Positions 1 through 64,000 of a stretch of DNA of 64,000 nucleotides are shown here, in pieces (positions within the stretch are counted from its first letter, which is position 1; each line of letters opens with the position of its first letter). Origin of the DNA: Albugo candida (Eukaryota); assembly GCA_040437565.1 (NCBI GenBank), contig JBDOQK010000048.1, positions 1 through 64,000 on the forward strand. The letters run 5' to 3'. The notes below the pieces were generated by a model. The model searched no databases. It was not told the DNA's origin and worked only from the letters and a program-made list of their open reading frames with translations. A program made the position numbers and the translations under genes.

Positions 1-445
1 CTCGGTTCACGAGCTTGAAGTGACAGTCAGGAAACGTGGTCAGAAATCAGTCAAGAACGGCTATATGCGCTCTTGAAAGTGATGAGCTATCGCGGCTTCA
101 AGGTGATAGAGCTGAAGGGGTTCAAGACTCACCACTGGCAGCACTCTTAAAGCTAAAACGCAGTGTTCATAGTCCAGGAACGCACATCATAAGTCGTGTT
201 CGTTTTCTTATTGACGCCGCCTATTTTTACTTTGTTGCTGGTAAGTATGGATTCAGAAATCCAATTTTGTATTCGAGTAAAGATTCGGAACCGAACTGTG
301 ATTTCGATCTATTGGATGAAACTGCACTTATCCTATTCTCTTTCCCAACTTCCTTCAAAGAGATGCACGTGTACCTACCTTTTTTGTCGTGGAGTGTAGT
401 CTTCTGACGACCCGGAGGGATGGAAGCATTAGGAGAACATTTTAT

Positions 446-3400
446 CACTTCCTTAATTAGAAGGCTACAACGTAACCTACCAATTGAGTAGAAAAAGCTC
501 GAAAAAACAATCTTTCACAACCTCATACAATCTTTTCCTCTCCAAAGGGATGGTTCAAGTAGACGTATCGACAAAACCCCGGTTCCATCGTCAGCTTGGA
601 GTGACATGACGACCCTTTTAAGTCACTCAGACTCGGGCGATTGCATAATTATTGATGAATCATTACCCCTGAGTGATGATGTGGAAGTTCTTCCCACCCA
701 TAATGTGACGATACAGCGTGGTACCGGTGGTACTATAACTGCCTCGTTATATGGTGGTACCAAGGTAACTACAAGTGTGAAAAACAGACGTACCACTTTG
801 GCATACCTTATCAAGTAGTAAGAGTCTTCACGCGAAAACGAGGCTAGAGCGAAAGCACAATACCACGTGGAGCTCCCAACGCCGAAAAGCTTCGAATATT
901 GCTGCAATATCTTATCGTTATGGTGTAAAGTATCCTGATTCACCAGCTATGGTCGCCAAAATCGCGGCACGACCTCTCAAAATTGAAAAAGCAATTTATC
1001 CAATGATTTTGGCACGGGCAACGCATCGGTTCGTCTTCCCAGTAGGAAGTTGCTAGCCTCAATCCTCCGGGATCATGGCAACCCGGTTTCATCCTTTTTT
1101 GGATATTCGCCAGATTGAAAAAGATTTCAAGAGGGAATTTGAGAGTGATGGTTACGTCTACAGAACCGTTTGAATAACTGTATTGTTAGTCACCCTTCGT
1201 GGTAAAAAGTACTTATTTAAAGAGCACGACATTTTAGAATACCGGTATTATCTGGACGCGTTTGAAGTCGTTCTGGAAGTTTAGCGTATGGGTATATTGT
1301 AATACCTCCACGAAAAGAATTGTGGAATTCTTCGTGATAGCTTTCGAGAAGCAATTTTCTTCAAAGGAGTGGCTATGTCGACGCGGAGGATTTTCGCGCG
1401 TCTTTCACATGCCCAGAAGCATTGAATGCTTCGCTTTCAACTAAACGTGCACTTTTTGCTCAGCACTAACCATGCGGTTTAGTCTTAGTAGCCGTTGCTA
1501 CTACCCCAACAAAAGTTCACTAAACAACAACAAAAGTCCTAAAAAAAGGCACCCATGATCGCCTCGACATCACCGGTTGTGTTAGTTTGGTCCAAAACAG
1601 GTGGCTAAGCAAGAGAAGAGAAGACTATCCGACCAAATATCGTTGTACTTCAACTCTCCTCCGTATGTAACACAACCGGGCACCCCTAAACTTCCGCAAC
1701 CAACCCCTTCTCTTCTCCTACTTAAAAAAACATCTCCACTCTTCTTATCAGATCCAGTGGAGCGGAATGGGATCGTTCGTGAGGTAAACGCCATCGTGTA
1801 GATCCATTTTGTCACGTGATTTCAAAGGCATGCCCTCTTTCTATACCTTAGCTGGCAACGATCAATCACTTCTCGGTTCTCGCAACCATGGAAGTAGAGA
1901 TATGGGAGATTATATTGGTTGGAAACCTGTCACATGGCACCCGCTTCCATATTATTTTTGTTGAAAACACGGATCCCATAAAAGCTAGCCACTTCAGGAG
2001 AGGCTGCCCAGTTTTTTTCGCAAACGCCACAACAAGGACGAAAACAGAAAAAATAACTCGGGTTGGTCAGGGGGAGAGCTGATGGAAATTAAATCCTCCC
2101 CACACAATCCGACCAGACAATCTGGTCCAAGCCGATGCACAGATCCCTCATGTAAGAAGGCTCGTACATTTATGCACGAATACGAGCAAAATTATCCAAG
2201 CAGAACTTGATCCTCAGATCGCAATGAATGTGAAATGCTCGAGTGTATAGAGTCAAATGACACATCTGCTCATAGTTGATAGAATATTCGTAGCTTTTGA
2301 TTTGAATAAATATGTTACATTTCCAACGCGATAGCGTCGTCGTGCTGATCGAGCGGTTCCATCGAAGCGAGATATATTGCTCGAGAAAGTTATGTGGTGG
2401 TGAAAGTCAGTTCCAAATAGTTGACTGTGTCTCTCGAGTAACCAAAGCTCTCGCCATAATGGATCTAGTACTCATTCTCCATAAACGATCCCTGGGTCCA
2501 ATATCTCAGAGATAGGCCGTTATGTGGACTACGGGTCATCATTGCCGTTTAATGCCGCTCAAAGTCCTCCGTTCATTTTTACGCTTCAATGTGGGCATCA
2601 AGTGTTGGTCACGATGGTTCGGAATTAAACAGCGAGGTGGTCTCTGCAATGATATCGACGACGAGCTCTCCGTCAATCATAGCTGTTTCACCGAAGAAGA
2701 TGCAATACTTCACCTCTCCAACCAAGATGTGGGGTAAAACGAGGTTAACCACTTGTCCACATCAGCGTCAATTCTAAGGGCTCCTCGATTATTTCAACGT
2801 GGAACAATATCTCAGCACTCACGTTGAATGTCAAAGGAAGTCATAAAAATGATTATCTTTTCATCGATCACGTTTTTTTTACCACAACACAACATTTGTT
2901 ATGTTCAAGAACTAAGTTTCACGATCACAACCAACTGGACTCCTTTCAGTTTTAATTTCCTCAAAAATGCAGCACAAAATTTTTGTCAATGATCACAACA
3001 GTGCTTCTCTCCATCCGACTCAAAATCGCAGTGGCGACGTCATGACAATCCTTCGTTCGGATTTTTTTGGTTATAAAACAGCTGAAGAACTCACCGAACG
3101 AAGCATTCGAATCGCTATTTGGTTTTGCGTCTTCTCATTCACGATGCACCGGTGTATATTCACAGTGTATATGCAACGGTCAAGGCCGAGAAACTTGTGG
3201 TTGTTTATGAGTAATTGCTCTCCAGCACTTTCGAATCGACCCCAACACATCTCGTATTTGGCGATTTCAACACACCACTCGATCCAGCTATCGATGCTTC
3301 GAGTGGAACAATTCGAGACGTACCAAGTCGATTAGCGTGTTTGGAATGGCTTTCANNNNNNNNNNNNNNNNNNNNNNNNNNNNNNNNNNNNNNNNNNNNN

Positions 3401-3654
3401 NNNNNNNNNNNNNNNNNNNNNNNNNNNNNNNNNNNNNNNNNNNNNNNNNNNNNNNGGCATAGACAAGTAAGAAATTTTGCAAGTGCAACTCGGACCCTAG
3501 TCCTACTTGGATGGCACTGTTCAGCCTAGCGTGGCGCGCACCAATTTGCAACCCACCGTACTTTTGACAATTTACAACTCTACAACTTCACAACCTTACA
3601 GCATTTCCAGGCTGGACACAGTCTCGTATTAAGGTGGCTGAGGCTACTGCAGTA
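446..3654 (+). mobile_element. Decayed L1-type non-LTR retrotransposon (LINE), copy 1; RT region not seen (assembly gap or deletion)
   Basis: APE endonuclease motifs at ~2800-3355 (TLNVKG...ICYVQE..., HLVFGDFNTPLD). ORF1 remnant at ~750-900 (TTLAYLIK...EARAKAQYHVELPTPKS) matches the minus-strand copy at ~14900-15200. 3' end (3456-3654) is near-identical to the reverse complement of 13517-13675 plus 12682-12731. Many stops and frameshifts. Confidence 0.85.
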
Positions 3655-4670
3655 CAGTACCCTACCAAAAAGATTGTCGTTATTTTATAATCATTTTTTT
3701 TAGATACAACCAAGCGCACTTCCATCTTCAGCTCAATACCTCTCAAACTTTCAATACTTGTTTCTAATGCATATGAAGAAGTGTTTCCCAAAAATAATTG
3801 ATATAGATTAAGTTTTAGACATTTTATCAATATTGGAGCATGGCTTTTGCTACCAACGCGTTGATCCACCATTTGAAGCAAGAACTGCTTGAGTTATGCC
3901 TTGAAGGGTGGCGACTAAACTTTGCAACCAATCTTCATCTATCTTGGACCAAACATCTTGAATTTGATGTCACTATTCTTCTACATTTTATGCCATGAGA
4001 AGCTTCTGGATCTGATCTTTGAGTCTCGCCGATACATGTTCGATTGGGTTCAGGTCCGGAAATTTGGTGGCCAATTCAGCTTTGCAATACCTCATTCATC
4101 CCTCCATTTCTTAGGGGCATGGATTCGATGGATTGGAGCGCCATCTTCCATCAACACTGGACCATTGAGCTCAGCCCAAAATCTGCTCAATTGAATATCC
4201 TAGACTTATTCAACAAAGCAAACTGCTGTCTGCCGATTCCGACCTATGTGGGCCAATCGACTCTGTTTTTTCCCTCGAAAGGCACCCCAGAACATCACTG
4301 AAATATCGCCCTGATCTGAAATAGAGTGTTAGAGAGTCAAGATTGTACCTCTGAAAGGCCGTTCTCCAGAATAGCGGTAATTCTTGCCGATTTTAAAAGC
4401 TGGCTCCATCTGGCCAGCAGACCGAATTTCAGAGTTGCACATTTGCGTTTTTGTGTTTCCGTGCAAAGTCCGATCGACAGGCAATATGCTTTGCACTTCT
4501 TGGGCGCTACGCGGGAAAATTATCTAGTTTCATTAAGTCGCCTTCTTGTTGTTGACGGGCTGACTTGGAAAGTCATTTTGTTGGTGATGTCTTGAAGTGT
4601 TGCCCGCCGATCTTCGTTGATTTGCGGACCAAGTGCCCAGGCTTTTCTTGGGAATAACACTGGATTCATT
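3655..4670 (-). mobile_element. Tc1/mariner DD34E DNA transposon, 5'-truncated, pseudogenised transposase
   Basis: Minus strand reads EDGAPIH...KLNWPPN(fs)PDLNPIEHV at ~4030-4150. Element end TA|CAGTACCCTACCAAAAAG at 3655 interrupts the LINE 3' UTR at a TA. The other TIR is not seen. Confidence 0.85.
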
Positions 4671-7545
4671 TACTTTCGTATCGTCAATTAAGTAAATTAA
4701 GGAGTCTATCTCTCCTGTTACACCTCCAGTCTCCCAACTACTCCGTCCACCATTCCTGGTGCTATGTTCTCAGCTGCTAGCACCTGTAATCCCCGATTCA
4801 CTACCCAGACCACTCTCCAGTCCACTTCGCAGTCCACTCTGCCCGATCCGCTTACCTTGTCTACTGCTCTCGCTCCTGCTGCTTTTTACGTATCTACTTC
4901 CAATATTTTGCTTGCAAATACTGCACCTCTAGATTTGGTTAAAAACATCCTTTAATTCTCGAATCGCTATTGATGAGGCAGTAAAACGACATGCACTATC
5001 CAATGGGTTCGTTAGAACCATAGACAGTTCAGGCTTCCTGCCGTCAACATGGTTTCCCTTTTCGCTGCGTTGGTCGGCTAAACAAGAAGTTTGGTTGCTT
5101 GATGACGTTCGCTCGGATCACAATCATGATATTCCTGCTGACCTAAGTGGCCATCCAGGTGACAAAACATTTTCATCGCTGCATCTGAAACAAAGATCTC
5201 TAATGTCAATGTGCAACTGCCCACGAAGATAAATTGCAACGGTACTGAGGCAGATGCCGGCTGAGGGCCTTCAAGTTGCGTTAATAACAAAGGACATCAG
5301 TAATCAAAAGCTTGTATTCTGTGGCAGTAATTTGCAGGCCGCACATCCTCCAACTGCCTTGATGGATGAGCTCAGTTCTGGGAAGAAATAGAACCACAGC
5401 TCTAAATTAGACCAAGCATGTAATATAATCCATCTCTATGTCAGTCACGTTGCATCAAAATATCTGGTTGGTAAATACCATCCTGTGGATATGATTGACT
5501 ACACATATAAAACGAACCAGTATGGTATGCCACTTCTTCATATCGTTGGGATGACCCAGCTGAACCAGTCCTATTCCACTGCCATGGTCTTTGTCCCAGG
5601 AGAAAAGGTTGGTGAGACATATAAGTGCTTGATCAAACAAGAATATTACGTTGGCATCAGGAAAACTGCGTGCCTGCCTAGTAACTGACAGAGAAGTGTC
5701 ATTGATCAACGTCATGGAAATAGGTTTTTGTAGGGTTCTTCACTTTCTTTGTTTGGCATATCAATAAGAATATCTTGGCAAGCTGCAAAAGAGAATTTTC
5801 ATCCGTGGATGCTTGGAATGATCCATTGCCAATTGGAACACTATTGTTCACTGCTCTACAGCCAACAAGTACAAGGATCTGTGGGATACTTTAAAACCCC
5901 AACATGAGGAATTCCATGCAAAGTGCATCACGTATCTGCGCGAAACTTGGCTACCTTGGAAAGTACACTGTATAGAGACATGGATTTCGAGATGATTTTT
6001 ATCTCGAACACATCACCTCCTCTCGAGCTGAGGGTGCACACTGATTCCTCACAAAATATGTGCGCATGTTGACAGGTGACCTTCAACAGGTGGTAGGCCA
6101 ACTTAACATTGCCATTCAACACCAGCTTGATGCAATCCGAGCTGGTGAGAACAACTAAAAAATCCAAAAATACCAGGACACCCTTCTTCAGCTTCTTCGG
6201 TGTGTGGTGTCCGGCTTCGCCATCGAAAAGGTATGATACTTTTTTTTTGCAATAGGTCATAAAATGATAAAGGCTCACATGTGTGCAAACTTCATCCAAT
6301 TTCTAGATTTTTACCCAGTTGGAGGCAGTAAAAGCATTACAGAAAGGTGAGAAATCACTCGTCAAACTTTGCCTTTGTGCAGAACCTGTCACATTTGGCT
6401 TGTCTTGCTAACATACTTCGCAAGCAAACCTACAGGCCAACGATTCTCTGGCCATAGATGACTTGCACTCATTATGGATCTGGGTGAAAGAGAGTCCGCA
6501 AAATTATGTGCAAAGAGATATCAATAGTTGGGAGGACACACACTCCGAGATCCATGAGGTGTATAATAGTGCTGCTCCCATGAAAAAGCTCGTTTGCACT
6601 CAGCGATTGAAGATATTTTGGCTGAGCAGGACCTTCTCCCACCACTTTACGTCCAAACGCTTGGGCGACCTGCACAAACGAAGTCTATAAAATCAAAAAT
6701 GTGTGATTTATAAGGCTTTGAATACCATCAACCTGAAAAAGAAAAAAGAAATGCCTATCTTGTTGCAAGTGGGGGCATAACAAAAGAACGTCTGAAAATT
6801 GCGACAGGTATGTAGGTATCTCTGTTGTTATTCCGAAATACAACAAGCAATCCAGCTAATGACAAATTTTCTGAGGAGAAGATTAGGGACTTGGCTGCAG
6901 AGGTTAGTCATCTCAATCAAAGTAGTTTAGTTGTCAAGGCCGGTAACTGAATCAAGGATAATAATTTCATATTATGGTAATAGTTGTCTGCTGGGTTCGT
7001 TCATACCAAAAAGAACGACGTTTTTGAAGAGAATTAGGACCTGCGCGAAGATATACAGCCATTGCTTGACGAAAACATGTGGCTAAATGATCAGACAATG
7101 GTGCCATTTTTGCGTACCTACACGCTTGAACCTACTGCACAAAGCAAGCGGATGGTAATTCCTATGGCATTTTTACATCCTACCACGTTTGTAAAGCTTC
7201 GCAAGGGAGGGCTAGTGTTGAGGTGCAGAACCAGCTCATGTGTTTCAAGCCAATATTCTGCGTAAACTGCAGGTTCTACAGAAAGCTTAGTAGAATCAGC
7301 AAAGAGCGCAAATCAATAGAAGGCAATCGTGGCCGAGTTTTTCCTCTTCTCTGAAATGCCTGCCTACTAGGTTACTTTTACTTTTCTCAGAATAAGTTCA
7401 GCTTTTCTCATTGTGTTACTGCCACCAGCTAGAAGTGGACTTGAGAGCAGCGGACATGGCGGTACGAAAGTAGGGGGTATGTTTGTAATTTCTATTTTCA
7501 GGGGTGTGTCCGTAGCAAAAATTGGGTGTGTCCGCAGCAATTTCC
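4671..7545 (+). mobile_element. Mutator-like element (MULE-1) with decayed transposase and Ulp1-like remnant
   Basis: DYTYKTNQYGMPLLHIVGMT (5485-5688), VTDRE, HINKNI and RAEGAH motifs. WLNDQTM remnant at ~7080. Right TIR ends ...GTGTGTCCGCAGCAATTTCC at 7545. Left end matches the derivative at 13385-13475 but lacks the outermost TIR bases. Confidence 0.85.
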
Positions 7546-7580
7546 AAAAAATATACCAATCTAATAATAAAATATATCAA

Positions 7581-10500
7581 GGGACCCGTTATTCAGCCAC
7601 CACCTTTTCTGTAATCAGCCACCAGCCTCCACTAACTAATAGTTTAGTGGCCTCTGATTGGTTTAAGTAAACATAATAGAATAAATTGAATTAAATCATG
7701 GGCATCGTTATTCAGCCACCACCCTACATAAATTGATGGAAAGCGAGGCCTCTGACTGGTCTGAATAGACGCAACGGAAGAAATACAATAAGATCACGCA
7801 AAATGTTTTTGGTTTCTGCAATTCGTATTACTTAATTTAGGTCTGGGTCTAGGTCTAGATCTACTGCTGCAGTTGTTGCTGGTGTTGTTCGTGCTGATGG
7901 TGCTTCTTGACGGTAGCTTCTGGCATTGTTGCCTGTCTTTTGGCATTTCCGACATCTTCGGCGATGCACAGGAGCATTCAAAGCAGCAGTAACATGCTCG
8001 AAGTTTGATGAAAGTCGCTGTGTGAAGCTCGATAATCTACTACGCGTGCGCACTTGCACATGATCGCGAATTTTTGTCTCTGGGACTGCCAAGATATAGT
8101 CTAGCAGCACACGCTCACGATGGATGATTGGAATCATCCTCATACTCATCAGTAATCCTCTTCAAAACTTTCAATTTCAATTGGTATGGTCCCAGCATTC
8201 AGTATGGATTGACATTGGCAGTACCAGCCACCAATGCTGATCAAATCATTAACAGACAGAGGCATTACTTGGTGACGAAAAGCATGGGCGCAAGGATGGA
8301 CCATTGCATTTGTCGTCAGGCCTACGGGTAGCTTGAAGTTGAAGTTACTTGCACTTAATGGCACGTTTCGCAATTACTTGCATTTGATCGCAGTCTACAA
8401 CCTTGACAATCTCGGTCATCACTAAGCCGCTGCTGGTACTGCGGGTGAGCTGAGCGCAGACCTGCTACTGTAATTTTCCCCGTCAGCTCTCAGAACTAAG
8501 ATGCATCGTGATTATAGCCCGCTGCTTTGCGTTTTGCTTCACAATGACAGTAAGCTGGCCTCCGCAGGCAAGGCAAAATGCTGAATCCACTGAGAGTAGA
8601 TTACCTGCAATAGATGGAATTTCAGATAAACATGACTGTTGCCAGTATAATCATCATACAATACAGATTACCTGTTGATACAGAAGCCATTTTTTTTAGG
8701 GCAGCATGGGCGCTCTCCACCCGGGATGTTGTTACAGGCCCATAATGACGCTTATTGGACAGGAAAGCATCAACAAACCGCTCCTTGTAACCAGTCAAGT
8801 TGTCTCAAGGTGGCTCATCGAAGCTGCAGGGAAAATGGCATGCATTTCTGAAAGTTGAGTCTGAAATCTGCAATGGCTGTGGTGGCAACAAGTTGCTTGC
8901 AGGATTGGTTGAATTCTTGTCAGGTTTCTGAGGTTCAAAATGCTTTCCTTTCCTTGGCAAGAATGTTCTTGCTGATATGCCAGTGGCAAAGCAAGAAAGA
9001 TGCATTAGGAAACCTCTCAAAAAGCGCACTCATCAGCGCAAGCTCTCGATCAGTGCGAAAGGTGAGTGATGCATGCTGTAGGCCATATCTTTCGAAAATT
9101 ATTCTCAACATGGCGCATTGCCCATAAGTAGTCTGCCTAAGTCTCGTAAGCAGTATGCGATTGTATAAGTGTTTTTTGTTGCGGTGATGCTAATAATATG
9201 GAGGAGGGGGAGTCCACATATGTTGTTTTGTAGGTAGCATCATCAAGACAGACACGACCAGCACTGTACCTGTTGCGAATCTCCATTGCAGAAGTTGAGA
9301 TAATCAGCTGGTGAGTTAGCCGCTGCAGACCCTCAAACTGAAAGAAGTAGTCACCGGGAGCAAGACCATCCAATGAAGCTACCAGTGGAGATCGGCCTGC
9401 CAGTATCCTGTTGCGTTCTTCATGACGCAAATTGTAGATATCTTGAGCTGTGGCTATGACATTGTTGTTTGGCGCAGTGAAGTGATAATACGGCTGGGTG
9501 TCACACCAGAACAACCCATCATCAAGATTGATTGACGGCGTTTCTTTGTTTANNNNNNNNNNNNNNNNNNNNNNNNNNNNNNNNNNNNNNNNNNNNNNNN
9601 NNNNNNNNNNNNNNNNNNNNNNNNNNNNNNNNNNNNNNNNNNNNNNNNNNNNCATGCTGTAGGCCATATCTTTCGAAAATTATTCTCAACATGGCACATT
9701 GCCCATAAGTAGTCTGCCGAAGTCTCGTAAGCAGTATGCGAATGTATAAGTGTTTTGGTTGCGGTGATGATAATTATATGGAGGAGGGGGAGTCCATATA
9801 TGTTGTTTTGTAGGTAGCATCATCAAGACAGACACGACCAGCACTGTACCTGTTGCGAATCTCCATTGCAGAAGTTGAGATAATCAGCTGGTGAGTTAGC
9901 CGCTGCAGACCCCCAAACTGAAAGAAGTAGTCACCGGGAGCAAGACCATCCAATGAAGCTACCAGTTGAGATCAGCCTGCCAGTATCCTGTTGCTTTCTT
10001 CATGACGCAAATTGTAGATATCTTGAGCTGTGGCCATGACATTATTGTTTGGCGCAGTGAAGTGACAATACGGCTGGGTGTCACACCAGAACAACCCATC
10101 ATCAAGATTGATTGACGGCGTTTCTTTGTTTAAGCGCACCCTTTTGGATGCGCAGATTGGTAGGCAAAGGGAGTATGATTGCGTTCTTCAGTGTCAACTG
10201 GCACCTGCCATTCACCAGACTTTTGTTTCCGTATGTTGGCCTTGAACAAGCACCCAGTGCTGCGGCTAGAAGACACACGTTGACGAGTACCCACACCCAC
10301 CACTGGGCTGGGGTTTGATTGGGAGCAGACAAGCATAAAAACTGTCACTTCTCCATCTGCTATATTGCCTATCTCTTTTGTGTGTTTGATAACAACAACA
10401 TAGCCTTGTTGTAGTGCATGATCATCAACTGCTTCCTTCTCTTGTTCCATGGAAGCGTAGAAAATTTGGGGTGATGGTGCAAGGCTGTCATTGTAGTTTG

Positions 10501-11649
10501 TAGAGAAGATACCAGTTGGATTTTATTGTATTTATTCCGTTGCGTCTATTCAGACCAAACAGAAGACAGGCTTGACATTTATTTATGGAGGGTGGTGGCT
10601 GAATAACGATTCCCGTATTTCAATTTAATTTAGGGAGCTACTATCCGGACCTCCCTCTCCTCGCATAGGTTTTTATATATCTCCTATAATCAAATATGAG
10701 TCTATTATACCTTGTAATGCTTTGATTTGTTTATGTGCTGAGTTCGGCCTTTCAGTTCTGGTAAAGGGAGATGCGTCGACAAGTAGAATTCCGAACGACG
10801 TATAATTTTACTACAAAAATGCTATGACTGCTGAATCTATAGTTGATTTACTAATTCGTTTGGAAGGGGGTGTAATGAATGGGAAAGGTTATCATAAAAA
10901 TAAGAGCGACGGAAAAAATTCTCCATAGCCTATACAAATCTAAATCCCACCTGCTAATACATATCTACTCGTTTTCATTTTGAGGCTCACAGCTGGGCCA
11001 ACATCTCCGCGCGGAATTCTTGGGCAAGCGGGATATCGTCGGCGGTATCGCTTTCAATTTCAATAGCCTGAAAAAAAACCCGGTAAGAGAAATCATACAC
11101 GAATCATTGTGGCTCGCATCAACGCCTTCTCTTGCACTTTTGTATTTCTTTTCGCTATTGGTAATAGTCATTGTGATGGGATGAGTCTGGAAAAACGGAA
11201 GATGTCAGTAAGAAAGTATCAAAGGGATCTTAAGACAAACCCGCATGCATGAATACTGTTGACTTACAACATCGCGCACTATTTCAAGCAGAACGGTCGT
11301 TCAATGACGTCATAGCGACGGACAGTCTCCCGTGGTTGAACTATTTCAATGTCGCATGGACCACTATTTGACCATATTCCGTGGTCATGTAGCACATACG
11401 TGCTGTATAGGGTAAGGGGTGTCCCGTTTAGGATGTGCCGCGCAATAATATGTGATCTATTTATGAACCGAAATAATGGGGGGGGGTTATTAAAATATAT
11501 AAAACATATGCGAGGAGAGGGGGGTCCGGATAGCAGCCCCCTCAATTTATTCTGTTTTATTATTTAAAGCATCAGAGGCCACCAAAACTATTAGTTGATA
11601 GAGCCTGGTGGCTGATTAAAGAAAAGGTGGGGCCTGAATAACGGTTCCC
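7581..11649 (-). mobile_element. Mutator-like element (MULE-2) with ~200-bp TIRs and decayed transposase
   Basis: TIRs GGGACCCGTTATTCAGCCACC... (7581) and ...GCCTGAATAACGGTTCCC (11649). Minus-strand FAR1-like N-terminus (10450-10130), DDATYKT motif, RVESAHAALKK motif and C-terminal CRKCQKTG knuckle (~7930). Right TIR interrupted at 10633-11541. TSD not recognisable. Confidence 0.85.
10633..11541. mobile_element. Non-autonomous TIR element (MITE-like) inserted in the right TIR of MULE-2
   Basis: TIRs GGGAGCTACTATCCGGAC... and ...GTCCGGATAGCAGCCCCC. Flanks TTAATTTA / TCAATTTA (8-bp TSD, 1 mismatch). Removing it restores the TIR seen at 7581-7790. Confidence 0.85.
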
Positions 11650-12606
11650 ATAGATATAGGCAATTGTTATATTCACTCCCTTCTTGGTTAAATTCACTCC
11701 CTTTATAATCATGTGGTACACACAATTATACTATATATACTTTTAGGTATTATAGAAAAAATATNNNNNNNNNNNNNNNNNNNNNNNNNNNNNNNNNNNN
11801 NNNNNNNNNNNNNNNNNNNNNNNNNNNNNNNNNNNNNNNNNNNNNNNNNNNNNNNNNNNNNNNNTAATTTTTTTGTAATCTCAAAAGACATATACTAATT
11901 GTGTGCAACACTACTTAGTTTTGCCCATCCAAAGAGATTTACTTAGCAGTTGTTTTCTCTTAAGGCTTATGAGCAGGGATGGGTGATGAAAGCGTTCAAT
12001 GGGATATTATTATCCCAGGATCTCTGATCCAAGAATACGAGATCATGACCGCTATATTATCTATATTTCAAATTGTGCCAGCATTATTGCTTGGTTTCGA
12101 TTAATGATGTCTGTAATAGTGTAATTAGATTGACTGACTTTCTACATGCCTCAGCTATCTGAAATAATAAATTTTGAAGATGTTTCTGTCGACTGAAGGG
12201 AAAGAGTGCTTCAATTCGGAAGTGCATTTAATAGGTCATTAGTTTCTTAACCGCTATTCTAAGCCTGTACAAACTTATCTTGCTTGAAGGTGTCTATATA
12301 ACTAGAATTAGACTAAGTAACTTCTATAGTTGCGTAGGCTATCGTAGACAACAAATATACATTTAGAAACGTTTCGTGAAAATACCTGTGAAGGNNNNNN
12401 NNNNNNNNNNNNNNNNNNNNNNNNNNNNNNNNNNNNNNNNNNNNNNNNNNNNNNNNNNNNNNNNNNNNNNNNNNNNNNNNNNNNNNNNNNNNNNGTTTCT
12501 TAACCGCTATTCTAAGCCTGTACAAACTTATCTTGCTTGAAGGTGTCTATATAACTAGAATTAGACCAAGTAACTTCTATAGTTGCGTAGGCTATCGTAG
12601 ACAACA

Positions 12607-15450
12607 AATATACATTTAGAAACGTTTCGTGAAAATACCTGTGAAGGATGAATGATAATATGTCATCTCGTTAATGATCCTGTACTGCAGTAGCCTCATC
12701 CACCTTGATACGAGACTGGGCCCAGCTTGTAGGGAATTGCTGCGGACACACCCAATTTTTGCTACGGACACCCCCCTAAAAGTAGAAATTACAAACATAC
12801 CCCCTACTTTCGTACCACCATGTCCGCTGCTCTCAAGTCCACTTCTAGCAGGTGGCAGTTGCACCATAAGAGAGACTGAACTTATTGAAAGCAAAGTAAA
12901 AGTAGCCGAGTAGGCAGGCATTTCAGAGAAGAAAAAAGTCTAGCCACAATTGCCTTCTATTGATTTGCGCTCTTTGCTGATATCTAACTAAGCTTTCTGT
13001 AAGGCCTGCAATTTACGCAGCATATTGGCTCGAAGCATATGAGCTGGTGATTCACCTCCAACAATAGCCTTCCCTTGAGAGCCTTCACAAACGTATTAGG
13101 ATGTAGAAATGGCACAGGAATTACCATCCACTTGCTTTGTGCAATTGGTTCAGGCGTGTAGGTACGCAAAAATGACACCATTGTCTGATCATTTAGCCAC
13201 ATATTCTCGTCAAGTGATAATTGTATAGCTTCACGTAGGTCTCAATTCTCCTCAACAACATACGAAATCAGGGGTTATGTTTGTAATTTCTATTTTTGGG
13301 GATAGATAGACTTCTTAATTTACTTTATTGCACGAAAGTAGGGGGTATATTAGGGGTGTATCCGCCGCAATCACCAGTTGTGATGGACGGAGTGGTGGAC
13401 GGACTGTTGGGAGACTGGAGTTGTAACAGGAGAAATAGGCTCCTGAATTTACTAGATTGACGGTACGAAAGTAGGGGGTATGTTTCTAGTTAGGGGTGTG
13501 TCCGCCGCAATTTTTTCAGCTTGTAAATGGTGTAAGGTTGTGAAGTTGTAGAGTTGTAAATTGTCAAAAGTACGGTGGGTTGCAAATTGGTGCGCGCCAC
13601 GCTAGGCTCAACAGTGCCATCCAAGTAGGACTAGGGTCCGAGTTGCACTTGCAAAATTTCTTACTTGTCTATGCCGTACCCGCAGCAATGATCTTCGGCT
13701 TCTGAAAACCCCACCAAATGATCCTTGGGTTGCGAGTTGATCCAGCACCTTTGCAAGCTGAATGCGTTCGTCCTCGTCGTAACACTATCTTCGATAGTAC
13801 CGACCGCGCGCACTAAACATGGTGTAGATCACGGAAAGTGCTGGAACTATCGGAGTTGCTGATCGCTGATCGAACAAACGATGATTCCTATCTCTCCAAA
13901 CGAAGTGAAGCGTCACCGATTGCAATGCAATCCATATATCCGATATAATCTGTTGATATTTTTTCCAATCCGACCGTAGTGTTGCTACGATGGCACATGC
14001 AATATGCGTCCGACGTGGTCTGGATGAGTAGAACTGATCCAAACGATGGAGTAGCTGCTTCTATAATTGTGCCGTGTGATCGCACTATAGAAAGAGATGT
14101 TGATCGGATTTTACTGCCACATACGAAGGCTGTGTACACAATATAATGTCGGGTTGAATATCCTTTAAGAAGCAGAAACGAGTTAGAACTACCAACATCC
14201 GAAAGGCCAGACGAAACTATAGATTTACGAATTTGGGTAATACGCGTTTTCTAAGATGGCGTGATGTAGCCATAAATGTTCCCACTCTTTCGGTATCCAG
14301 TGCGTCCGATCTCTCCAGTGATGACCAATGTGCAACATTGTAAGACCCTTGGTTGGTTCGGGAAGTTTCCGGATGATCCATGAGAGTTGAGAGCGTAGAA
14401 TGGATGGGAATTAATGCTTCCTCTCCTTGCTTTGTACTCCCATATAAAACGATCTGCCACTTGTGTTTGGTTGGATACAAGTGATGAAACGAATCGTCGA
14501 GTAAATACGCTGTAGTATCTTAGTGACTTCATTGTAATGTGGACTCAGCAGAATCTATTCATCGGCTCGTGTGGTCCAAAATAAGGTTGAAAAAGCGGTA
14601 TTGATTCTGTCCAAGCAGTTATTTAATTTGGACGATGAATTGTCGACGCATCGCTTGCAAACTGCTGAAGGAATTGAATACGCTGTAGCTTAATTCTTCT
14701 CACCAAAAAAGGAACTTGTAGTCCACCATCTTGTCGGCGGAGATATAAAAACTCTTTGCTGAGTAGGTGAACATGTTTTGAATCTTTTTTGTGTTTCCGN
14801 NNNNNNNNNNNNNNNNNNNNNNNNNNNNNNNNNNNNNNNNNNNNNNNNNNNNNNNNNNNNNNNNNNNNNNNNNNNNNNNNNNNNNNNNNNNNNNNNNNNA
14901 GGAGGTCAAAATTTTCCCATTTGGAGTACGGTTCAAGGACTGGCCCGTCTCTAAGACCATTGGGAAGGTTACTTTCCGGATTTGGAAAGGTCTTGCCGCT
15001 TCGAATTTTGTAGCCAAGACCGACCGCTCTGGATCGTCTCCTTCAGCAAACAATTTCATAATAACCTCGATGTCTGAGGCTTTCGGCTTAGGGAACTTCA
15101 CGCGAAATTTCGCTCGAGCTCTAGCCTGATCCTTACGCAAGACTCCTGTGACTTGATAAGGTCAGACAGAGTGGGACTTTTGGTGTCATCCACACTTGCA
15201 GTTGGTCTTTGCGTTTGGGTCCCCCTGTGACGAGTCCGTGACAGTGAACAGCCTACATCGGTATTACCCTTTACCGTCACAAGGGGCGGGGGTAACTTCC
15301 ACGTCAGCACATGTGAACGCTAGCACCCTTGGTTGTGTCGGTATGCGACTTGACCATTATATTCGAGAGCAGAGAGTTGAAAAAAGTTTTTACCGATTTG
15401 TTTTGTACAAAATTGGCGCGTTACGTACTAGCCGGCAAATTGAGAAGTGA
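12607..15450 (-). mobile_element. Decayed L1-type LINE, copy 2 (ORF1 start, gap, ORF2 C-terminus, 3' UTR)
   Basis: ORF1 remnant 15310-14900 homologous to 600-1100. ORF2 C-terminal LHFVWRDRNHRLF motif (~13880-13920). 3' UTR shared with copies at 3456-3654 and 18297-18549 and split by the insertion at 12732-13516. Confidence 0.85.
12732..13516 (-). mobile_element. Internally deleted non-autonomous derivative of MULE-1
   Basis: Perfect flanking repeat CAGCTTGTA (12723-12731 and 13517-13525). TIRs GGGAATTGCTGCGGACACACCC / GGGTGTGTCCGCCGCAATTTTTT. 12732-13260 is the reverse complement of ~7015-7545 and 13385-13475 of ~4671-4750. Confidence 0.9.
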
Positions 15451-15452
15451 GA
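15437..15452 (-). promoter_or_regulatory. Oomycete Inr/FPR-like core promoter motif at the LINE 5' end
   Basis: Minus strand TCTCACTTCTCAATTT matches the oomycete consensus GCTCATTYYNCAWTTT at 14/16. The homologous start of copy 1 reads TCACTTCCTTAATT at 445-458. Confidence 0.5.
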
Positions 15453-15533
15453 GTGTTTAACTCAATTCAAGGTTTCTAGATTACAAGAAAGAGATGTAAA
15501 TGACATTTATCAGTTAGAAATCTAAAAAAAATT

Positions 15534-16224
15534 GGGAGCTGCTATCTGAACACCCCCTCCCTCCTCACATATGTTTTATATATTTTGACAAACACCCCCC
15601 CCCTATTTAGGTTAATAATTAGATTACATATTCTTGCGTGGCATATCCTGACCGGAACACCTCTTACCCTATACAGCAAGTATGTGCTATGCATGATCAC
15701 GGCCTCTTCTCCATCTTAACGTCTTCCTGCTGAAATATGGTCAATTTCTTCTTACCGGGTTTTTTTCCGGCTATTGAAATTGATAGCGATTCCGCCGACG
15801 ATACCCCGCTTGCCCAAGAATTCCGCGCGGGAATGTTGGTCCATATGGGATCCTAAAATGAGAATGAGTAGATAGGTATGAGCAAGTGGGAATTAGGCTT
15901 TACAGGATCTGGAGAATTTTATCCGTCGCTCTTATTTTTATGATAACCTTTCACATTCATTCCACACCCTTTCAAATCAATCAGTAAATAAATGATAGAT
16001 TCAGCAGTCATATCATTCTATTATTAGAATCACACGTCTATCGGAATTCTTGTCAACGCATCTCCCTTTACCAAAAGTGAATGGCCGAACTCAATACAGA
16101 AACAAACCAAAGTATCACAAGGTATTGACTCATATTTGATTATGGGGGCTGTTATCAAGATATATAAAACATATGTGAATAGGGGGCCGGTTATCAAGGG
16201 GGGGGGTGTTCGGATAGCAGCTCC
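15534..16224. mobile_element. Second, inverted and internally deleted copy of the 10633-11541 TIR element; its terminus is split by the Copia insertion
   Basis: Reverse-complement similarity to 10633-11090 and 11370-11541. Ends GGGAGCTGCTATC... and ...GGATAGCAGCTCC, with the last bases (GTTCCC) found after the 3' LTR at 19230-19235. Confidence 0.85.
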
Positions 16225-16459
16225 TGTTGAAGAAAGGTGTGTTGTTGTCAGATTACGCTATCGCACGATGCATGTTGGTAAAGGCACAGGATTACTGACG
16301 CGCGGCCAGGCGATTTTCAATGCGCGACTGTACGATCCGTAATGCGCGGTATGGAAAACTATCAAGGTATAGTCGAAGAATCCAGTAGGCTTCAAAGTAG
16401 CAAGAGAGTATATTTTAGTATTTATTTTACCACCTCCAAACACTACGCATTTGCTAACA
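16225..16459 (+). repeat. 5' LTR
   Basis: TGTTGAAGAAAGG...TTTGCTAACA, direct repeat of 18980-19229. Confidence 0.93.
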
Positions 16460-18296
16460 GGTCATGATCCCAACGACTATTTCTAACGGGGCGCCAAGCG
16501 CACCTACTCCAGTCAGCTTTGATGCCGGCCACGAAAGGGCCACGGCATCTCCAGCGGTAATTCAAGGTGGAAGGATGGTCTACGAAAGGGTAGATGACGT
16601 CAACACCAGTATACTCACGGCCCTCATCGACTTCCAAGAGCGGATGACTCAGATGGAGGTCTCGCAGCTGAAGCGCGATTAAGACGAAAGGATGATGAGC
16701 GAGATCGAGTCACGGATGTTCCATTCAGAGCTGAGACAAGGTCACGTTGGTGCACCGATGCAGATCGATGCACTCTAACATTCACCGGGACGTTCAAGTG
16801 CTGGCCAATGTCACCCAAACATGGTACAGCATGGTGCAGGAAGACAAGCGGTTCAGCCAGAATGGCGAGCAGCGCAAGCAGCACCAGCGGCTCGTACTCC
16901 GTATTTGAACATGGTTTATGTGGCAGCGCAAGAATACGCGCGCCGCATGGACCCGGACGCTCAACATGCAATGCTGGTACCGGATGAGCGTCAACGAAGA
17001 CTGACGATTCGAAAGTTTGATGGCTCAGAGCTGTATCGAGAATTGGGATCCGGTTTCCTAGATTGGGGCAGGACATTCATGAGGCAGACCAGTACGCACA
17101 AGCGGCCTATTGCTTCGGCTGGTCCGACGACGTGAAGACAAACCTGCTCGGGTACTATCTGAGTGTTACTGTCGCGCGGTACTACAACAAGCAGGTCGAG
17201 ACTTGGTGGAGACAGATTCCGACTCTCGCGCACGTCATGAAACGCTTACACAAAGACGTTCAAGACTACTATCACTGCTTCACAGTCGATGAAACTGTTC
17301 ACGGCAAAGAAGGACTCCAAGAGGAGCTGGCCGAGCATTACCTCTACTTGGTGGCGGTAAGCGATGCATGTGTTGGCGCTGACGAGCAGGTTCTGGACAA
17401 CATTGTGCACTATGCATCAAGTGAGCTCCACACGGTACTTATGGCCAAGTACGACGGAATCCGGGTTGATCACCTTGCACAAGCCGAAGAGCTCGCGTAT
17501 TCCGCGCATTCTGTGAAGTTGGACACTCGAAGCGCTTCTTCGTTTGGTGAGGACGTAGTGTCCCATGTTTCCGAACATAATCCACGCGCCGACACGCGCA
17601 CATGTTCTGGGTGTGGCAAGGTCGGGCACATTCAGTCGGTCTGTCCTGAGTAAAGGAAGAAGTCGAAGAGAGCCAACAATGCCAAAGGAGCTTGGCGTAA
17701 GAACACTGAAACAAAGGATGTTGTCAACTACACGCTGTGTGTACAAGATCCGCCCAAAACGATTCATGGATCCTGGATAGCGGTTCCAGCAGGCACCTGC
17801 TGAACAATAGTGCACTACTCCAAGATGCCCGCAAGTGTGAAGACCAATGCTTGGTCACCGATGGAAGCCGCTTCAGCTAACAATGGTCGGAAGGGTGGTT
17901 CTTCGCGTGATGGCATGCGGAAGACCAACTTCAATTCGACTTGCTGAAGCCTACTATGCACCGATGCTGAATCACAATATCGTGTCCTATGGCATACTTG
18001 AGCTAAAAGGCTACGCGCTCGAATACAAGGATGCTTGGCAATCGATTATATCGCTTACTACCGGGTACGTTATATTCGACGTTGCGATGCATAACAATGT
18101 GTTATTTATGGAAACCCAAGATGTGATAACAGGTCCAAAAGAGGCCGGCCAGGATATGACCACAATTGACGNNNNNNNNNNNNNNNNNNNNNNNNNNNNN
18201 NNNNNNNNNNNNNNNNNNNNNNNNNNNNNNNNNNNNNNNNNNNNNNNNNNNNNNNNNNNNNNNNNNNNNNNATATGTTTATATGTATATATGTTAT

Positions 18297-18549
18297 TTAA
18301 ATACCTGTGAGAGATGATAATATGTCTTCTCGTTGATAATCTCGTATCGTAGTAGCCTCAGCACCCTTAATACGAGACTGTGTCCAGCTTGTAAATGCTG
18401 TAGAGGTGTAAAGTTGTAAAGTTGTAAAAATGGTCCAAAAGTACCGTGGTTTGCAAATTGGTGTGCGCCAGACTAGGCGGAACAATGCCATCCAACTAGG
18501 ACTAGGATCCGAGTTGCACTTGCCTTTTCCACTCGCCTGTGCCGTACCC
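18297..18549 (-). mobile_element. 5'-truncated LINE 3' end (copy 3) nested in the Copia element
   Basis: Clear similarity to 13517-13680 plus 12635-12731, here uninterrupted. Confidence 0.85.
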
Positions 18550-18979
18550 GATGGTGTTATTCAGTGGAATTCCCGTGAGCTAGTCGGCGAAAAAGCAAAG
18601 AGGACTTTCGATTTCGATGATGGAGGCCGACTTTATGGCAGCGTCCGGAACGGCGCTCGAGCTCCTTGGGATAAGGGGAAATGCTGATGTAAGTGGGACT
18701 TTCACCGTCTCTGCCCATGACGATGCAAGTGGATAATCAAGCGGCTATCCATCAGATTGAGGGTGAGGCTACGTCCATGAGAACAAAACATACAGATGTG
18801 CGCCTCAGTTTGTGAAGGACTTGGCCCGTCGTGGCATACTGGAGCCGTGCTACGTTCAGTCCGATCTCATGCTTGCTAACCTATTGACCAAGGCAGTAGA
18901 CAAGCACAAGCTCGCCAAGCTGCGACCGCTAGTGGATTTACACTAGCTAAGGTGCCGATGATGCGATCGCGAGGAGGAG

Positions 18980-19229
18980 TGTTGAAGAAGGGTGTGTGTT
19001 GTCAGGTTACGCTATCGCACGATGCATGTTGGTAATGGCACAAAATTATTGACGCGCGGCCAGACGATTCTAATGCGCGACTGTACGATTAGTAATGCGC
19101 GGTATGGAAAACTATCAAGGTATAGTCGAAAATTCAGCAGGCCTAAAATAGCAAGAGAGTTTGCGAACTAAGGACCTAAATATATTTTAGCATTCATTTT
19201 ACCACCGCCACACTACGCATTTGCTAGCA
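18980..19229 (+). repeat. 3' LTR
   Basis: TGTTGAAGAAGGG...TTTGCTAGCA, preceded by a polypurine tract. Confidence 0.93.
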
Positions 19230-19401
19230 GTTCCCTATGTATTTTTTTCAAAAAAGTTGTGGGAGTNNNNNNNNNNNNNNNNNNNNNNNNNNNNNNNNNN
19301 NNNNNNNNNNNNNNNNNNNNNNNNNNNNNNNNNNNNNNNNNNNNNNNNNNNNNNNNNNNNNNNNNNATTTTTTTCAAAAAAGTTGTGGGAGTAATAATAA
19401 A

Positions 19402-20114
19402 GGGAGCCGCTAACAAGCCCCCAGCCTCCATAAATTAATATATTGGTGGCCACTGATTGGTCTAAACAAATATAACAGAGTAAATAAAGTTAAATTACGA
19501 GAATCGTTATCCAGCCCCCACCCTTCATGAATTGATGAGAATCGTGGCATCTGATTGGTCTGAATAGATGCAACGGAATAAATACATTAAAATTACACTT
19601 TAATTCATCAGACCCAACTTTCAGCAATGCATGCCACCTTCGCTGCTTCATTGAGCTACCTTGTGACATCTTGGCTAGTTTACAAGGAGCGTTTTTTTCT
19701 ATCCTACAATAAGCGCCATTGTGGGCATGTGCTAACATTTTGGGTGGGGGGCGTCCGTGCTGCTCTCAAAAATGGATCTCTGTGTCAACAGGTAATTTGT
19801 ATTGTAAGCTAATTGTGCTGGCAGAAGTTATATTTATCTGATAATTCATTTATTGCAGGTGATCTACTCTCTGTGGATTCATCAATTTACCTTGCTTGGG
19901 AAGGCCGGCTTGCTGTCATTGTGCAGCAAATGCAAAGCAGCGTCAACAACACCTGCTGCAGTAGATTTAGATATAGACGTAGCCAATCTCAATATTGTGA
20001 AACTGCTTCTTAGTACATATATTCAAATAAGGCTACTCTTTTCAGCCAATGATAACTCGTAATCATAACTTAGGTTGCTGTATTTAGGAGGGATGGGTGC
20101 TGCTTAGCGGTCCC
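19402..20114 (+). mobile_element. Internally deleted derivative of the MULE-2 family
   Basis: Ends GGGAGCCGCTAA... and ...TTAGCGGTCCC. Perfect 8-bp TSD ATAATAAA (19394-19401, 20115-20122). 19630-19945 matches the reverse complement of ~8520-8845 and 19945-19980 matches ~7850-7880. Confidence 0.85.
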
Positions 20115-20290
20115 ATAATAAATTGATAAATAATAATGCAAGTAAGAAATCAGCTGTCGGGATATCAATTATAATGTAGATTACGTAGAAGCAGTGATAT
20201 AGCTACCTTATCGACCAATCAGATTATTTTTCACAGATTAGCCAATGAGAGGTGTTTGTTCTGCGGCATTAATTCACACCCTTTTTATAA

Positions 20291-21412
20291 GGGAATTCCT
20301 ACAGTCACCCTCGCTTTTTTCTAAACTCAACCCATCCAGTTTTTTTAGTCAGTCACATTTCATCATTTGAAGTAATCTTGACTGATTTGATTGAAAGTGG
20401 AACTTGATGCAGGACGCAACCTGCGACTCCTGGCATTATGTCCTATTGCTTGACAAATACTGCATCTGGGAAGGCGACGGGTTTGAGGATTAGAAATCTG
20501 AGTTTGATTATTATCCCTGGGCATATTCAAAAGCTGAAGGATCTCTTTGTGCTGATTGAATGTGTGAATCTGATGACCTGCCTCTTCCCCTGATTGTCCG
20601 AGGATCTTGGATTGTTGTGCTTGTGTTTAATTGTTGGCGATTGAATTGTAGATGTAATATTGCCGATGAGGTAGCTCCAAAGTTAGCAAGTCAATAATTT
20701 CCCGTCTTTCTTGATTAATGTAGGTTGATGGGGTCTCCTGCTTGGACCACCATTGTGAGTCAGAGTCTTTTCTTTGCAAGTGGTGTGTTGTGTTCAATTA
20801 GCTGGTTAAATTTATGTTCACATTTTATGCCCAGGGTCTGCTGATGTACACCGGTAAAAGTGGTCCTTGGTAATTCGCTATTGTTGTTGCGGGTCAATTG
20901 ATACTGGTTTCGGGCTATACCCAATGCATGCTTTGGTAACTCTCGTTGAACTCCATGCCATATTGGATTTCCAAATGTTATTGTGTCCACGCAGATAGAA
21001 TGAGTTGCATTGGTTTTCTTAAATTGAGTTGCACAAGAAAGCCTGATCCTACTGTAAACAGACAGCAAATTCCCTGAATTTTCGCCGGTGTAGTTTTTTT
21101 ATGTTGCATGCATCCCTTCTAACAAGTGCTTATTGAAAAGCGCATAAAATGTCGCACACAGAGAATTTTTGTTTGAATGGTATATTGGGAACTCCTTAGC
21201 AACTATCTTATGTCTCTCTACGACCTTTCACTGCCCACTACTCTTCACGAGATGGTGATCTTTCACCAGTGGAGATCTTCAACTTACCGTCGCTGTATGC
21301 AGTAGATCCGGTTGGCTAAAAATATCAAATATGGTTGGATAGAAATGTGATTGACTTAAAAAAATGTATGGGGTGAGTTTAGGAAAAAGCGACGGTGAGT
21401 TTAGGAATTCCC
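20291..21412 (-). mobile_element. Non-autonomous TIR element, probably MULE-derived
   Basis: ~70-bp TIRs GGGAATTCCTACAGTCACC... / ...GGTGAGTTTAGGAATTCCC. 8-bp TSD TTTTATAA / TTTTCTAA. Short internal minus-strand ORF (20760-21068) of uncertain origin. Confidence 0.8.
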
Positions 21413-21433
21413 TTTTCTAATTCCTGTTGTCAA

Positions 21434-21488
21434 GACATATTATCAGACCTGTTAGGTACTTTCATGAAACTTTTTTGATGTATATTAG
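21434..21488 (+). repeat. Degenerate extreme 3' tail of the LINE family
   Basis: GACATATTATCA...AGGTACTTTCATGAAACTTTTTTGATGTATATT resembles the reverse complement of 12607-12664. Confidence 0.55.
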
Positions 21489-21565
21489 TATTCCAGTGAT
21501 AAAGACAACTTCAACTGATCGTTGTGCATCTAAACAGATCAACTTTCAGCTAATCAAGGGGAAGC

Positions 21566-24410
21566 ATGTCAAGTATACAAGACAAGCGAGCGCTGGTTTT
21601 GCATCTCACTTCACAAGTAGAGCAATTGGAAGTGGCAGCTCAATGTTTTGACTTGGATGCAACACTCAAAGTCCTCAATGAACTAGCCTTACTGCTCTTA
21701 CATCAACACGAATGTGATAAATCGCCGAAGGTATACGTATAGACCTTGTCGAGTGTGTAATTTTACTGATAGTCAAATTGTATAGATTCTATTCCTCGAC
21801 CACTGCTATCATGAATTCACTTCGAAGCTTATCGCGCTCATTTCAGTATACTGGGGCTCATCATTAACACTAGAGAACAAGCAAAAGTATGTGGATGTAT
21901 TTTTCACAGAAGTGCCATGTCTCCACGCATTCGAAAGCCTGAATGCATTGCTTGCAAAGAAACCGGACTTTACCTCCAACAATGATAGACAAGTTGATAT
22001 CGAACTTGATCAAAAAGCGGTTGCAGATGAATGCATTCGTTTACTGCATCTCATTTTGATCTCGGACGATAAAATCTACGCATTGATACAGAATCTATTT
22101 GAGATGGAGGCATGTAGAGCGCTTGGTTGCAAGGTGGTGTTGATGACTTCGTATGGGCTGACTGTATCCTAAACTTTAGAACATCAATTCTAATATACAC
22201 CAAGAACCTCGGATCTCTAGCATTATCACTCTTCCAGGTAATTATAATATCTAGCTATCAGCTCCGACGAACTGTAACATCCTTTCATTGTTGTAGATCT
22301 AGTACATAATCGGCAAGGAAGGATGTCTGCATATCTATTCAAACCCGCGATATATTTCTCGAAGTTATGCCGCTCCATGCTGCAGGTCGCATTAAAAGCT
22401 CGAAGAAAAAACGCTACGTATAAAATGGATACATTTCGTTCGTTTTGTAACAAGATGAAAAGAACGGGTAGGATCGACTACCTCTGCAACTCATGGTTGC
22501 AGCTATTATCGGAAGCGGAGACGACACAAAATAACATCTCGGACGATCCTCTTTTCACGGAGCACATCGAATTAATCAAAATTCTACCCGAGGCATGCTA
22601 CGAAGATGTTTTATCTCATCTCTGTACATCAAAGTGCCAATCTTTTGGCGATTTGAGCTCCAAAGTTCTATCTAGTTTGTCATCCTTATGGACAATGCTG
22701 AGTCTGTTCGTGTCTCAAACGTCTGAAAACGAGCATTTTCGCCACACTTTGATCAGGAAGATCAGTTTTGAGAAACGTATTAATAGCGTGGGTACTATCA
22801 AAGTGATTGTTGACGCTCTTAACGGGCATTTTTATCATTCACATTTTCCTGGGAAATCAAGTCAAGCATTGACAATCATTTTCGGTGAGCTTGTCTATTC
22901 CTGGAGTCAAAGAGAGTTTTCGTATGGAAAGGATCAATTGATAATTGCTTCAGTTACCACGTTCATCCGATACGCCATGCCGTACGTTTTGGTGGATGGT
23001 AAACTGAGTGAGAAGTGGATACTGATCTTATGCAAAGGAATTCAGGTGAATCTGATTTGCATTTTAGAAATTTCGAGAAGGACAAATGATCTGATAGGTT
23101 CAATGTCGCAGACTTACTTGGATAGTAGCGTAAAAGCACTTCAGGAGACAGGAATGCAGGTTGGACAGAGCCTTTCACATTTCGCGTCGCCAGATAAGCA
23201 TCTTGATTTCGGTTTAGCTGGCGACGACATCGTCGATCGAATGAATGATACTGACTTGAAGCATATTCAACCTATTCCACTCTCGTCTGATCCGTCTGAC
23301 GAAACAAAACGAAACAATCACTTGGCTGCTAAAAGCCTCTGCATTGCAAAGAAGGGTTCTCACTTGGCACCGGACGAGATCGTTGCTGAGTCTGACGATG
23401 AATCTGAGAATGTTGAGAATATCTCGAATTGTGATTCGAATGGTGATTCAGATTTGAGCCTTTCCCCGTACGATCTGGATGATGATCAAAAAGATCTTGG
23501 TCCCTCACGTCCATATTATTTGAAAGATTTGGTGGTTGCGCTACAAAATCAAGATGAAAAAGATATCGAAGTGGCATTGCTTACTGAAGCAGAATCTTTG
23601 ATACGGAAACGACCGATGGATCTAGACATGCAGGCCAAGACAATGGCCCAGGTCATACTTCGTTTGGAAGATCGGTGCAGTATACCAGAGTTTGACATCA
23701 TGAAAACAAAAGCATTGGCAGCGCTTTGCACGCATTCGCCAGCCAAAGTCATACCATTTTGTATCAATCAGGTGTTGGAGAAAGAGCAGATGCTCGAGTC
23801 TCGAATCACCATACTCAAATGCATGGCAGTAGCCGCCTATGAACTTTCACAAACCGGAGACTTTCGTCACAGACAACCGAAAGATCTGCTCATGGAAGAT
23901 ATTGAAACAGATACGCTTCAGCTCATTCGAACGAGAAGATGGGGATTTCAACGTAATCCATTAGCTCCCTCGAAAAAAAACGCATTTGGAGACCATTCCC
24001 GTACATTCTTTTATCCGCTGATATATGGATACATTCATTATCGTCATTCAGCTAAGACTTTGTCTGACTTGGAGCATATACTATTGTCGCACGTTTTGTA
24101 TACTCTATCGTGCATTGTGGAGTGTTCTGGAAACTCCGTATATACCCCATCTATGGCGAGGATACTTTTGGATTTTGCTTGGGTTGAACGCAAGCATTCC
24201 CAAGCCGGAGTGAGACGTCAAGTTTTGTACTGTATCAGTCGCGTTTTCTTGGTGCTTCCGTCATATTTAGTTCAGCAGCAACTTGGAGAAAAGCTATCAG
24301 ACATAATGCAATGGCTAAGTCAAGTGCGAAAGGAAGACCCTGATACAGGCTGTCGAGAGGCTGCATCATTACTCAAGCCAGTTTCCGAACTTGTGCTTCT
24401 TTCAAAATGA
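21566..24410 (+). CDS. TEL2: Telomere length regulation protein TEL2/TELO2 (TTT complex PIKK co-chaperone), multi-exon
   Basis: Acidic segment then DSDLSLSPYDLDDD...PYYLKDLVVAL and TRRWG motifs typical of TEL2, with helical-repeat composition. Inferred ATG 21566 (MSSIQDKR), first intron 21731-21785, more introns near 22150-22320 and ~23045-23110, stop 24410. Confidence 0.85.
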
Positions 24411-24457
24411 GTTACAAGTCTAAGAGTTCTGCTTTAACATCTTTGATGAGAAGGAAC

Positions 24458-25850
24458 CTAGAAATATGCACTTCGCAGCAGGCTTTTTTTTTCATTCTTC
24501 AAGTACATAATCCAATTTGGGTGATTTCTTTGAAGATGGTCGAGTAAGCGAGACCCGAGTCGTTCTAAGTACCGGTGGTAGGCCTTGACGTTATTATAAA
24601 GATTCAAGATACATAACCTCAAGGATTCTAGAAATTTTCTTGAGATCTTATATTGCTTGGTTGAAACAATCCGAATGCTCCAGAACAAGTTGACAATTCA
24701 ATTCACAACGCTCGATTACCAAAATGGGTCTTTCACTTCGGCTGGCAAGAAGCTTGAGACGGGACACGCAGGGACTACAACGCAAAATGTAGCATCTTTT
24801 TTGAAAGCTGATAGTAGTGCACCAATCCCGAAACATTGCTTGTGATATCCGAAGTAGGGGTTGAAAGCCACTAACCGGTGGTGGTACATATAGTACCGTA
24901 ATGCTCGCGGCGGGCTGAATGTATCGTACTACTTACGGATCGTACCCGATACGGCGGAGATAAGATTCTGAAAAAGTACCTCTATCTCCCAACTTTATAA
25001 ATTGATGAAGAGTACGAGCCAACACCACCCATAATTNNNNNNNNNNNNNNNNNNNNNNNNNNNNNNNNNNNNNNNNNNNNNNNNNNNNNNNNNNNNNNNN
25101 NNNNNNNNNNNNNNNNNNNNNNNNNNNNNNNNNNNNTACATATAGTACCGTAATGCTCGCGGCGGGCTGAATGTATCGTACTACTTACGGATCGTACCCG
25201 ATACGGCGGAGATAAGATTCTGAAAAAGTACCTCTATCTCCCAACTTTATAAATTGATGAAGAGTACGAGCCAACACCACCCATAATTTGGTGATACATG
25301 CACGCTGTAGCTTAAATGCTCGATGATGCGAATGAGACCCGTGACTGCGTAACATCTGACATATAAATTCGGTAACTGACATCTCAATCAGAGAGTTCAA
25401 GGCTCTAATAGAAAAATCAGATTGCATGATCAACGGCGCGAATCGATGCAGATCGTTATGTAAGCTATCAAATCTTTCTGATGGTAAGAAAAATACTGAT
25501 TAGCGACGCTGGAAGTGATAGATACCAATGCCGGTTGCAAGTGCACTATCAATCACAATTGTTTGATCCCATCTTTGATTATCTGTTGATACTTTACGAT
25601 ATTTGCGTACACTTTTACACCGTAAAGTCGTGTGGAACGCTCTAGTCAACAAGAATAATCATCATATTCGAATGTGTTCGGAGCCGAGTATGCATACTTT
25701 GATATGTTGGGATAGTCTTATCTTCAATATGGCTGCTTGATTGTGGAAGTGGTTGAATTCATCGTCGCTCGTGTATGCTGGCATTCATCACAAATGCAGC
25801 AACTTAACAGGCCAGCAAGGGCAACTGTCATCAGTTTAAAGCCCATTGAC
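24458..25850 (-). CDS. Possible multi-exon hypothetical protein; 5' end uncertain
   Basis: Short minus-strand ORFs (25185-25433, 24648-24836, 24458-24688). The first two join in frame through a GTAAGT...TAG intron (RIGYDP|GFQPLLR). No recognisable motif. Confidence 0.3.
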
Positions 25851-26415
25851 CGCGATATATGATGTATGGCTCCCTGTGTACAAGATTATGCAGGAAGTGT
25901 CCACTTGCAGAGAATAAATGTAGCGATTTCCAGAGTCACCAGGTTTGAGATAGTGCTGAAAGTATGAGGACAAGACGATGAGCATAGAAATCAAATCTAC
26001 CTCGCTTCACGCAAAAAATCNNNNNNNNNNNNNNNNNNNNNNNNNNNNNNNNNNNNNNNNNNNNNNNNNNNNNNNNNNNNNNNNNNNNNNNNNNNNNNNN
26101 NNNNNNNNNNNNNNNNNNNNGCATAGAAATCAAATCTACCTCGCTTCACGCAAAAAATCATGTAGATTAAAGGTCTTATATTTTATACGATGCTAGCCAA
26201 TTTACTTTTGTGTTGAGCATTCATGTTTCGATATCGTTTGATGTCGCAAAAATGATCTCATAGAGGTGTTTTCTGATTATCCAAGATTCAGTTTCGCCCA
26301 AGAGATGAAAATCAAAACCACCATTGTGCGTGCTAAATATATTATCCCAAGCTATGTATCTATGATTGTATACTAGACACATTTGTGAGTTTGCCTCGGT
26401 CAAGCGCTCCATAAA

Positions 26416-27120
26416 ATGACAGCTTTTAGCTCTGCTTTAAGATCACAGCCATTACAGCCACCGTCACCGCCCATTCCTCCAGCACTTGAGGGATATCTGA
26501 AAAAGCTGAAGCGTAAAACTAGTATACTGAGTGGTGGATACAACACGCGCTGGTTTTTTGTCGATACCAAAAGGCTTGAATTTGGCTACTCGAAAACAAA
26601 GGCCACTAACGCATCTCGCAGTATGTCCGAGTTGTGATATTAGCAGATTGACGTGTCACGCTCTCTCACCATAGGCTCCATATATTTGAATGACATTACA
26701 GCAATTGTACAGTTTGATGATCTGAAATTTCAAGTGGAAAGCAAAACTCGGAATTTTTTTCTTTGTGGAGAAAGCAAAGCCTGTACAAGCTGTTGGGTCC
26801 AAAGTCTTGAAGAATATCGGAGAAACTTTATAGATTATATCAAGGCCAGGGCTGTTTGGGAAGCCGGTAACGCCAGTCTCAGGATGGAATCCGATGCTGC
26901 ATGTCAAGCAACGAAAGATGGCATTACGAATCAGGGCATAAAAAACCCCGGTTTCATTGGCACAATCACTTCCCAAGATTGTGATGATCAAACCGAGCAT
27001 AGAATCCCGATAGAAAGCATAAAAGGCGGATCGAAACAATTCGAAACGCAGGACGAAGATCATCCAGGACCGCAGTCTCGCATGGATCAGAGAAAAAGAC
27101 CTATGAATGCATGGGATTAG
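26416..27120 (+). CDS. PH-domain protein (2 exons)
   Basis: LEGYLKKL...YNTRWFFVD...; intron 26621-26674 joins in frame to SIYLNDITAI...FQVESKTRNFFL...WVQSL, completing a PH fold. Confidence 0.85.
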
Positions 27121-27284
27121 CATCTCGGGGCGGAGATAGCATTTTGGCGTACGTTTTGGGCAGGTTAATACGTATGTGAATTAAGGACATAATGCAATAT
27201 TTCATTATCCGAGCAGTACGAGTCCTCTATTGTAGCCACACGTCTAAGTAGGGGAACACGCAAGTATTCTATGGACAAACTTGG

Positions 27285-30200
27285 TCAAGTTTGATAATTC
27301 TTACTATTTCGCCAAGTTCGCTGTATTGCTGATGCTGCACGAGCTGATTCGAGCTGAAAACTATGCTTCTTTTCCAAATATCGACGTGTGAATCGTTGTA
27401 CCTTTTTTATGGCATTGATTTGCAGCCTTCGAGAGTTAAGCAACTTTCTTGACAGCCTTATTCGTACTTGAGATTGCAACTTTGTAACTAGGTGAATGAA
27501 ACTTGGATCCTTAGCTTCTTTTAGTGTCTGCATGACCTCTAGGTACTGAATGATGCTGAGAAATACAATCTCGAGGTTGTAAATAGCATAGAATGGGTTA
27601 TCAAGCACGTCCTCATTTTCGATGAAATTTACTGTTGCAGAAGCCTCGAAGTCCATTGGGGTCAAGAATGCATCAGCATTTTGATGAAATAGAATTCTCG
27701 CGCAAGACCTCTTGTATGCAAACTCGGGTGCCTTGAGATCGAGGGCACGTAACTGATTCAAAGAAGAAGTATTCAGAACCTCCAGAACCACCTGCGTTCC
27801 TTTCAACTCCACAATTTCCTTGAAATCTTCGCTATTGAATTTCGATCGAGAGAGTATCAATGCAATTCGAAGTAAAACAACAACTACCTTCTCCAGTACT
27901 TCGTTGCCATTATTCAGAGACCCTTTACATTTGACATCACCATGAGGCTTCATTACTCTTACGAATGGCAGACGTTTTGCTTGTTCGAACTTCATCATGT
28001 AACTTTTCAGATCAACCTCGATTGCTTCCAGTTGTTCATCCAGCGTCTTCAAACACTCTTCCCATAGTGTATAAAGATAATAGCCACCGAGTTCAACAAA
28101 GGCGAAGTCTGAAGGTGATTCTTTCAAAAGGCATCTTCCACCACCTATCGAGCATTGATTAACGCTTTTGGTATATAGACTCGCATGCTGGGTTGTCCGT
28201 TCCAAGATCGACTCCATTGATTGCGCCATTTTGGCAGATTCGATTTCGACACCGCTGAATATGATATATTCAATCGTGACATCTCGTTTTGTAAGCTCGC
28301 TCTGATGGATGATATGGTCAGATGCATTATAGCCCCGTACGCATGGATATAACTTCAATTTGAGATGTTTTCTTCTCACATTGGCGACATCTGTGAACAG
28401 AGCCCGATTTGACGCCCGTTTTGCCGATGGAAGAACTTTATTGCTACTACCTTTTCTACTTTTCGGTACAGGAACAGCATATCCTTTGGGTTTCTCTGTT
28501 TTATTATCTTTGGATTTCTCTGTTTTATGATGAAGGATGTGGAGTGGATACTGCAAGATCATTTTCAGTTGGGCATACCTATCTGTACTTGATTGCTTTT
28601 TATCGACATGATCGACCCATAAGTCTATCTCATCAACGGGTAGAACATTTTCGGTGAGTCTCTTGGATGCGAATATGTTGTACTTTTTATTTGATGCATA
28701 GAGCTGTTTCAATCTTTTACGAAACTTTGAGTTTGAGATCATTTTTTCGTTACTCATGTTGCTGTAGGGAACTCGAATATTCACAGCATCGCTACCCGTT
28801 TCCAAGTCAATGCAAACAATATTTCCGGAAATTCTCGATATGTCGACTTGATTCTGGCCGTGCTTATACTTGTGATCGGATGACATCCACCTCAGTAGAT
28901 TTATCTCCTGTTCCAAGCGGCAGTAGAGTTCCAGCGAATATGTTTTCAGAACCCACGATGGGTACAGCCGTGCATAAACATAACAAGCAACGGCCCCAAA
29001 TGCCTCGAAATAGGTTCTGTGACGCCAGTTGTGATACTGATCGCTTGTTTGATACACGCAGAGCGCTATCCTAGGCTCAATGGAGACTGTAGAATCCAGC
29101 ATTAATGCCATACATACAAGTGTAAAGTTTCCACGTTTTTCGATACCGTGAACCGGTCGACCATTTTCGGATCTACTGTGATCTAACGTTCGTGGTAAAT
29201 TAGTCATCGGTAGACATAGTTGATTCTCGAAATGAATATTCTGACCGTCTTTAAGATATTCGCTGTCACATCCCTCAAGATAACAAAAGTGCTGGATGAG
29301 TCCTTCCGTTAACCTTGGAATTGGAAAGTGCTGCCAGCAAACTACTCGGTAATTAGACACAAAGTCTTCACCCAGAATCATGATCTGTTGAGATTGCACG
29401 CCCGTCAAATCTCGATTCAAAATACGCATGAGTAGCCCAAAATATTCGCGAAGAGATATCTTCTGCGGCTGATGCGTACATGCCAAAATTTCCTCATAAC
29501 TGCAACGAAGTCGATTAACGCTAATGATTCGGTCCAGTTCGTCAGCGCAGAATTTGAGAAACACTCGAACGCACTTTTCTATACACTTATATGCTTCTTC
29601 ATGTACATTTAATCTTGATGGGGTAACCTCAGAGTTCAGGTGTAGCCTTTCTATGCACATTACTCGAGTACGTCCCACGGGAACGGCAAGCAATGTATCC
29701 GGACTATCAGCGATAAAATCAACGCGTGTCGAGGTCTCTCCCATTAAATTCCCGATACAATCACTCGAAAGTTCTGAAAGGAGCAACTTTCCACTGGTAA
29801 CACAGTTCAATATAATCTCCCCCAGCCGTACTTTTAAGTCAGCTTTCATATCCGGGTCGTATTGATTGGCATGTCTCGAATCCAGTTTCAGCGATTGATG
29901 CTTCATGGTTAATCGCTTGCTTGAAGTTGCAACGATTTGCGCCGTATTTTTTTTCAGATCGCATTCTGCCAAAAAAAGGTGTGCAGGTTCTTCAACACAG
30001 TTCAAAGACAGAGATATAGCTTCAAGTATGTTGTCGATGTGAGATGTATAAAACTGTTTGAGCGCTGGAGAAGCGGCTATACTTTCCATTTCGACCTCTA
30101 TTCGCTGCAATAAGGCTCTTACTTTTTGTTGTTCTGTAGCTCTCCGAATTGTATTGTTACATTGCTTTATGAGTAAGTTGGTCCGTCGATAGATTTGGCT

Positions 30201-33200
30201 TATAAAACCCGACTCATCGAGCCAAAAAGAATTCTCTAGTTCGCCCTTTGCATCGGAGCTGGTGCGCTTTTGACGCTTGTCTTGAGCACGTTTAAGAATG
30301 ATCATCGTGGCACATGGATAAAGCTGAGCATTTTTAACCAAATAAGTTCGATGGACGAACAGAATGTTTATGTCCTCTCCTTCGCAAGGGAACGCTATAA
30401 GTGGAACGTGCTCCGGGCTTTTTCTCTGACTTTGAGTTTTTGCTGCACCGATTCGCTTAGCATTAAAATATCGACGTGTTTCTTGGATTATTGCACTATC
30501 ATTAGTCAACATGGAATCGTTCGTGCATACTCCAGCATTCTTGTTTGCCATATAGGCGAGTTCTTCAACACCTGAAGATGTGCTTGTAGCTGCAGTATCA
30601 GAAAGGGTTTCCATTGGCACTCTAACAGCTCTAATTGCTATCAGTGATAATAAATTCTGAGACAAAGTCGAAACAATATGTCGAAACAGCTCATGGCATG
30701 TTTTCATTTTAGCGTTTTTTAAAGTATCCATTGTAACCATCGCTTCTTGCGTGTAAGCATTGCGCAATGTATGAGAAATCAAGTTTGCGATCGCCTCAAG
30801 ACTTTCGGTAACTTCGCGCTCGGGGCAGCAATCATCATTCCCAAACCAATTCCCCGCAGCACCAGCAAATTTATCTACAACCAAGACACCAAACGAAGGT
30901 ATAGACGTGCAAAACAAAACACTCTCATTCTCTTGTGATTGTAGCAGAGAATTGGAACCGATTTCACTTCGTTGTATTCTCTGCCGTGATGTGGGATCAG
31001 CGGTAAGCGAATCAGTGCTTGTTTTCGTGCTCAGAAACGCTTCAAAATAAATGCTGTCCCATGTACTTACAAATTTATTCAACATATTGCTTGATTGTGT
31101 TGAGCTGGTAAAATGAAGCTTCTCGCATAGAGGTTGTACCATACCGATATAAGCATTGATACCACAAATTGCTTCCTCCAGACTTTCGATTGCACACTGT
31201 AAAAATGATAAGAGTGAGGACGAAGTTTGATGTGACCGAGAGGATATATACGTTGGCGCCGACGAAACCTGATTATATATACAATCAGTTGGTACCTTAA
31301 GCACAGCTTCGCTCGACGTCCGGATTTGAGCAAGCGATTTGCGCAAGGAGTCTTTGCGCCAGGATAACGTCACCACACGTATAGAATGGATCGCTTCTTT
31401 CAATATGTTCGCCATACTGATGAGAGTGTCAATGATCCCCGGTTCTGGAGACATCTTATCGGCCGACAATATGGCATGATCCGTGACATTATCTACAGAA
31501 AGGGTGCCATATCTGCCAATCGGGACGATTACATATGGCCACATGTTCGTATCATCCGCGTCAAAAATATGCACTCTACCTCCAAACTTTCTGAACATCA
31601 AAAGATCGGAAGCAATATCCTCTCTTTTAACAATGAGGACGTTGCTGCTTGATAAGGCATAGAAGCTTATACCGTTCTCGTGGTTGAGGTATCTCCCTCT
31701 CATAGAGCTTGTTTTGGATGCACATGAATAATAAAGGCGTTGTTGCCGCGGTTGATACATCCCAATGTACGCATTGGCACCAGGCATGGTGTCTCCAAGC
31801 AAAGAGATTAGTTTTTCTTGTGCTTCTAGAAGAATCTCGCATTTTAGTTCTTCGATTGGTTCGAATCTTGGTGGTGCGTTTGTGCAGATTCTAGCGAGTA
31901 GACTCTTGCAAAATTCAGAAAATTCTTGGACACATTGGACGCGAATACGAGATCTATTTTCACGAACTCGGAAAGTGTAATAACTATTCGATAATATCTT
32001 TCCAATATGATCAAGGAACACTTGCTCTTTGATTCCCATGTGAGTAGCGGTACAAGTGAGGTAAAGCTTCAGTGGCTTTTCTTTGCCCTGTTCTTTTTCA
32101 TTTTTGTGTTCCATCAATCTATTTGTTGCGAACAAAGGTAGTCCCATGTCGGATATAAATGTGCCCAGATAGCGTCTAGTACCAAAAAAAGCTTTTAAAG
32201 CTAGACTTGCTTTATCGTCTTCATCTTTGTACTCCGCTATGAATGGTAAATGGACAGAACGGTAGATAGCAACGGGAGGTGGTGCAAAATAAATGCTTGC
32301 TGTCTCAGGGAACCCTACTCTGATACTTGTTGTTTTAATCGTCGAGCAACTGCTTCCAAATTCATGGAGGCAAACATCCTTTATCGGATAGGTGGCAAAC
32401 GAAAATTGCCTAGCTGCGACTCTGTACTTTGGTACCAGCTCTATGGGTAAATCAAAATTAGTAGCGATACTCCCATCTGACAGATCGTCGGCCCAAAAAC
32501 TCATAGGCTCGACTTTGTGAAAATATGAGTATTCGGGTTCTTGTGAGTTCGATATCAATAAACGCTCCACATTGGAAAACTCATACATCAACGAGGCAAT
32601 ATTGGTGTTAGGAGCGATTGAAAGAAGCTGAACCTTTGGCATCCCAGGAAAATTGTCCCGAATAGCTTCCATGCAATAGTAAAAAATTTGATGCGGGGTG
32701 GCTATCTCTCTAAATAATTTTGATCGGATTTGTTGCAAAATTGTTACACTTCTCGCTGAGTAAAGAGATAACGAAATGATTTCAGCAGCATTTTCAAAAT
32801 ACTCGAAAATTGTTTTGATTGGTTTTGCCAAAAAGCTACTGATTCCGTTCACAATCATGACGCCAACTGCTCTAGCTTGATGATACAATGGAACAACCAT
32901 ACAAGGGCACGAATTGCAGATAAAAGCTTCTTTTTTCATTGTGCTTTTTTCATTTCGACAATCCATTTTGGCAAGCTCATGAATTGTTCTGTCGGGAGTT
33001 TCGATCAGAGTGATCTTGCTTGTCAAAATTAGCTTAAATAAAGCAGGAAGCTCAGAGGCAATATAACTACTTTTCGAATTCGATGCTTCAAGGCAAATCG
33101 AATCAAAAAGCACTTGTACCCTTTCATCTTTTAAAGCAAATACTTGCAGTGAATGACACAAAGATGCGTTTTGTATATCTTGCGATACTGATTTTATTAT

Positions 33201-35177
33201 ATCCAGCGAGATTTGATTGTGTACTTCGAAAGCACTGTGATCCAGACTCTGACGAAGGAACTTAATTCTATCATAGGAGAGCTTCAATTTGCGATGGCAG
33301 CATTCGTAATCGCAAGCCCGTCTCAAGTTTGAAATTGTCGCCGCTTGAAGGCGGTTGAGGAATCGCTCATCGTCAGGTCCAACATGGTACGAACGGTTTA
33401 AGTCGATTTGCGTGTAAAATATCCAATCTGTACTCGCAATGTCTAGAATCAAAACCATAGAATTGCTGTCCTCCATATTGATCACTATGTTACTTTCTGC
33501 TTTCTCCATTATTTCATACCCGTTCAAAGACGTTCTTACTTTTCTTGTGAATTTTTTCAACTCGAGATCGCCTGGGTGCATCGGACGTAAAGATAAGGAA
33601 TGAAGTATACGTTCCCACGATAATATTTCAATCGTTCCGTCCTTCCACTTCACCGTATATAGTGCTTTCCAGCCTGAGTGTAGGTTTTCTTGCGTGTCAC
33701 TGAGGATTTTGGTACGGCAAAGGTCACTGTATCCGGGACTTGTGCATCTCTCCAAGCTGATCACGTGCCCTTGTATCAGTGGTTGCAAATCAATCCGTGC
33801 TTCATCTTGTCTAACATGTATCTCGTCCACGGGAATCTGAGAAAATTTATATAATGTCACACGTTTCATCTCATGCACGTCGCAATGGACAAACGGTAAT
33901 AAACGATCACTCTGGATTCGCAAAGTTGACAAGAGATGTATTTTTGCATCCTCGCTTTTGCAAATACGCCAGATCGAGATATTATCTACTGCCAGAAGCG
34001 CTTTGTAAATGGCCCATAACGTTTTGTGATAAACTTTGTAAATCATGAAATGTCCACATCCAAGGCCACGTGTTCTCATCGTATTGGCGTCGGCGGCATT
34101 TTGACAATTTGATAGAATGAGAAGCCAATGATAACGTCGATAGCGCTTCAAACACGATCCTAACAATGCAGCAACCTCTTGTAGATATTCGAGAACCGCC
34201 TCGCTCTGAAATAACGATGTATACTTTTTCGTGAACTGTATAGTCTGACGAGAGCTGGGAACCAAATTCGCTATTGATAAACCCTTTCTAATAGATGTCA
34301 AAATAAAATGAAGCTTTCTTCTATCTTCAATACTAATTCCCTGAAACTCTAAAAGATGTCTCAATTGAGATCGTGACATTTCAAAGAGTTTTTCTCCCGA
34401 GATTTCGAGTTTACGCAATTCCTTTGCAACCATACCCAAGCCCATGTATTCGCTCAAAAAAGCGTGCAGCTCAGGCGGTGACATTTTTTGCGGGAGGGAC
34501 CTCCTTGCTGCACGACATGTATCCAGACAGATCACACCGCTCACTACGCTTTCTACGTTGCTAGGCATGTCAAGCAAAGGGAAGCAAGCGAATGCTCCTG
34601 TACTATTTTCATTGTCGAATCGATGCAGAGGAATCAGTGAGTTGGCAATGTCGTGTATTATGACAACTTTTCGACCCAAAATGGCCTGGAATGCTGCTGT
34701 TGTCCTATTCTTTTTCTTGTTGTCATTATTTTCGTAAGTCAAAAGTAAGGTCCGATAAAGCATTTTGCTTTCCGACGACGCAGCGACGTACATCACCCGA
34801 GGTGTGGATGTTTCTGTGAGTGCTTCATATTCTCCTATGTATATATCTGTGCTAGGTAGACAACTCTGAATCTCGTTTACAACTTTTGCGTAAATTTGGA
34901 AAAGCGTCGGTATCTGTCTACTTTCATCTTGTACTGCCGGTTGACAGCATGCAAATTGAGTTGTTACCTCCTCTTCGATGTCTTGGAAGTATTTTCGTAA
35001 GGACTTCAAGCTACATTTAAAGGCATTATCCTTCTCTATTTCATATTCCAGCTTTTCAGAATAAAGCTTCGATGTGAGTGTTGCTCTCGTTGTGCGTTTC
35101 TCTGCTTGCTTTGCTGTCCTGTCGGGTGACTGGTGCAATGGATGATCGGCAATCTGTGTGCTTCTTCCTCTCTTCAT
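27285..35177 (-). CDS. Large protein (~2600 aa) with SAM-like domain, repeated GAF-like modules and C-terminal IQ motifs
   Basis: 7.9-kb open frame. SAM-like ELHAFLSEYMGLG...ISGEKLFEM...GISIEDRRKL. Repeated AYIGxxQP...LxY/FxxA/SxxxSxM units. IQ-like KLQSQVRIRLSR, KVQRFTRRYL and AIQRTWR. May hide small in-frame introns (e.g. ~31197-31268). Confidence 0.8.
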   Translation of the reverse strand: MKRGRSTQIADHPLHQSPDRTAKQAEKRTTRATLTSKLYSEKLEYEIEKDNAFKCSLKSLRKYFQDIEEEVTTQFACCQPAVQDESRQIPTLFQIYAKVVNEIQSCLPSTDIYIGEYEALTETSTPRVMYVAASSESKMLYRTLLLTYENNDNKKKNRTTAAFQAILGRKVVIIHDIANSLIPLHRFDNENSTGAFACFPLLDMPSNVESVVSGVICLDTCRAARRSLPQKMSPPELHAFLSEYMGLGMVAKELRKLEISGEKLFEMSRSQLRHLLEFQGISIEDRRKLHFILTSIRKGLSIANLVPSSRQTIQFTKKYTSLFQSEAVLEYLQEVAALLGSCLKRYRRYHWLLILSNCQNAADANTMRTRGLGCGHFMIYKVYHKTLWAIYKALLAVDNISIWRICKSEDAKIHLLSTLRIQSDRLLPFVHCDVHEMKRVTLYKFSQIPVDEIHVRQDEARIDLQPLIQGHVISLERCTSPGYSDLCRTKILSDTQENLHSGWKALYTVKWKDGTIEILSWERILHSLSLRPMHPGDLELKKFTRKVRTSLNGYEIMEKAESNIVINMEDSNSMVLILDIASTDWIFYTQIDLNRSYHVGPDDERFLNRLQAATISNLRRACDYECCHRKLKLSYDRIKFLRQSLDHSAFEVHNQISLDIIKSVSQDIQNASLCHSLQVFALKDERVQVLFDSICLEASNSKSSYIASELPALFKLILTSKITLIETPDRTIHELAKMDCRNEKSTMKKEAFICNSCPCMVVPLYHQARAVGVMIVNGISSFLAKPIKTIFEYFENAAEIISLSLYSARSVTILQQIRSKLFREIATPHQIFYYCMEAIRDNFPGMPKVQLLSIAPNTNIASLMYEFSNVERLLISNSQEPEYSYFHKVEPMSFWADDLSDGSIATNFDLPIELVPKYRVAARQFSFATYPIKDVCLHEFGSSCSTIKTTSIRVGFPETASIYFAPPPVAIYRSVHLPFIAEYKDEDDKASLALKAFFGTRRYLGTFISDMGLPLFATNRLMEHKNEKEQGKEKPLKLYLTCTATHMGIKEQVFLDHIGKILSNSYYTFRVRENRSRIRVQCVQEFSEFCKSLLARICTNAPPRFEPIEELKCEILLEAQEKLISLLGDTMPGANAYIGMYQPRQQRLYYSCASKTSSMRGRYLNHENGISFYALSSSNVLIVKREDIASDLLMFRKFGGRVHIFDADDTNMWPYVIVPIGRYGTLSVDNVTDHAILSADKMSPEPGIIDTLISMANILKEAIHSIRVVTLSWRKDSLRKSLAQIRTSSEAVLKVPTDCIYNQVSSAPTYISSRSHQTSSSLLSFLQCAIESLEEAICGINAYIGMVQPLCEKLHFTSSTQSSNMLNKFVSTWDSIYFEAFLSTKTSTDSLTADPTSRQRIQRSEIGSNSLLQSQENESVLFCTSIPSFGVLVVDKFAGAAGNWFGNDDCCPEREVTESLEAIANLISHTLRNAYTQEAMVTMDTLKNAKMKTCHELFRHIVSTLSQNLLSLIAIRAVRVPMETLSDTAATSTSSGVEELAYMANKNAGVCTNDSMLTNDSAIIQETRRYFNAKRIGAAKTQSQRKSPEHVPLIAFPCEGEDINILFVHRTYLVKNAQLYPCATMIILKRAQDKRQKRTSSDAKGELENSFWLDESGFISQIYRRTNLLIKQCNNTIRRATEQQKVRALLQRIEVEMESIAASPALKQFYTSHIDNILEAISLSLNCVEEPAHLFLAECDLKKNTAQIVATSSKRLTMKHQSLKLDSRHANQYDPDMKADLKVRLGEIILNCVTSGKLLLSELSSDCIGNLMGETSTRVDFIADSPDTLLAVPVGRTRVMCIERLHLNSEVTPSRLNVHEEAYKCIEKCVRVFLKFCADELDRIISVNRLRCSYEEILACTHQPQKISLREYFGLLMRILNRDLTGVQSQQIMILGEDFVSNYRVVCWQHFPIPRLTEGLIQHFCYLEGCDSEYLKDGQNIHFENQLCLPMTNLPRTLDHSRSENGRPVHGIEKRGNFTLVCMALMLDSTVSIEPRIALCVYQTSDQYHNWRHRTYFEAFGAVACYVYARLYPSWVLKTYSLELYCRLEQEINLLRWMSSDHKYKHGQNQVDISRISGNIVCIDLETGSDAVNIRVPYSNMSNEKMISNSKFRKRLKQLYASNKKYNIFASKRLTENVLPVDEIDLWVDHVDKKQSSTDRYAQLKMILQYPLHILHHKTEKSKDNKTEKPKGYAVPVPKSRKGSSNKVLPSAKRASNRALFTDVANVRRKHLKLKLYPCVRGYNASDHIIHQSELTKRDVTIEYIIFSGVEIESAKMAQSMESILERTTQHASLYTKSVNQCSIGGGRCLLKESPSDFAFVELGGYYLYTLWEECLKTLDEQLEAIEVDLKSYMMKFEQAKRLPFVRVMKPHGDVKCKGSLNNGNEVLEKVVVVLLRIALILSRSKFNSEDFKEIVELKGTQVVLEVLNTSSLNQLRALDLKAPEFAYKRSCARILFHQNADAFLTPMDFEASATVNFIENEDVLDNPFYAIYNLEIVFLSIIQYLEVMQTLKEAKDPSFIHLVTKLQSQVRIRLSRKLLNSRRLQINAIKKVQRFTRRYLEKKHSFQLESARAASAIQRTWRNSKNYQT

Positions 35178-35501
35178 TGATTTGAACAGCTTGGATTTAC
35201 TCGATTATGCCCTGTGTATATGCAAATTTTGCATGTTGATGGAAAATGCTCTTGCACGGCAAAAAAAACNNNNNNNNNNNNNNNNNNNNNNNNNNNNNNN
35301 NNNNNNNNNNNNNNNNNNNNNNNNNNNNNNNNNNNNNNNNNNNNNNNNNNNNNNNNNNNNNNNNNNNNNTCTTGCACGGCAAAAAAAACAGTGGTGCAAC
35401 TCTTCAGGGTCTTAATTTTCACGCACTTTTGGGAAAATCAACTGGTCGAATCGATTATCTATAATTTCGTAGAGGCTACTACTTATCACAGTGCTGTAGA
35501 C

Positions 35502-37767
35502 ATGATCAGACAGTTTAGCCGCAGATCACCTACTCGTCTTGTTTTTGATATCAAGGCAATTCCTCTGCACTATTCCTTGGTCTATGGATCTTCAATACTT
35601 CATCACAGGAGGCATATCGAGACATCGTATGGAACAATCGCTAAAGTTGGTGCAAAAACGACCACAACGAGTGTTACAAAGACACATCATGCAATCATTG
35701 GTCTTCTACTTGCAGCTGGAATTAGTTTACAATATGGAGATAGAAAGAAAAATGGTGAAGAATACGAAGTGAGCTTGTTTGGTAAAATCGCTGAATGTTG
35801 TGGCATCATGGGCGTTGTTGGGAAATCTGGAAACGCGTCCAACTTTCTACTGGAAGGGGTGACGATATTACAGAATCGTGGTTATGATTCCGCAGGTATG
35901 TCCACTCAGAAAAGCATTCCGGATGAAAATGGACAGGCGCCCATTACTACAACCAAATTTGCCTCTGTTGATGGCACTGCTGATTCCATTCAATTATTGA
36001 AAAACTCCAAAGAACAGCATGACGGAAATAATGTGGGCATCGCGCACACGCGATGGGCAACCCATGGAAGTAAAACTGATCATAATGCGCATCCTCACAT
36101 GGACATGCATGGTCGTGTCTCTGTGATACATAATGGAACCTTTACAAACTACAATGAGATTAAACAAGAACTTACCAGTGAAGGCGTCATATTTGCATCG
36201 GATACTGACACTGAAGTTGCGGCACAATTAATCGGGCATTTGATGGGGGATGGTGCTGATGTATTAACTGCTACTCGTCTTGCATTATCAAGGTTAGAAG
36301 GAACGTGGGGTTTATGCATCATGGCTCGTGATGAACCGGGGAAGATTATAGTTGCTCGTAATGGATCCCCGCTGTGTATTGGATATGGCTCTAACGAAAT
36401 GTATGTTGCATCAGAAACAACAGCTTTCTCCCGATACACCAAACGTTTTATTTCATTAAAAGATGGTGAGCTTGCTGTATTAAAGTCCGACTCCGCGGAG
36501 CTAGATCCTGTGGACGAAAAAGAAGGCTTTCTTCAGCGCTTTCCCACCAGTCGATATGCAACGGCACCAGATGTCAAAGTTCGATTGGCACCAACACCGT
36601 ATCCGCATTGGACGATCCGAGAAATCATGGAGCAACCTAAAGCTGTCGCAGCGGCTCTTGGGTATGGTGGCCGTGTGAGTGTGGATCATGTCTTCTTGGG
36701 GGGGTTAGAAGCAGAGAAAGAACGAATGCTCAAGATCAAAAATCTGCTTATTGCGGCTTGTGGAACTTCGCTGTATGCGAGCAAGTATGTTTGTCCGATA
36801 TTTATGCTGATTTATAAAATGCTGACGAGTGATACAATGTAGATACGGTGCCAAGTTGATGCGATCGTTAAATGCTTTTGATAATGTCAGCGCAGAAGAT
36901 GCATCTGAATGCACACCTGATCGATTACCCAGAAAAAAAGCAGGCGTCCTAGTTGTCTCACAATCGGGTGAAACACTGGACGCTGTCCGTGTATTGAAAA
37001 TGGTAGAAGACTTGCCAGTCGAATTCCCGACATTTTCAGTTGTGAATGCAGTCGGATCTCTGATAGCTAGAACAACAAAATGTGGCGTATATCTTAATGC
37101 TGGTCGCGAGAATGCTGTGGCAAGCACAAAAGCATTTGTGACTCAAGTGACAGTGATGGGATTGATTGCGTGCTGGTTTGCACAGAATCGGCCTGAAGGA
37201 AACCACACAAAAATGGATGAATTGATACAGTCAATGCACCGACTTCCAATCGCAATCGGTATTGCGCTTCGAACTCGTCAACAATGTGAGCAGGTTGCCG
37301 AGAAACTAATGTCCTCGGAGCATCTATTTGTGCTGGGGCGCGGTTATGGTGAGCCAATTGCGTATGAAGGAGCGCTCAAAATCAAAGAGTTATCGTACTT
37401 GCATGCAGAAGGATATCCAGGAGGTGCCTTGAAACACGGTCCTTTTGCTCTGATTGAAGACGCAAAAGATGGGAAAAATGGTGCGACTCCGATCATTTTG
37501 ATCGTCTTGGATGATGAGCACGCACAATACATGAAAACGGCGGCACAAGAAGTTCGTGCGCGAGGAGCCCATACCATTGTGATTACTGATAATGCCAAGA
37601 TGTGTGAAGGAATCGCTGACACAATCATTTCCATTCCCACAAACGGTCCAATGACTGCTCTTTTAGCTTCCGTTCCATTACAACTAATTGCGTACACATT
37701 GGCAGTAAAGAAAGGCATCAATCCCGATGTTCCAAGAAATCTTGCGAAAGCTGTAACGGTGGATTGA
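35502..37767 (+). CDS. GFA1: Glutamine--fructose-6-phosphate aminotransferase (GFAT/GlmS) with a 99-aa N-terminal extension; 2 exons, 735 aa
   Basis: CGIMG, NRGYDSAG, AHTRWATHG, HNG, SDTDTE, ACGTS, SQSGET, VASTKAF, EGALKIKE, LKHGP and C-terminal PRNLAKAVTVD. Intron 36785-36842 joins in frame (SK|YG). Confidence 0.97.
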
Positions 37768-38159
37768 TTTAGAAGACAAGGCACATATCGTGATGTTTTT
37801 ACTAAAATTCGACTGTTTACATTTTGTACTTATTTCTGTCGCCTGTTCGAATTACACGACACTCTGTACCGTACCGCGTAGTAATAGTGCCCAGGTGCAT
37901 CTCTATTGCACTTGGACCGTAATAACCACTCCAAACGAACCTTGATAGCATGGATGAGATTACGTGCGTAACACAACCATAAACAGCAGATGATTTATGC
38001 AGTTCGACTCACTGAAATGTAGCTCAAGGCATTACATCCCATTCGTTTCACGCAGTATAATTTTGACAAGTACAAGACAGATTCGGAGCAAAGCTAGCTC
38101 CTCATTTTTAGAATAGGATTGGCGAAGCTGTTAGCCAGCTCGATTAAGTATCAGCGGAA

Positions 38160-39238
38160 ATGGTGCACCCAAATCAAAATCAATTTTCAGGATGGGTGTA
38201 CAAACAAGGAGCTATAGTTAAGACGTGGAAGCGGCGATTCATGGTCTTAAACGGAACCGAACTGAAATATTACAATTCTTCTTCATCAATGAAGACAGAA
38301 GAAAAGGGAAGTGTACAAATCCTTTCAGTCGAAATGAGCGGCTCCATCCAAAATGGACTTATCGTTTACGGCAAAGGAGGTCGCGTGCTAAAAATGTACA
38401 CTGAATCTTTCGTGCTCAACAAAGAGTGGTTTAAAGTGATAACACGGGTGATCTGTACATTGGAGAGTCACTCCGTCATTACTGAACCACAAAACAACCA
38501 GAGAGTGGAAATCAATAATGCGTTTGATTCGATGATACGGGTCAGTTTCGATTCGACAAGAACTTCGACTGAACCGGAGATCCGCTATTCAGGTTGGTTG
38601 TTCAAGCAAGGTGGTCGCGTGAAAAACTGGAAGCGAAGGTACTTTTTGTTGCGAGGGGATGTTCTATNNNNNNNNNNNNNNNNNNNNNNNNNNNNNNNNN
38701 NNNNNNNNNNNNNNNNNNNNNNNNNNNNNNNNNNNNNNNNNNNNNNNNNNNNNNNNNNNNNNNNNNNATACGGGTCAGTTTCGATTCGACAAGAACTTCG
38801 ACTGAACCGGAGATCCGCTATTCAGGTTGGTTGGTCAAGCAAGGTGGTCGCGTGAAAAACTGGAAGCGAAGGTACTTTTTGTTGCGAGGGGATGTTCTAT
38901 CGTATTTCGATACAGAAAGTACCGGTGCAGTGGCAAAAGGATTCGGTCACGTTATTCATTCTCAAATACTCTCAAGTAAAACGAATTGCTTAGAAATCCA
39001 ATTCAGAAACGGCAGAACACTTCACGTCATTGCGGCGTCACAGAAATTGGTTCAAGAATGGCTGCATATACTTTGTGATGTAGCAACGGCGCACAGCAGA
39101 GATGATTCTAAACTTGCGAATGTTCAGCATTTTGGCGATAGCCAGCATCAGCCGGATAAAAGTGAGACCCTTGCTTATTACGCGACAAGAGTGTTGCCTT
39201 GTCAAATCGAATCAGACAGAGTTGGATACTGGATTTGA
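38160..39238 (+). CDS. Tandem (two) PH-domain protein; apparent break is a gap artefact
   Basis: SGWVYKQGAIVKTWKRRF and SGWLxKQGGRVKNWKRRYF. 38534-38667 is repeated at 38768-38901 across the N gap, and collapsing it gives one ORF. Confidence 0.88.
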
Positions 39239-39362
39239 TTCATGAGCCGTTATTGTATCAGTGATTTTAGATGTTTTGATTGGCTTATTGCATGATAGTT
39301 AAGACCAATACCATCCTGTATAGAGAACTGCAAGAATTGATTCGTCTGTAGTAGACGCTATC

Positions 39363-40890
39363 ATGATAAGGACTCGCCGATGCCCTTGCAAACAACCGGT
39401 ACTTTTAAGGCTCGGATCAGTTGCGTGCCGTGACTTGAGATCGTTTTCTGACTTCGCTCGAAACTCAAATGTTGAACCTAGTATTTCTCCCGATTTTAAT
39501 GACATTATCTATCAGCAAGATGCTGGCTTGCGAATCGTAAAACTGAATCGACCAGAAGCTTTAAATGCGCTTTCCATTCCGATGATTGATCATCTCTACG
39601 GAAGATTCAAAAAATTTGAGAAAAACTGGACGATAAATGCAGTTATTCTCTCTGGAATGGGTGAGCGTGCGTTTTGCGCAGGAGGCGACATTAGGGCACT
39701 ATACGAACAGGGGAAGAATGAAGCAACACGCCATCTGGTATCGCATGAGAATGTATCATTATTTTGTATATTTCTCATCACATTATTCCATGCAAGGGGA
39801 AAAACTTTTTTCGACGAGAGTACGAGCTAAACTACTTTCTCGCCACCACTGAGATGCCGATCATATCTTTTCTAAACGGTATCACAATGGGTGGAGGTGC
39901 CGGCATATCGATGCATGGAAAATTTGTGGTTGCGACTGAAAAAACAGTTTTCGCCATGCCAGAAACAGCGATTGGTTTCTTCCCAGATGTCGGTAGCTCC
40001 TACTTATTACCACGTCTTGGTCGACGTTTGGTAGAAGGTGAACATTATAAAGCAGATGTTGGAAAATCGGCTGCCATGGAGGGACAAGGAGTAGGATATT
40101 ACGATTGACATGACTTGATAGTTTTAACGACGTGATGAACTATAGCTAGGGACATTCTTGGCACTTACTGGAGAGCGTCTCAAGGGCCCCGAGGTTATTG
40201 GGTTTGGTTTAGCAACACACTATATGGAGTCCAATGTGTATGATAATTTAATGCATCATCTAACTGGTTTCGACTTTCCAAATGACATGCCACAAGAAGA
40301 GCGAGATGAAGCTCTACATGAAGCACTTGAAGAATTCGAGACTGAAGACGCACAACAAGATATTGACTCGGGTTCGCCCATTGCTATTCTGGGATAAAGT
40401 TTTTGTTCTTAATTGATATCTCAGAGTACTTACAAACGGTCGAGTCCATATTCGGAGCGAAGAATTCTGATGACACGATGGAAGGAATCTTTTCTCGTCT
40501 CAAGGTTATTATGCTGAAGTCTTGTAATTTGAGGCTGACTAAAATCTGCTGTAGAGCCACAATTCAGAATGGTCAAAGACCACGCTCGCGACACTGCAAA
40601 AAATGTCGCCGCTGAGTCTAAAAGTGACACTGGAACTGATGCGGGAGGGTGCGCAAAAGTCATGTGAAGATTGTTTTCAAATGGAGTACCGTATTGCATC
40701 CCGCATGTTGACGAAATCAGATATGATGGAAGGCATCCGTTCGATGATCATCGATAAAGATCGCAATCCGAAATGGACGCATGGAAGCGTTGACGACGTC
40801 AAAAGAGAAGACGTCTTAGGTTATTTCAATGCACTCGAGAACGAAGAGGAATTAGTTTTGGGTTTGACACAAGACAATGAATATAAGTAA
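39363..40890 (+). CDS. HIBCH: 3-hydroxyisobutyryl-CoA hydrolase, mitochondrial (crotonase family), multi-exon
   Basis: [77 protein letters not shown]. Arg-rich leader and short GT-AG introns. Confidence 0.93.
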
Positions 40891-41047
40891 AAAGTATTGC
40901 ACGGCAATTTCTGGCAGTCTGCTTAATATAAGTCGTATGTCCCGTATTCCCAATTGGGATTGTTATAAATACAATTGAACTGGGACGACATTGGTGATGG
41001 AAAATTGAATAACACCTGCGCGTGAAGGTCAATTTTGGCAACTTCTA

Positions 41048-43278
41048 ATGTATACGGGCTTTGATCAGATTTGTGACGCATTCGGATCCGAGAGTTTCAC
41101 CGAAATCAGTAATGTCTCGAGAGCACAAACCTTGTGTCTTGAAGGAGTGAGCGCGGACGAAAATGCAAACATTTCAAAAGATGACCCAGTAAGCAATACA
41201 GACGTTTCGGAGAAATTGAATGCCAAGAGTAGCGCTTTAGTACATTCTGAATGTACAGCTCGAACCGAAAAGCATGTGCATGTCCCAGCGGATGAAGAAA
41301 CGGTGAGTATTATCACACCAACCTCCAAAGAGCATTCCTTCAGGATAAGTAGAAATCTCACTTTTCAGCAATTACTAATCGATGCGGCTTCCTATTGGAG
41401 TTTACCCGCATCGCAGGTTGTGCTTCGTGACGGTAAAGGAGGTATATGGCCGCATAGCGAGTCTGTTATGGTGACACTGGCTGCAAAGCGAAATAGGAAG
41501 ATTAAAGTGATACTCGACATCAGACAGACCAGTTGGGCATCTACTTTTGCACATCTTGAGGAAGCATGTAACAGCAAACGAGACCAAATTGAACCATTTC
41601 CTAAATCATTACCTATATCAAACGCTTCTTCTACTTTGTATAAAGATTTGTGGGGTATTTTCACATTTTACTGCGTACAAGGAGGCGACTTGCAGGTGGA
41701 TCTCATGAAGGCACATCAGTTTACAAAGCTGCTGCAGGATTGCCAATTGCTGAACAAAGTTGTCAAGCTCGAAATTATGTCGATAATCTACAACGGCGAG
41801 ATCAATGGCAAAGTGCAACTTAATTTCGAAGAGTTTTTGAATCTGATTTCGAGAATTGCAAAATTGGCAATAACAAAGAAATTGAAATGCATTCAAGGGT
41901 GCAAGAAAGAGGAGGAAGCAGTATATCAATTGGTGGTTGATCATATATTGCCTAAAGCTTGTCGATGGCCACAAGAAGAGTGGGAGGTCAGTACGATCAA
42001 AATTCATCAGAGAGAAGTCATAGTGTTTTTCTTTGGGCATTTGAAAGCATTGCTTGCAATATTCATATTCTACGCTCGATCATATCATAAGAATCCTGCG
42101 ACAGGTGTGCGTGAGTTTTACATGTCATACCAAAACTTCCAGCGTTTTATCAATGATTTTCTATTCGCCAAACTTCAGCTATCAACAGTGAGTTGTGCGC
42201 AGATTTTTCTTGCAGCTTGTTGCAGCCGTCCTTTCCACGTGCCAATATACCATACCGTCGATAAAGATACAAAGATGCTGGATCCAGAGTCAAGCAGCAT
42301 AAAAGCATTTGTCGCTACAAAAGACGTGGAAGAGACTCGAATTGCCACTATTCGAGATTTGATTTCAACCTCGGGAGTTGTTGTTGCTTACACATTTCCC
42401 GCATCTCTGGAGAACAGGGCAACCTGTATGGGATTTTCAGCGTTCATCGATTTTCTTGGTCGTGCAAGTCTTACCGCATACACGAAATCGGACACTATCT
42501 CGTGTGTCAAAGCTCTCATCCATCATGTATGCAGTGAAGCTACACACGCACGTGTGATGGAGATTATTGAAAATCATGGTAGCTCTTGTGTACATGCAAA
42601 TACCTTCTACATGGGCACAGCCGCACTCAAANNNNNNNNNNNNNNNNNNNNNNNNNNNNNNNNNNNNNNNNNNNNNNNNNNNNNNNNNNNNNNNNNNNNN
42701 NNNNNNNNNNNNNNNNNNNNNNNNNNNNNNNAACCTCGGGAGTTGTTGTTGCTTACACATTTCCCGCATCTCTGGAGAACAGGGCAACCTGTATGGGATT
42801 TTCAGCGTTCATCGATTTTCTTGGTCGTGCAAGTCTTACCGCATACACGAAATCGGACACTATCTCGTGTGTCAAAGCTCTCATCCATCATGTATGCAGT
42901 GAAGCTACACACGCACGTGTGATGGAGATTATTGAAAATCATGGTAGCTCTTGTGTACATGCAAATACCTTCTACATGGGCACAGCCGCACTCAAATCAA
43001 AGTTTTTCAAAGCGTGGAAAGAAGAAGGTTTTCCCGACTACCTGGCCGCGAACGTTGATGTTGCGCGTCGTCCGGAAAGGGCGGTGCACAGGAAGGCAAG
43101 ATTATTGCATCAACGGGCAGCGATGGGTAAAAATTTAGCCATAACATCTTTTCAATACGATAGNNNNNNNNNNNNNNNNNNNNNNNNNNNNNNNNNNNNN
43201 NNNNNNNNNNNNNNNNNNNNNNNNNNNNNNNNNNNNNNNNNNNNNNNNNNNNNNNNNNNNNNNGTGAAGAACTCCTAA
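41048..43278 (+). CDS. Hypothetical protein with a ubiquitin-like segment and p25alpha/EF-hand-like repeats; 3' end obscured by a gap
   Basis: Long ORF with IFTFYC...MKAHQFTKLLQDCQLL...LNFEEFLNLISRIA and a second IFIFYA...MSYQNFQRFINDF unit. 42366-42631 is repeated at 42732-42996 across a gap. Confidence 0.65.
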
Positions 43279-43440
43279 ACTTACGCATAAAGCGAACGAG
43301 TCTAGCAGGTATTCAGTTTATATGTTTGCCAAGGTACGACTCCATTTCGGGTATCAATATCTCGATCACACACGACAACGAAAAATCTATAGTTCCTGCT
43401 CGCAAAAAGCTAAAAGCACTCGTAATCCTGATCGAATATC

Positions 43441-45773
43441 ATGGGTAAGTCAGCATGTAGCTAGTTGAATCACGTTTCCCTTCTAATTGGAAAGCATGCA
43501 ATTACTTTTTACCAGTGGAAGAAGAAGAGATTCATCCCTTGAAACTTTTGATGGAAGATATGAGTAGCGACGAGCCAGAAACAAGAATCAATTCAATGAG
43601 AAAGCTTAAAACGGTTGCGCAAGCTCTTGGTCATGATCGAACGCGCTGCGAGTTGATTCCCTTTCTTCGGGGTATGCTGACCAATAAACCAAAAAGCTTT
43701 GCATTCTCAGAGTAATGTTCTTGTAGATTCGACCGATAATGATGATGAAATACTTGTTGCTCTTGCTGAAGAAGTTGGCGATTTTGTGGACCTTGTGGGT
43801 GGTCCCGCTCACGCAGCGATTTTGGTGGATCCACTTGAGGTGCTCGCAGGGATTGAAGAAACTGTCGTACGCGATCGAGTATGTCATTGATGATTGAGAA
43901 TTTCGATAACATGAGGTTAAAACATCGTTCAGGCAGTACAATCCTTACAGAAAGTCATAAAAGCAGTACCAAATGTTGGGGAAGTGATGGTTCCACTACT
44001 GAGAAGATTGGTCGAAGGCGATTGGTTCACGTCCCGTGTGTCTGCTTGCTCTCTATTCGCTCCAATTTATTCGCGTCTGGTGGATGTAGGACAAAAGAAG
44101 CAAGTAAGAGAGTACGTGAAGCTCTGACATACTTGGGTGTGTTAATAACTAATTCTGTACTGCGCAGACTATTCAGTGTTGCCTGCAGTGATGAAACACC
44201 AATGGTGCGTCGGGCAGCTGCATCAAATATTGGAGTAAGAATTGTTCTTGATCAGAGAGTACTCAAACTCAGCTACATGTTTTTTATTTCAGAAAGTTGC
44301 AGCCAATGTAGAGCAGGAATTCGTGGTCACCCTGATTGTCCAGCTATTCAAGACACTAACCTCTGATGACCAAGATAGTGTTCGTCTGCTAGCGATTGAA
44401 AACTGCGCGGCAATCGCTGAACTGTTATCTCCTGAAGAGAATCAACAGCATATATTACCGGTTGTTAAAACTTCCGCGGAAGATCGATCTTGGCGAGTTC
44501 GATATAGTATTGCGAAAGATTTCTTCCCGGTCTGTTTGGCAGTGTTCTTCCCTAGCAACCTTTAGTCATGGTGAGATTTGTTTGATGCATGTTGTAGCTT
44601 TCAAGAGCCATGGGATCCCAGATTACAGAGAGTGAATTGCTGCATTGCTTCACCACACTTCTTCAAGTCAGTTCACAAAGTATTTGTACCTGGCTTGTGA
44701 TTGACATGTTTTTAGGATACCGAAGCCGAAGTGAGAGCTGCGAGCGCAAAAAACATACCAGGGTACATCACGATTGTCAAATATGACTTATTCAACAATG
44801 AGGTCATACCTTTGCTCTCAAATCTGGCACAAGATACTGCACCAAATGTTCGAAGTACGTCTTGCGTAATGCCGTTTTGAAACACGAATGACAAACTTGA
44901 TAATGATAAGCTGCCGTATCGATTTCCTGTATGGAACTTGCACCAAAGCTTGGAGAAGCAGCTTCGAAAACTTCTTTGTCACCAATGTTGCTTCTCTTTC
45001 TCCGAGACGAGGTTGTGGATGTACGTCTCAACATTCTGAAACGTATGGAAAATCTGGCGCCATGGATGTCGTCGTTCGAAGACGTGTTTCTACCAGCTAT
45101 AGCCGATCTTGCTAGGGATTTACAATGGAGGGTACGCGAAGCGGTCGTCTTGTCTATTCCTTCATTGGTGGGATCTCTGGTGGGTGTGAGTTATTGGAAT
45201 TTCTTGTACGTTTTGTTATAATGCAGTCTTGATTTAGGGAACGCAATATTTCCAAGAGCATTTACTTGATATCTATTTGAATGCTTATTCCGATATGGTT
45301 GGCGAAGTTCGTCTGAGTGCGACTAAAATTCTTCCACAACTTGTGAATACAGCTGGAAATGAGTTTATGTTGCAACATGTTCTTCCACGACTGACCGCGA
45401 TCTTGGAAAAGTCGATCATTTATCAAGAACGAGTTAATGTTTTGCATGCTCTTGAACAACTCGCCTCGGAAAGCGCATCAGGAGAACTACTGAACGGCTC
45501 TATAACACTGGCGATACACGGAGCGCAAGTAAAATCCCGAATGTCAGATTCGTTGCCTCGAAAACTCTGAAAGAGCTTAGCAAACACACCGATGCGACCG
45601 TGATTGCAACACAAGTCAGGTATAATCAATATTGTGGCGATTGCCATATTAATCAGACCAAAAGGCTGATTCTATTTTCAATTGTGGATAGGCCGTGTCT
45701 CATGGAGCTGCTCAACGATGCGGATACCGATGTAAAGTATTATTCTTCAGTAGCTCTAGATGCGGTACAATGA
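43441..45773 (+). CDS. PPP2R1A: Protein phosphatase 2A scaffold A subunit (HEAT repeats), many short introns
   Basis: ALGHDRTRCELIPFL, DDEILVALAEE, EETVVRD, DWFTSRVSAC, DETPMVRRAAA, DDQDSVRLLA, DRSWRVRY, WRVREA, DTDVKYYS. First coding exon is ATGG (43441-43444), then intron 43445-43515. Confidence 0.96.
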
Positions 45774-45860
45774 TAAAAAAAGAGTTTCTATTGAAGAATC
45801 TTTCTGCCTTTGTATATACAAGCAATACGAATGTTGACGTGCGGGCCCTGAACCTGGTCT

Positions 45861-46583
45861 CTACGCGGCGTGAAAATACGGCATTACTATCTTCTCAATG
45901 AAATACCGATGCCAGCGATCATCTTGTGTGAGTTCTGGGTGGAACGCGGTGACCAGAATGTTCTCCTACGTGGAATTGTTAGAAACGAATCAATTTTGTA
46001 ATTGCTTTACCTTGCGAGCTGAGATTATAACATCACTCGGATCTGACTTGTCCTCTGGAGTACCGCTAAGTCTGGACAAAATTTGTATTTTATCAGCACT
46101 GTTCTCATCGATGGATACAATAGCAGGTGCTCGAATAAATATCGCTTTGTACGGCTCTGTATTGAACTCTGGCGGTCCATCAATGTACTTTTCAAAGCTT
46201 CGGATCTGAGCACCAAAAAAATTGCGCGAAATCTGGACTTTTAATCCGCCGATGAGGTTTTGACCACCCTCTTCGCTGTGCTTTGCATCCTCACACAGCA
46301 TAATCATACCAGCGCAAGTTCCCCAAATAGGTTTGCTGTTTACAAGAGTCCAATTGCGCAGAGAGTCGAGTAAGTTGCATTCGGCTGCGAGTTTGCCAAT
46401 CGTGGTGCTTTCCCCACCTGGAAGAATAATCGCATCGAGCGATTCGATCTCTTCTGGTAGACGAACTTCGATAAGGTCTAATGTATAGTTGTTCTGCGTC
46501 TTTTCCAGTTGCTTCAGTATCTCAATATGTTCTTTAAATGACCCTTGTAAGGCTAGTACACCAACACGAAGCTTTGGTGTCAT
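45861..46583 (-). CDS. PDX2: Pyridoxal 5'-phosphate synthase glutaminase subunit (PDX2/SNO/PdxT), 2 exons
   Basis: [35 protein letters not shown]. Intron 45966-46010, then [10 protein letters not shown] completes the Cys-His-Glu triad. Confidence 0.95.
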
Positions 46584-46651
46584 TTGCTTGCAGAAGTTTA
46601 TACGATATACTGATTTATTTATTGGTTTTGAAAGCTTTATCGCTTGATAAA

Positions 46652-48588
46652 ATGGCTTCGGATGCGTACTTGCGCTCCCAATATGAGGTTTTGTGTTCAA
46701 TGCAAGCCTAAAATTGCTTTGGCTTCACTTGATCTGATTACACCCTTCAGGCTTTATTGAAAGAAAACAAATTGCTGAAGCAAAATGTCGATGTGCTGGA
46801 TCGTGAAAACTATGATCTTAAGCGCTCAGTTTATGAATTAAGCCTCAAGTATAAAGCAAAAAAGCTCGGTTCTGTCTGACGAACTGAGCGTCTTTGCATT
46901 ATTCAGAGTGGATGCTGTCCAAAACGCTCTGCTTAAAGTCACTGGACGTTTAGGGGGCAAAGCTGCGACGTCAGTCTCAAGTGGAAATGGTACGAATGTT
47001 ACGCATGTACCGCGCATTGCGTCCGATGCATTAGAACCTTTTCAAGTCAAAAATTTGTTAACTTCCAACCCTTTGGCGACGGAAAATTCACCGAGTACTT
47101 TGTTCCTCGAAGAAGATTCTGACGCAGCACGCAAGAAACAGCAAATAGGCAAAGAAGAGCAGGATGAACTTGGTGACGATCGAGTCTTCTTTGCAAAATC
47201 GGAGCTTCGGGCACATACTGGCGCTGTTTATACGGCCAAATTCTCGCCTTCAGGACGGATCTTGGCTTCCGGATCTTTGGACTGTAAAATAATGCTCTGG
47301 GATCTCACAACAAAAGCAAATCAGCAGCAAATTGCATCACTCACTCAGCATCAACAACTCGTTATCGATGTGAGCTGGTCGGACGATAGCTCCAAACTTG
47401 TATCAGCTTCTTATGACCATACGATTAAATTGTGGGATGTCGAGAAAGCAGAGCAAATAACTAGCTACAATATAGAAGGTCTTGTGCAATGCGTTTCTAT
47501 GAAGTCTACGGGTAAGCTTTCTCTGTTAATGTATCAAGATAGTCCCATTCGAGCTCTTTGGTAACAGATGACGGCCATTTTTTGTGTGGAACGAGCAAAA
47601 ATACGATTCATGAATGCGATACGCGATCTGATAACATCACTCGGTACATTTATCCCATCGATTTAGTTACCAAAACAGTAGCTTGTATCGATTGACTTAC
47701 TGATCAAAGTGCATGGAAAAATGATGCCATGATCAACACGATCTATTCATCTTTCTGCGGACAGTACTTTATCACAGGGGACAGTAAGGTGAGGAAGTAG
47801 GTTGATACGAGTAAATTGGTACTGAAGGATTATCTCAAGGGTATGATCAAGACCTGGGACGTTCGAATGGATTCTTGCATCGAAGATCTCACACGAGTGA
47901 ATGATTCCGACAATCATGCGATTTCCCACATTCACGTCTCACCCTCCGGACTTGACTCCCAAGGGAACGACGAGGATGGTCGTTTCCTAGCAGTGAATAG
48001 TTACGACAACATTTTACGCGTGTACGACCGCCGCTTTAAACTGATCAGCAGCTCACACGGACAGGATCAGCTACAGCTCTCATATGTTCTAACAGGTAAC
48101 ATCAACACGCCCGGATCGTAATCTGGTAAACGTGTTTGCTCTTAGGTCACAGAAATAAAAACTGGCCCATCAAAAGTGCCTTTTTCAGGGGTGAAGGTTA
48201 CAAGTATAAGCTGAATCTGCCGCACAGTCATCACTCGCAGAGAAAAATTGACAGTGACGCCGAAAGCTACCAAGACAGGTATGAAATTCTAACAAAAGTT
48301 GACAAGAAGCTCCCTTTCTATTTCTTAAGTGGTCATGTCGAAGCGGCTCAAGAACGCATGCTTCTCGCGACTGGGAGCGCGGATAACAAGATCTACATTC
48401 ACGACGTAAGCGTTAAGCATCCCAATGCGAAGCCGACCCCATTCCTGCTCCAAAGACTTGACGCGCACTCAGACCGTGTATATTGCGTGGATTTTCATCC
48501 AGCTGAACCCATTTTGGCTTCAGCTTCCGCAGACTCCACCATTAAGATATGGCTTCCTAAGGTAACAACTAGAAGAGTACGGAAATGA
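46652..48588 (+). CDS. WD40-repeat protein with N-terminal coiled coil, multi-exon
   Basis: AHTGAVY...LASGSLD..IMLWD, LVSASYDHTIKLWD and AHSDRVY...LASASADSTIKIW repeats. Inferred 5' exons MASDAYLRSQYE|ALLKENKLLKQN...ELSLK|VDAVQ joined by GT-AG introns. Confidence 0.88.
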
Positions 48589-48694
48589 TATACACTGATG
48601 AAAAAACTTTCACATTTAATAACCAAAAGATTGTCGGGTCGACAACCAGTAGACTCTGTGTACTTGTATCAAAAGTAGACACGAACTTTGCGGC

Positions 48695-51600
48695 TCATTT
48701 GACTGCCCGACTTCTGGCGATGTCATCCCGTGTGTGGTCATATGATCTCCCATTCCAGCATTCATTCAAATTTCCAGGCAAACTCAAACGCTGTCGCGCG
48801 CATAACAGCCACTGCAAGATTAGTTTTTTCTCGATAGAAATGTTGGACCCACTTTCGTGAGATAATTTGGGTAAAAACCTATTCTTGTGCAAATTGCTAT
48901 CCGGCGAAGATCCTGACATGTGAAGTCTACTTCTGAATTCTTCTTTCTCTAGTGCATTGTGGCACGGATCGCATAGAGTCATATACTTGGCTTCTTTGCG
49001 GAAGTAGGCTTTCCAGAGATCCGAACCTGATTCCTGAGACCCATATGTCACTTCAAAAGTATCAATGAGTTCATCCATAGCGTTTCGATTAAGACACTTT
49101 CCGGTGATATCAAGTAGCCAATTCGTTAGCACCCTTTCATTGCTGGCATCACTTCGGCAATTTTCACAAATTTCTTGCTTGTTGCTCGCAAGAACAGTAG
49201 CAACAACGCTGCCATATGAGCGCCTATTTCGAGCCTTGGCAATCCAAAATAACATCACATCTTTAGATGCGCCTTGTACTGGAGTACTGGACCAGTTTCT
49301 TCGGAGCTTTTCAAAATTGTTCTCATCATCGGATGAAACTTCAGAATTCCTTCCGTGCTTCTTTTCCATATCGATCAAGTCGTTATAGAACTTTCGTATA
49401 TTATCATGGGATAATTTGTGCTCGGGATCAGCTGTTGCTATTGTGCGCGGAGTCAACATATCTTTCAGATGCTCCAATATCCAAGGCTGATTCATTTGTA
49501 AAAAACGATGGCGAAAGTGCTCTGACTTCATTGCCTGCAAATCCAAACGTTCCTGTTCTTGTTCATACTGCCGACCACCTCCAGCAAAAAGCTTGGTTGT
49601 GACGTCATCTTCTAATGTCACAGTGATCCCTTTCAATCCCCACATATTTGTACGATATCCGATGATATGGCTGACCCGATGAATGCACCAACATACGCCA
49701 ACCATAAGTGGAACAATAAGCAACGTTATCGAATCACCAAAAGGGCTATAATCAGCACGTAAAAAAATGGTGATGCTCATTACACATAGCAGTATCCCCC
49801 AAGAGTACACTGTAATAAGAAAATAAAATTGCGATGAAAAGCACAACAAACTCAGCGATTGAAATGTGGGATGAAGATTCTGATCCATTTTTGTGTGATG
49901 GAGTTGCCATCTCTTGACTCTGGTAGCAAAACAATGTCTCATATAAGAAAAATACTCGTAAATTTTCCATCCTCTTAGAAGCTCCATTGTATTTAATTCA
50001 AAGACTCCCATAATCGTATGCGATGGGATGATAAATATTCCAAAGAGAACGTAGTAGACCAAATCAGTGCGTTCCACTCCATACAATTCCGCGACTTTTG
50101 TGTCATCATAAAAGACAAGCTGAAATGCTGACATTAATGGAGCTATAAAGAGCTCCGTCGATGCCACGCAGCATCCCGTGATTCCATTAATAATGCACTC
50201 AATTCCAAGATCAATTTCATCATCGACTTGATCGGATTCTTTGTTAGCTTCTTCAGCTTCATCATCACTCGACGTCTTTGAGTCAAGATGTCGTTTAGCG
50301 ACACATTTGTGTACAAACCTTGGTAAAGTAACACCGAGCCGCTGGAAAAGATGAGCAAGGTACAAACGGTCTGCAAGCGATAGTCCGAGATTGAAGTAGT
50401 ACAATATAGCAAACTGAATGAATTCCGATGCAGCCGTTACAATCATCAATTCAGTTGCTGCCAGAACAACCAGGAACGGTACCACAAGTAGTCGCTCATG
50501 CAATACTTTCTGCAAAATTGTTTCAATGGCACTACGGAAGAGCTTAAAAATGACGAGGAAAAGATAAATATGCTTGGTGAATAAGGTTGAGTAAGAGAAT
50601 TCCCACGTTATCAGTAAGCCCACGATGAAAATGATTGTTATTAACAAAAAATTGACGCGCTTCCATGCAAGTGGTCTCCATAAATCGTTTTCTTTCCCCT
50701 TCTCTTCTTCTCTTTTCAACGTCTTTTTGTCATCCAGGTCGGCAGACGGTTCCCGATAAGCATAATCATTGGTTTGACTATCCAGAGTATATGGAATCAG
50801 CAAAGTAGCACCAAGTGCAAGTAAATACATTCCAGCAACAAAAAAGCATGTTCCAACGCGTCCTCTCTTGTAAATTGTTATTTGCTCTTGTGTGAGGGCT
50901 ATTTGGTACGTGTAATCACCAGGAATAGACTCAAAGGAAGCTTTACTTGGTGTGATCTCCGGATTATCAGAACTCAATCCATGCCACCATGCGTAGATCA
51001 GCCCACATACGACAAGAACAGGGATGGTTGCTACAAAAACTCCATACGATGGAGACGCAAAAATGTTCCACAGTAGTTGCTGAAATCGAAATCGTGGTGG
51101 ATTTTTTGATTTTGTGAGGCATCGACTTATAATCCAGGCAGCAAACTACGTTATAGAATCAGATGAGGTCAGTGGCAAGCTCGAGAAATATAAATGATCT
51201 ACTTACGCCCATTAATGCTGTCAGTAAGCCAACAAGAAGAAACATGATCAAGTAAATATGAGCGGTAAATTGGAAAAGATTCATTAGATCGAACCAGTCA
51301 AGAGGTTTCCAAATGATTTGCAAAGCATAACCGGCTGACGCCAGGGATTTGGTTGCTGCATTAATCGGGCATTGCCCGATCCCGATTGCCGACATCTTAC
51401 TCAAAATCTTCACTGATCTTGTGGGTGTACAAAGCCGACCAAAATTGATTTCTGCTGCCACAATACGCTTCTTTCCGGGGCTGACCTGGTAATAAGTCAT
51501 CCTGAAATATACCTCCTGCGGAATCGCTGACGGTAATCCTGCACTTTTTCCAACTTGAACCGCTATGAGATCATCGGAGGCGATGAGCTTACTAATTTGA

Positions 51601-54600
51601 TTGGAGCGTCCCCAATTCAAGAGATTCGACTCCGTGTGAGGATTTATTGAGTCATCCTTTCGAATCGCCGATCTAGTGATATAAAAAAGAGTAGTACCTG
51701 TCGGAGCCTCATACCATCTTGTCAATGCTGCTCCTCCTTCTAAATTTTCTTCATAAATGCAATCAAGCGATATGCCTCGTTCGGAATTGCTTTTATCAAC
51801 AAGCAAGCAGCTGTCAGCAATAGGGTTCATTTGCTTCCTCCACGGATACTGGTTCACGTGTTTTGTCGCATTGTAAGGCACAAAATTGCAATCGGGATGC
51901 GACTCGACCAGTTTGGATAGTATAAGATGAGAGCCATAACCTCGGCAATTAGAGAAAAAGGGAAGATACGGAATCGTCAAGTAGCTCGACTCATTAAGAT
52001 GTGTGTCCCACCAGTTGTCAGTATGCTGAATATTCCCAATTGCGTCTTTAATCGGATTGAGTCCAAAGTATTCGGTTGGTGGCACTCTTCGTATACCCAT
52101 TTGATCGTTTGAAATGCTCTGACCATTCATTGCTTCCTGTTGTGTGGTTCGAATGAAGCCGCGTTTCATTGGCAAAAGCGGATCCCCGACAAAAATGTCA
52201 CTAATACGATCAAGTAACAGCTTTGAAACAACTTTTGTTTCTGATTTAGTCTCTCCATCTTCCGTTTCCACCCGCTGTAATGTCTCGGGAAGATTCAATG
52301 GTAGCATCAAATTCTCAAAGCTACTCCGTTTAATGACACACAGTACCGAGTGACTTGATCGCACTTTTGGATTATAATCAGCTCTTGTTGGTGTGAATAT
52401 GTTCAGATCGATATGATGGGGAGCGAATCCTTGCAGGAAGTCCATCACATACAGACCGTGCAACAATTCCGCAACAACAAGTATCCTTGCTCTGGCCATT
52501 GCTGTAATACTAAATTGGATGTAGCCATGCTTGTTATCCGGTGACCCCAACTCAGAACTTTTTTCTTCAAAATAAGTAGGCATTGATAGCCGTTCACATT
52601 CACAACATCCACGTTGCGTTATCTCTTTTTTTAAGATATCATCAAATAATGTACGCTTCTCACAGAAATATGGCATGCTACCGCATACGGTGACATTCCT
52701 TTCGCTTTTCATGCATTCTTCATAAAATCTCATTCCTGTACGGCTGTCTTGACCCGGATAACTGCACGTCGGTGTAGCTGCCTTAAAATCACAAATGTAG
52801 CGTGGGGGACAAGGCTGGCAGTCCTGATAAATAGAAATATGATAATGGTCCAAATAAGTAAAGTTTTTGGTGAATTCTGTTGTGTTGATTGTGAATGTGG
52901 CAACTTGTAATTCTTCCAGACTGATGCCCTTGACTGTTCCAACAGGTTCAGACAGGTTTTCATGTAGTACGTTACTGCCAGTATTACCTGACGGAACCAA
53001 AGGGATGCGCCGCAGTACTTCAGTACCTGTTGTGAAACAATCATAAATATCATGAGAGCCAGCCGCCGATGATGTTCCATTCGGGCATTTGAGAAGAGAG
53101 GCACAAGAGCATGCATCCAACCGAATAGGGTTCGAGGAGTTTTTCACTTCGAAATTCACCATGTTTAAGGTCTCCTCTCCGTAGTGGTTGATGATATTGA
53201 CCGCATGGTAGAGATCATAGAGATAAGGATCGTTCCTCGAATTCGAGGATAGAACTAATTCTTGCTCTAGTCCAAATAATTCCAAAATCATGTTTTGGAG
53301 CTCTGAGTAAAGCCTAAACCTCTTAGTTTCTGTCCATGATGTTCGTAATTCAATACCGCCTTCTTCGATCAGAGCAGATATATTTCGCGTTACTCCGTCA
53401 CTTTCATTGTAGAAAAAGCACTGTCGCTGAATATTGACGGCCTTCTTTCGACCATACAACTCGGTGATCGGATTTACCTCATTTTCCGGGAAACCCTTGG
53501 GAAAAGTACACTTCCATAGCTCATAAACCCGATGCACCACCCTGATTTGACTTGCACAATCACATTCGCCTCGATATATTGCGAGTGCAACTTGTCTCCA
53601 CTTATGGTCACGAGCGCATCTAAAATTGTTAATAGTTGCTTCGCTTCTAGTGTATATACCTGAGGAACCAGGACTATTGATCGCCGTCGACTTATATATC
53701 AGTTCCAAATTCTGATCGACGCCATAGATACAGTGCAGGTCGTGAGATGAAAGAAGTCGAACAGTACCATCACTAAGATAGCTGGCATGACTTGTGTTGG
53801 AGTACGGATTGATTTGATTCGCATCCAACTGACGACGCAAACCATCATTGGCCATTAGACCAAGATATGGATTACTTGTACCTGTAGGACAGAAATATCC
53901 TTGAGGGCAAACGTTCTTATATTTCTGTGAGCTTGAGGTCCCTGGTGGGCAGAAATGGCCTGCAGGACACATTTCCGACAGCTCCCCATAGGGGGTTTCA
54001 AGCGTGATATCTGGAGTGGTGCCTGGACCGCATACATAACCACCAGGACAAGGATGGGATAAAGCATTTGATCCAGAAGTGCCGATGTCACAAACGTAAC
54101 CTTCTGGACAAGGCTGAGCCTGCGATACAATATCAGTCGCTGTTTTTTTGGATGAGATTCCTGAGTGACAAATGATATCAGCCTCACATGTGCCCGGAAA
54201 CCATTGATCCTTAAAGATATATCCACGGGTGCAATTCTTCGAAGCTAAATTGTTGGGTTTTGCGGATGCGATAGAGAGTGAGCCACGGTCAAACATGTTA
54301 CTTGCAGGATCTTGGCCGACATTACCGTAACCTTGATGCGGAACGCCTTTTTCGATCTCATGAAGCGGTCCATGATAATAAGCTATTCGCTGATATAGGA
54401 TCGAGCCTTCTGGCTGAGCATTTTTGTAGCATCGACCATCTCGCGAATAGAGAAAATGCGGACCTCTACCTTGTTCGTCTATCCAAGGCTCCAATAAAAC
54501 GCCGTAAAAATAAGTACTTCCTCGTTGTGAGCACTCTGCATAGGACAGATTTTCATGTATCGGAACATACTGATGAGGTAAATCGTTTGGGGAACATGGA

Positions 54601-57600
54601 TATATTGTGCCTTCATTCGGACACACAATGCCAGGAGGACATTTTATACATTCCTCAACCCCGCGCAGCTCCCAATTTTTGGACCATGTACCGGGAGGGC
54701 AAGGAAGACAAGATATACCATCAGATGATAAAGAGCTACGATACGTTCCTGGTAAGCAAATATCAGCTCGGATTGAGCCTTCGTTCTCGCAACTCGTTCC
54801 AGGGGGACAAGCAATGCAAGTTGAAGATTCTATGGTAGGAGCATAGTGGCCAGGTGAGCACGCTGTCGCCGTCGAAAGGCCCTCCAGAAGTGCATATTTA
54901 CCGGGCTGTGTTGGGATGGGGACAGCTGTTCCCACGGGGCAAATGAAGCCGGCAGGGCACAACCCTGATCCTTTTCGAGATACTGATGCAAGCTCACACA
55001 AAAAGCCAGCAGCACAGTGCTGCGCATACCGAAAATCCCCATCACGGATTTGGTCGGATATTGCACCTTTGAGACAGTAGGTGCCTGGTTTGCATGGGTA
55101 CGGCCGAAGACTAGTGTCGTTGCGAAACACATCGACAGTAGCAGTACCATTTGGACAATAATATCCAGCTGGACAAAGGTAATTTGGAGAGGTAAGCCCT
55201 CTTTTGCTACATACCATTCCTGGAGGGCAGATGGATGGTACAATTCGGTTGAAACCAGGACAAATGTAGCCAACGGGACACAGCGTGCATGCTTCTTGAC
55301 TGAGCATGCCATTAAATGTTCCAGGAAGACATGAAATCGGTGATTTTAATCCAGTACGAGGGCAATACGTACCAGCAGGACAAGCGATTTTATCTCCAAA
55401 TGGACAGTAAAACCCTACTGCGCAACCTCCCCAGCCATGAGGACTTTCACTACCCTCTGGGCAATACATGCCATCAAAGCAAGGTCGAGGCAGTGTAAAT
55501 AGATTCATCACAGAATTGTTGCCTGGTGATCCTTCATGGCAGTACATGCCGCTTGGACACGGTAAAGGCTGTTGGAGAGCTTGTAGATTTTTGAACATAG
55601 CTTGGTTGTTCGTCATACGTCGAATGTCGTATAAAAAGTAGTGCAAAGGAGAAGTACACTGGTCTTTTAGACAAAAACGGCCTCGTTTAGCTTTAAAGAT
55701 GGATTCTGATGACAGGGGAACTTCCCTAGAGTCCATCCAAAATCGAGCTGGTTGATCACTGAGCTGTAAACCAAAGTCATCTGTCGCATTATTCCAACAG
55801 CCACTCTTGCGTGTCCTAAGACGATAATATGGGTCAGGACTGTTTATAACCGCAACTGAGCTCTTTTGTGCTGCAATAATCGATGAAACAATCGAACGCG
55901 AAATGCAGCCTGAAACGGATGTTGCTGTACCCTCCAGACAGAAATGTCCCTTAGGACAAAGCTGTGATGCTACTCTAATCTCGGGTATATCGCAAACATA
56001 CCCAGCTGGGCATATCTGTGGGACGTGCATACCAAAGTTCGGGCAGTGATAACCGATCGGGCACCGAAGGCATGCAGATGCACTAGAAGACGACTGATAC
56101 GTTCCCGGTGGGCAAAGGGTGAAATTACGATTACCCTCTCCTGGGCAGTAAGCTCCTTTGGGACAGTTGATTCCTTGACCATTCACATGAAGAGGACAAT
56201 ACATCCCTGACGGGCAAGGTCCAAGCAGGTCCATGACTTGAAAACTCGATGTGAAGTCGATACCATTCACGGAAATCTCAACATATACGTTGCTGGCATG
56301 CAATAACTGTGATCGGTTTTTGTCGGCAATAATTCCTTGAATCGGTCGAAAATCATTTATTATGCAGAGCATGAGATTTGGTGTGATAAAAACCGCATCA
56401 ACGAGCTCGATTCCCACTCGGCATACTAACGTAGTCACATTGATGAAATTAAACCCTTGGATGAAAAGACTCAACTCTGGGACATCATAAACCTGAGGTG
56501 GATATATTGATGTAACATTGGGATCCTCGTAGTAAATGAACTCCAGACCACTTTGACTGAATTCTAATCCGTTATTGGAAACATCAATGCTCACTGCAGA
56601 AAGCTGATAATGAGGATAAGTTTGGGCTTCTGAGGGTTTAAGACCAGTACGAGTCTCATCAGATGAAAATGGTCCGGTCCGAGCTCCGATAGAAGTATAC
56701 TCTAGTCCTCTACTATGTTCAGAAATGGGCGGCGAGGTGCATGTCATCTTGTAAGGACTCCTATAGGCTCCTGGAGTCACCGTGAAACCGAATCGGCATG
56801 AAAGGGAAGAATCATTGACAAAATCCTGACCATGTATTGTGACAGTTGTGCCTGCACGTCGGGCAGGCCCCATGACTGGAAAAATGTCTTTCATGATCAG
56901 TGTACGATAGTATAAGAATGTCAAGCCTTGAGAGGTAAAATCCAATCGATTAGTGGTGATTTCGAGGGAAAGTAAGCCTGCACGGGATACTTTTGGTGCT
57001 TTACACTGAATTTGATTCGACTGTACCCAGCTTCCCAATACTATCTGGTCCCCAAATCTGCAATGAAGTTCATCGGAAGTATCCTCGAAGAACGGACCGC
57101 CGAAAATATCAACTATATAGCCCCCGTCAATAGACCCTGAAGATGGGAAAATGTCACGTATGATCACGGGTTTGTCGTAAGTGAAAATTGCTTGATCTAA
57201 TACATTCATATGGCTGGCAATAGTAAAGCTGTCCAGTGTAATGGTAACTGGTATATGAATTCTTTCTTCATCGTCGTCGAAATCTATGAAGAGCCGCGGA
57301 GAAATGCATGATATTTGAGTAAAACTCTGATACACTGCTGGTACTCTCATTTCATATTCATTTCCGAAACAGCAAGTGAGATGCGACGAATTAGGAATGT
57401 TACTGCCCATCACGACTACATTTGTGCCACCTTGGAATGGACCATGTGTTGTGTTGAGGCTATGTACTTCTATGAATGGAAGGTAGCGGTATAGGACACC
57501 GCTTCTTGAGAAGTCCTGCATATTCGATGATACCTCGACGGGGACCAAGAGTCCGTCTCTGGATAAGCCTTCTTGTGTGGTTATCAAAGCTACACTTACA

Positions 57601-60600
57601 TTGCTTCCTTTCAAATCTCCTCCGATGACATTGAGCGATATATCTTGCGCAAGTGCTGGGGTATATGTCAAATGCCAAACATGGTGCAGGTTAGCGGCGA
57701 CAATCGTAGTAGAGACGCTTAAATGTTCCAAATCAGGTAGAGTGGCAAGGTGTTCCTTCAAAATTGCATCGGTAGCATTGTAGGATATATAGGCGGTACG
57801 AGCATGGAGACAATCTTTTCCCTCAACGATGTCGGTGCAACGCTTTCCAGCAGAGGTCAATTCTAACTGAAAGTTTCCGGAAAGCGCCATTGTAGTGGCC
57901 GGATGTCTTGTTATTGTGACTATAAGCCCAATGTGCAACGGTTCATTTTCGGCGAACTTCAGCGAAATTGGAGGTGCATCTTGCAGATAGTCATGAAATA
58001 ATACAAGCCAAATGTATCCAAATCCATTGCTACAATCGATACGTTCCACCATCAGATTACCACTATACACAGTCAAAATAGAGCCTTTGAATTCACTTGC
58101 ATTGGCACGCGTATTGATTTGAGTTGTTGCGGAAGTGCTATTCAGTACAATTGTAAAGCTAGCATGTGGAGACGCAAACGCGCCGCAAATAGACACGCTT
58201 TGTATTTCGTTGTGCGCTCCATTCGCCTCAACCCGAGAGCTAACATTAATACGGCTTCCTTGCAAATTTGAACCATCGAGAACTACTGGCGCCAGCAGGC
58301 TTTGTGACACTTGATGCTGAACGGAAATCCATAGGGACGACAACGAGATTCTCAATTCGCACCAATTTTCGCCGTCAAATTTCTCTACAAAAACCTGCCC
58401 TTGAGATGATAACGATTCCAATGTAGAGATAATTTCTGACTCGGTCACATACCGAAGATGCATTTCTGGGCTTTTGCGATTTTGGTAAGAAAGACTAAAT
58501 GTACCACCCAGGTGAGCATTTTCTCTCGATAGTACATCATTACTAATGCTTATATTTGACTCTTTGAGGTTTGCATCAAGTTCTGGGACAAGTTCATGTT
58601 CCGAGCTTGAGTAGGGAAATGTAATATTCCAGTACAATTCTTGCCATGGACCTTGTCCAAACGATCGAGTGACGTTCACATGATTTCCAGCAAATATTCC
58701 ATATGAGTTCAAGGCTTTCATCATTCCATGTGCTGAAATATTCCATGGGAGGTTGGGAGTGTAATTGGTATTATAATTCAAACGGAACGTTCCTACGGTT
58801 GATCTAGTTGCATTTTGTAATGTCTGGGACGAATTGACAAGTTTTGATGAGTCGCTGTCGAATAGTATTAGCTGAACTTGCTCCAAGTCATCACACTCCA
58901 CAATTGATTCTCTATTTGGAGATCTGAAGTCAGCAAACGTTAGTGTCCATGTAACTCCACGAATCGATACATCAGTGCTTTGGTCAATTGTCAAGTTCTT
59001 AGTTCCATCGAGTCGACCGCTTGCGTGAAGTATTTGAAAAACGGCTTCCTTCAGTGAATCGATTGTTATATTTGTGAAAAGTGGCTCCGTCACTGCATTT
59101 TGATATCGCAGATAGAAATGATCATACACGACATTTTCCGCCATTGCGCTCAATACTTTTGTTTGATTGTCGTTTTCTCCGAGAGAAATGGTATCAAATT
59201 GCAATAATGCGAGCTGATCACCAGTATGGGTATTGATTTCGACTTTCCACGATCTTGCCTCGTTTCCGATTCGTAAATCCGAAACCTGAGCTACTCGCAT
59301 ACCAGGAAAATCCATCAGCAATTGGTCCAGAGAGGCTTTGATCGCATGACCGTTGTCATCAAATGGAATGTTGACAGGGCTCCATACGTCTTTGAGGCCT
59401 AATCGAAAAACTGGTAAAATTGGAGTTCCGACTCCTTTTCTTAACTCCACAACTGTTTGTGATTGTCCGCAGTTCATCTCTGGAACGTCTCCTGGCCAGC
59501 TTAGAAAAGTGATTTGCCACGCAGTACGACCGGTGGGAGTATTACCAATTGCAACGTCGATTTCTCCGAAACCTCCTAGCAACATCATTTGCTCAAATTT
59601 GTCACTATTTGAGTCGAACGGTATCGGTCCTGAGCTATGATTATGCACATCACATCTAAAGTGCCCACTACTGAGGGTAGTTGTCACTTGTTGCACTTCA
59701 CTTTTGCTTCCAGCACTGACTAAATTGATCAAGATACGTCCATTTCCACTTGCAAGGTTACCTACTTGTGGCAGTATTGTTCTGACTCTATTTGGTAATG
59801 CTGGAAATTCGACGATCCATTCGATTTCCCCGTTGAGATTTTGTGTTTTTCGACTGAGAATACTAATTTTTTTTGCTGGAAACACAGTATCTTCTAGTGC
59901 TGACAGTAGTTCTTCTGCAGAAGCATCATAAAGTATCGATAGGGAATCAGCGTTGTCGATGTTCAATTTGAAACTACCAGAAAGCGGTTGACTGAGGCCT
60001 TTCACCAGTTCCACCACTTCGATCTGCAAATCATTCGTACGTGAATCCTGTAATGACACATTGCGTACTATTAGATCCGGAACATCGCCCCGTTTCTCTA
60101 AGAACTCGATCTCCCAAGTGCAGGATCCTGTAATTGCTGAGATTGTTGATTTGCTTACTTTGACATTGCCAGCCGTTTCGAGCATCTCAATTGCGTACTC
60201 GACTTCGTCTGAAGTAGAATACGCATACAAGTGAATTGTCTCTTGACCTTGCATCTCAAGTTTGAACACTCCACCAATATAGGATGAAGACCACATACTA
60301 ATTATTTGGATCTCATTGCGTATGCTCAGCGGTGCTTGTGTCTTGATTGAAATAATCTCACCGTTTGGACCATTATCCGGGATTTGAAATGTGATTAATT
60401 GCACAGTTGTGTGTTCTTCACTATACACCATCAAACGCTGTATCTCCGGACTACGGACGGAATTAGAACGAAGTCGAATCTGCTGCACAGATGGTACGAA
60501 AGGGTCTGATTCGATTCGAATTCGCATCACATGCGGCAAGAAACTGGATGCCTGGATGTGTAGCTCCTGAACAATTTGCAAATCTACCAAAGGCGGAGAA

Positions 60601-63600
60601 GTGCATGCGAGTGAGTGTGGTGAAAATCGCTTTGCTTCGACAGTTGAACGACCAAAACGACAATAAAACTTGTCTCCGGTTGTATCATAAAACTCTTCTC
60701 CCTCTATCAGAACCTTCTGTCCTCCTCCCACAGGTCCTGAATCTGGATCTAGGCTCAGCACATGCAAAGGAATAACGAACCAGAACATTGACCGAGCCAT
60801 AATAAAGTTGTCAAGTCCATGCGATAATTTCACCACCACAGGACCATCTTTAGAGGATTGTGGTGTGCGGCATGTAATGTGACTAGCATTAAAAACCTCT
60901 GAGTTTGTAAGAGGCAATTCTCCAAATTGGCACTGGTATGAGATATTGGCATCATACTCGAAATGAGACATATAAACGAGCGTTCCACCTTCAATTGTTC
61001 CATGAGACGGAGACAACTGCATATGATTGTTCAGCCCGTCCATTGTGTAAACAAAGTCTCCTGCATATAAGTCAAAATCCAAACCATTGCTCGATATATA
61101 TATTGGCTTTGTGTACTCAGAAATATCTGCAGATACTTCAACGATCGGTGGCGATGTGCACAGCAAAATTGATTCTGACACAAGCTTTGCTGTTGTTACG
61201 GTGTCACCAAATTTGCACTTGAAAATACTTTCTGATGCTTCCATTGCAGATACGCTCGTGTTTTGTATTGACAACGTGAGTACCACATGAGTGAGACCCG
61301 TCACAGGTCCCCGCATGGGAGCAGCATGCACAACCTGTAATGGCATCACGTAGCGAAATGGTAAACTATGCATACTAAAGTCTTGAGCGTCATTATGGCT
61401 GAGCCGTACTTCCACAATGCTATCCGCACCCTCATCAATGATGTTGATATCTGTAAAAATGCCCACACCCTTTAAATCTTCGCCTAAGATATGTAAACTG
61501 CTCACAGTGCTCTCTGGAATAGCGCTTTCTGATTGTATCCTCCATCGTGACCCATTTCGACTCTCCGTGTCGTTATAATTGCTTCGAGTTACGTCCACGG
61601 ACCTTGCATCAAATAAATTTTGTAGCTCTCGCTTCAACAAATTCCCTTCGTCATCGACCGAAACCGTACTCGTCAGTCCCGATTTTGTTTGCAATTGAAA
61701 CGATCCCCTCAATGAAGCGACCTCCCCTTCTTGCAATGTTTTCACACAGGCGGTGATACCGTGCCCTACTAGCTGGCTTGTATCTACCGTAAGCAGTGGC
61801 ACATCTTCAAGAACATCCGAAAATTCAACTCGCCATTCGGTTCCATTTTCAATTGTTCTTTGCTCAACGTTCTTGATACCTCTTTCAGGTAATATGTCGG
61901 ATAATCGAAGCGCGCGCAATGCATTTAAAACGACAGCATCAGTAGCATTCGCATAATAAATCGAAAGTGATTGTTGATCCTTTAAGGTAGATCCTAGTCG
62001 AAAAAATCCTTTCATTATCGTTCCTCGAAATGTATCGTAGAAAATCTCGGCCTTCCCACTAACTCCATCAACCACTGCATCCTGGAGATATATTCTGTCT
62101 CCGCTCCCGTCCAGGACCGAAAATGTGATGTTCCAAACGACTTTGGAAGTGGTAAATTTGCTCACTTTGATCGGGTACAAGCCCAAACCTTTAGAAATTG
62201 CTTCATGCAGATCATCGGTATTTGCATCGATGCTAACTTTAGCCCATCTCGATGCATTTGTCGTCAATCCAAGAGTAATCTCCCCGGTTGTCTCGGCCGC
62301 GGCTCCCGATATACGCATAACACTTTTCGATACTTCTGAAGTTGAACTGAGATTATCATCGACAATTCTGAGCATTTTCCGCTCACTTGCATCCAGATCA
62401 AATGTGATATCCCAACAGAAACCATAATAATTTGGCACATACGACCTAGAGACATTGACATTTAAAGCCCCCTCTATTGATCCCAATATATCTCGAAGCT
62501 CCAAGGCGCGAATCATAGAACTCAACACGGGCGTTACACTCAGTCCATACGCCAAGACAAAATGGCCAGATATGGGGCTCTGAGAGGATATTATTATTCG
62601 TTGAACTTCCATGACCTTATCTTGTTGTGGAATGTGTATTGATACGACAGGTTGTGACAAATTACTCTGAAGCAGTTTTATTGACTGAATCTCACTTCGA
62701 ATTGGTTTTTTCGCTCCATCTTGTAAAGTGTGCACATGAACTCTGGCCCCTTCGTCATTACTTATCAGAAGCTGATTATCTGACATCAACATATCGATGT
62801 TTCCAGCCGTGGGTTGAAATGTCACTGTCCAAGAGTAACAAGAATGATCGTACGGATCGGATCGAGTTATGGCCATGACCGGAAGAAACTCGGACAGGAT
62901 GCTGAACATAGAATTTCGGGTCCCATCCATACCCGGAGCATCATATGCGATATACCTTGACCAACGTATACCGGTCCCGACGCTATTTGTTGATCCTAGC
63001 GAAAAGTATCCACTCAAATCCGAGCCTCGTGATTTTAGATGTGTTGATATCACCTGTACTTCCGATCGTGCGATAAACGCCGCGATGACGATTTCGAATA
63101 TAGTTGGTCTCAGGGTACTAGAAGGAGTATAACAGCGAACTGAGGTGCTTGACTGTTGGTAGGCAGGCACCACAAAGTTTCGTGAGCGTCTGTGGCCAAA
63201 TTGGCAGTGTGTAATGCGTAGTCCTCTCTCAGTTGAGTGGTAGTCAACCACGGTCGCGGTGCCACCGTTGAAGGGACCCGATTGAGGATTTATTTTCCGT
63301 AATTCAATCTCCGGGTAATAATTGAAACGAGTTGAATTTGGTATCGGAATAAAGTCTTTGTTATTGTTTGAGATTCTGAGGCTTGCCCACCCTTTTGCCC
63401 GATAAAGCTCCGCATTACTACAGGTGGAATTGCACCAATGTCCTAGAATTGAAGGGGCTTTACAAACGACCGAATTGCTTGATAGAAAAATCCCTTTTCC
63501 AACGCTAGTCGACGTATAATTCCTTGCAGGAGTATTGATTGACCACGAGCAGCTTAACATGGATGAATTGATAAAGTTGGTGCCTTGTATAGTTACTGAC

Positions 63601-64000
63601 GAGCCCCCATGACTCGATCCTGAATTTGGATAAATAAAACTCTTCAGAATGATTTCTTCGTAATAAGTGAAAATTGCTGTTCCAATAGATTCAAGACCAG
63701 CATCTGCTGAGTGCCCATCAAAGAACATTCGCAGTGCTACGTACACGGATCGTACCGCTGTAGATGGAGGACTTGTGCAACTCACAGCGGTGGCATTCAA
63801 AAAGAACGCATCGGAAATTGTTTGTCCAAAGACACACATAAGGCGCGACTCTGAAGTAAACCACTCCCCCCTGAGTATTATAGGAGTTCCGCCTCTTGTT
63901 GGACCGATGTTAGGTTGTACATCCCAAACGGTAGGATTACGTACATATTGATACGTGAGTCGGTTTTGCGCGACGTCTTGTCCATTATACAACACTTCTA
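48695..64000 (-). CDS. Giant (>5000 aa) surface/membrane protein: >=10 IPT/TIG domains, ~100-aa beta repeats, Cys-rich (GCC2/GCC3, ephrin-receptor-like) repeats, multipass TM region; 5' end outside window
   Basis: The 4278-aa ORF joins the 760-aa ORF via a phase-0 intron 51146-51206 (LMG|FAAWIISR). PxxGPxxGGT TIG starts, CPxGxYCP repeats at ~53870-56220, many hydrophobic helices at ~49650-51330. Frame is open at the window edge (EVLYNGQD, the end of another TIG). Confidence 0.9.

What the first reader, a model, noticed from the sequence alone, without database searches (positions are those of the whole stretch)
35502..35815. GFAT with its catalytic Cys at residue 100, behind a mitochondrial-like bipartite leader
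Known: GFAT/GlmS is an Ntn amidotransferase needing a free N-terminal Cys, and is canonically cytosolic with Met-Cys. Seen: no Met directly before CGIMG, and the nearest in-frame ATG is 99 codons upstream. The leader starts Arg/Ser-rich (MIRQFSRRSPTR), has a hydrophobic stretch (AIIGLLLAAGISL) and ends KIAEC|CGI. Inference: matrix signal + stop-transfer helix + AxC-type cleavage, so organellar import and precise processing (peptidase, or autocatalytic as for the PurF propeptide) would switch the enzyme on. That would put the first hexosamine step in or on the mitochondrion. Similar extensions may already be known in other SAR lineages.
Basis: partly seen in the sequence, partly recalled or inferred. 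Interest (0 to 1): 0.72.

Follow-up and report, generated by a model that had tools for sequence, protein, structure and literature searches.

The report
Oomycete GFAT behind a mitochondrial-type leader
This white-rust oomycete makes its first hexosamine-pathway enzyme with a 99-residue mitochondrial-type address tag that must be cut off exactly in front of the catalytic cysteine; the same design is shared by oomycete and diatom relatives, whose enzymes have already been predicted in print to be mitochondrial.

Summary
The gene at 35502..37767 (+) has two exons and a 58-nt intron, and encodes a 735-aa GlmS-type GFAT. Its catalytic Cys is residue 100. Spliced RNA contigs carry the leader joined to the enzyme, with no other splice and no indel. 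ATG 35502 is the only ATG between the assembly gap and the Cys that is in frame.

The leader is not special to this genome. None of 113 usable relatives starts Met-Cys. They share:
- an acid-free basic N-terminus;
- an uncharged core of about 19 residues, with a basic residue before it and an acidic one after it;
- about 7 residues later, a small -3/-1 site (A-x-C) directly before the Cys.

I read this as a two-part mitochondrial presequence of the intermembrane-space sorting type, cut by a signal-peptidase-like enzyme (IMP). Import would then both place and switch on the enzyme. Localisation and cleavage are inferred, not shown.

Predicted mitochondrial targeting of GFAT is already in print for Cyclotella (2016), Thalassiosira rotula and Phytophthora infestans (2026 preprints). 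In the passages I read, the link to the catalytic Cys and the intermembrane-space reading do not appear. Interest is moderate.

The parts
35270..35369 (.). 100-N assembly gap flanked by the same 20-nt string on both sides. It lies in the divergent intergenic region upstream of the gene.
35483..35501 (+). Minimal 5' untranslated region. The spliced RNA contigs begin at 35483 (X19) and 35493 (X18). Contig ends do not prove a transcription start.
   Evidence: table 8
35502..35798 (+). Leader, codons 1-99. AlphaFold2 gives it no structure (pLDDT 38-51). It is 48% identical to A. laibachii, against 97% for the mature part.
35502..35537 (+). N-terminal basic segment MIRQFSRRSPTR (residues 1-12): 4 Arg, no acidic residue, 75% identical to A. 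laibachii. Read as the matrix-targeting part.
35682..35738 (+). Uncharged core, residues 61-79 (THHAIIGLLLAAGISLQYG), with K60 before it and D80 after it. Read as the sorting / stop-transfer part. 76% identical to A. laibachii over residues 58-78.
35790..35798 (+). A-E-C, positions -3 to -1 of the inferred cleavage site.
35799..35801 (+). TGT, catalytic N-terminal-nucleophile Cys (residue 100 of the precursor, residue 1 of the mature enzyme).
   Evidence: C100 invariant in 47 sequences
35799..36784 (+). Mature part of exon 1: the class-II glutamine amidotransferase domain and the start of the isomerase half.
36785..36842 (+). 58-nt GT..AG intron. It is skipped in the RNA contigs X18 and X19 and kept in the DNA contigs X11 and X14.
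   Evidence: table 5
36843..37767 (+). Exon 2: the SIS (sugar isomerase) domains, ending ...AKAVTVD, with the stop codon at 37765-37767.
37768..37811 (+). 3' untranslated region as far as the RNA contigs reach (37785 in X19, 37811 in X18).

Best explanation
[quoted passage not shown] Residues 1-99 form a two-part mitochondrial presequence. First comes an Arg/Ser-rich, acid-free N-terminus that takes the chain through the mitochondrial import channels. Then comes a 19-residue uncharged core (K60 before it, D80 after it) that arrests the chain in the inner membrane, so the enzyme part ends up in the intermembrane space. A signal-peptidase-type enzyme, most likely the inner membrane peptidase (IMP), then cuts after A-E-C, directly before Cys100. 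Class-II amidotransferases need the free amino group of this Cys. Cutting would therefore both release the 636-aa enzyme and switch on its glutaminase half, which makes import a zymogen-activation step. In the intermembrane space the enzyme could exchange fructose-6-phosphate, glutamine and glucosamine-6-phosphate with the cytosol through outer-membrane porins, and no inner-membrane sugar-phosphate carrier would be needed.

Shown here: the gene structure, the transcribed leader, the identity of the catalytic Cys, and the conserved design of the leader. Inferred: import, the sub-compartment, and the protease.
For: Gene and enzyme:
- Pfam GATase_6/7 plus SIS.
- 85% identity to A. laibachii GFAT over all of exon 1.
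- The orthologue aligns end to end with E. coli GlmS, its Cys106 on GlmS residue 1.
- The AlphaFold2 fold starts at strand 101-107 with pLDDT above 90, while residues 1-99 have pLDDT 38-51.

Transcript:
- Two spliced RNA contigs hold leader and enzyme in one piece. The only joint is the 58-nt intron, and no laid run shows an indel.
- No other usable ATG exists.

Conserved design (113 of 120 hits usable):
- 0 start Met-Cys. Leader length is 26-161 residues, median 80.
- Position -1: C 87, N 13, A 8, S 3, T 2. Position -3: A 81, S 20, T 6, V 4, P 1, L 1.
- Arg at -2 occurs in only 1 of 113, so the usual matrix-peptidase R-2 site is absent at this junction.
- The first 30 residues hold no acidic residue in 96 of 110 leaders and a median of 4 basic residues. 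The mature part has 3.9 acidic residues per 30.

Core (111 leaders):
- The uncharged run has a median of 19 residues.
- A basic residue lies within 5 residues before it in 99 of 111, and the first charged residue after it is D or E in 99 of 111.
- The run ends a median of 7 residues before the Cys.

Mosaic conservation against A. laibachii: N-terminus 75%, middle 31%, core 76%, linker 18%, pre-cleavage 70%.

Tree of mature parts: the leader label needs 5 changes against a shuffled mean of 27.6 (0 of 500 shuffles as low). The window-like row sits in a 17-row all-leader clade with support 98.

Literature:
- Imp1 substrates have Asn at -1 and a hydrophobic -3, with a fixed distance from the membrane segment (PMC8835746, passages).
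- IMP subunits exist in the stramenopile Ectocarpus (PMC3097184, passages).
- Orthologues are predicted mitochondrial by DeepLoc 2.1 in P. infestans, by HECTAR in T. rotula and by 'several programs' in C. cryptica.
- The later pathway steps are predicted cytosolic in diatoms, which favours a compartment open to the cytosol.
Against: - There is no experimental localisation, N-terminal sequence or processing datum for this or any related GFAT in what I could search.
- I could run no targeting predictor on the Albugo protein itself.
- In Albugo the core of strongly hydrophobic residues is short: 13 residues without D, E, K, R, H, N, Q or P.
- In Albugo the gap from the hydrophobic window to the Cys is 21-24 residues, against a family median of 9.
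- The yeast Imp1 motif has D or E at +1. Here +1 is always Cys, and -1 is Asn in only 13 of 113.
- AlphaFold2 did not even draw a helix for the core.
- Traller et al. also noted weaker ER signal-peptide predictions for the diatom enzymes.
- Amidotransferases of the same peptidase family (MEROPS C44) are listed among Ntn-hydrolase precursors cleaved in cis, that is, self-cleaving (PMC3207474).
- The relatives share ancestry, so the counts of 113 are not independent events.
- The two RNA contigs come from one study, and contig ends do not prove a transcription start.
Confidence: 0.55

Rival explanations
1. The leader is a mitochondrial targeting sequence, but the Cys is freed by self-cleavage of the folded precursor, as in Ntn-hydrolase propeptides, and not by a membrane peptidase. 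The final compartment could then be the matrix, the intermembrane space, or a membrane-tethered state that releases itself.
For: Rawlings et al. 2011 (PMC3207474, passages) list glutamine PRPP amidotransferase (MEROPS family C44) among Ntn-hydrolase precursors cleaved in cis. From recall, not from a call: GFAT belongs to the same class-II amidotransferase group, and the 11-residue PurF propeptide of B. subtilis is the classic case. The nucleophile Cys is invariant.
Against: Self-cleavage does not explain a conserved small -3/-1 pattern placed a median of 7 residues after an uncharged core. That pattern is the signature of a signal-peptidase site. A precursor that cut itself in the cytosol would lose its address tag before import, and the conserved leader would then serve no purpose.
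Confidence: 0.2
2. The uncharged core with its A-x-C site acts as an ER-type signal peptide that has an unusually long N-region. The enzyme would then enter the secretory pathway and be cut by signal peptidase.
For: The -3/-1 pattern and the 7-13-residue spacing also fit ER signal peptidase. [quoted passage not shown] One of six T. rotula GFATs is predicted ER.
Against: The hydrophobic window starts at residue 64 here, and at a median of residue 56.5 in 110 leaders. That is far from the N-terminus, where ER signals sit (recalled rule). The leading segment is acid-free and Arg-rich like a mitochondrial presequence. Asn at -1 (13 of 113) is poor for ER signal peptidase by the recalled rule, but it is typical of Imp1. 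The substrates fructose-6-phosphate and glutamine are not known in the ER lumen (established knowledge). Three predictors place the orthologues in mitochondria.
Confidence: 0.1
3. The leader is an artefact of the gene model or the assembly. The true protein would start Met-Cys, through an unseen splice, an alternative start, or a one-base error at the out-of-frame ATG 35795-35797.
For: Deleting one T after ATG 35795-35797 would give M-C-G-I-M-G. A 100-N gap lies 132 nt upstream.
Against: All 4 laid runs (2 RNA-like, 2 DNA-like) cover the place with no indel and no joint other than the known intron. No residue at -1 is Met in 113 relatives. Independent transcriptome-derived relatives (MMETSP, EukProt) carry the same design.
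Confidence: 0.03

Closest known systems
E. coli GlmS (glucosamine-6-phosphate synthase; PDB 2j6h, 4amv, 1jxa)
   Same: There is an end-to-end alignment of the mature part: the A. laibachii orthologue, residues 106-741, against GlmS 1-608 (326 bits, one stretch). The N-terminal nucleophile Cys, the amidotransferase domain, the two SIS domains and a ...K(A/S)VTV(D/E) C-terminus are shared.
   Different: GlmS is made as Met-Cys and needs only Met removal. This protein carries 99 extra residues before the Cys. It is eukaryotic and has an intron.
Human GFAT1 (PDB 6r4e and others)
   Same: Same reaction and same domain order (285 bits).
   Different: The match is weaker and split into two stretches. 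GFAT1 starts Met-Cys and is cytosolic (established knowledge).
Stramenopile GFATs predicted to be mitochondrial: P. infestans PITG_02122 (Mendoza & Judelson, bioRxiv 10.64898/2026.07.27.741032), Cyclotella cryptica (Traller 2016, PMC5124317), Thalassiosira rotula (bioRxiv 10.64898/2026.07.09.737548)
   Same: They belong to the same protein family. The P. infestans and diatom relatives in my set carry the same leader design.
   Different: Those papers rest on predictors only. In the passages and sections I read they do not mention the catalytic Cys, the two-part design, the -3/-1 site or the intermembrane space. Two of them call the location puzzling because fructose-6-phosphate would need a carrier. 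Their supplements (Table S3 of the Phytophthora preprint; Traller's additional files) were not seen and may hold more.
Two-part presequences of intermembrane-space proteins cut by IMP (yeast cytochrome b2, cytochrome c1, Mcr1, Gut2)
   Same: A basic N-terminal part is followed by an uncharged core, and a peptidase site lies a fixed short distance after the core. Asn or a small residue is at -1 (for the motif; for this family).
   Different: +1 is Cys here, not D or E. -3 is mostly Ala rather than Ile or Val. The cargo is an Ntn amidotransferase whose activity depends on the exact cut.
Propeptide of glutamine PRPP amidotransferase (MEROPS C44)
   Same: It is a class-II amidotransferase whose Cys nucleophile is exposed by removal of an N-terminal peptide.
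   Different: That propeptide is short and carries no targeting features (recalled). It is removed in cis.

Membership tests
GFAT / GlmS (class-II glutamine amidotransferase + 2 SIS) | Class-II (Ntn) amidotransferase domain | tested here: met
   Pfam GATase_6 at 7.5e-20 and GATase_7 at 6.6e-15, both above their cut-offs.
GFAT / GlmS (class-II glutamine amidotransferase + 2 SIS) | SIS isomerase domains in the C-terminal half | tested here: met
   Pfam SIS at 1.1e-28, two stretches, in exon 2.
GFAT / GlmS (class-II glutamine amidotransferase + 2 SIS) | Nucleophile Cys aligned to Cys1 of the mature enzyme | tested here: met
   Query residue 100 aligns to residue 2 of M-C proteins. The orthologue's Cys106 aligns to GlmS residue 1. 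C100-G101-I102 are invariant in 47 sequences.
GFAT / GlmS (class-II glutamine amidotransferase + 2 SIS) | Cys directly after the initiator Met (the canonical way to free its amino group) | tested here: not met
   Ninety-nine residues precede the Cys. None of 113 relatives has Met-Cys. This concerns maturation, not the fold or the reaction.
Two-part mitochondrial presequence (intermembrane-space sorting, IMP-cut) | Basic, acid-poor N-terminal segment | tested here: met
   In the window's first 30 residues there are 5 basic and 1 acidic residue. In the family, 96 of 110 have no acidic residue and the median is 4 basic.
Two-part mitochondrial presequence (intermembrane-space sorting, IMP-cut) | Uncharged core of about 17-20 residues with a basic residue on its N-side | tested here: met
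   In the window, residues 61-79 (19 aa) follow K60. In the family the median is 19, and a basic residue lies within 5 residues before the core in 99 of 111. The expected length of about 19 is recalled.
Two-part mitochondrial presequence (intermembrane-space sorting, IMP-cut) | IMP-type cleavage motif; for yeast Imp1 it is [I/V][H/D/F/M]N|[D/E] | tested here: inconclusive
   -1 is small or Asn in 113 of 113, and -3 is A/S/T/V in 111 of 113. But +1 is Cys, never D or E, and the motif comes from a few yeast substrates.
Two-part mitochondrial presequence (intermembrane-space sorting, IMP-cut) | Actual import, arrest in the inner membrane and cutting by IMP | not testable with these tools
   This needs localisation, sub-fractionation and N-terminal sequencing.
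Two-part mitochondrial presequence (intermembrane-space sorting, IMP-cut) | IMP subunits present in the same organism | not testable with these tools
   No whole genome is held for this window. IMP is reported for the stramenopile Ectocarpus.
ER signal peptide | Hydrophobic region within roughly the first 30 residues (recalled rule) | tested here: not met
   The best hydrophobic window starts at residue 64 here, and at a median of 56.5 in 110 leaders.
Self-cleaving Ntn propeptide (MEROPS C44 type) | Removal in cis by the nucleophile itself | not testable with these tools
   There is only the family precedent. It needs recombinant precursor with and without the Cys.

The most novel reading that the evidence does not exclude
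Stramenopile GFAT (oomycetes and diatoms, with relatives reaching at least one chlorarachniophyte) is an intermembrane-space enzyme made as an inactive zymogen. Its catalytic N-terminal Cys would be exposed only by the inner membrane peptidase during import. That would make it the first Ntn amidotransferase activated by a signal-peptidase-type cut, and it would place the committed step of hexosamine and chitin-precursor synthesis inside the mitochondrial envelope. Since no relative examined has a Met before the Cys, these gene products could not make an active cytosolic form by internal initiation.
Probability: 0.4. Interest if true: 0.7.

Novelty: new member of a known kind. Interest (0 to 1): 0.45.

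Why it matters
Three papers have met 'mitochondrial' GFAT predictions in diatoms and Phytophthora. Two of them called the location puzzling, because fructose-6-phosphate is not made in mitochondria.

Reading the leader together with the enzyme's chemistry gives a concrete and testable answer. The design points to the intermembrane space, where no carrier is needed. The cut site sits exactly where the enzyme needs its free amino terminus, so import would double as activation.

If this is true, it adds a case to the unusual compartmentation of stramenopile carbon and nitrogen metabolism. It would also mean that hexosamine supply in plant-pathogenic oomycetes and chitin-making diatoms depends on mitochondrial import and one peptidase.

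If the leader turns out to be removed by self-cleavage, that would be the first such case for a GFAT.

Tried and rejected
- Assembly error at the out-of-frame ATG 35795-35797 (one T fewer would give Met-Cys): rejected. No indel appears in 4 of 4 laid runs that cover the place.
- A hidden splice that brings an ATG to the Cys: rejected. The only joint in the RNA contigs is 36784>36843.
- A start further upstream: there is no ATG in 35370..35501. An in-frame ATG at 35220 lies beyond the N-gap, 43 nt from the divergent gene's start codon. No GFAT RNA contig reaches it. In X19 a separate contig of much lower depth ends at 35422. Lack of cover is not proof.
- The look-up of sequencing runs: no RNA holder was listed as such. 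X18 and X19 were marked 'RNA?'. I treat them as RNA only because their contigs skip the GT..AG intron that the DNA-like runs keep.
- Second GFAT gene, IMP genes or other hexosamine-pathway genes in the same genome: could not be searched, because no whole genome is held.
The spread beyond the named oomycetes, diatoms, Phaeothamnion, Rhizochromulina and Amorphochlora is therefore unknown.
- Earlier notes of this scan: nothing found by place, words or sequence.
- Literature on GFAT in the intermembrane space or in a stramenopile mitochondrial proteome: one search listed 15 of 20 papers, none relevant by title or abstract start. One search gave 0 papers. One search gave 7, none relevant beyond the T. 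rotula preprint.
- Matrix-peptidase cut directly at the Cys: unlikely, because Arg at -2 occurs in only 1 of 113.
- AlphaFold2 was run to see whether the leader packs on the enzyme. It does not: pLDDT is 38-51. No fold search was made, because the fold is not in question.
- Pfam on the 2630-aa neighbour gave nothing.
Full report
WHAT IS THERE

The window holds a two-exon gene on the + strand. Exon 1 is 35502..36784, a 58-nt GT..AG intron is 36785..36842, and exon 2 is 36843..37767. The coding sequence is 2208 nt, which gives 735 residues and ends ...VTVD. Pfam finds the class-II glutamine amidotransferase domains (GATase_6 at 7.5e-20, GATase_7 at 6.6e-15) in exon 1 and SIS (1.1e-28, two stretches) in exon 2.

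The best database hit is the GFAT of Albugo laibachii Nc14: 85% identity over 100% of the exon-1 query, 741 aa. The window therefore comes from an Albugo-like white-rust oomycete that is not that strain. The full-length A. laibachii orthologue aligns over residues 106-741 with the whole of E. coli GlmS (residues 1-608; 326 bits, one stretch). That is better than its match to human GFAT1 (285 bits, two stretches). The enzyme is thus of the compact GlmS type. Its mature part here is 636 aa.

ATG 35502 is followed by 99 codons and then by TGT at 35799-35801, G, I, M, G. That this second Cys of 'ECCGIMG' is the nucleophile follows from three results:
- Alignment: of the 150 best representatives at 50% clustering, 99 start Met-Cys. 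Their matches run from query residue 100 to their residue 2.
- In one search the orthologous Cys falls on residue 1 of the mature GlmS chains.
- C100, G101 and I102 are invariant in a 47-sequence alignment.

AlphaFold2, run with that alignment, starts the fold exactly there: strand 101-107 with block pLDDT 93-98. Residues 1-99 have pLDDT 38-51 and no secondary structure.

IS THE LEADER REALLY PART OF THE MESSAGE?

I laid four public runs on 35370..37900. Two of them (X18 and X19, one study) give contigs of 2261 and 2245 nt that skip exactly 36785..36842 (GT..AG). The two DNA-like runs (X11, X14) keep that stretch. X18 and X19 are therefore spliced RNA.

These RNA contigs begin at 35493 and 35483, which is 9 and 19 nt before the ATG. 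They run through the leader into the enzyme with no further joint. No run shows an inserted or missing letter.

That last point matters because of an out-of-frame ATG at 35795-35797. It would read Met-Cys-Gly-Ile if one T were spurious, and it is not spurious.

No ATG in any frame lies between the N-gap and 35502, and the leader holds no internal Met. The next in-frame ATG (35808) lies after the Cys and would give a protein without its nucleophile.

Contig ends do not prove a transcription start, and both RNA runs are from one study. The start codon is nevertheless also supported by conservation: the first 12 residues are 75% identical to A. laibachii, against 31% for the next stretch. Other oomycete models likewise begin M-L-R or M-I-R.

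The single polymorphism in the leader among the laid strains (35607 A>C in X11 and X14) is synonymous, Arg36. One site is too few to weigh.

THE LEADER IS A FAMILY TRAIT WITH A FIXED DESIGN

Of the 120 best hits, I could use 113. Two had no recognisable CG[IV] start in the first 200 residues, and five were fragments without an initial Met.
- None of the 113 starts Met-Cys.
- Leaders are 26-161 residues long (median 80), and 110 are 40 residues or more.
- Named members include Globisporangium, Lagenidium, Pythium, Phytophthora, Peronospora, Plasmopara, Saprolegnia, Aphanomyces, the diatom genus Thalassiosira, Phaeothamnion, Rhizochromulina and the chlorarachniophyte Amorphochlora.

The leader sequences themselves are barely alignable between genera, yet the following hold:

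(a) N-terminus. The first 30 residues have no acidic residue in 96 of 110 leaders and a median of 4 basic residues. The mature part has 3.9 acidic residues per 30.

(b) Core. An uncharged run has a median of 19 residues (mode 16-19). A basic residue lies within the 5 residues before it in 99 of 111 leaders, and D or E is the first charged residue after it in 99 of 111.

(c) Spacing. The run ends a median of 7 residues before the Cys.

(d) Junction:
- -1 is C 87, N 13, A 8, S 3, T 2;
- -3 is A 81, S 20, T 6, V 4, P 1, L 1;
- -2 is charged in 107 of 113, and Arg in only 1.

In the window the parts are MIRQFSRRSPTR, K60 followed by THHAIIGLLLAAGISLQYG and then D80, and A-E-C|C. Against A. laibachii the identity is mosaic: 75% (N-terminus), 31%, 76% (core), 18%, 70% (last ten residues), and 97% for the mature part.

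A FastTree of mature parts only was built from 115 rows. Fifty-one of 166 rows were left out because they were shorter than 560 aa or had no recognisable start. On this tree the leader label needs 5 changes, against a shuffled mean of 27.6 (0 of 500 shuffles as low). The window-like row sits in a 17-row all-leader clade with support 98. Relatives share ancestry, so these counts are not independent events. The point is that the design persists while the sequence drifts.

HOW IT MOST LIKELY WORKS

An acid-free basic N-terminus is followed far downstream by an uncharged 19-residue stretch, with positive charge before it and negative charge after it. A small -3/-1 site follows a few residues later. 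This is the layout of the two-part presequences that send proteins to the mitochondrial intermembrane space. The first part is a matrix-targeting signal. [quoted passage not shown]

The review quoted gives the yeast Imp1 motif as [I/V][H/D/F/M]N|[D/E], notes a hydrophobic -3, and notes a preserved distance from the membrane segment. The Saprolegnia and Aphanomyces forms (A-D-N|C, T-D-N|C, V-E-N|C) come close to it. The A-x-C|C of Albugo, Phytophthora and the diatoms is the ordinary signal-peptidase pattern.

From established enzymology (not from a call): the free amino group of the first Cys is part of the catalytic machinery of class-II amidotransferases. A precursor with 99 residues in front should therefore lack glutaminase activity. 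The cut has to fall exactly at C99|C100, and it would act as the switch.

Cutting during import, while the chain is still unfolded, also avoids the problem that the N-terminus is buried in the folded enzyme (inference).

An intermembrane-space location would answer the objection raised by Traller et al. and by the T. rotula preprint, that fructose-6-phosphate would need a carrier. The outer membrane is open to small metabolites (established knowledge), and the later pathway enzymes are predicted cytosolic in diatoms. All of this paragraph is inference from sequence.

RIVALS

Self-cleavage is the serious rival. Rawlings et al. list glutamine PRPP amidotransferase (MEROPS C44) among Ntn-hydrolase precursors cut in cis. 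It does not explain the -3/-1 pattern or its spacing from the core, and a precursor that cut itself before import would waste the leader. Even so, it could act after import, or as the real cutter in some lineages.

An ER-type signal is less likely. The hydrophobic window starts at residue 64 here (family median 56.5), and the front part looks mitochondrial. Traller et al. did, however, see weak ER predictions.

A gene-model or assembly artefact is excluded as far as reads can exclude it.

WEAK POINTS OF MY READING

- In Albugo the strictly hydrophobic stretch is only 13 residues, and the spacing to the Cys is 21-24 residues against a family median of 9.
- +1 is Cys, not the D or E of the yeast motif.
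- AlphaFold2 drew no helix for the core.
- I could not run a targeting predictor.
- I could not search this genome for IMP or for a second GFAT.

WHAT IS KNOWN ALREADY

- Traller et al. [quoted passage not shown]
- The T. rotula preprint (10.64898/2026.07.09.737548; passages): three of six GFATs are predicted mitochondrial by HECTAR. It calls this unclear and notes that it 'might be more common' in diatoms.
- PMC13339567 (passages) says nothing on location.

In what I read, none of these papers links the leader to the catalytic Cys or describes the two-part design, the -3/-1 site or the intermembrane space. My searches for such a link found nothing: 15 of 20 papers listed, judged by title and abstract start; 0 papers; 7 papers. 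The library lacks most subscription journals, so this is not proof of absence.

VERDICT

The feature is real, transcribed and conserved. The headline, a GFAT with a mitochondrial-type leader in stramenopiles, is already in print as a prediction. This Albugo gene is therefore a new member of a known kind. What this analysis adds is the mechanism suggested by the anatomy: intermembrane-space sorting and activation by an exact peptidase cut. That mechanism is testable with ordinary experiments.

Noticed in passing
window 35250..35389: The 100-N gap (35270..35369) is flanked on both sides by the same 20-nt string (tcttgcacggcaaaaaaaac). This suggests the two contig ends overlap and the gap is a scaffolding artefact of about zero length. 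If gap and duplicate were collapsed (120 nt, a multiple of 3), the GFAT frame would stay open back to an ATG at 35220. No GFAT RNA contig reaches that far.
   Followed up: partly
window 27285..35177 (-): A single uninterrupted 2630-aa ORF is transcribed divergently from GFAT, about 325 nt away on the scaffold (205 nt if the gap is collapsed). Pfam finds no family at E<=0.001. In X19 a separate RNA-run contig of 2833 nt, coming from that side, ends at 35422. This would leave only about 60 nt between the two transcripts' ends.
   Followed up: partly
window 38160..38855 (+): The downstream ORF has a PH domain (5.1e-14, two stretches) and is interrupted by another run of N (X in the translation).
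   Followed up: partly
window 36694: T>A in the two DNA-like runs X11 and X14 changes Phe398 to Tyr. A. laibachii also has Tyr at this position (HVYLGG against HVFLGG). The other four differences seen (35607, 36951, 37476, 37569) are synonymous.
   Followed up: yes
proteins P0126, P0129, P0143, P0181: A few unnamed representatives carry short leaders of 29-35 residues with no hydrophobic core, and they also lack the small -3/-1 pattern. Others (P0248, P0264) have Met at -1 and are probably mis-called starts. Four Met-Cys rows (P0145, P0148, P0150, P0189) sit inside the mainly leader-bearing group in the tree and may be cytosolic paralogues or losses.
   Followed up: no

Follow-up and report, generated by a model that had tools for sequence, protein, structure and literature searches.

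How should a protein chain fold when it lays down several short strands and only later supplies the domain bodies that such strands might complete? This question is raised by a segment of a giant reading frame of Albugo candida, located near the end of a 64,000-nucleotide stretch of DNA (GCA_040437565.1 JBDOQK010000048.1:1-64000; hereafter the window). A first-pass annotation had proposed that an IPT/TIG domain is split here by five strands and five bodies that can be paired like nested brackets, and that the arrangement grew by repeated domain insertion just after the first strand. In our reading, the block is very probably a single IPT/TIG domain with a 565-residue insert, in which five copies of a domain resembling the CTEs of phage Bxb1 are nested, each opened after its strand 1.

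The host reading frame lies on the minus strand (51159..63998), holds 4,279 codons inside the window and is open at the window end. It extends to at least C48:75779, for a total of 8,206 codons from stop to stop including N gaps, and it contains TIG repeats, three nested blocks, a Cys-rich region (ephrin-receptor-like) and a membrane segment at its C-terminal end. The relatives that carry names are hypothetical proteins of oomycetes and an ochrophyte, namely Pythium insidiosum (P0014), Phaeothamnion confervicola (P0026) and Aphanomyces (P0033 cluster). The region 60500-64000 is unbroken, with neither indels nor joints, in the contigs of all four public runs compared, two of which are near-identical and possibly of the same source as the window DNA; this rules out an artefact of assembly. 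The compared contigs contain 15 letter differences, of which six are silent and nine change an amino acid; none creates a stop, and the set is uninformative. Two further explanations of the block, that its motifs match by chance and that the frame is an artefact, were considered and rejected.

Several features of the surroundings should be recorded separately. A 61-base GT...AG stretch (51146-51206, minus strand) would connect the giant frame in phase (…ALMG to FAAW…) with the one that follows (48698-51145, minus strand). The latter encodes eight predicted membrane segments and a tail, so that a multi-pass membrane module is the probable end of the giant protein. N gaps interrupt the giant frame at C48 ~68,490-68,590 and ~71,170-71,270 with duplicated sequence on their flanks, and because such duplications give spurious partial repeats in the upstream block, counts there need care. 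Elsewhere in the window, two overlapping plus-strand frames (35214-36842 and 36829-37767) encode glutamine amidotransferase and SIS domains and probably belong to a single glucosamine-6-phosphate synthase gene that is interrupted by an intron or a break in frame. A 2,630-codon frame on the minus strand (27285-35177) has no Pfam match at E 0.01, and the plus-strand frames 22323-24410 and 41048-42922 encode proteins with a Tel2-type telomere regulation domain and with a p25-alpha domain, respectively. Nested runs of the CTE-like unit are also found in three further giant genes of the same genome (C51 ~196-227 kb, C5 ~586-612 kb and C34 ~251-262 kb).

Read on the minus strand, 61344-63311 gives the order TIG N-terminal part, S1, S2, body, S3, S4, S5, four bodies and TIG C-terminal part. 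Residues are numbered here in the window frame; construct numbers are window-frame numbers minus 229. The N-terminal part of the host IPT/TIG domain (63117..63311, aa 230-294) ends in VRCYTPSS. It is followed by the degenerate strand S1 (TIFEIVI; 63066..63107; a strand at E71-79 with a block pLDDT of 91) and by the EVQ strand S2 (63021..63065; 14.9 bits; strand at E85-91), which would be the first strands of the outermost domain D1 and of a leaf domain D2. The first body (62712..63020; HMM E 2e-8) would complete D2, making it a contiguous side-branch domain in the model. Three strands then stand in a row: S3 (EIQ; 62658..62696; 13.4 bits), opening D3; the degenerate S4 (PVVSIHI; 62613..62657; strand at E21-28 in a truncated model), opening D4; and S5 (EVQ; 62574..62612; 17.2 bits; a strand in the models), opening the tip domain D5. 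The second body (62298..62573), whose fold matches Bxb1 gp23, would complete D5 as a contiguous tip domain; the third (62019..62297; HMM E 1e-5; models) would complete D4 with S4, the fourth (61719..62018; HMM E 3e-11; complex model) D3 with S3, and the fifth (61422..61718; HMM E 8e-10; covariation and model) D1 with S1. The C-terminal part of the host domain (IVEVRLSHNDAQDF...FRYVM; 61344..61421) closes the block, and it is contiguous with the N-terminal part in the orthologue P0001.

All seven motifs on which the earlier description relied occur in this frame at the places and in the order given there: VRCYTPS at aa 287 (63140), PTIFEIVI at 298, SEVQVIS at 312, SEIQSIK at 435, PVVSIHI at 450, MEVQRII at 463, and the closing motif IVEVRLSHNDAQDF at aa 861, ending at 61377. 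The TIG split at VRCYTPS and its closure at IVEVRLSHNDAQDF hold as well, the one correction being that the TIG starts at 63311, outside the interval 61380..63130 assigned to the block. The earlier statement that the block independently repeats a pattern is too strong, since the neighbouring blocks belong to the same gene and the same domain family. One of these neighbours, at ~57.5-60.6 kb, parses as nine strands and nine bodies, and does so in P0001 as well. Compared with the other nested blocks of the gene, the present one is the smallest, is branched at the root, has a clean empty-site orthologue and is the most practical for testing.

The five bodies are readily detected. A body HMM seeded from two other proteins only finds exactly five in the block, and five again after retraining without the block (E 1e-5 to 3e-11). 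The strands are less uniform. An automatic tokeniser returns SSBSSSBBBB, where spacing supplied the S4 token and a weak score beside S2 supplied S1; on the strand profile, S2, S3 and S5 score 13-17 bits, S1 4.8 bits, and S4 is negative. The EVQ motif is missing from S1 and S4 in the window sequence, and a degenerate-strand profile did not single the two out (ranks 81 and 91 of 656). Across 150 homologues and the own-genome paralogues, 383 pairs of strong strands show a spacing of 13-14 residues, a further peak lies at 26-28, and the block conforms to both values (S1-S2, 14; S3-S5, 28). Among 16 homologous rows the motif Q is present at the S4 slot in 10 and at the S1 slot in five, both core hydrophobic positions are kept in all 16 at S1 and S4 slots alike, and in P0026 all five strands are directly detected. 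By spacing and homologue conservation, we take S1 and S4 to be true strand slots. The proposed five strands and five bodies are thus borne out, with the qualification that S1 and S4 do not rise above chance in the window sequence alone.

The unit itself is a member of a CTE-like family by sequence and, in the predicted model, by fold. A profile of nine own units matches Bxb1 gp23 (9d93_Ma) with E 9.2e-20, and the body HMM matches Bxb1 gp23, gp19 and gp14. In the model, D5 (S5 with the second body) superposes on gp23 388-525 with Z 13.3 and rmsd 2.3 over 104 aligned residues, on the capsid CTE with Z 10.7 and rmsd 2.5 over 87, and on a chain of phage Patience with Z 9.4, while the remaining fold matches of this tip unit have Z of at most 6.5 (48,161 chains compared). 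The fold is alpha+beta with one main helix, spans ~105 residues and is not Ig. The solved Bxb1 CTE includes the first strand, the match starting at model residue 32-34. With the whole-block model, Foldseek returned Bxb1 gp23 as the sole match at E <=0.001. Pfam holds no model for the unit (a single chance DHH row, E 0.13), and PHROG gave no match for the block at E 0.01; the units of gp23 are matched by PHROG 2839 'tail sheath'. A tblastn search of one unit against phages found only a minor tail protein of phage Phantastic (2 records, E 2e-3), ESM Atlas matches were unnamed clusters only, mostly diatom, and no SBHM appeared among the listed fold matches of the block models. Phage tail proteins had been suggested as a place to look for relatives, and Bxb1 gp23 justifies that lead; as to the companion suggestion of fibrocystin-like proteins, no domain of that type was detected in the portion of the protein that lies inside the window. 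As a side observation, residues 31-138 of model me646c7727bb7 gave weak matches, below the level of kinship, to tail sheath domains (Mu, Z 6.5) and to the D2-D3 flagellar cap domains of FliD (Z 5.8). Tail sheath protein and FliD are both built from inserted domains.

Which strand pairs with which body was addressed by structure prediction and covariation. AlphaFold2 on aa 230-885 (17 sequences) gave a mean pLDDT of 86.9 and a pTM of 0.52, a value that leaves the relative placement and stiffness of the domains loose, and rendered all five slots as strands. In this model the two TIG parts, 565 residues apart, are predicted to form one domain: EBF3 IPT/TIG aligns over the range 1..656 with 84 residues drawn from ~1-61 and 632-656 (Z 13.7, rmsd 1.7). 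EBF3 is the best of many solved IPT/TIG domains that align across both parts, and the host TIG also superposes on IPT domains of plexin A1 and MET. The structure prediction that the first-pass annotation had called for therefore reveals non-local closure, and an outcome of sequential, local domains only is contradicted by the model.

Individual pairings were examined in truncated and complex models. It had been written down before folding that S3 would be orphaned if the fourth body were omitted. In a truncated fold of S3-S4-S5-body-body, made with 21 other natural SSSBB segments, S3 (residues 1-20) indeed has a pLDDT of 58 and forms no strand, while S4 (pLDDT 82) and S5 (86-98) are both strands; it should be noted that S3 is the N-terminus of this construct and that an N-terminal position alone can lower pLDDT. 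Single-domain folds align over ~18..231 of the truncated model, joining S4 to the third body. An ESMFold2 complex computed with no alignment, pairing a peptide of S3 and S4 with the third and fourth bodies, scored 0.75 against 0.07 for the best of three controls, with runs agreeing in at least 83% of contacts and a partner pLDDT of at least 66. In a benchmark that contains no peptides, 51 of 78 solved complexes reach the mark for this score, as do 2 of 108 mismatched pairs (39/65 and 2/126 in eukaryotes). The 25 best contacts all place S3 on the fourth body in antiparallel orientation (209-214 with 490-495 and 520-525), and the contacts K212-E492 and S210-R494 (construct numbering) are in the register given by covariation. 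The models can draw on the solved Bxb1 domain, so that this pass may reflect likeness to it, and the pass does not discriminate among members of the family.

The covariation was taken from the mutual information of 377 un-nested units (effective 225), which shows a residue ladder (S2-B59, S4-B57, S6-B55, S8-B53) corresponding to antiparallel pairing of strand 1 with the W-x-V-x-F strand of the body, together with a coupling of the E of EVQ to the D of GDVP. When this covariation is applied to 15 of the 17 rows of the block's own family, leaving out P0097 and P0138, the nested order takes ranks 2, 3 and 4 of 120 permutations in three overlapping pair sets, with first-in-first-out far lower. In the S1 row the best cell is the last body. 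S3 and S4 are not separated by covariation (exchange -0.08 vs -0.10), and across 12 block patterns nested exceeds first-in-first-out in 8-9, with two patterns clearly against it. For D1, the predicted pairing of S1 with the fifth body draws on the assignment of S1 as a strand, the closure of the TIG and the covariation signal rather than on any contact listed for the model. In addition, body-to-body links are mostly 0-8 residues, and together with the 13-14-residue strand spacing this would leave room only for a last-in-first-out order. The bracket pairing proposed earlier is consequently favoured by four computed results, namely the TIG closure, the orphaning of S3 in the absence of the fourth body, its docking on that body, and the covariation of S1 with the last body. 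We consider a nested, last-in-first-out pairing of strands and bodies highly likely on these models; the pairing is a matter of prediction, and order, counts, spacing, conservation and the empty site are seen in the sequence.

The same bookkeeping was followed across the wider family. The profile of nine own units finds the CTE-like unit in 4,918 representatives at E 0.001, and filters for internal blocks composed only of strand and whole-body tokens, with at least four tokens and at least two bodies, reduced 1,218 token blocks to 278. Exact balance is found in 169 of these, 101 of them being the trivial SBSB, and the other 109 are not exactly balanced as parsed. Among distinct balanced patterns, 14 of 18 are well bracketed (3.95 expected by chance), and 40 of all 73 distinct patterns deviate from balance by no more than one (shuffled mean 24.5, maximum 36), with the caveat that many rows are orthologues, not independent, and that detection is imperfect. 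Well-bracketed counts tell us that strands come before bodies, not which strand pairs with which body. Other arrangements of the unit were also noted. P0009, P0048, P0101, P0134, P0148 and P0153 carry runs of strand plus N-half (SNSNSN…), a gp23-type opening, with up to seven in succession in P0148, and other unit-bearing proteins contain PATR and dockerin (P0074) or RTX repeats (P0106), which suggests that these are bacterial surface proteins.

Homologues provide natural controls. The block is common to oomycetes and an ochrophyte: nine homologues have it complete or nearly so, five more have part of it, and P0097 and P0138 deviate. Word-indexed protein searches gave only two matches each. 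Alignments of the block to whole homologous proteins left the block scattered or misplaced, and neither was used for folding. In P0001 both flanks match with 11 residues between them and the TIG is unsplit; because oomycetes and an ochrophyte both have the block, its absence from P0001 is probably a loss. P0097 reads SSBSBBB plus one strand seen by eye: S5 and its body are missing together, and S4 leads straight into the third body. Separately, the large upstream block is reduced in P0001 (aa 3100-3430) to its first two strands and last two bodies, with ~1,500 inner residues missing, a reduction of the kind that nested pairing would allow.

Three other ways of reading the block have to be weighed against this nested pairing. 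Pilus donor-strand complementation is a strand exchange in trans, and the strands of the block might similarly be exchanged between molecules, making it a module that polymerises or cross-links a lattice at the surface. In the model the peptide is a separate chain and docks on the bodies, members of the family may be able to replace one another, and the CTEs of Bxb1 assemble in different ways on the surface of the capsid, according to the accessible part of one report (PMC8704799). Nevertheless, a complete intramolecular solution exists at high model confidence, only pairing in cis requires the counts to match exactly within each chain and the host TIG to close, and unit-wise loss in orthologues preserves the balance within the chain, so that we consider exchange in trans very improbable. 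Slightly more improbable still is that the domains are local only, the strand runs folding on themselves as a hairpin or meander or serving as flexible linkers, the bodies folding without strand 1, and the equal counts being a by-product of duplication. The loss of the EVQ motif from S1 and S4 and the 109 of 278 blocks that are unbalanced as parsed would fit such a reading; it is hard to reconcile with the modelled TIG closure across 565 residues, with an S3 that stays unfolded without the fourth body despite the adjacent S4 and S5, with the covariation of strand 1 and a core strand of the body, and with the inclusion of the first strand in the solved Bxb1 CTE.

The strands might also complete bodies within the chain in a different order, either first-in-first-out or with S3 and S4 exchanged, and to this we assign the smallest chance of all. 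The models place S3 on the fourth body (complex) and S4 on the third (truncated), although in covariation the exchange of S3 and S4 ties with the nested order. A first-in-first-out order scores above the nested one in 3-4 of the 12 patterns, yet it scores far lower in the block's own family and would orphan S5, the best-ordered strand, and a spacing of 13-14 residues provides no linker for crossing back.

Under the nested pairing that we prefer, the architecture would be as follows. The TIG would hold D1 (S1 and the fifth body), whose loop would hold in series the leaf D2 (S2 and the first body) and then D3 (S3 and the fourth body); D3 would hold D4 (S4 and the third body), and D4 the tip D5 (S5 and the second body). 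Along the series TIG > D1 > D3 > D4 > D5, inserted domains are by prediction themselves hosts, i.e., the insertion is recursive. Strand 1 would be an integral strand of each unit, antiparallel to the W-x-V-x-F strand of the body and beside the body's last strand, with both ends of the unit at the same pole, so that a whole unit could fit the strand-1 loop of another. On its way outward the chain would lay S1, build the spur D2, lay S3 and S4 and turn in D5, the outward ladder consisting of single strands, each of one domain length (13-14 residues); on its return it would pass through three bodies, each closing on its waiting strand, and finally complete the TIG. The product would be a four-domain arm with one spur, its stem crossed twice by the chain, projecting sideways off the TIG chain of a giant, membrane-anchored surface protein. 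If straight, the arm would be roughly 17-18 nm long (4 x 13-14 residues x 3.3 A).

Related systems show which parts of this layout have precedents. The Bxb1 structures used for comparison are gp23 (distal tail / tail tip cage, PDB 9d93) and the C-terminal extensions of gp14 and gp19 (9d9x, 9d9w, 9d94). In gp23, three N-parts (profile 1-57) precede their C-parts within an insert missing from D29 gp27, forming a nest; gp23 is therefore a solved precedent, from the same domain family, for nested CTE-like units in one chain. The available text of PMC13252515 mentions three CTE-like domains in gp23, and that of PMC8704799 describes the Bxb1 extensions as external, dispensable and of unknown function. 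The two nests differ in that gp23 opens after about position 57, past the helix and the next strand, whereas the Albugo block opens after strand 1 and lays only one 13-14-residue strand outward per unit. The Albugo nest is moreover branched, four deep and set within an IPT/TIG domain of a eukaryotic membrane protein, while the Bxb1 units sit on structural proteins of the virion.

A second precedent is Si3 of cyanobacterial RNA polymerase, in which, as far as the accessible parts of PMC13114784 and PMC10895346 describe it, eight SBHM copies are joined by six-level recursive insertion with bifurcations. According to the same sources, it shares with the Albugo block recursive, partly bifurcating self-insertion that yields an elongated arm, with some domains drawing on distant regions of the chain. 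Its fold appears to be a different one and its setting is an intracellular enzyme, whereas the Albugo design uses a single-strand ladder with fixed 13-14 spacing and recurs in many blocks, spread over several giant surface proteins. Plexins, MET and fibrocystin-type proteins resemble the Albugo protein in having long TIG chains on a membrane protein, but the solved IPT domains matched here are continuous and the Albugo host TIG is split. In fibrocystin-type proteins the TIG chain is also accompanied by G8, PA14 and beta-helix domains; Pfam detected none of these families in the 4,279 residues of the protein inside the window, and PA14 occurs in two of 15 scanned homologues from other families.

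A literature search, made mostly outside subscription papers, found no description of the CTE-like domain or of this layout in eukaryotes. The principle of recursive nesting is thus known, and its eukaryotic, branched, strand-first form has no counterpart in the literature found. Few examples of self-nesting within one domain family are known; in a 2026 survey covering 2.7 million domains, the six levels of cyanobacterial RNA polymerase serve, in the part accessible, as the showcase (PMC13114784). Here the nesting principle appears with single-strand opening, branching and recurrence over a large unannotated family.

The tip contains no enzyme or ligand domain. We give about an even chance to a purely structural arm that has no part in catalysis and serves as a bristle or spacer in the coat of the cell surface, for which zoospores or flagella are a plausible site. 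The external position and dispensability of the Bxb1 extensions lend this indirect support, as does a Phytophthora cinnamomi proteome, in which TIG is among the abundant Pfam domains distinct to zoospores, the proteins not being identified in the part of that report available (PMC8360494). As for its history, the balance tips moderately towards an arm that grew by whole-unit insertion after strand 1, before the split of oomycetes and ochrophytes. The layout and the unit-wise differences among orthologues fit the growth by insertion after strand 1 that had been suggested earlier.

More tentatively, stramenopiles could have turned a virion-decoration domain shared with phages into a grammar of branched trees, the arms forming a bristle coat on motile cells, though we place the chance of this somewhat below even. 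If such a grammar is true, each 13-14-residue strand opens a bracket and each body closes the latest one, sub-trees are gained or lost whole while the host Ig-like chain remains undisturbed, and unpaired strands must wait in the secretory pathway for their bodies, for ~460 residues in the case of S1. The block of 656 residues is small enough for expression and comes with natural controls (an empty site and a four-unit form) and residue-level predictions. It suggests a modular route to branched protein scaffolds, and it makes testable both the co-translational folding of long-range, last-in-first-out strand complementation and the role of giant TIG/FN3 surface proteins in oomycetes and algae.
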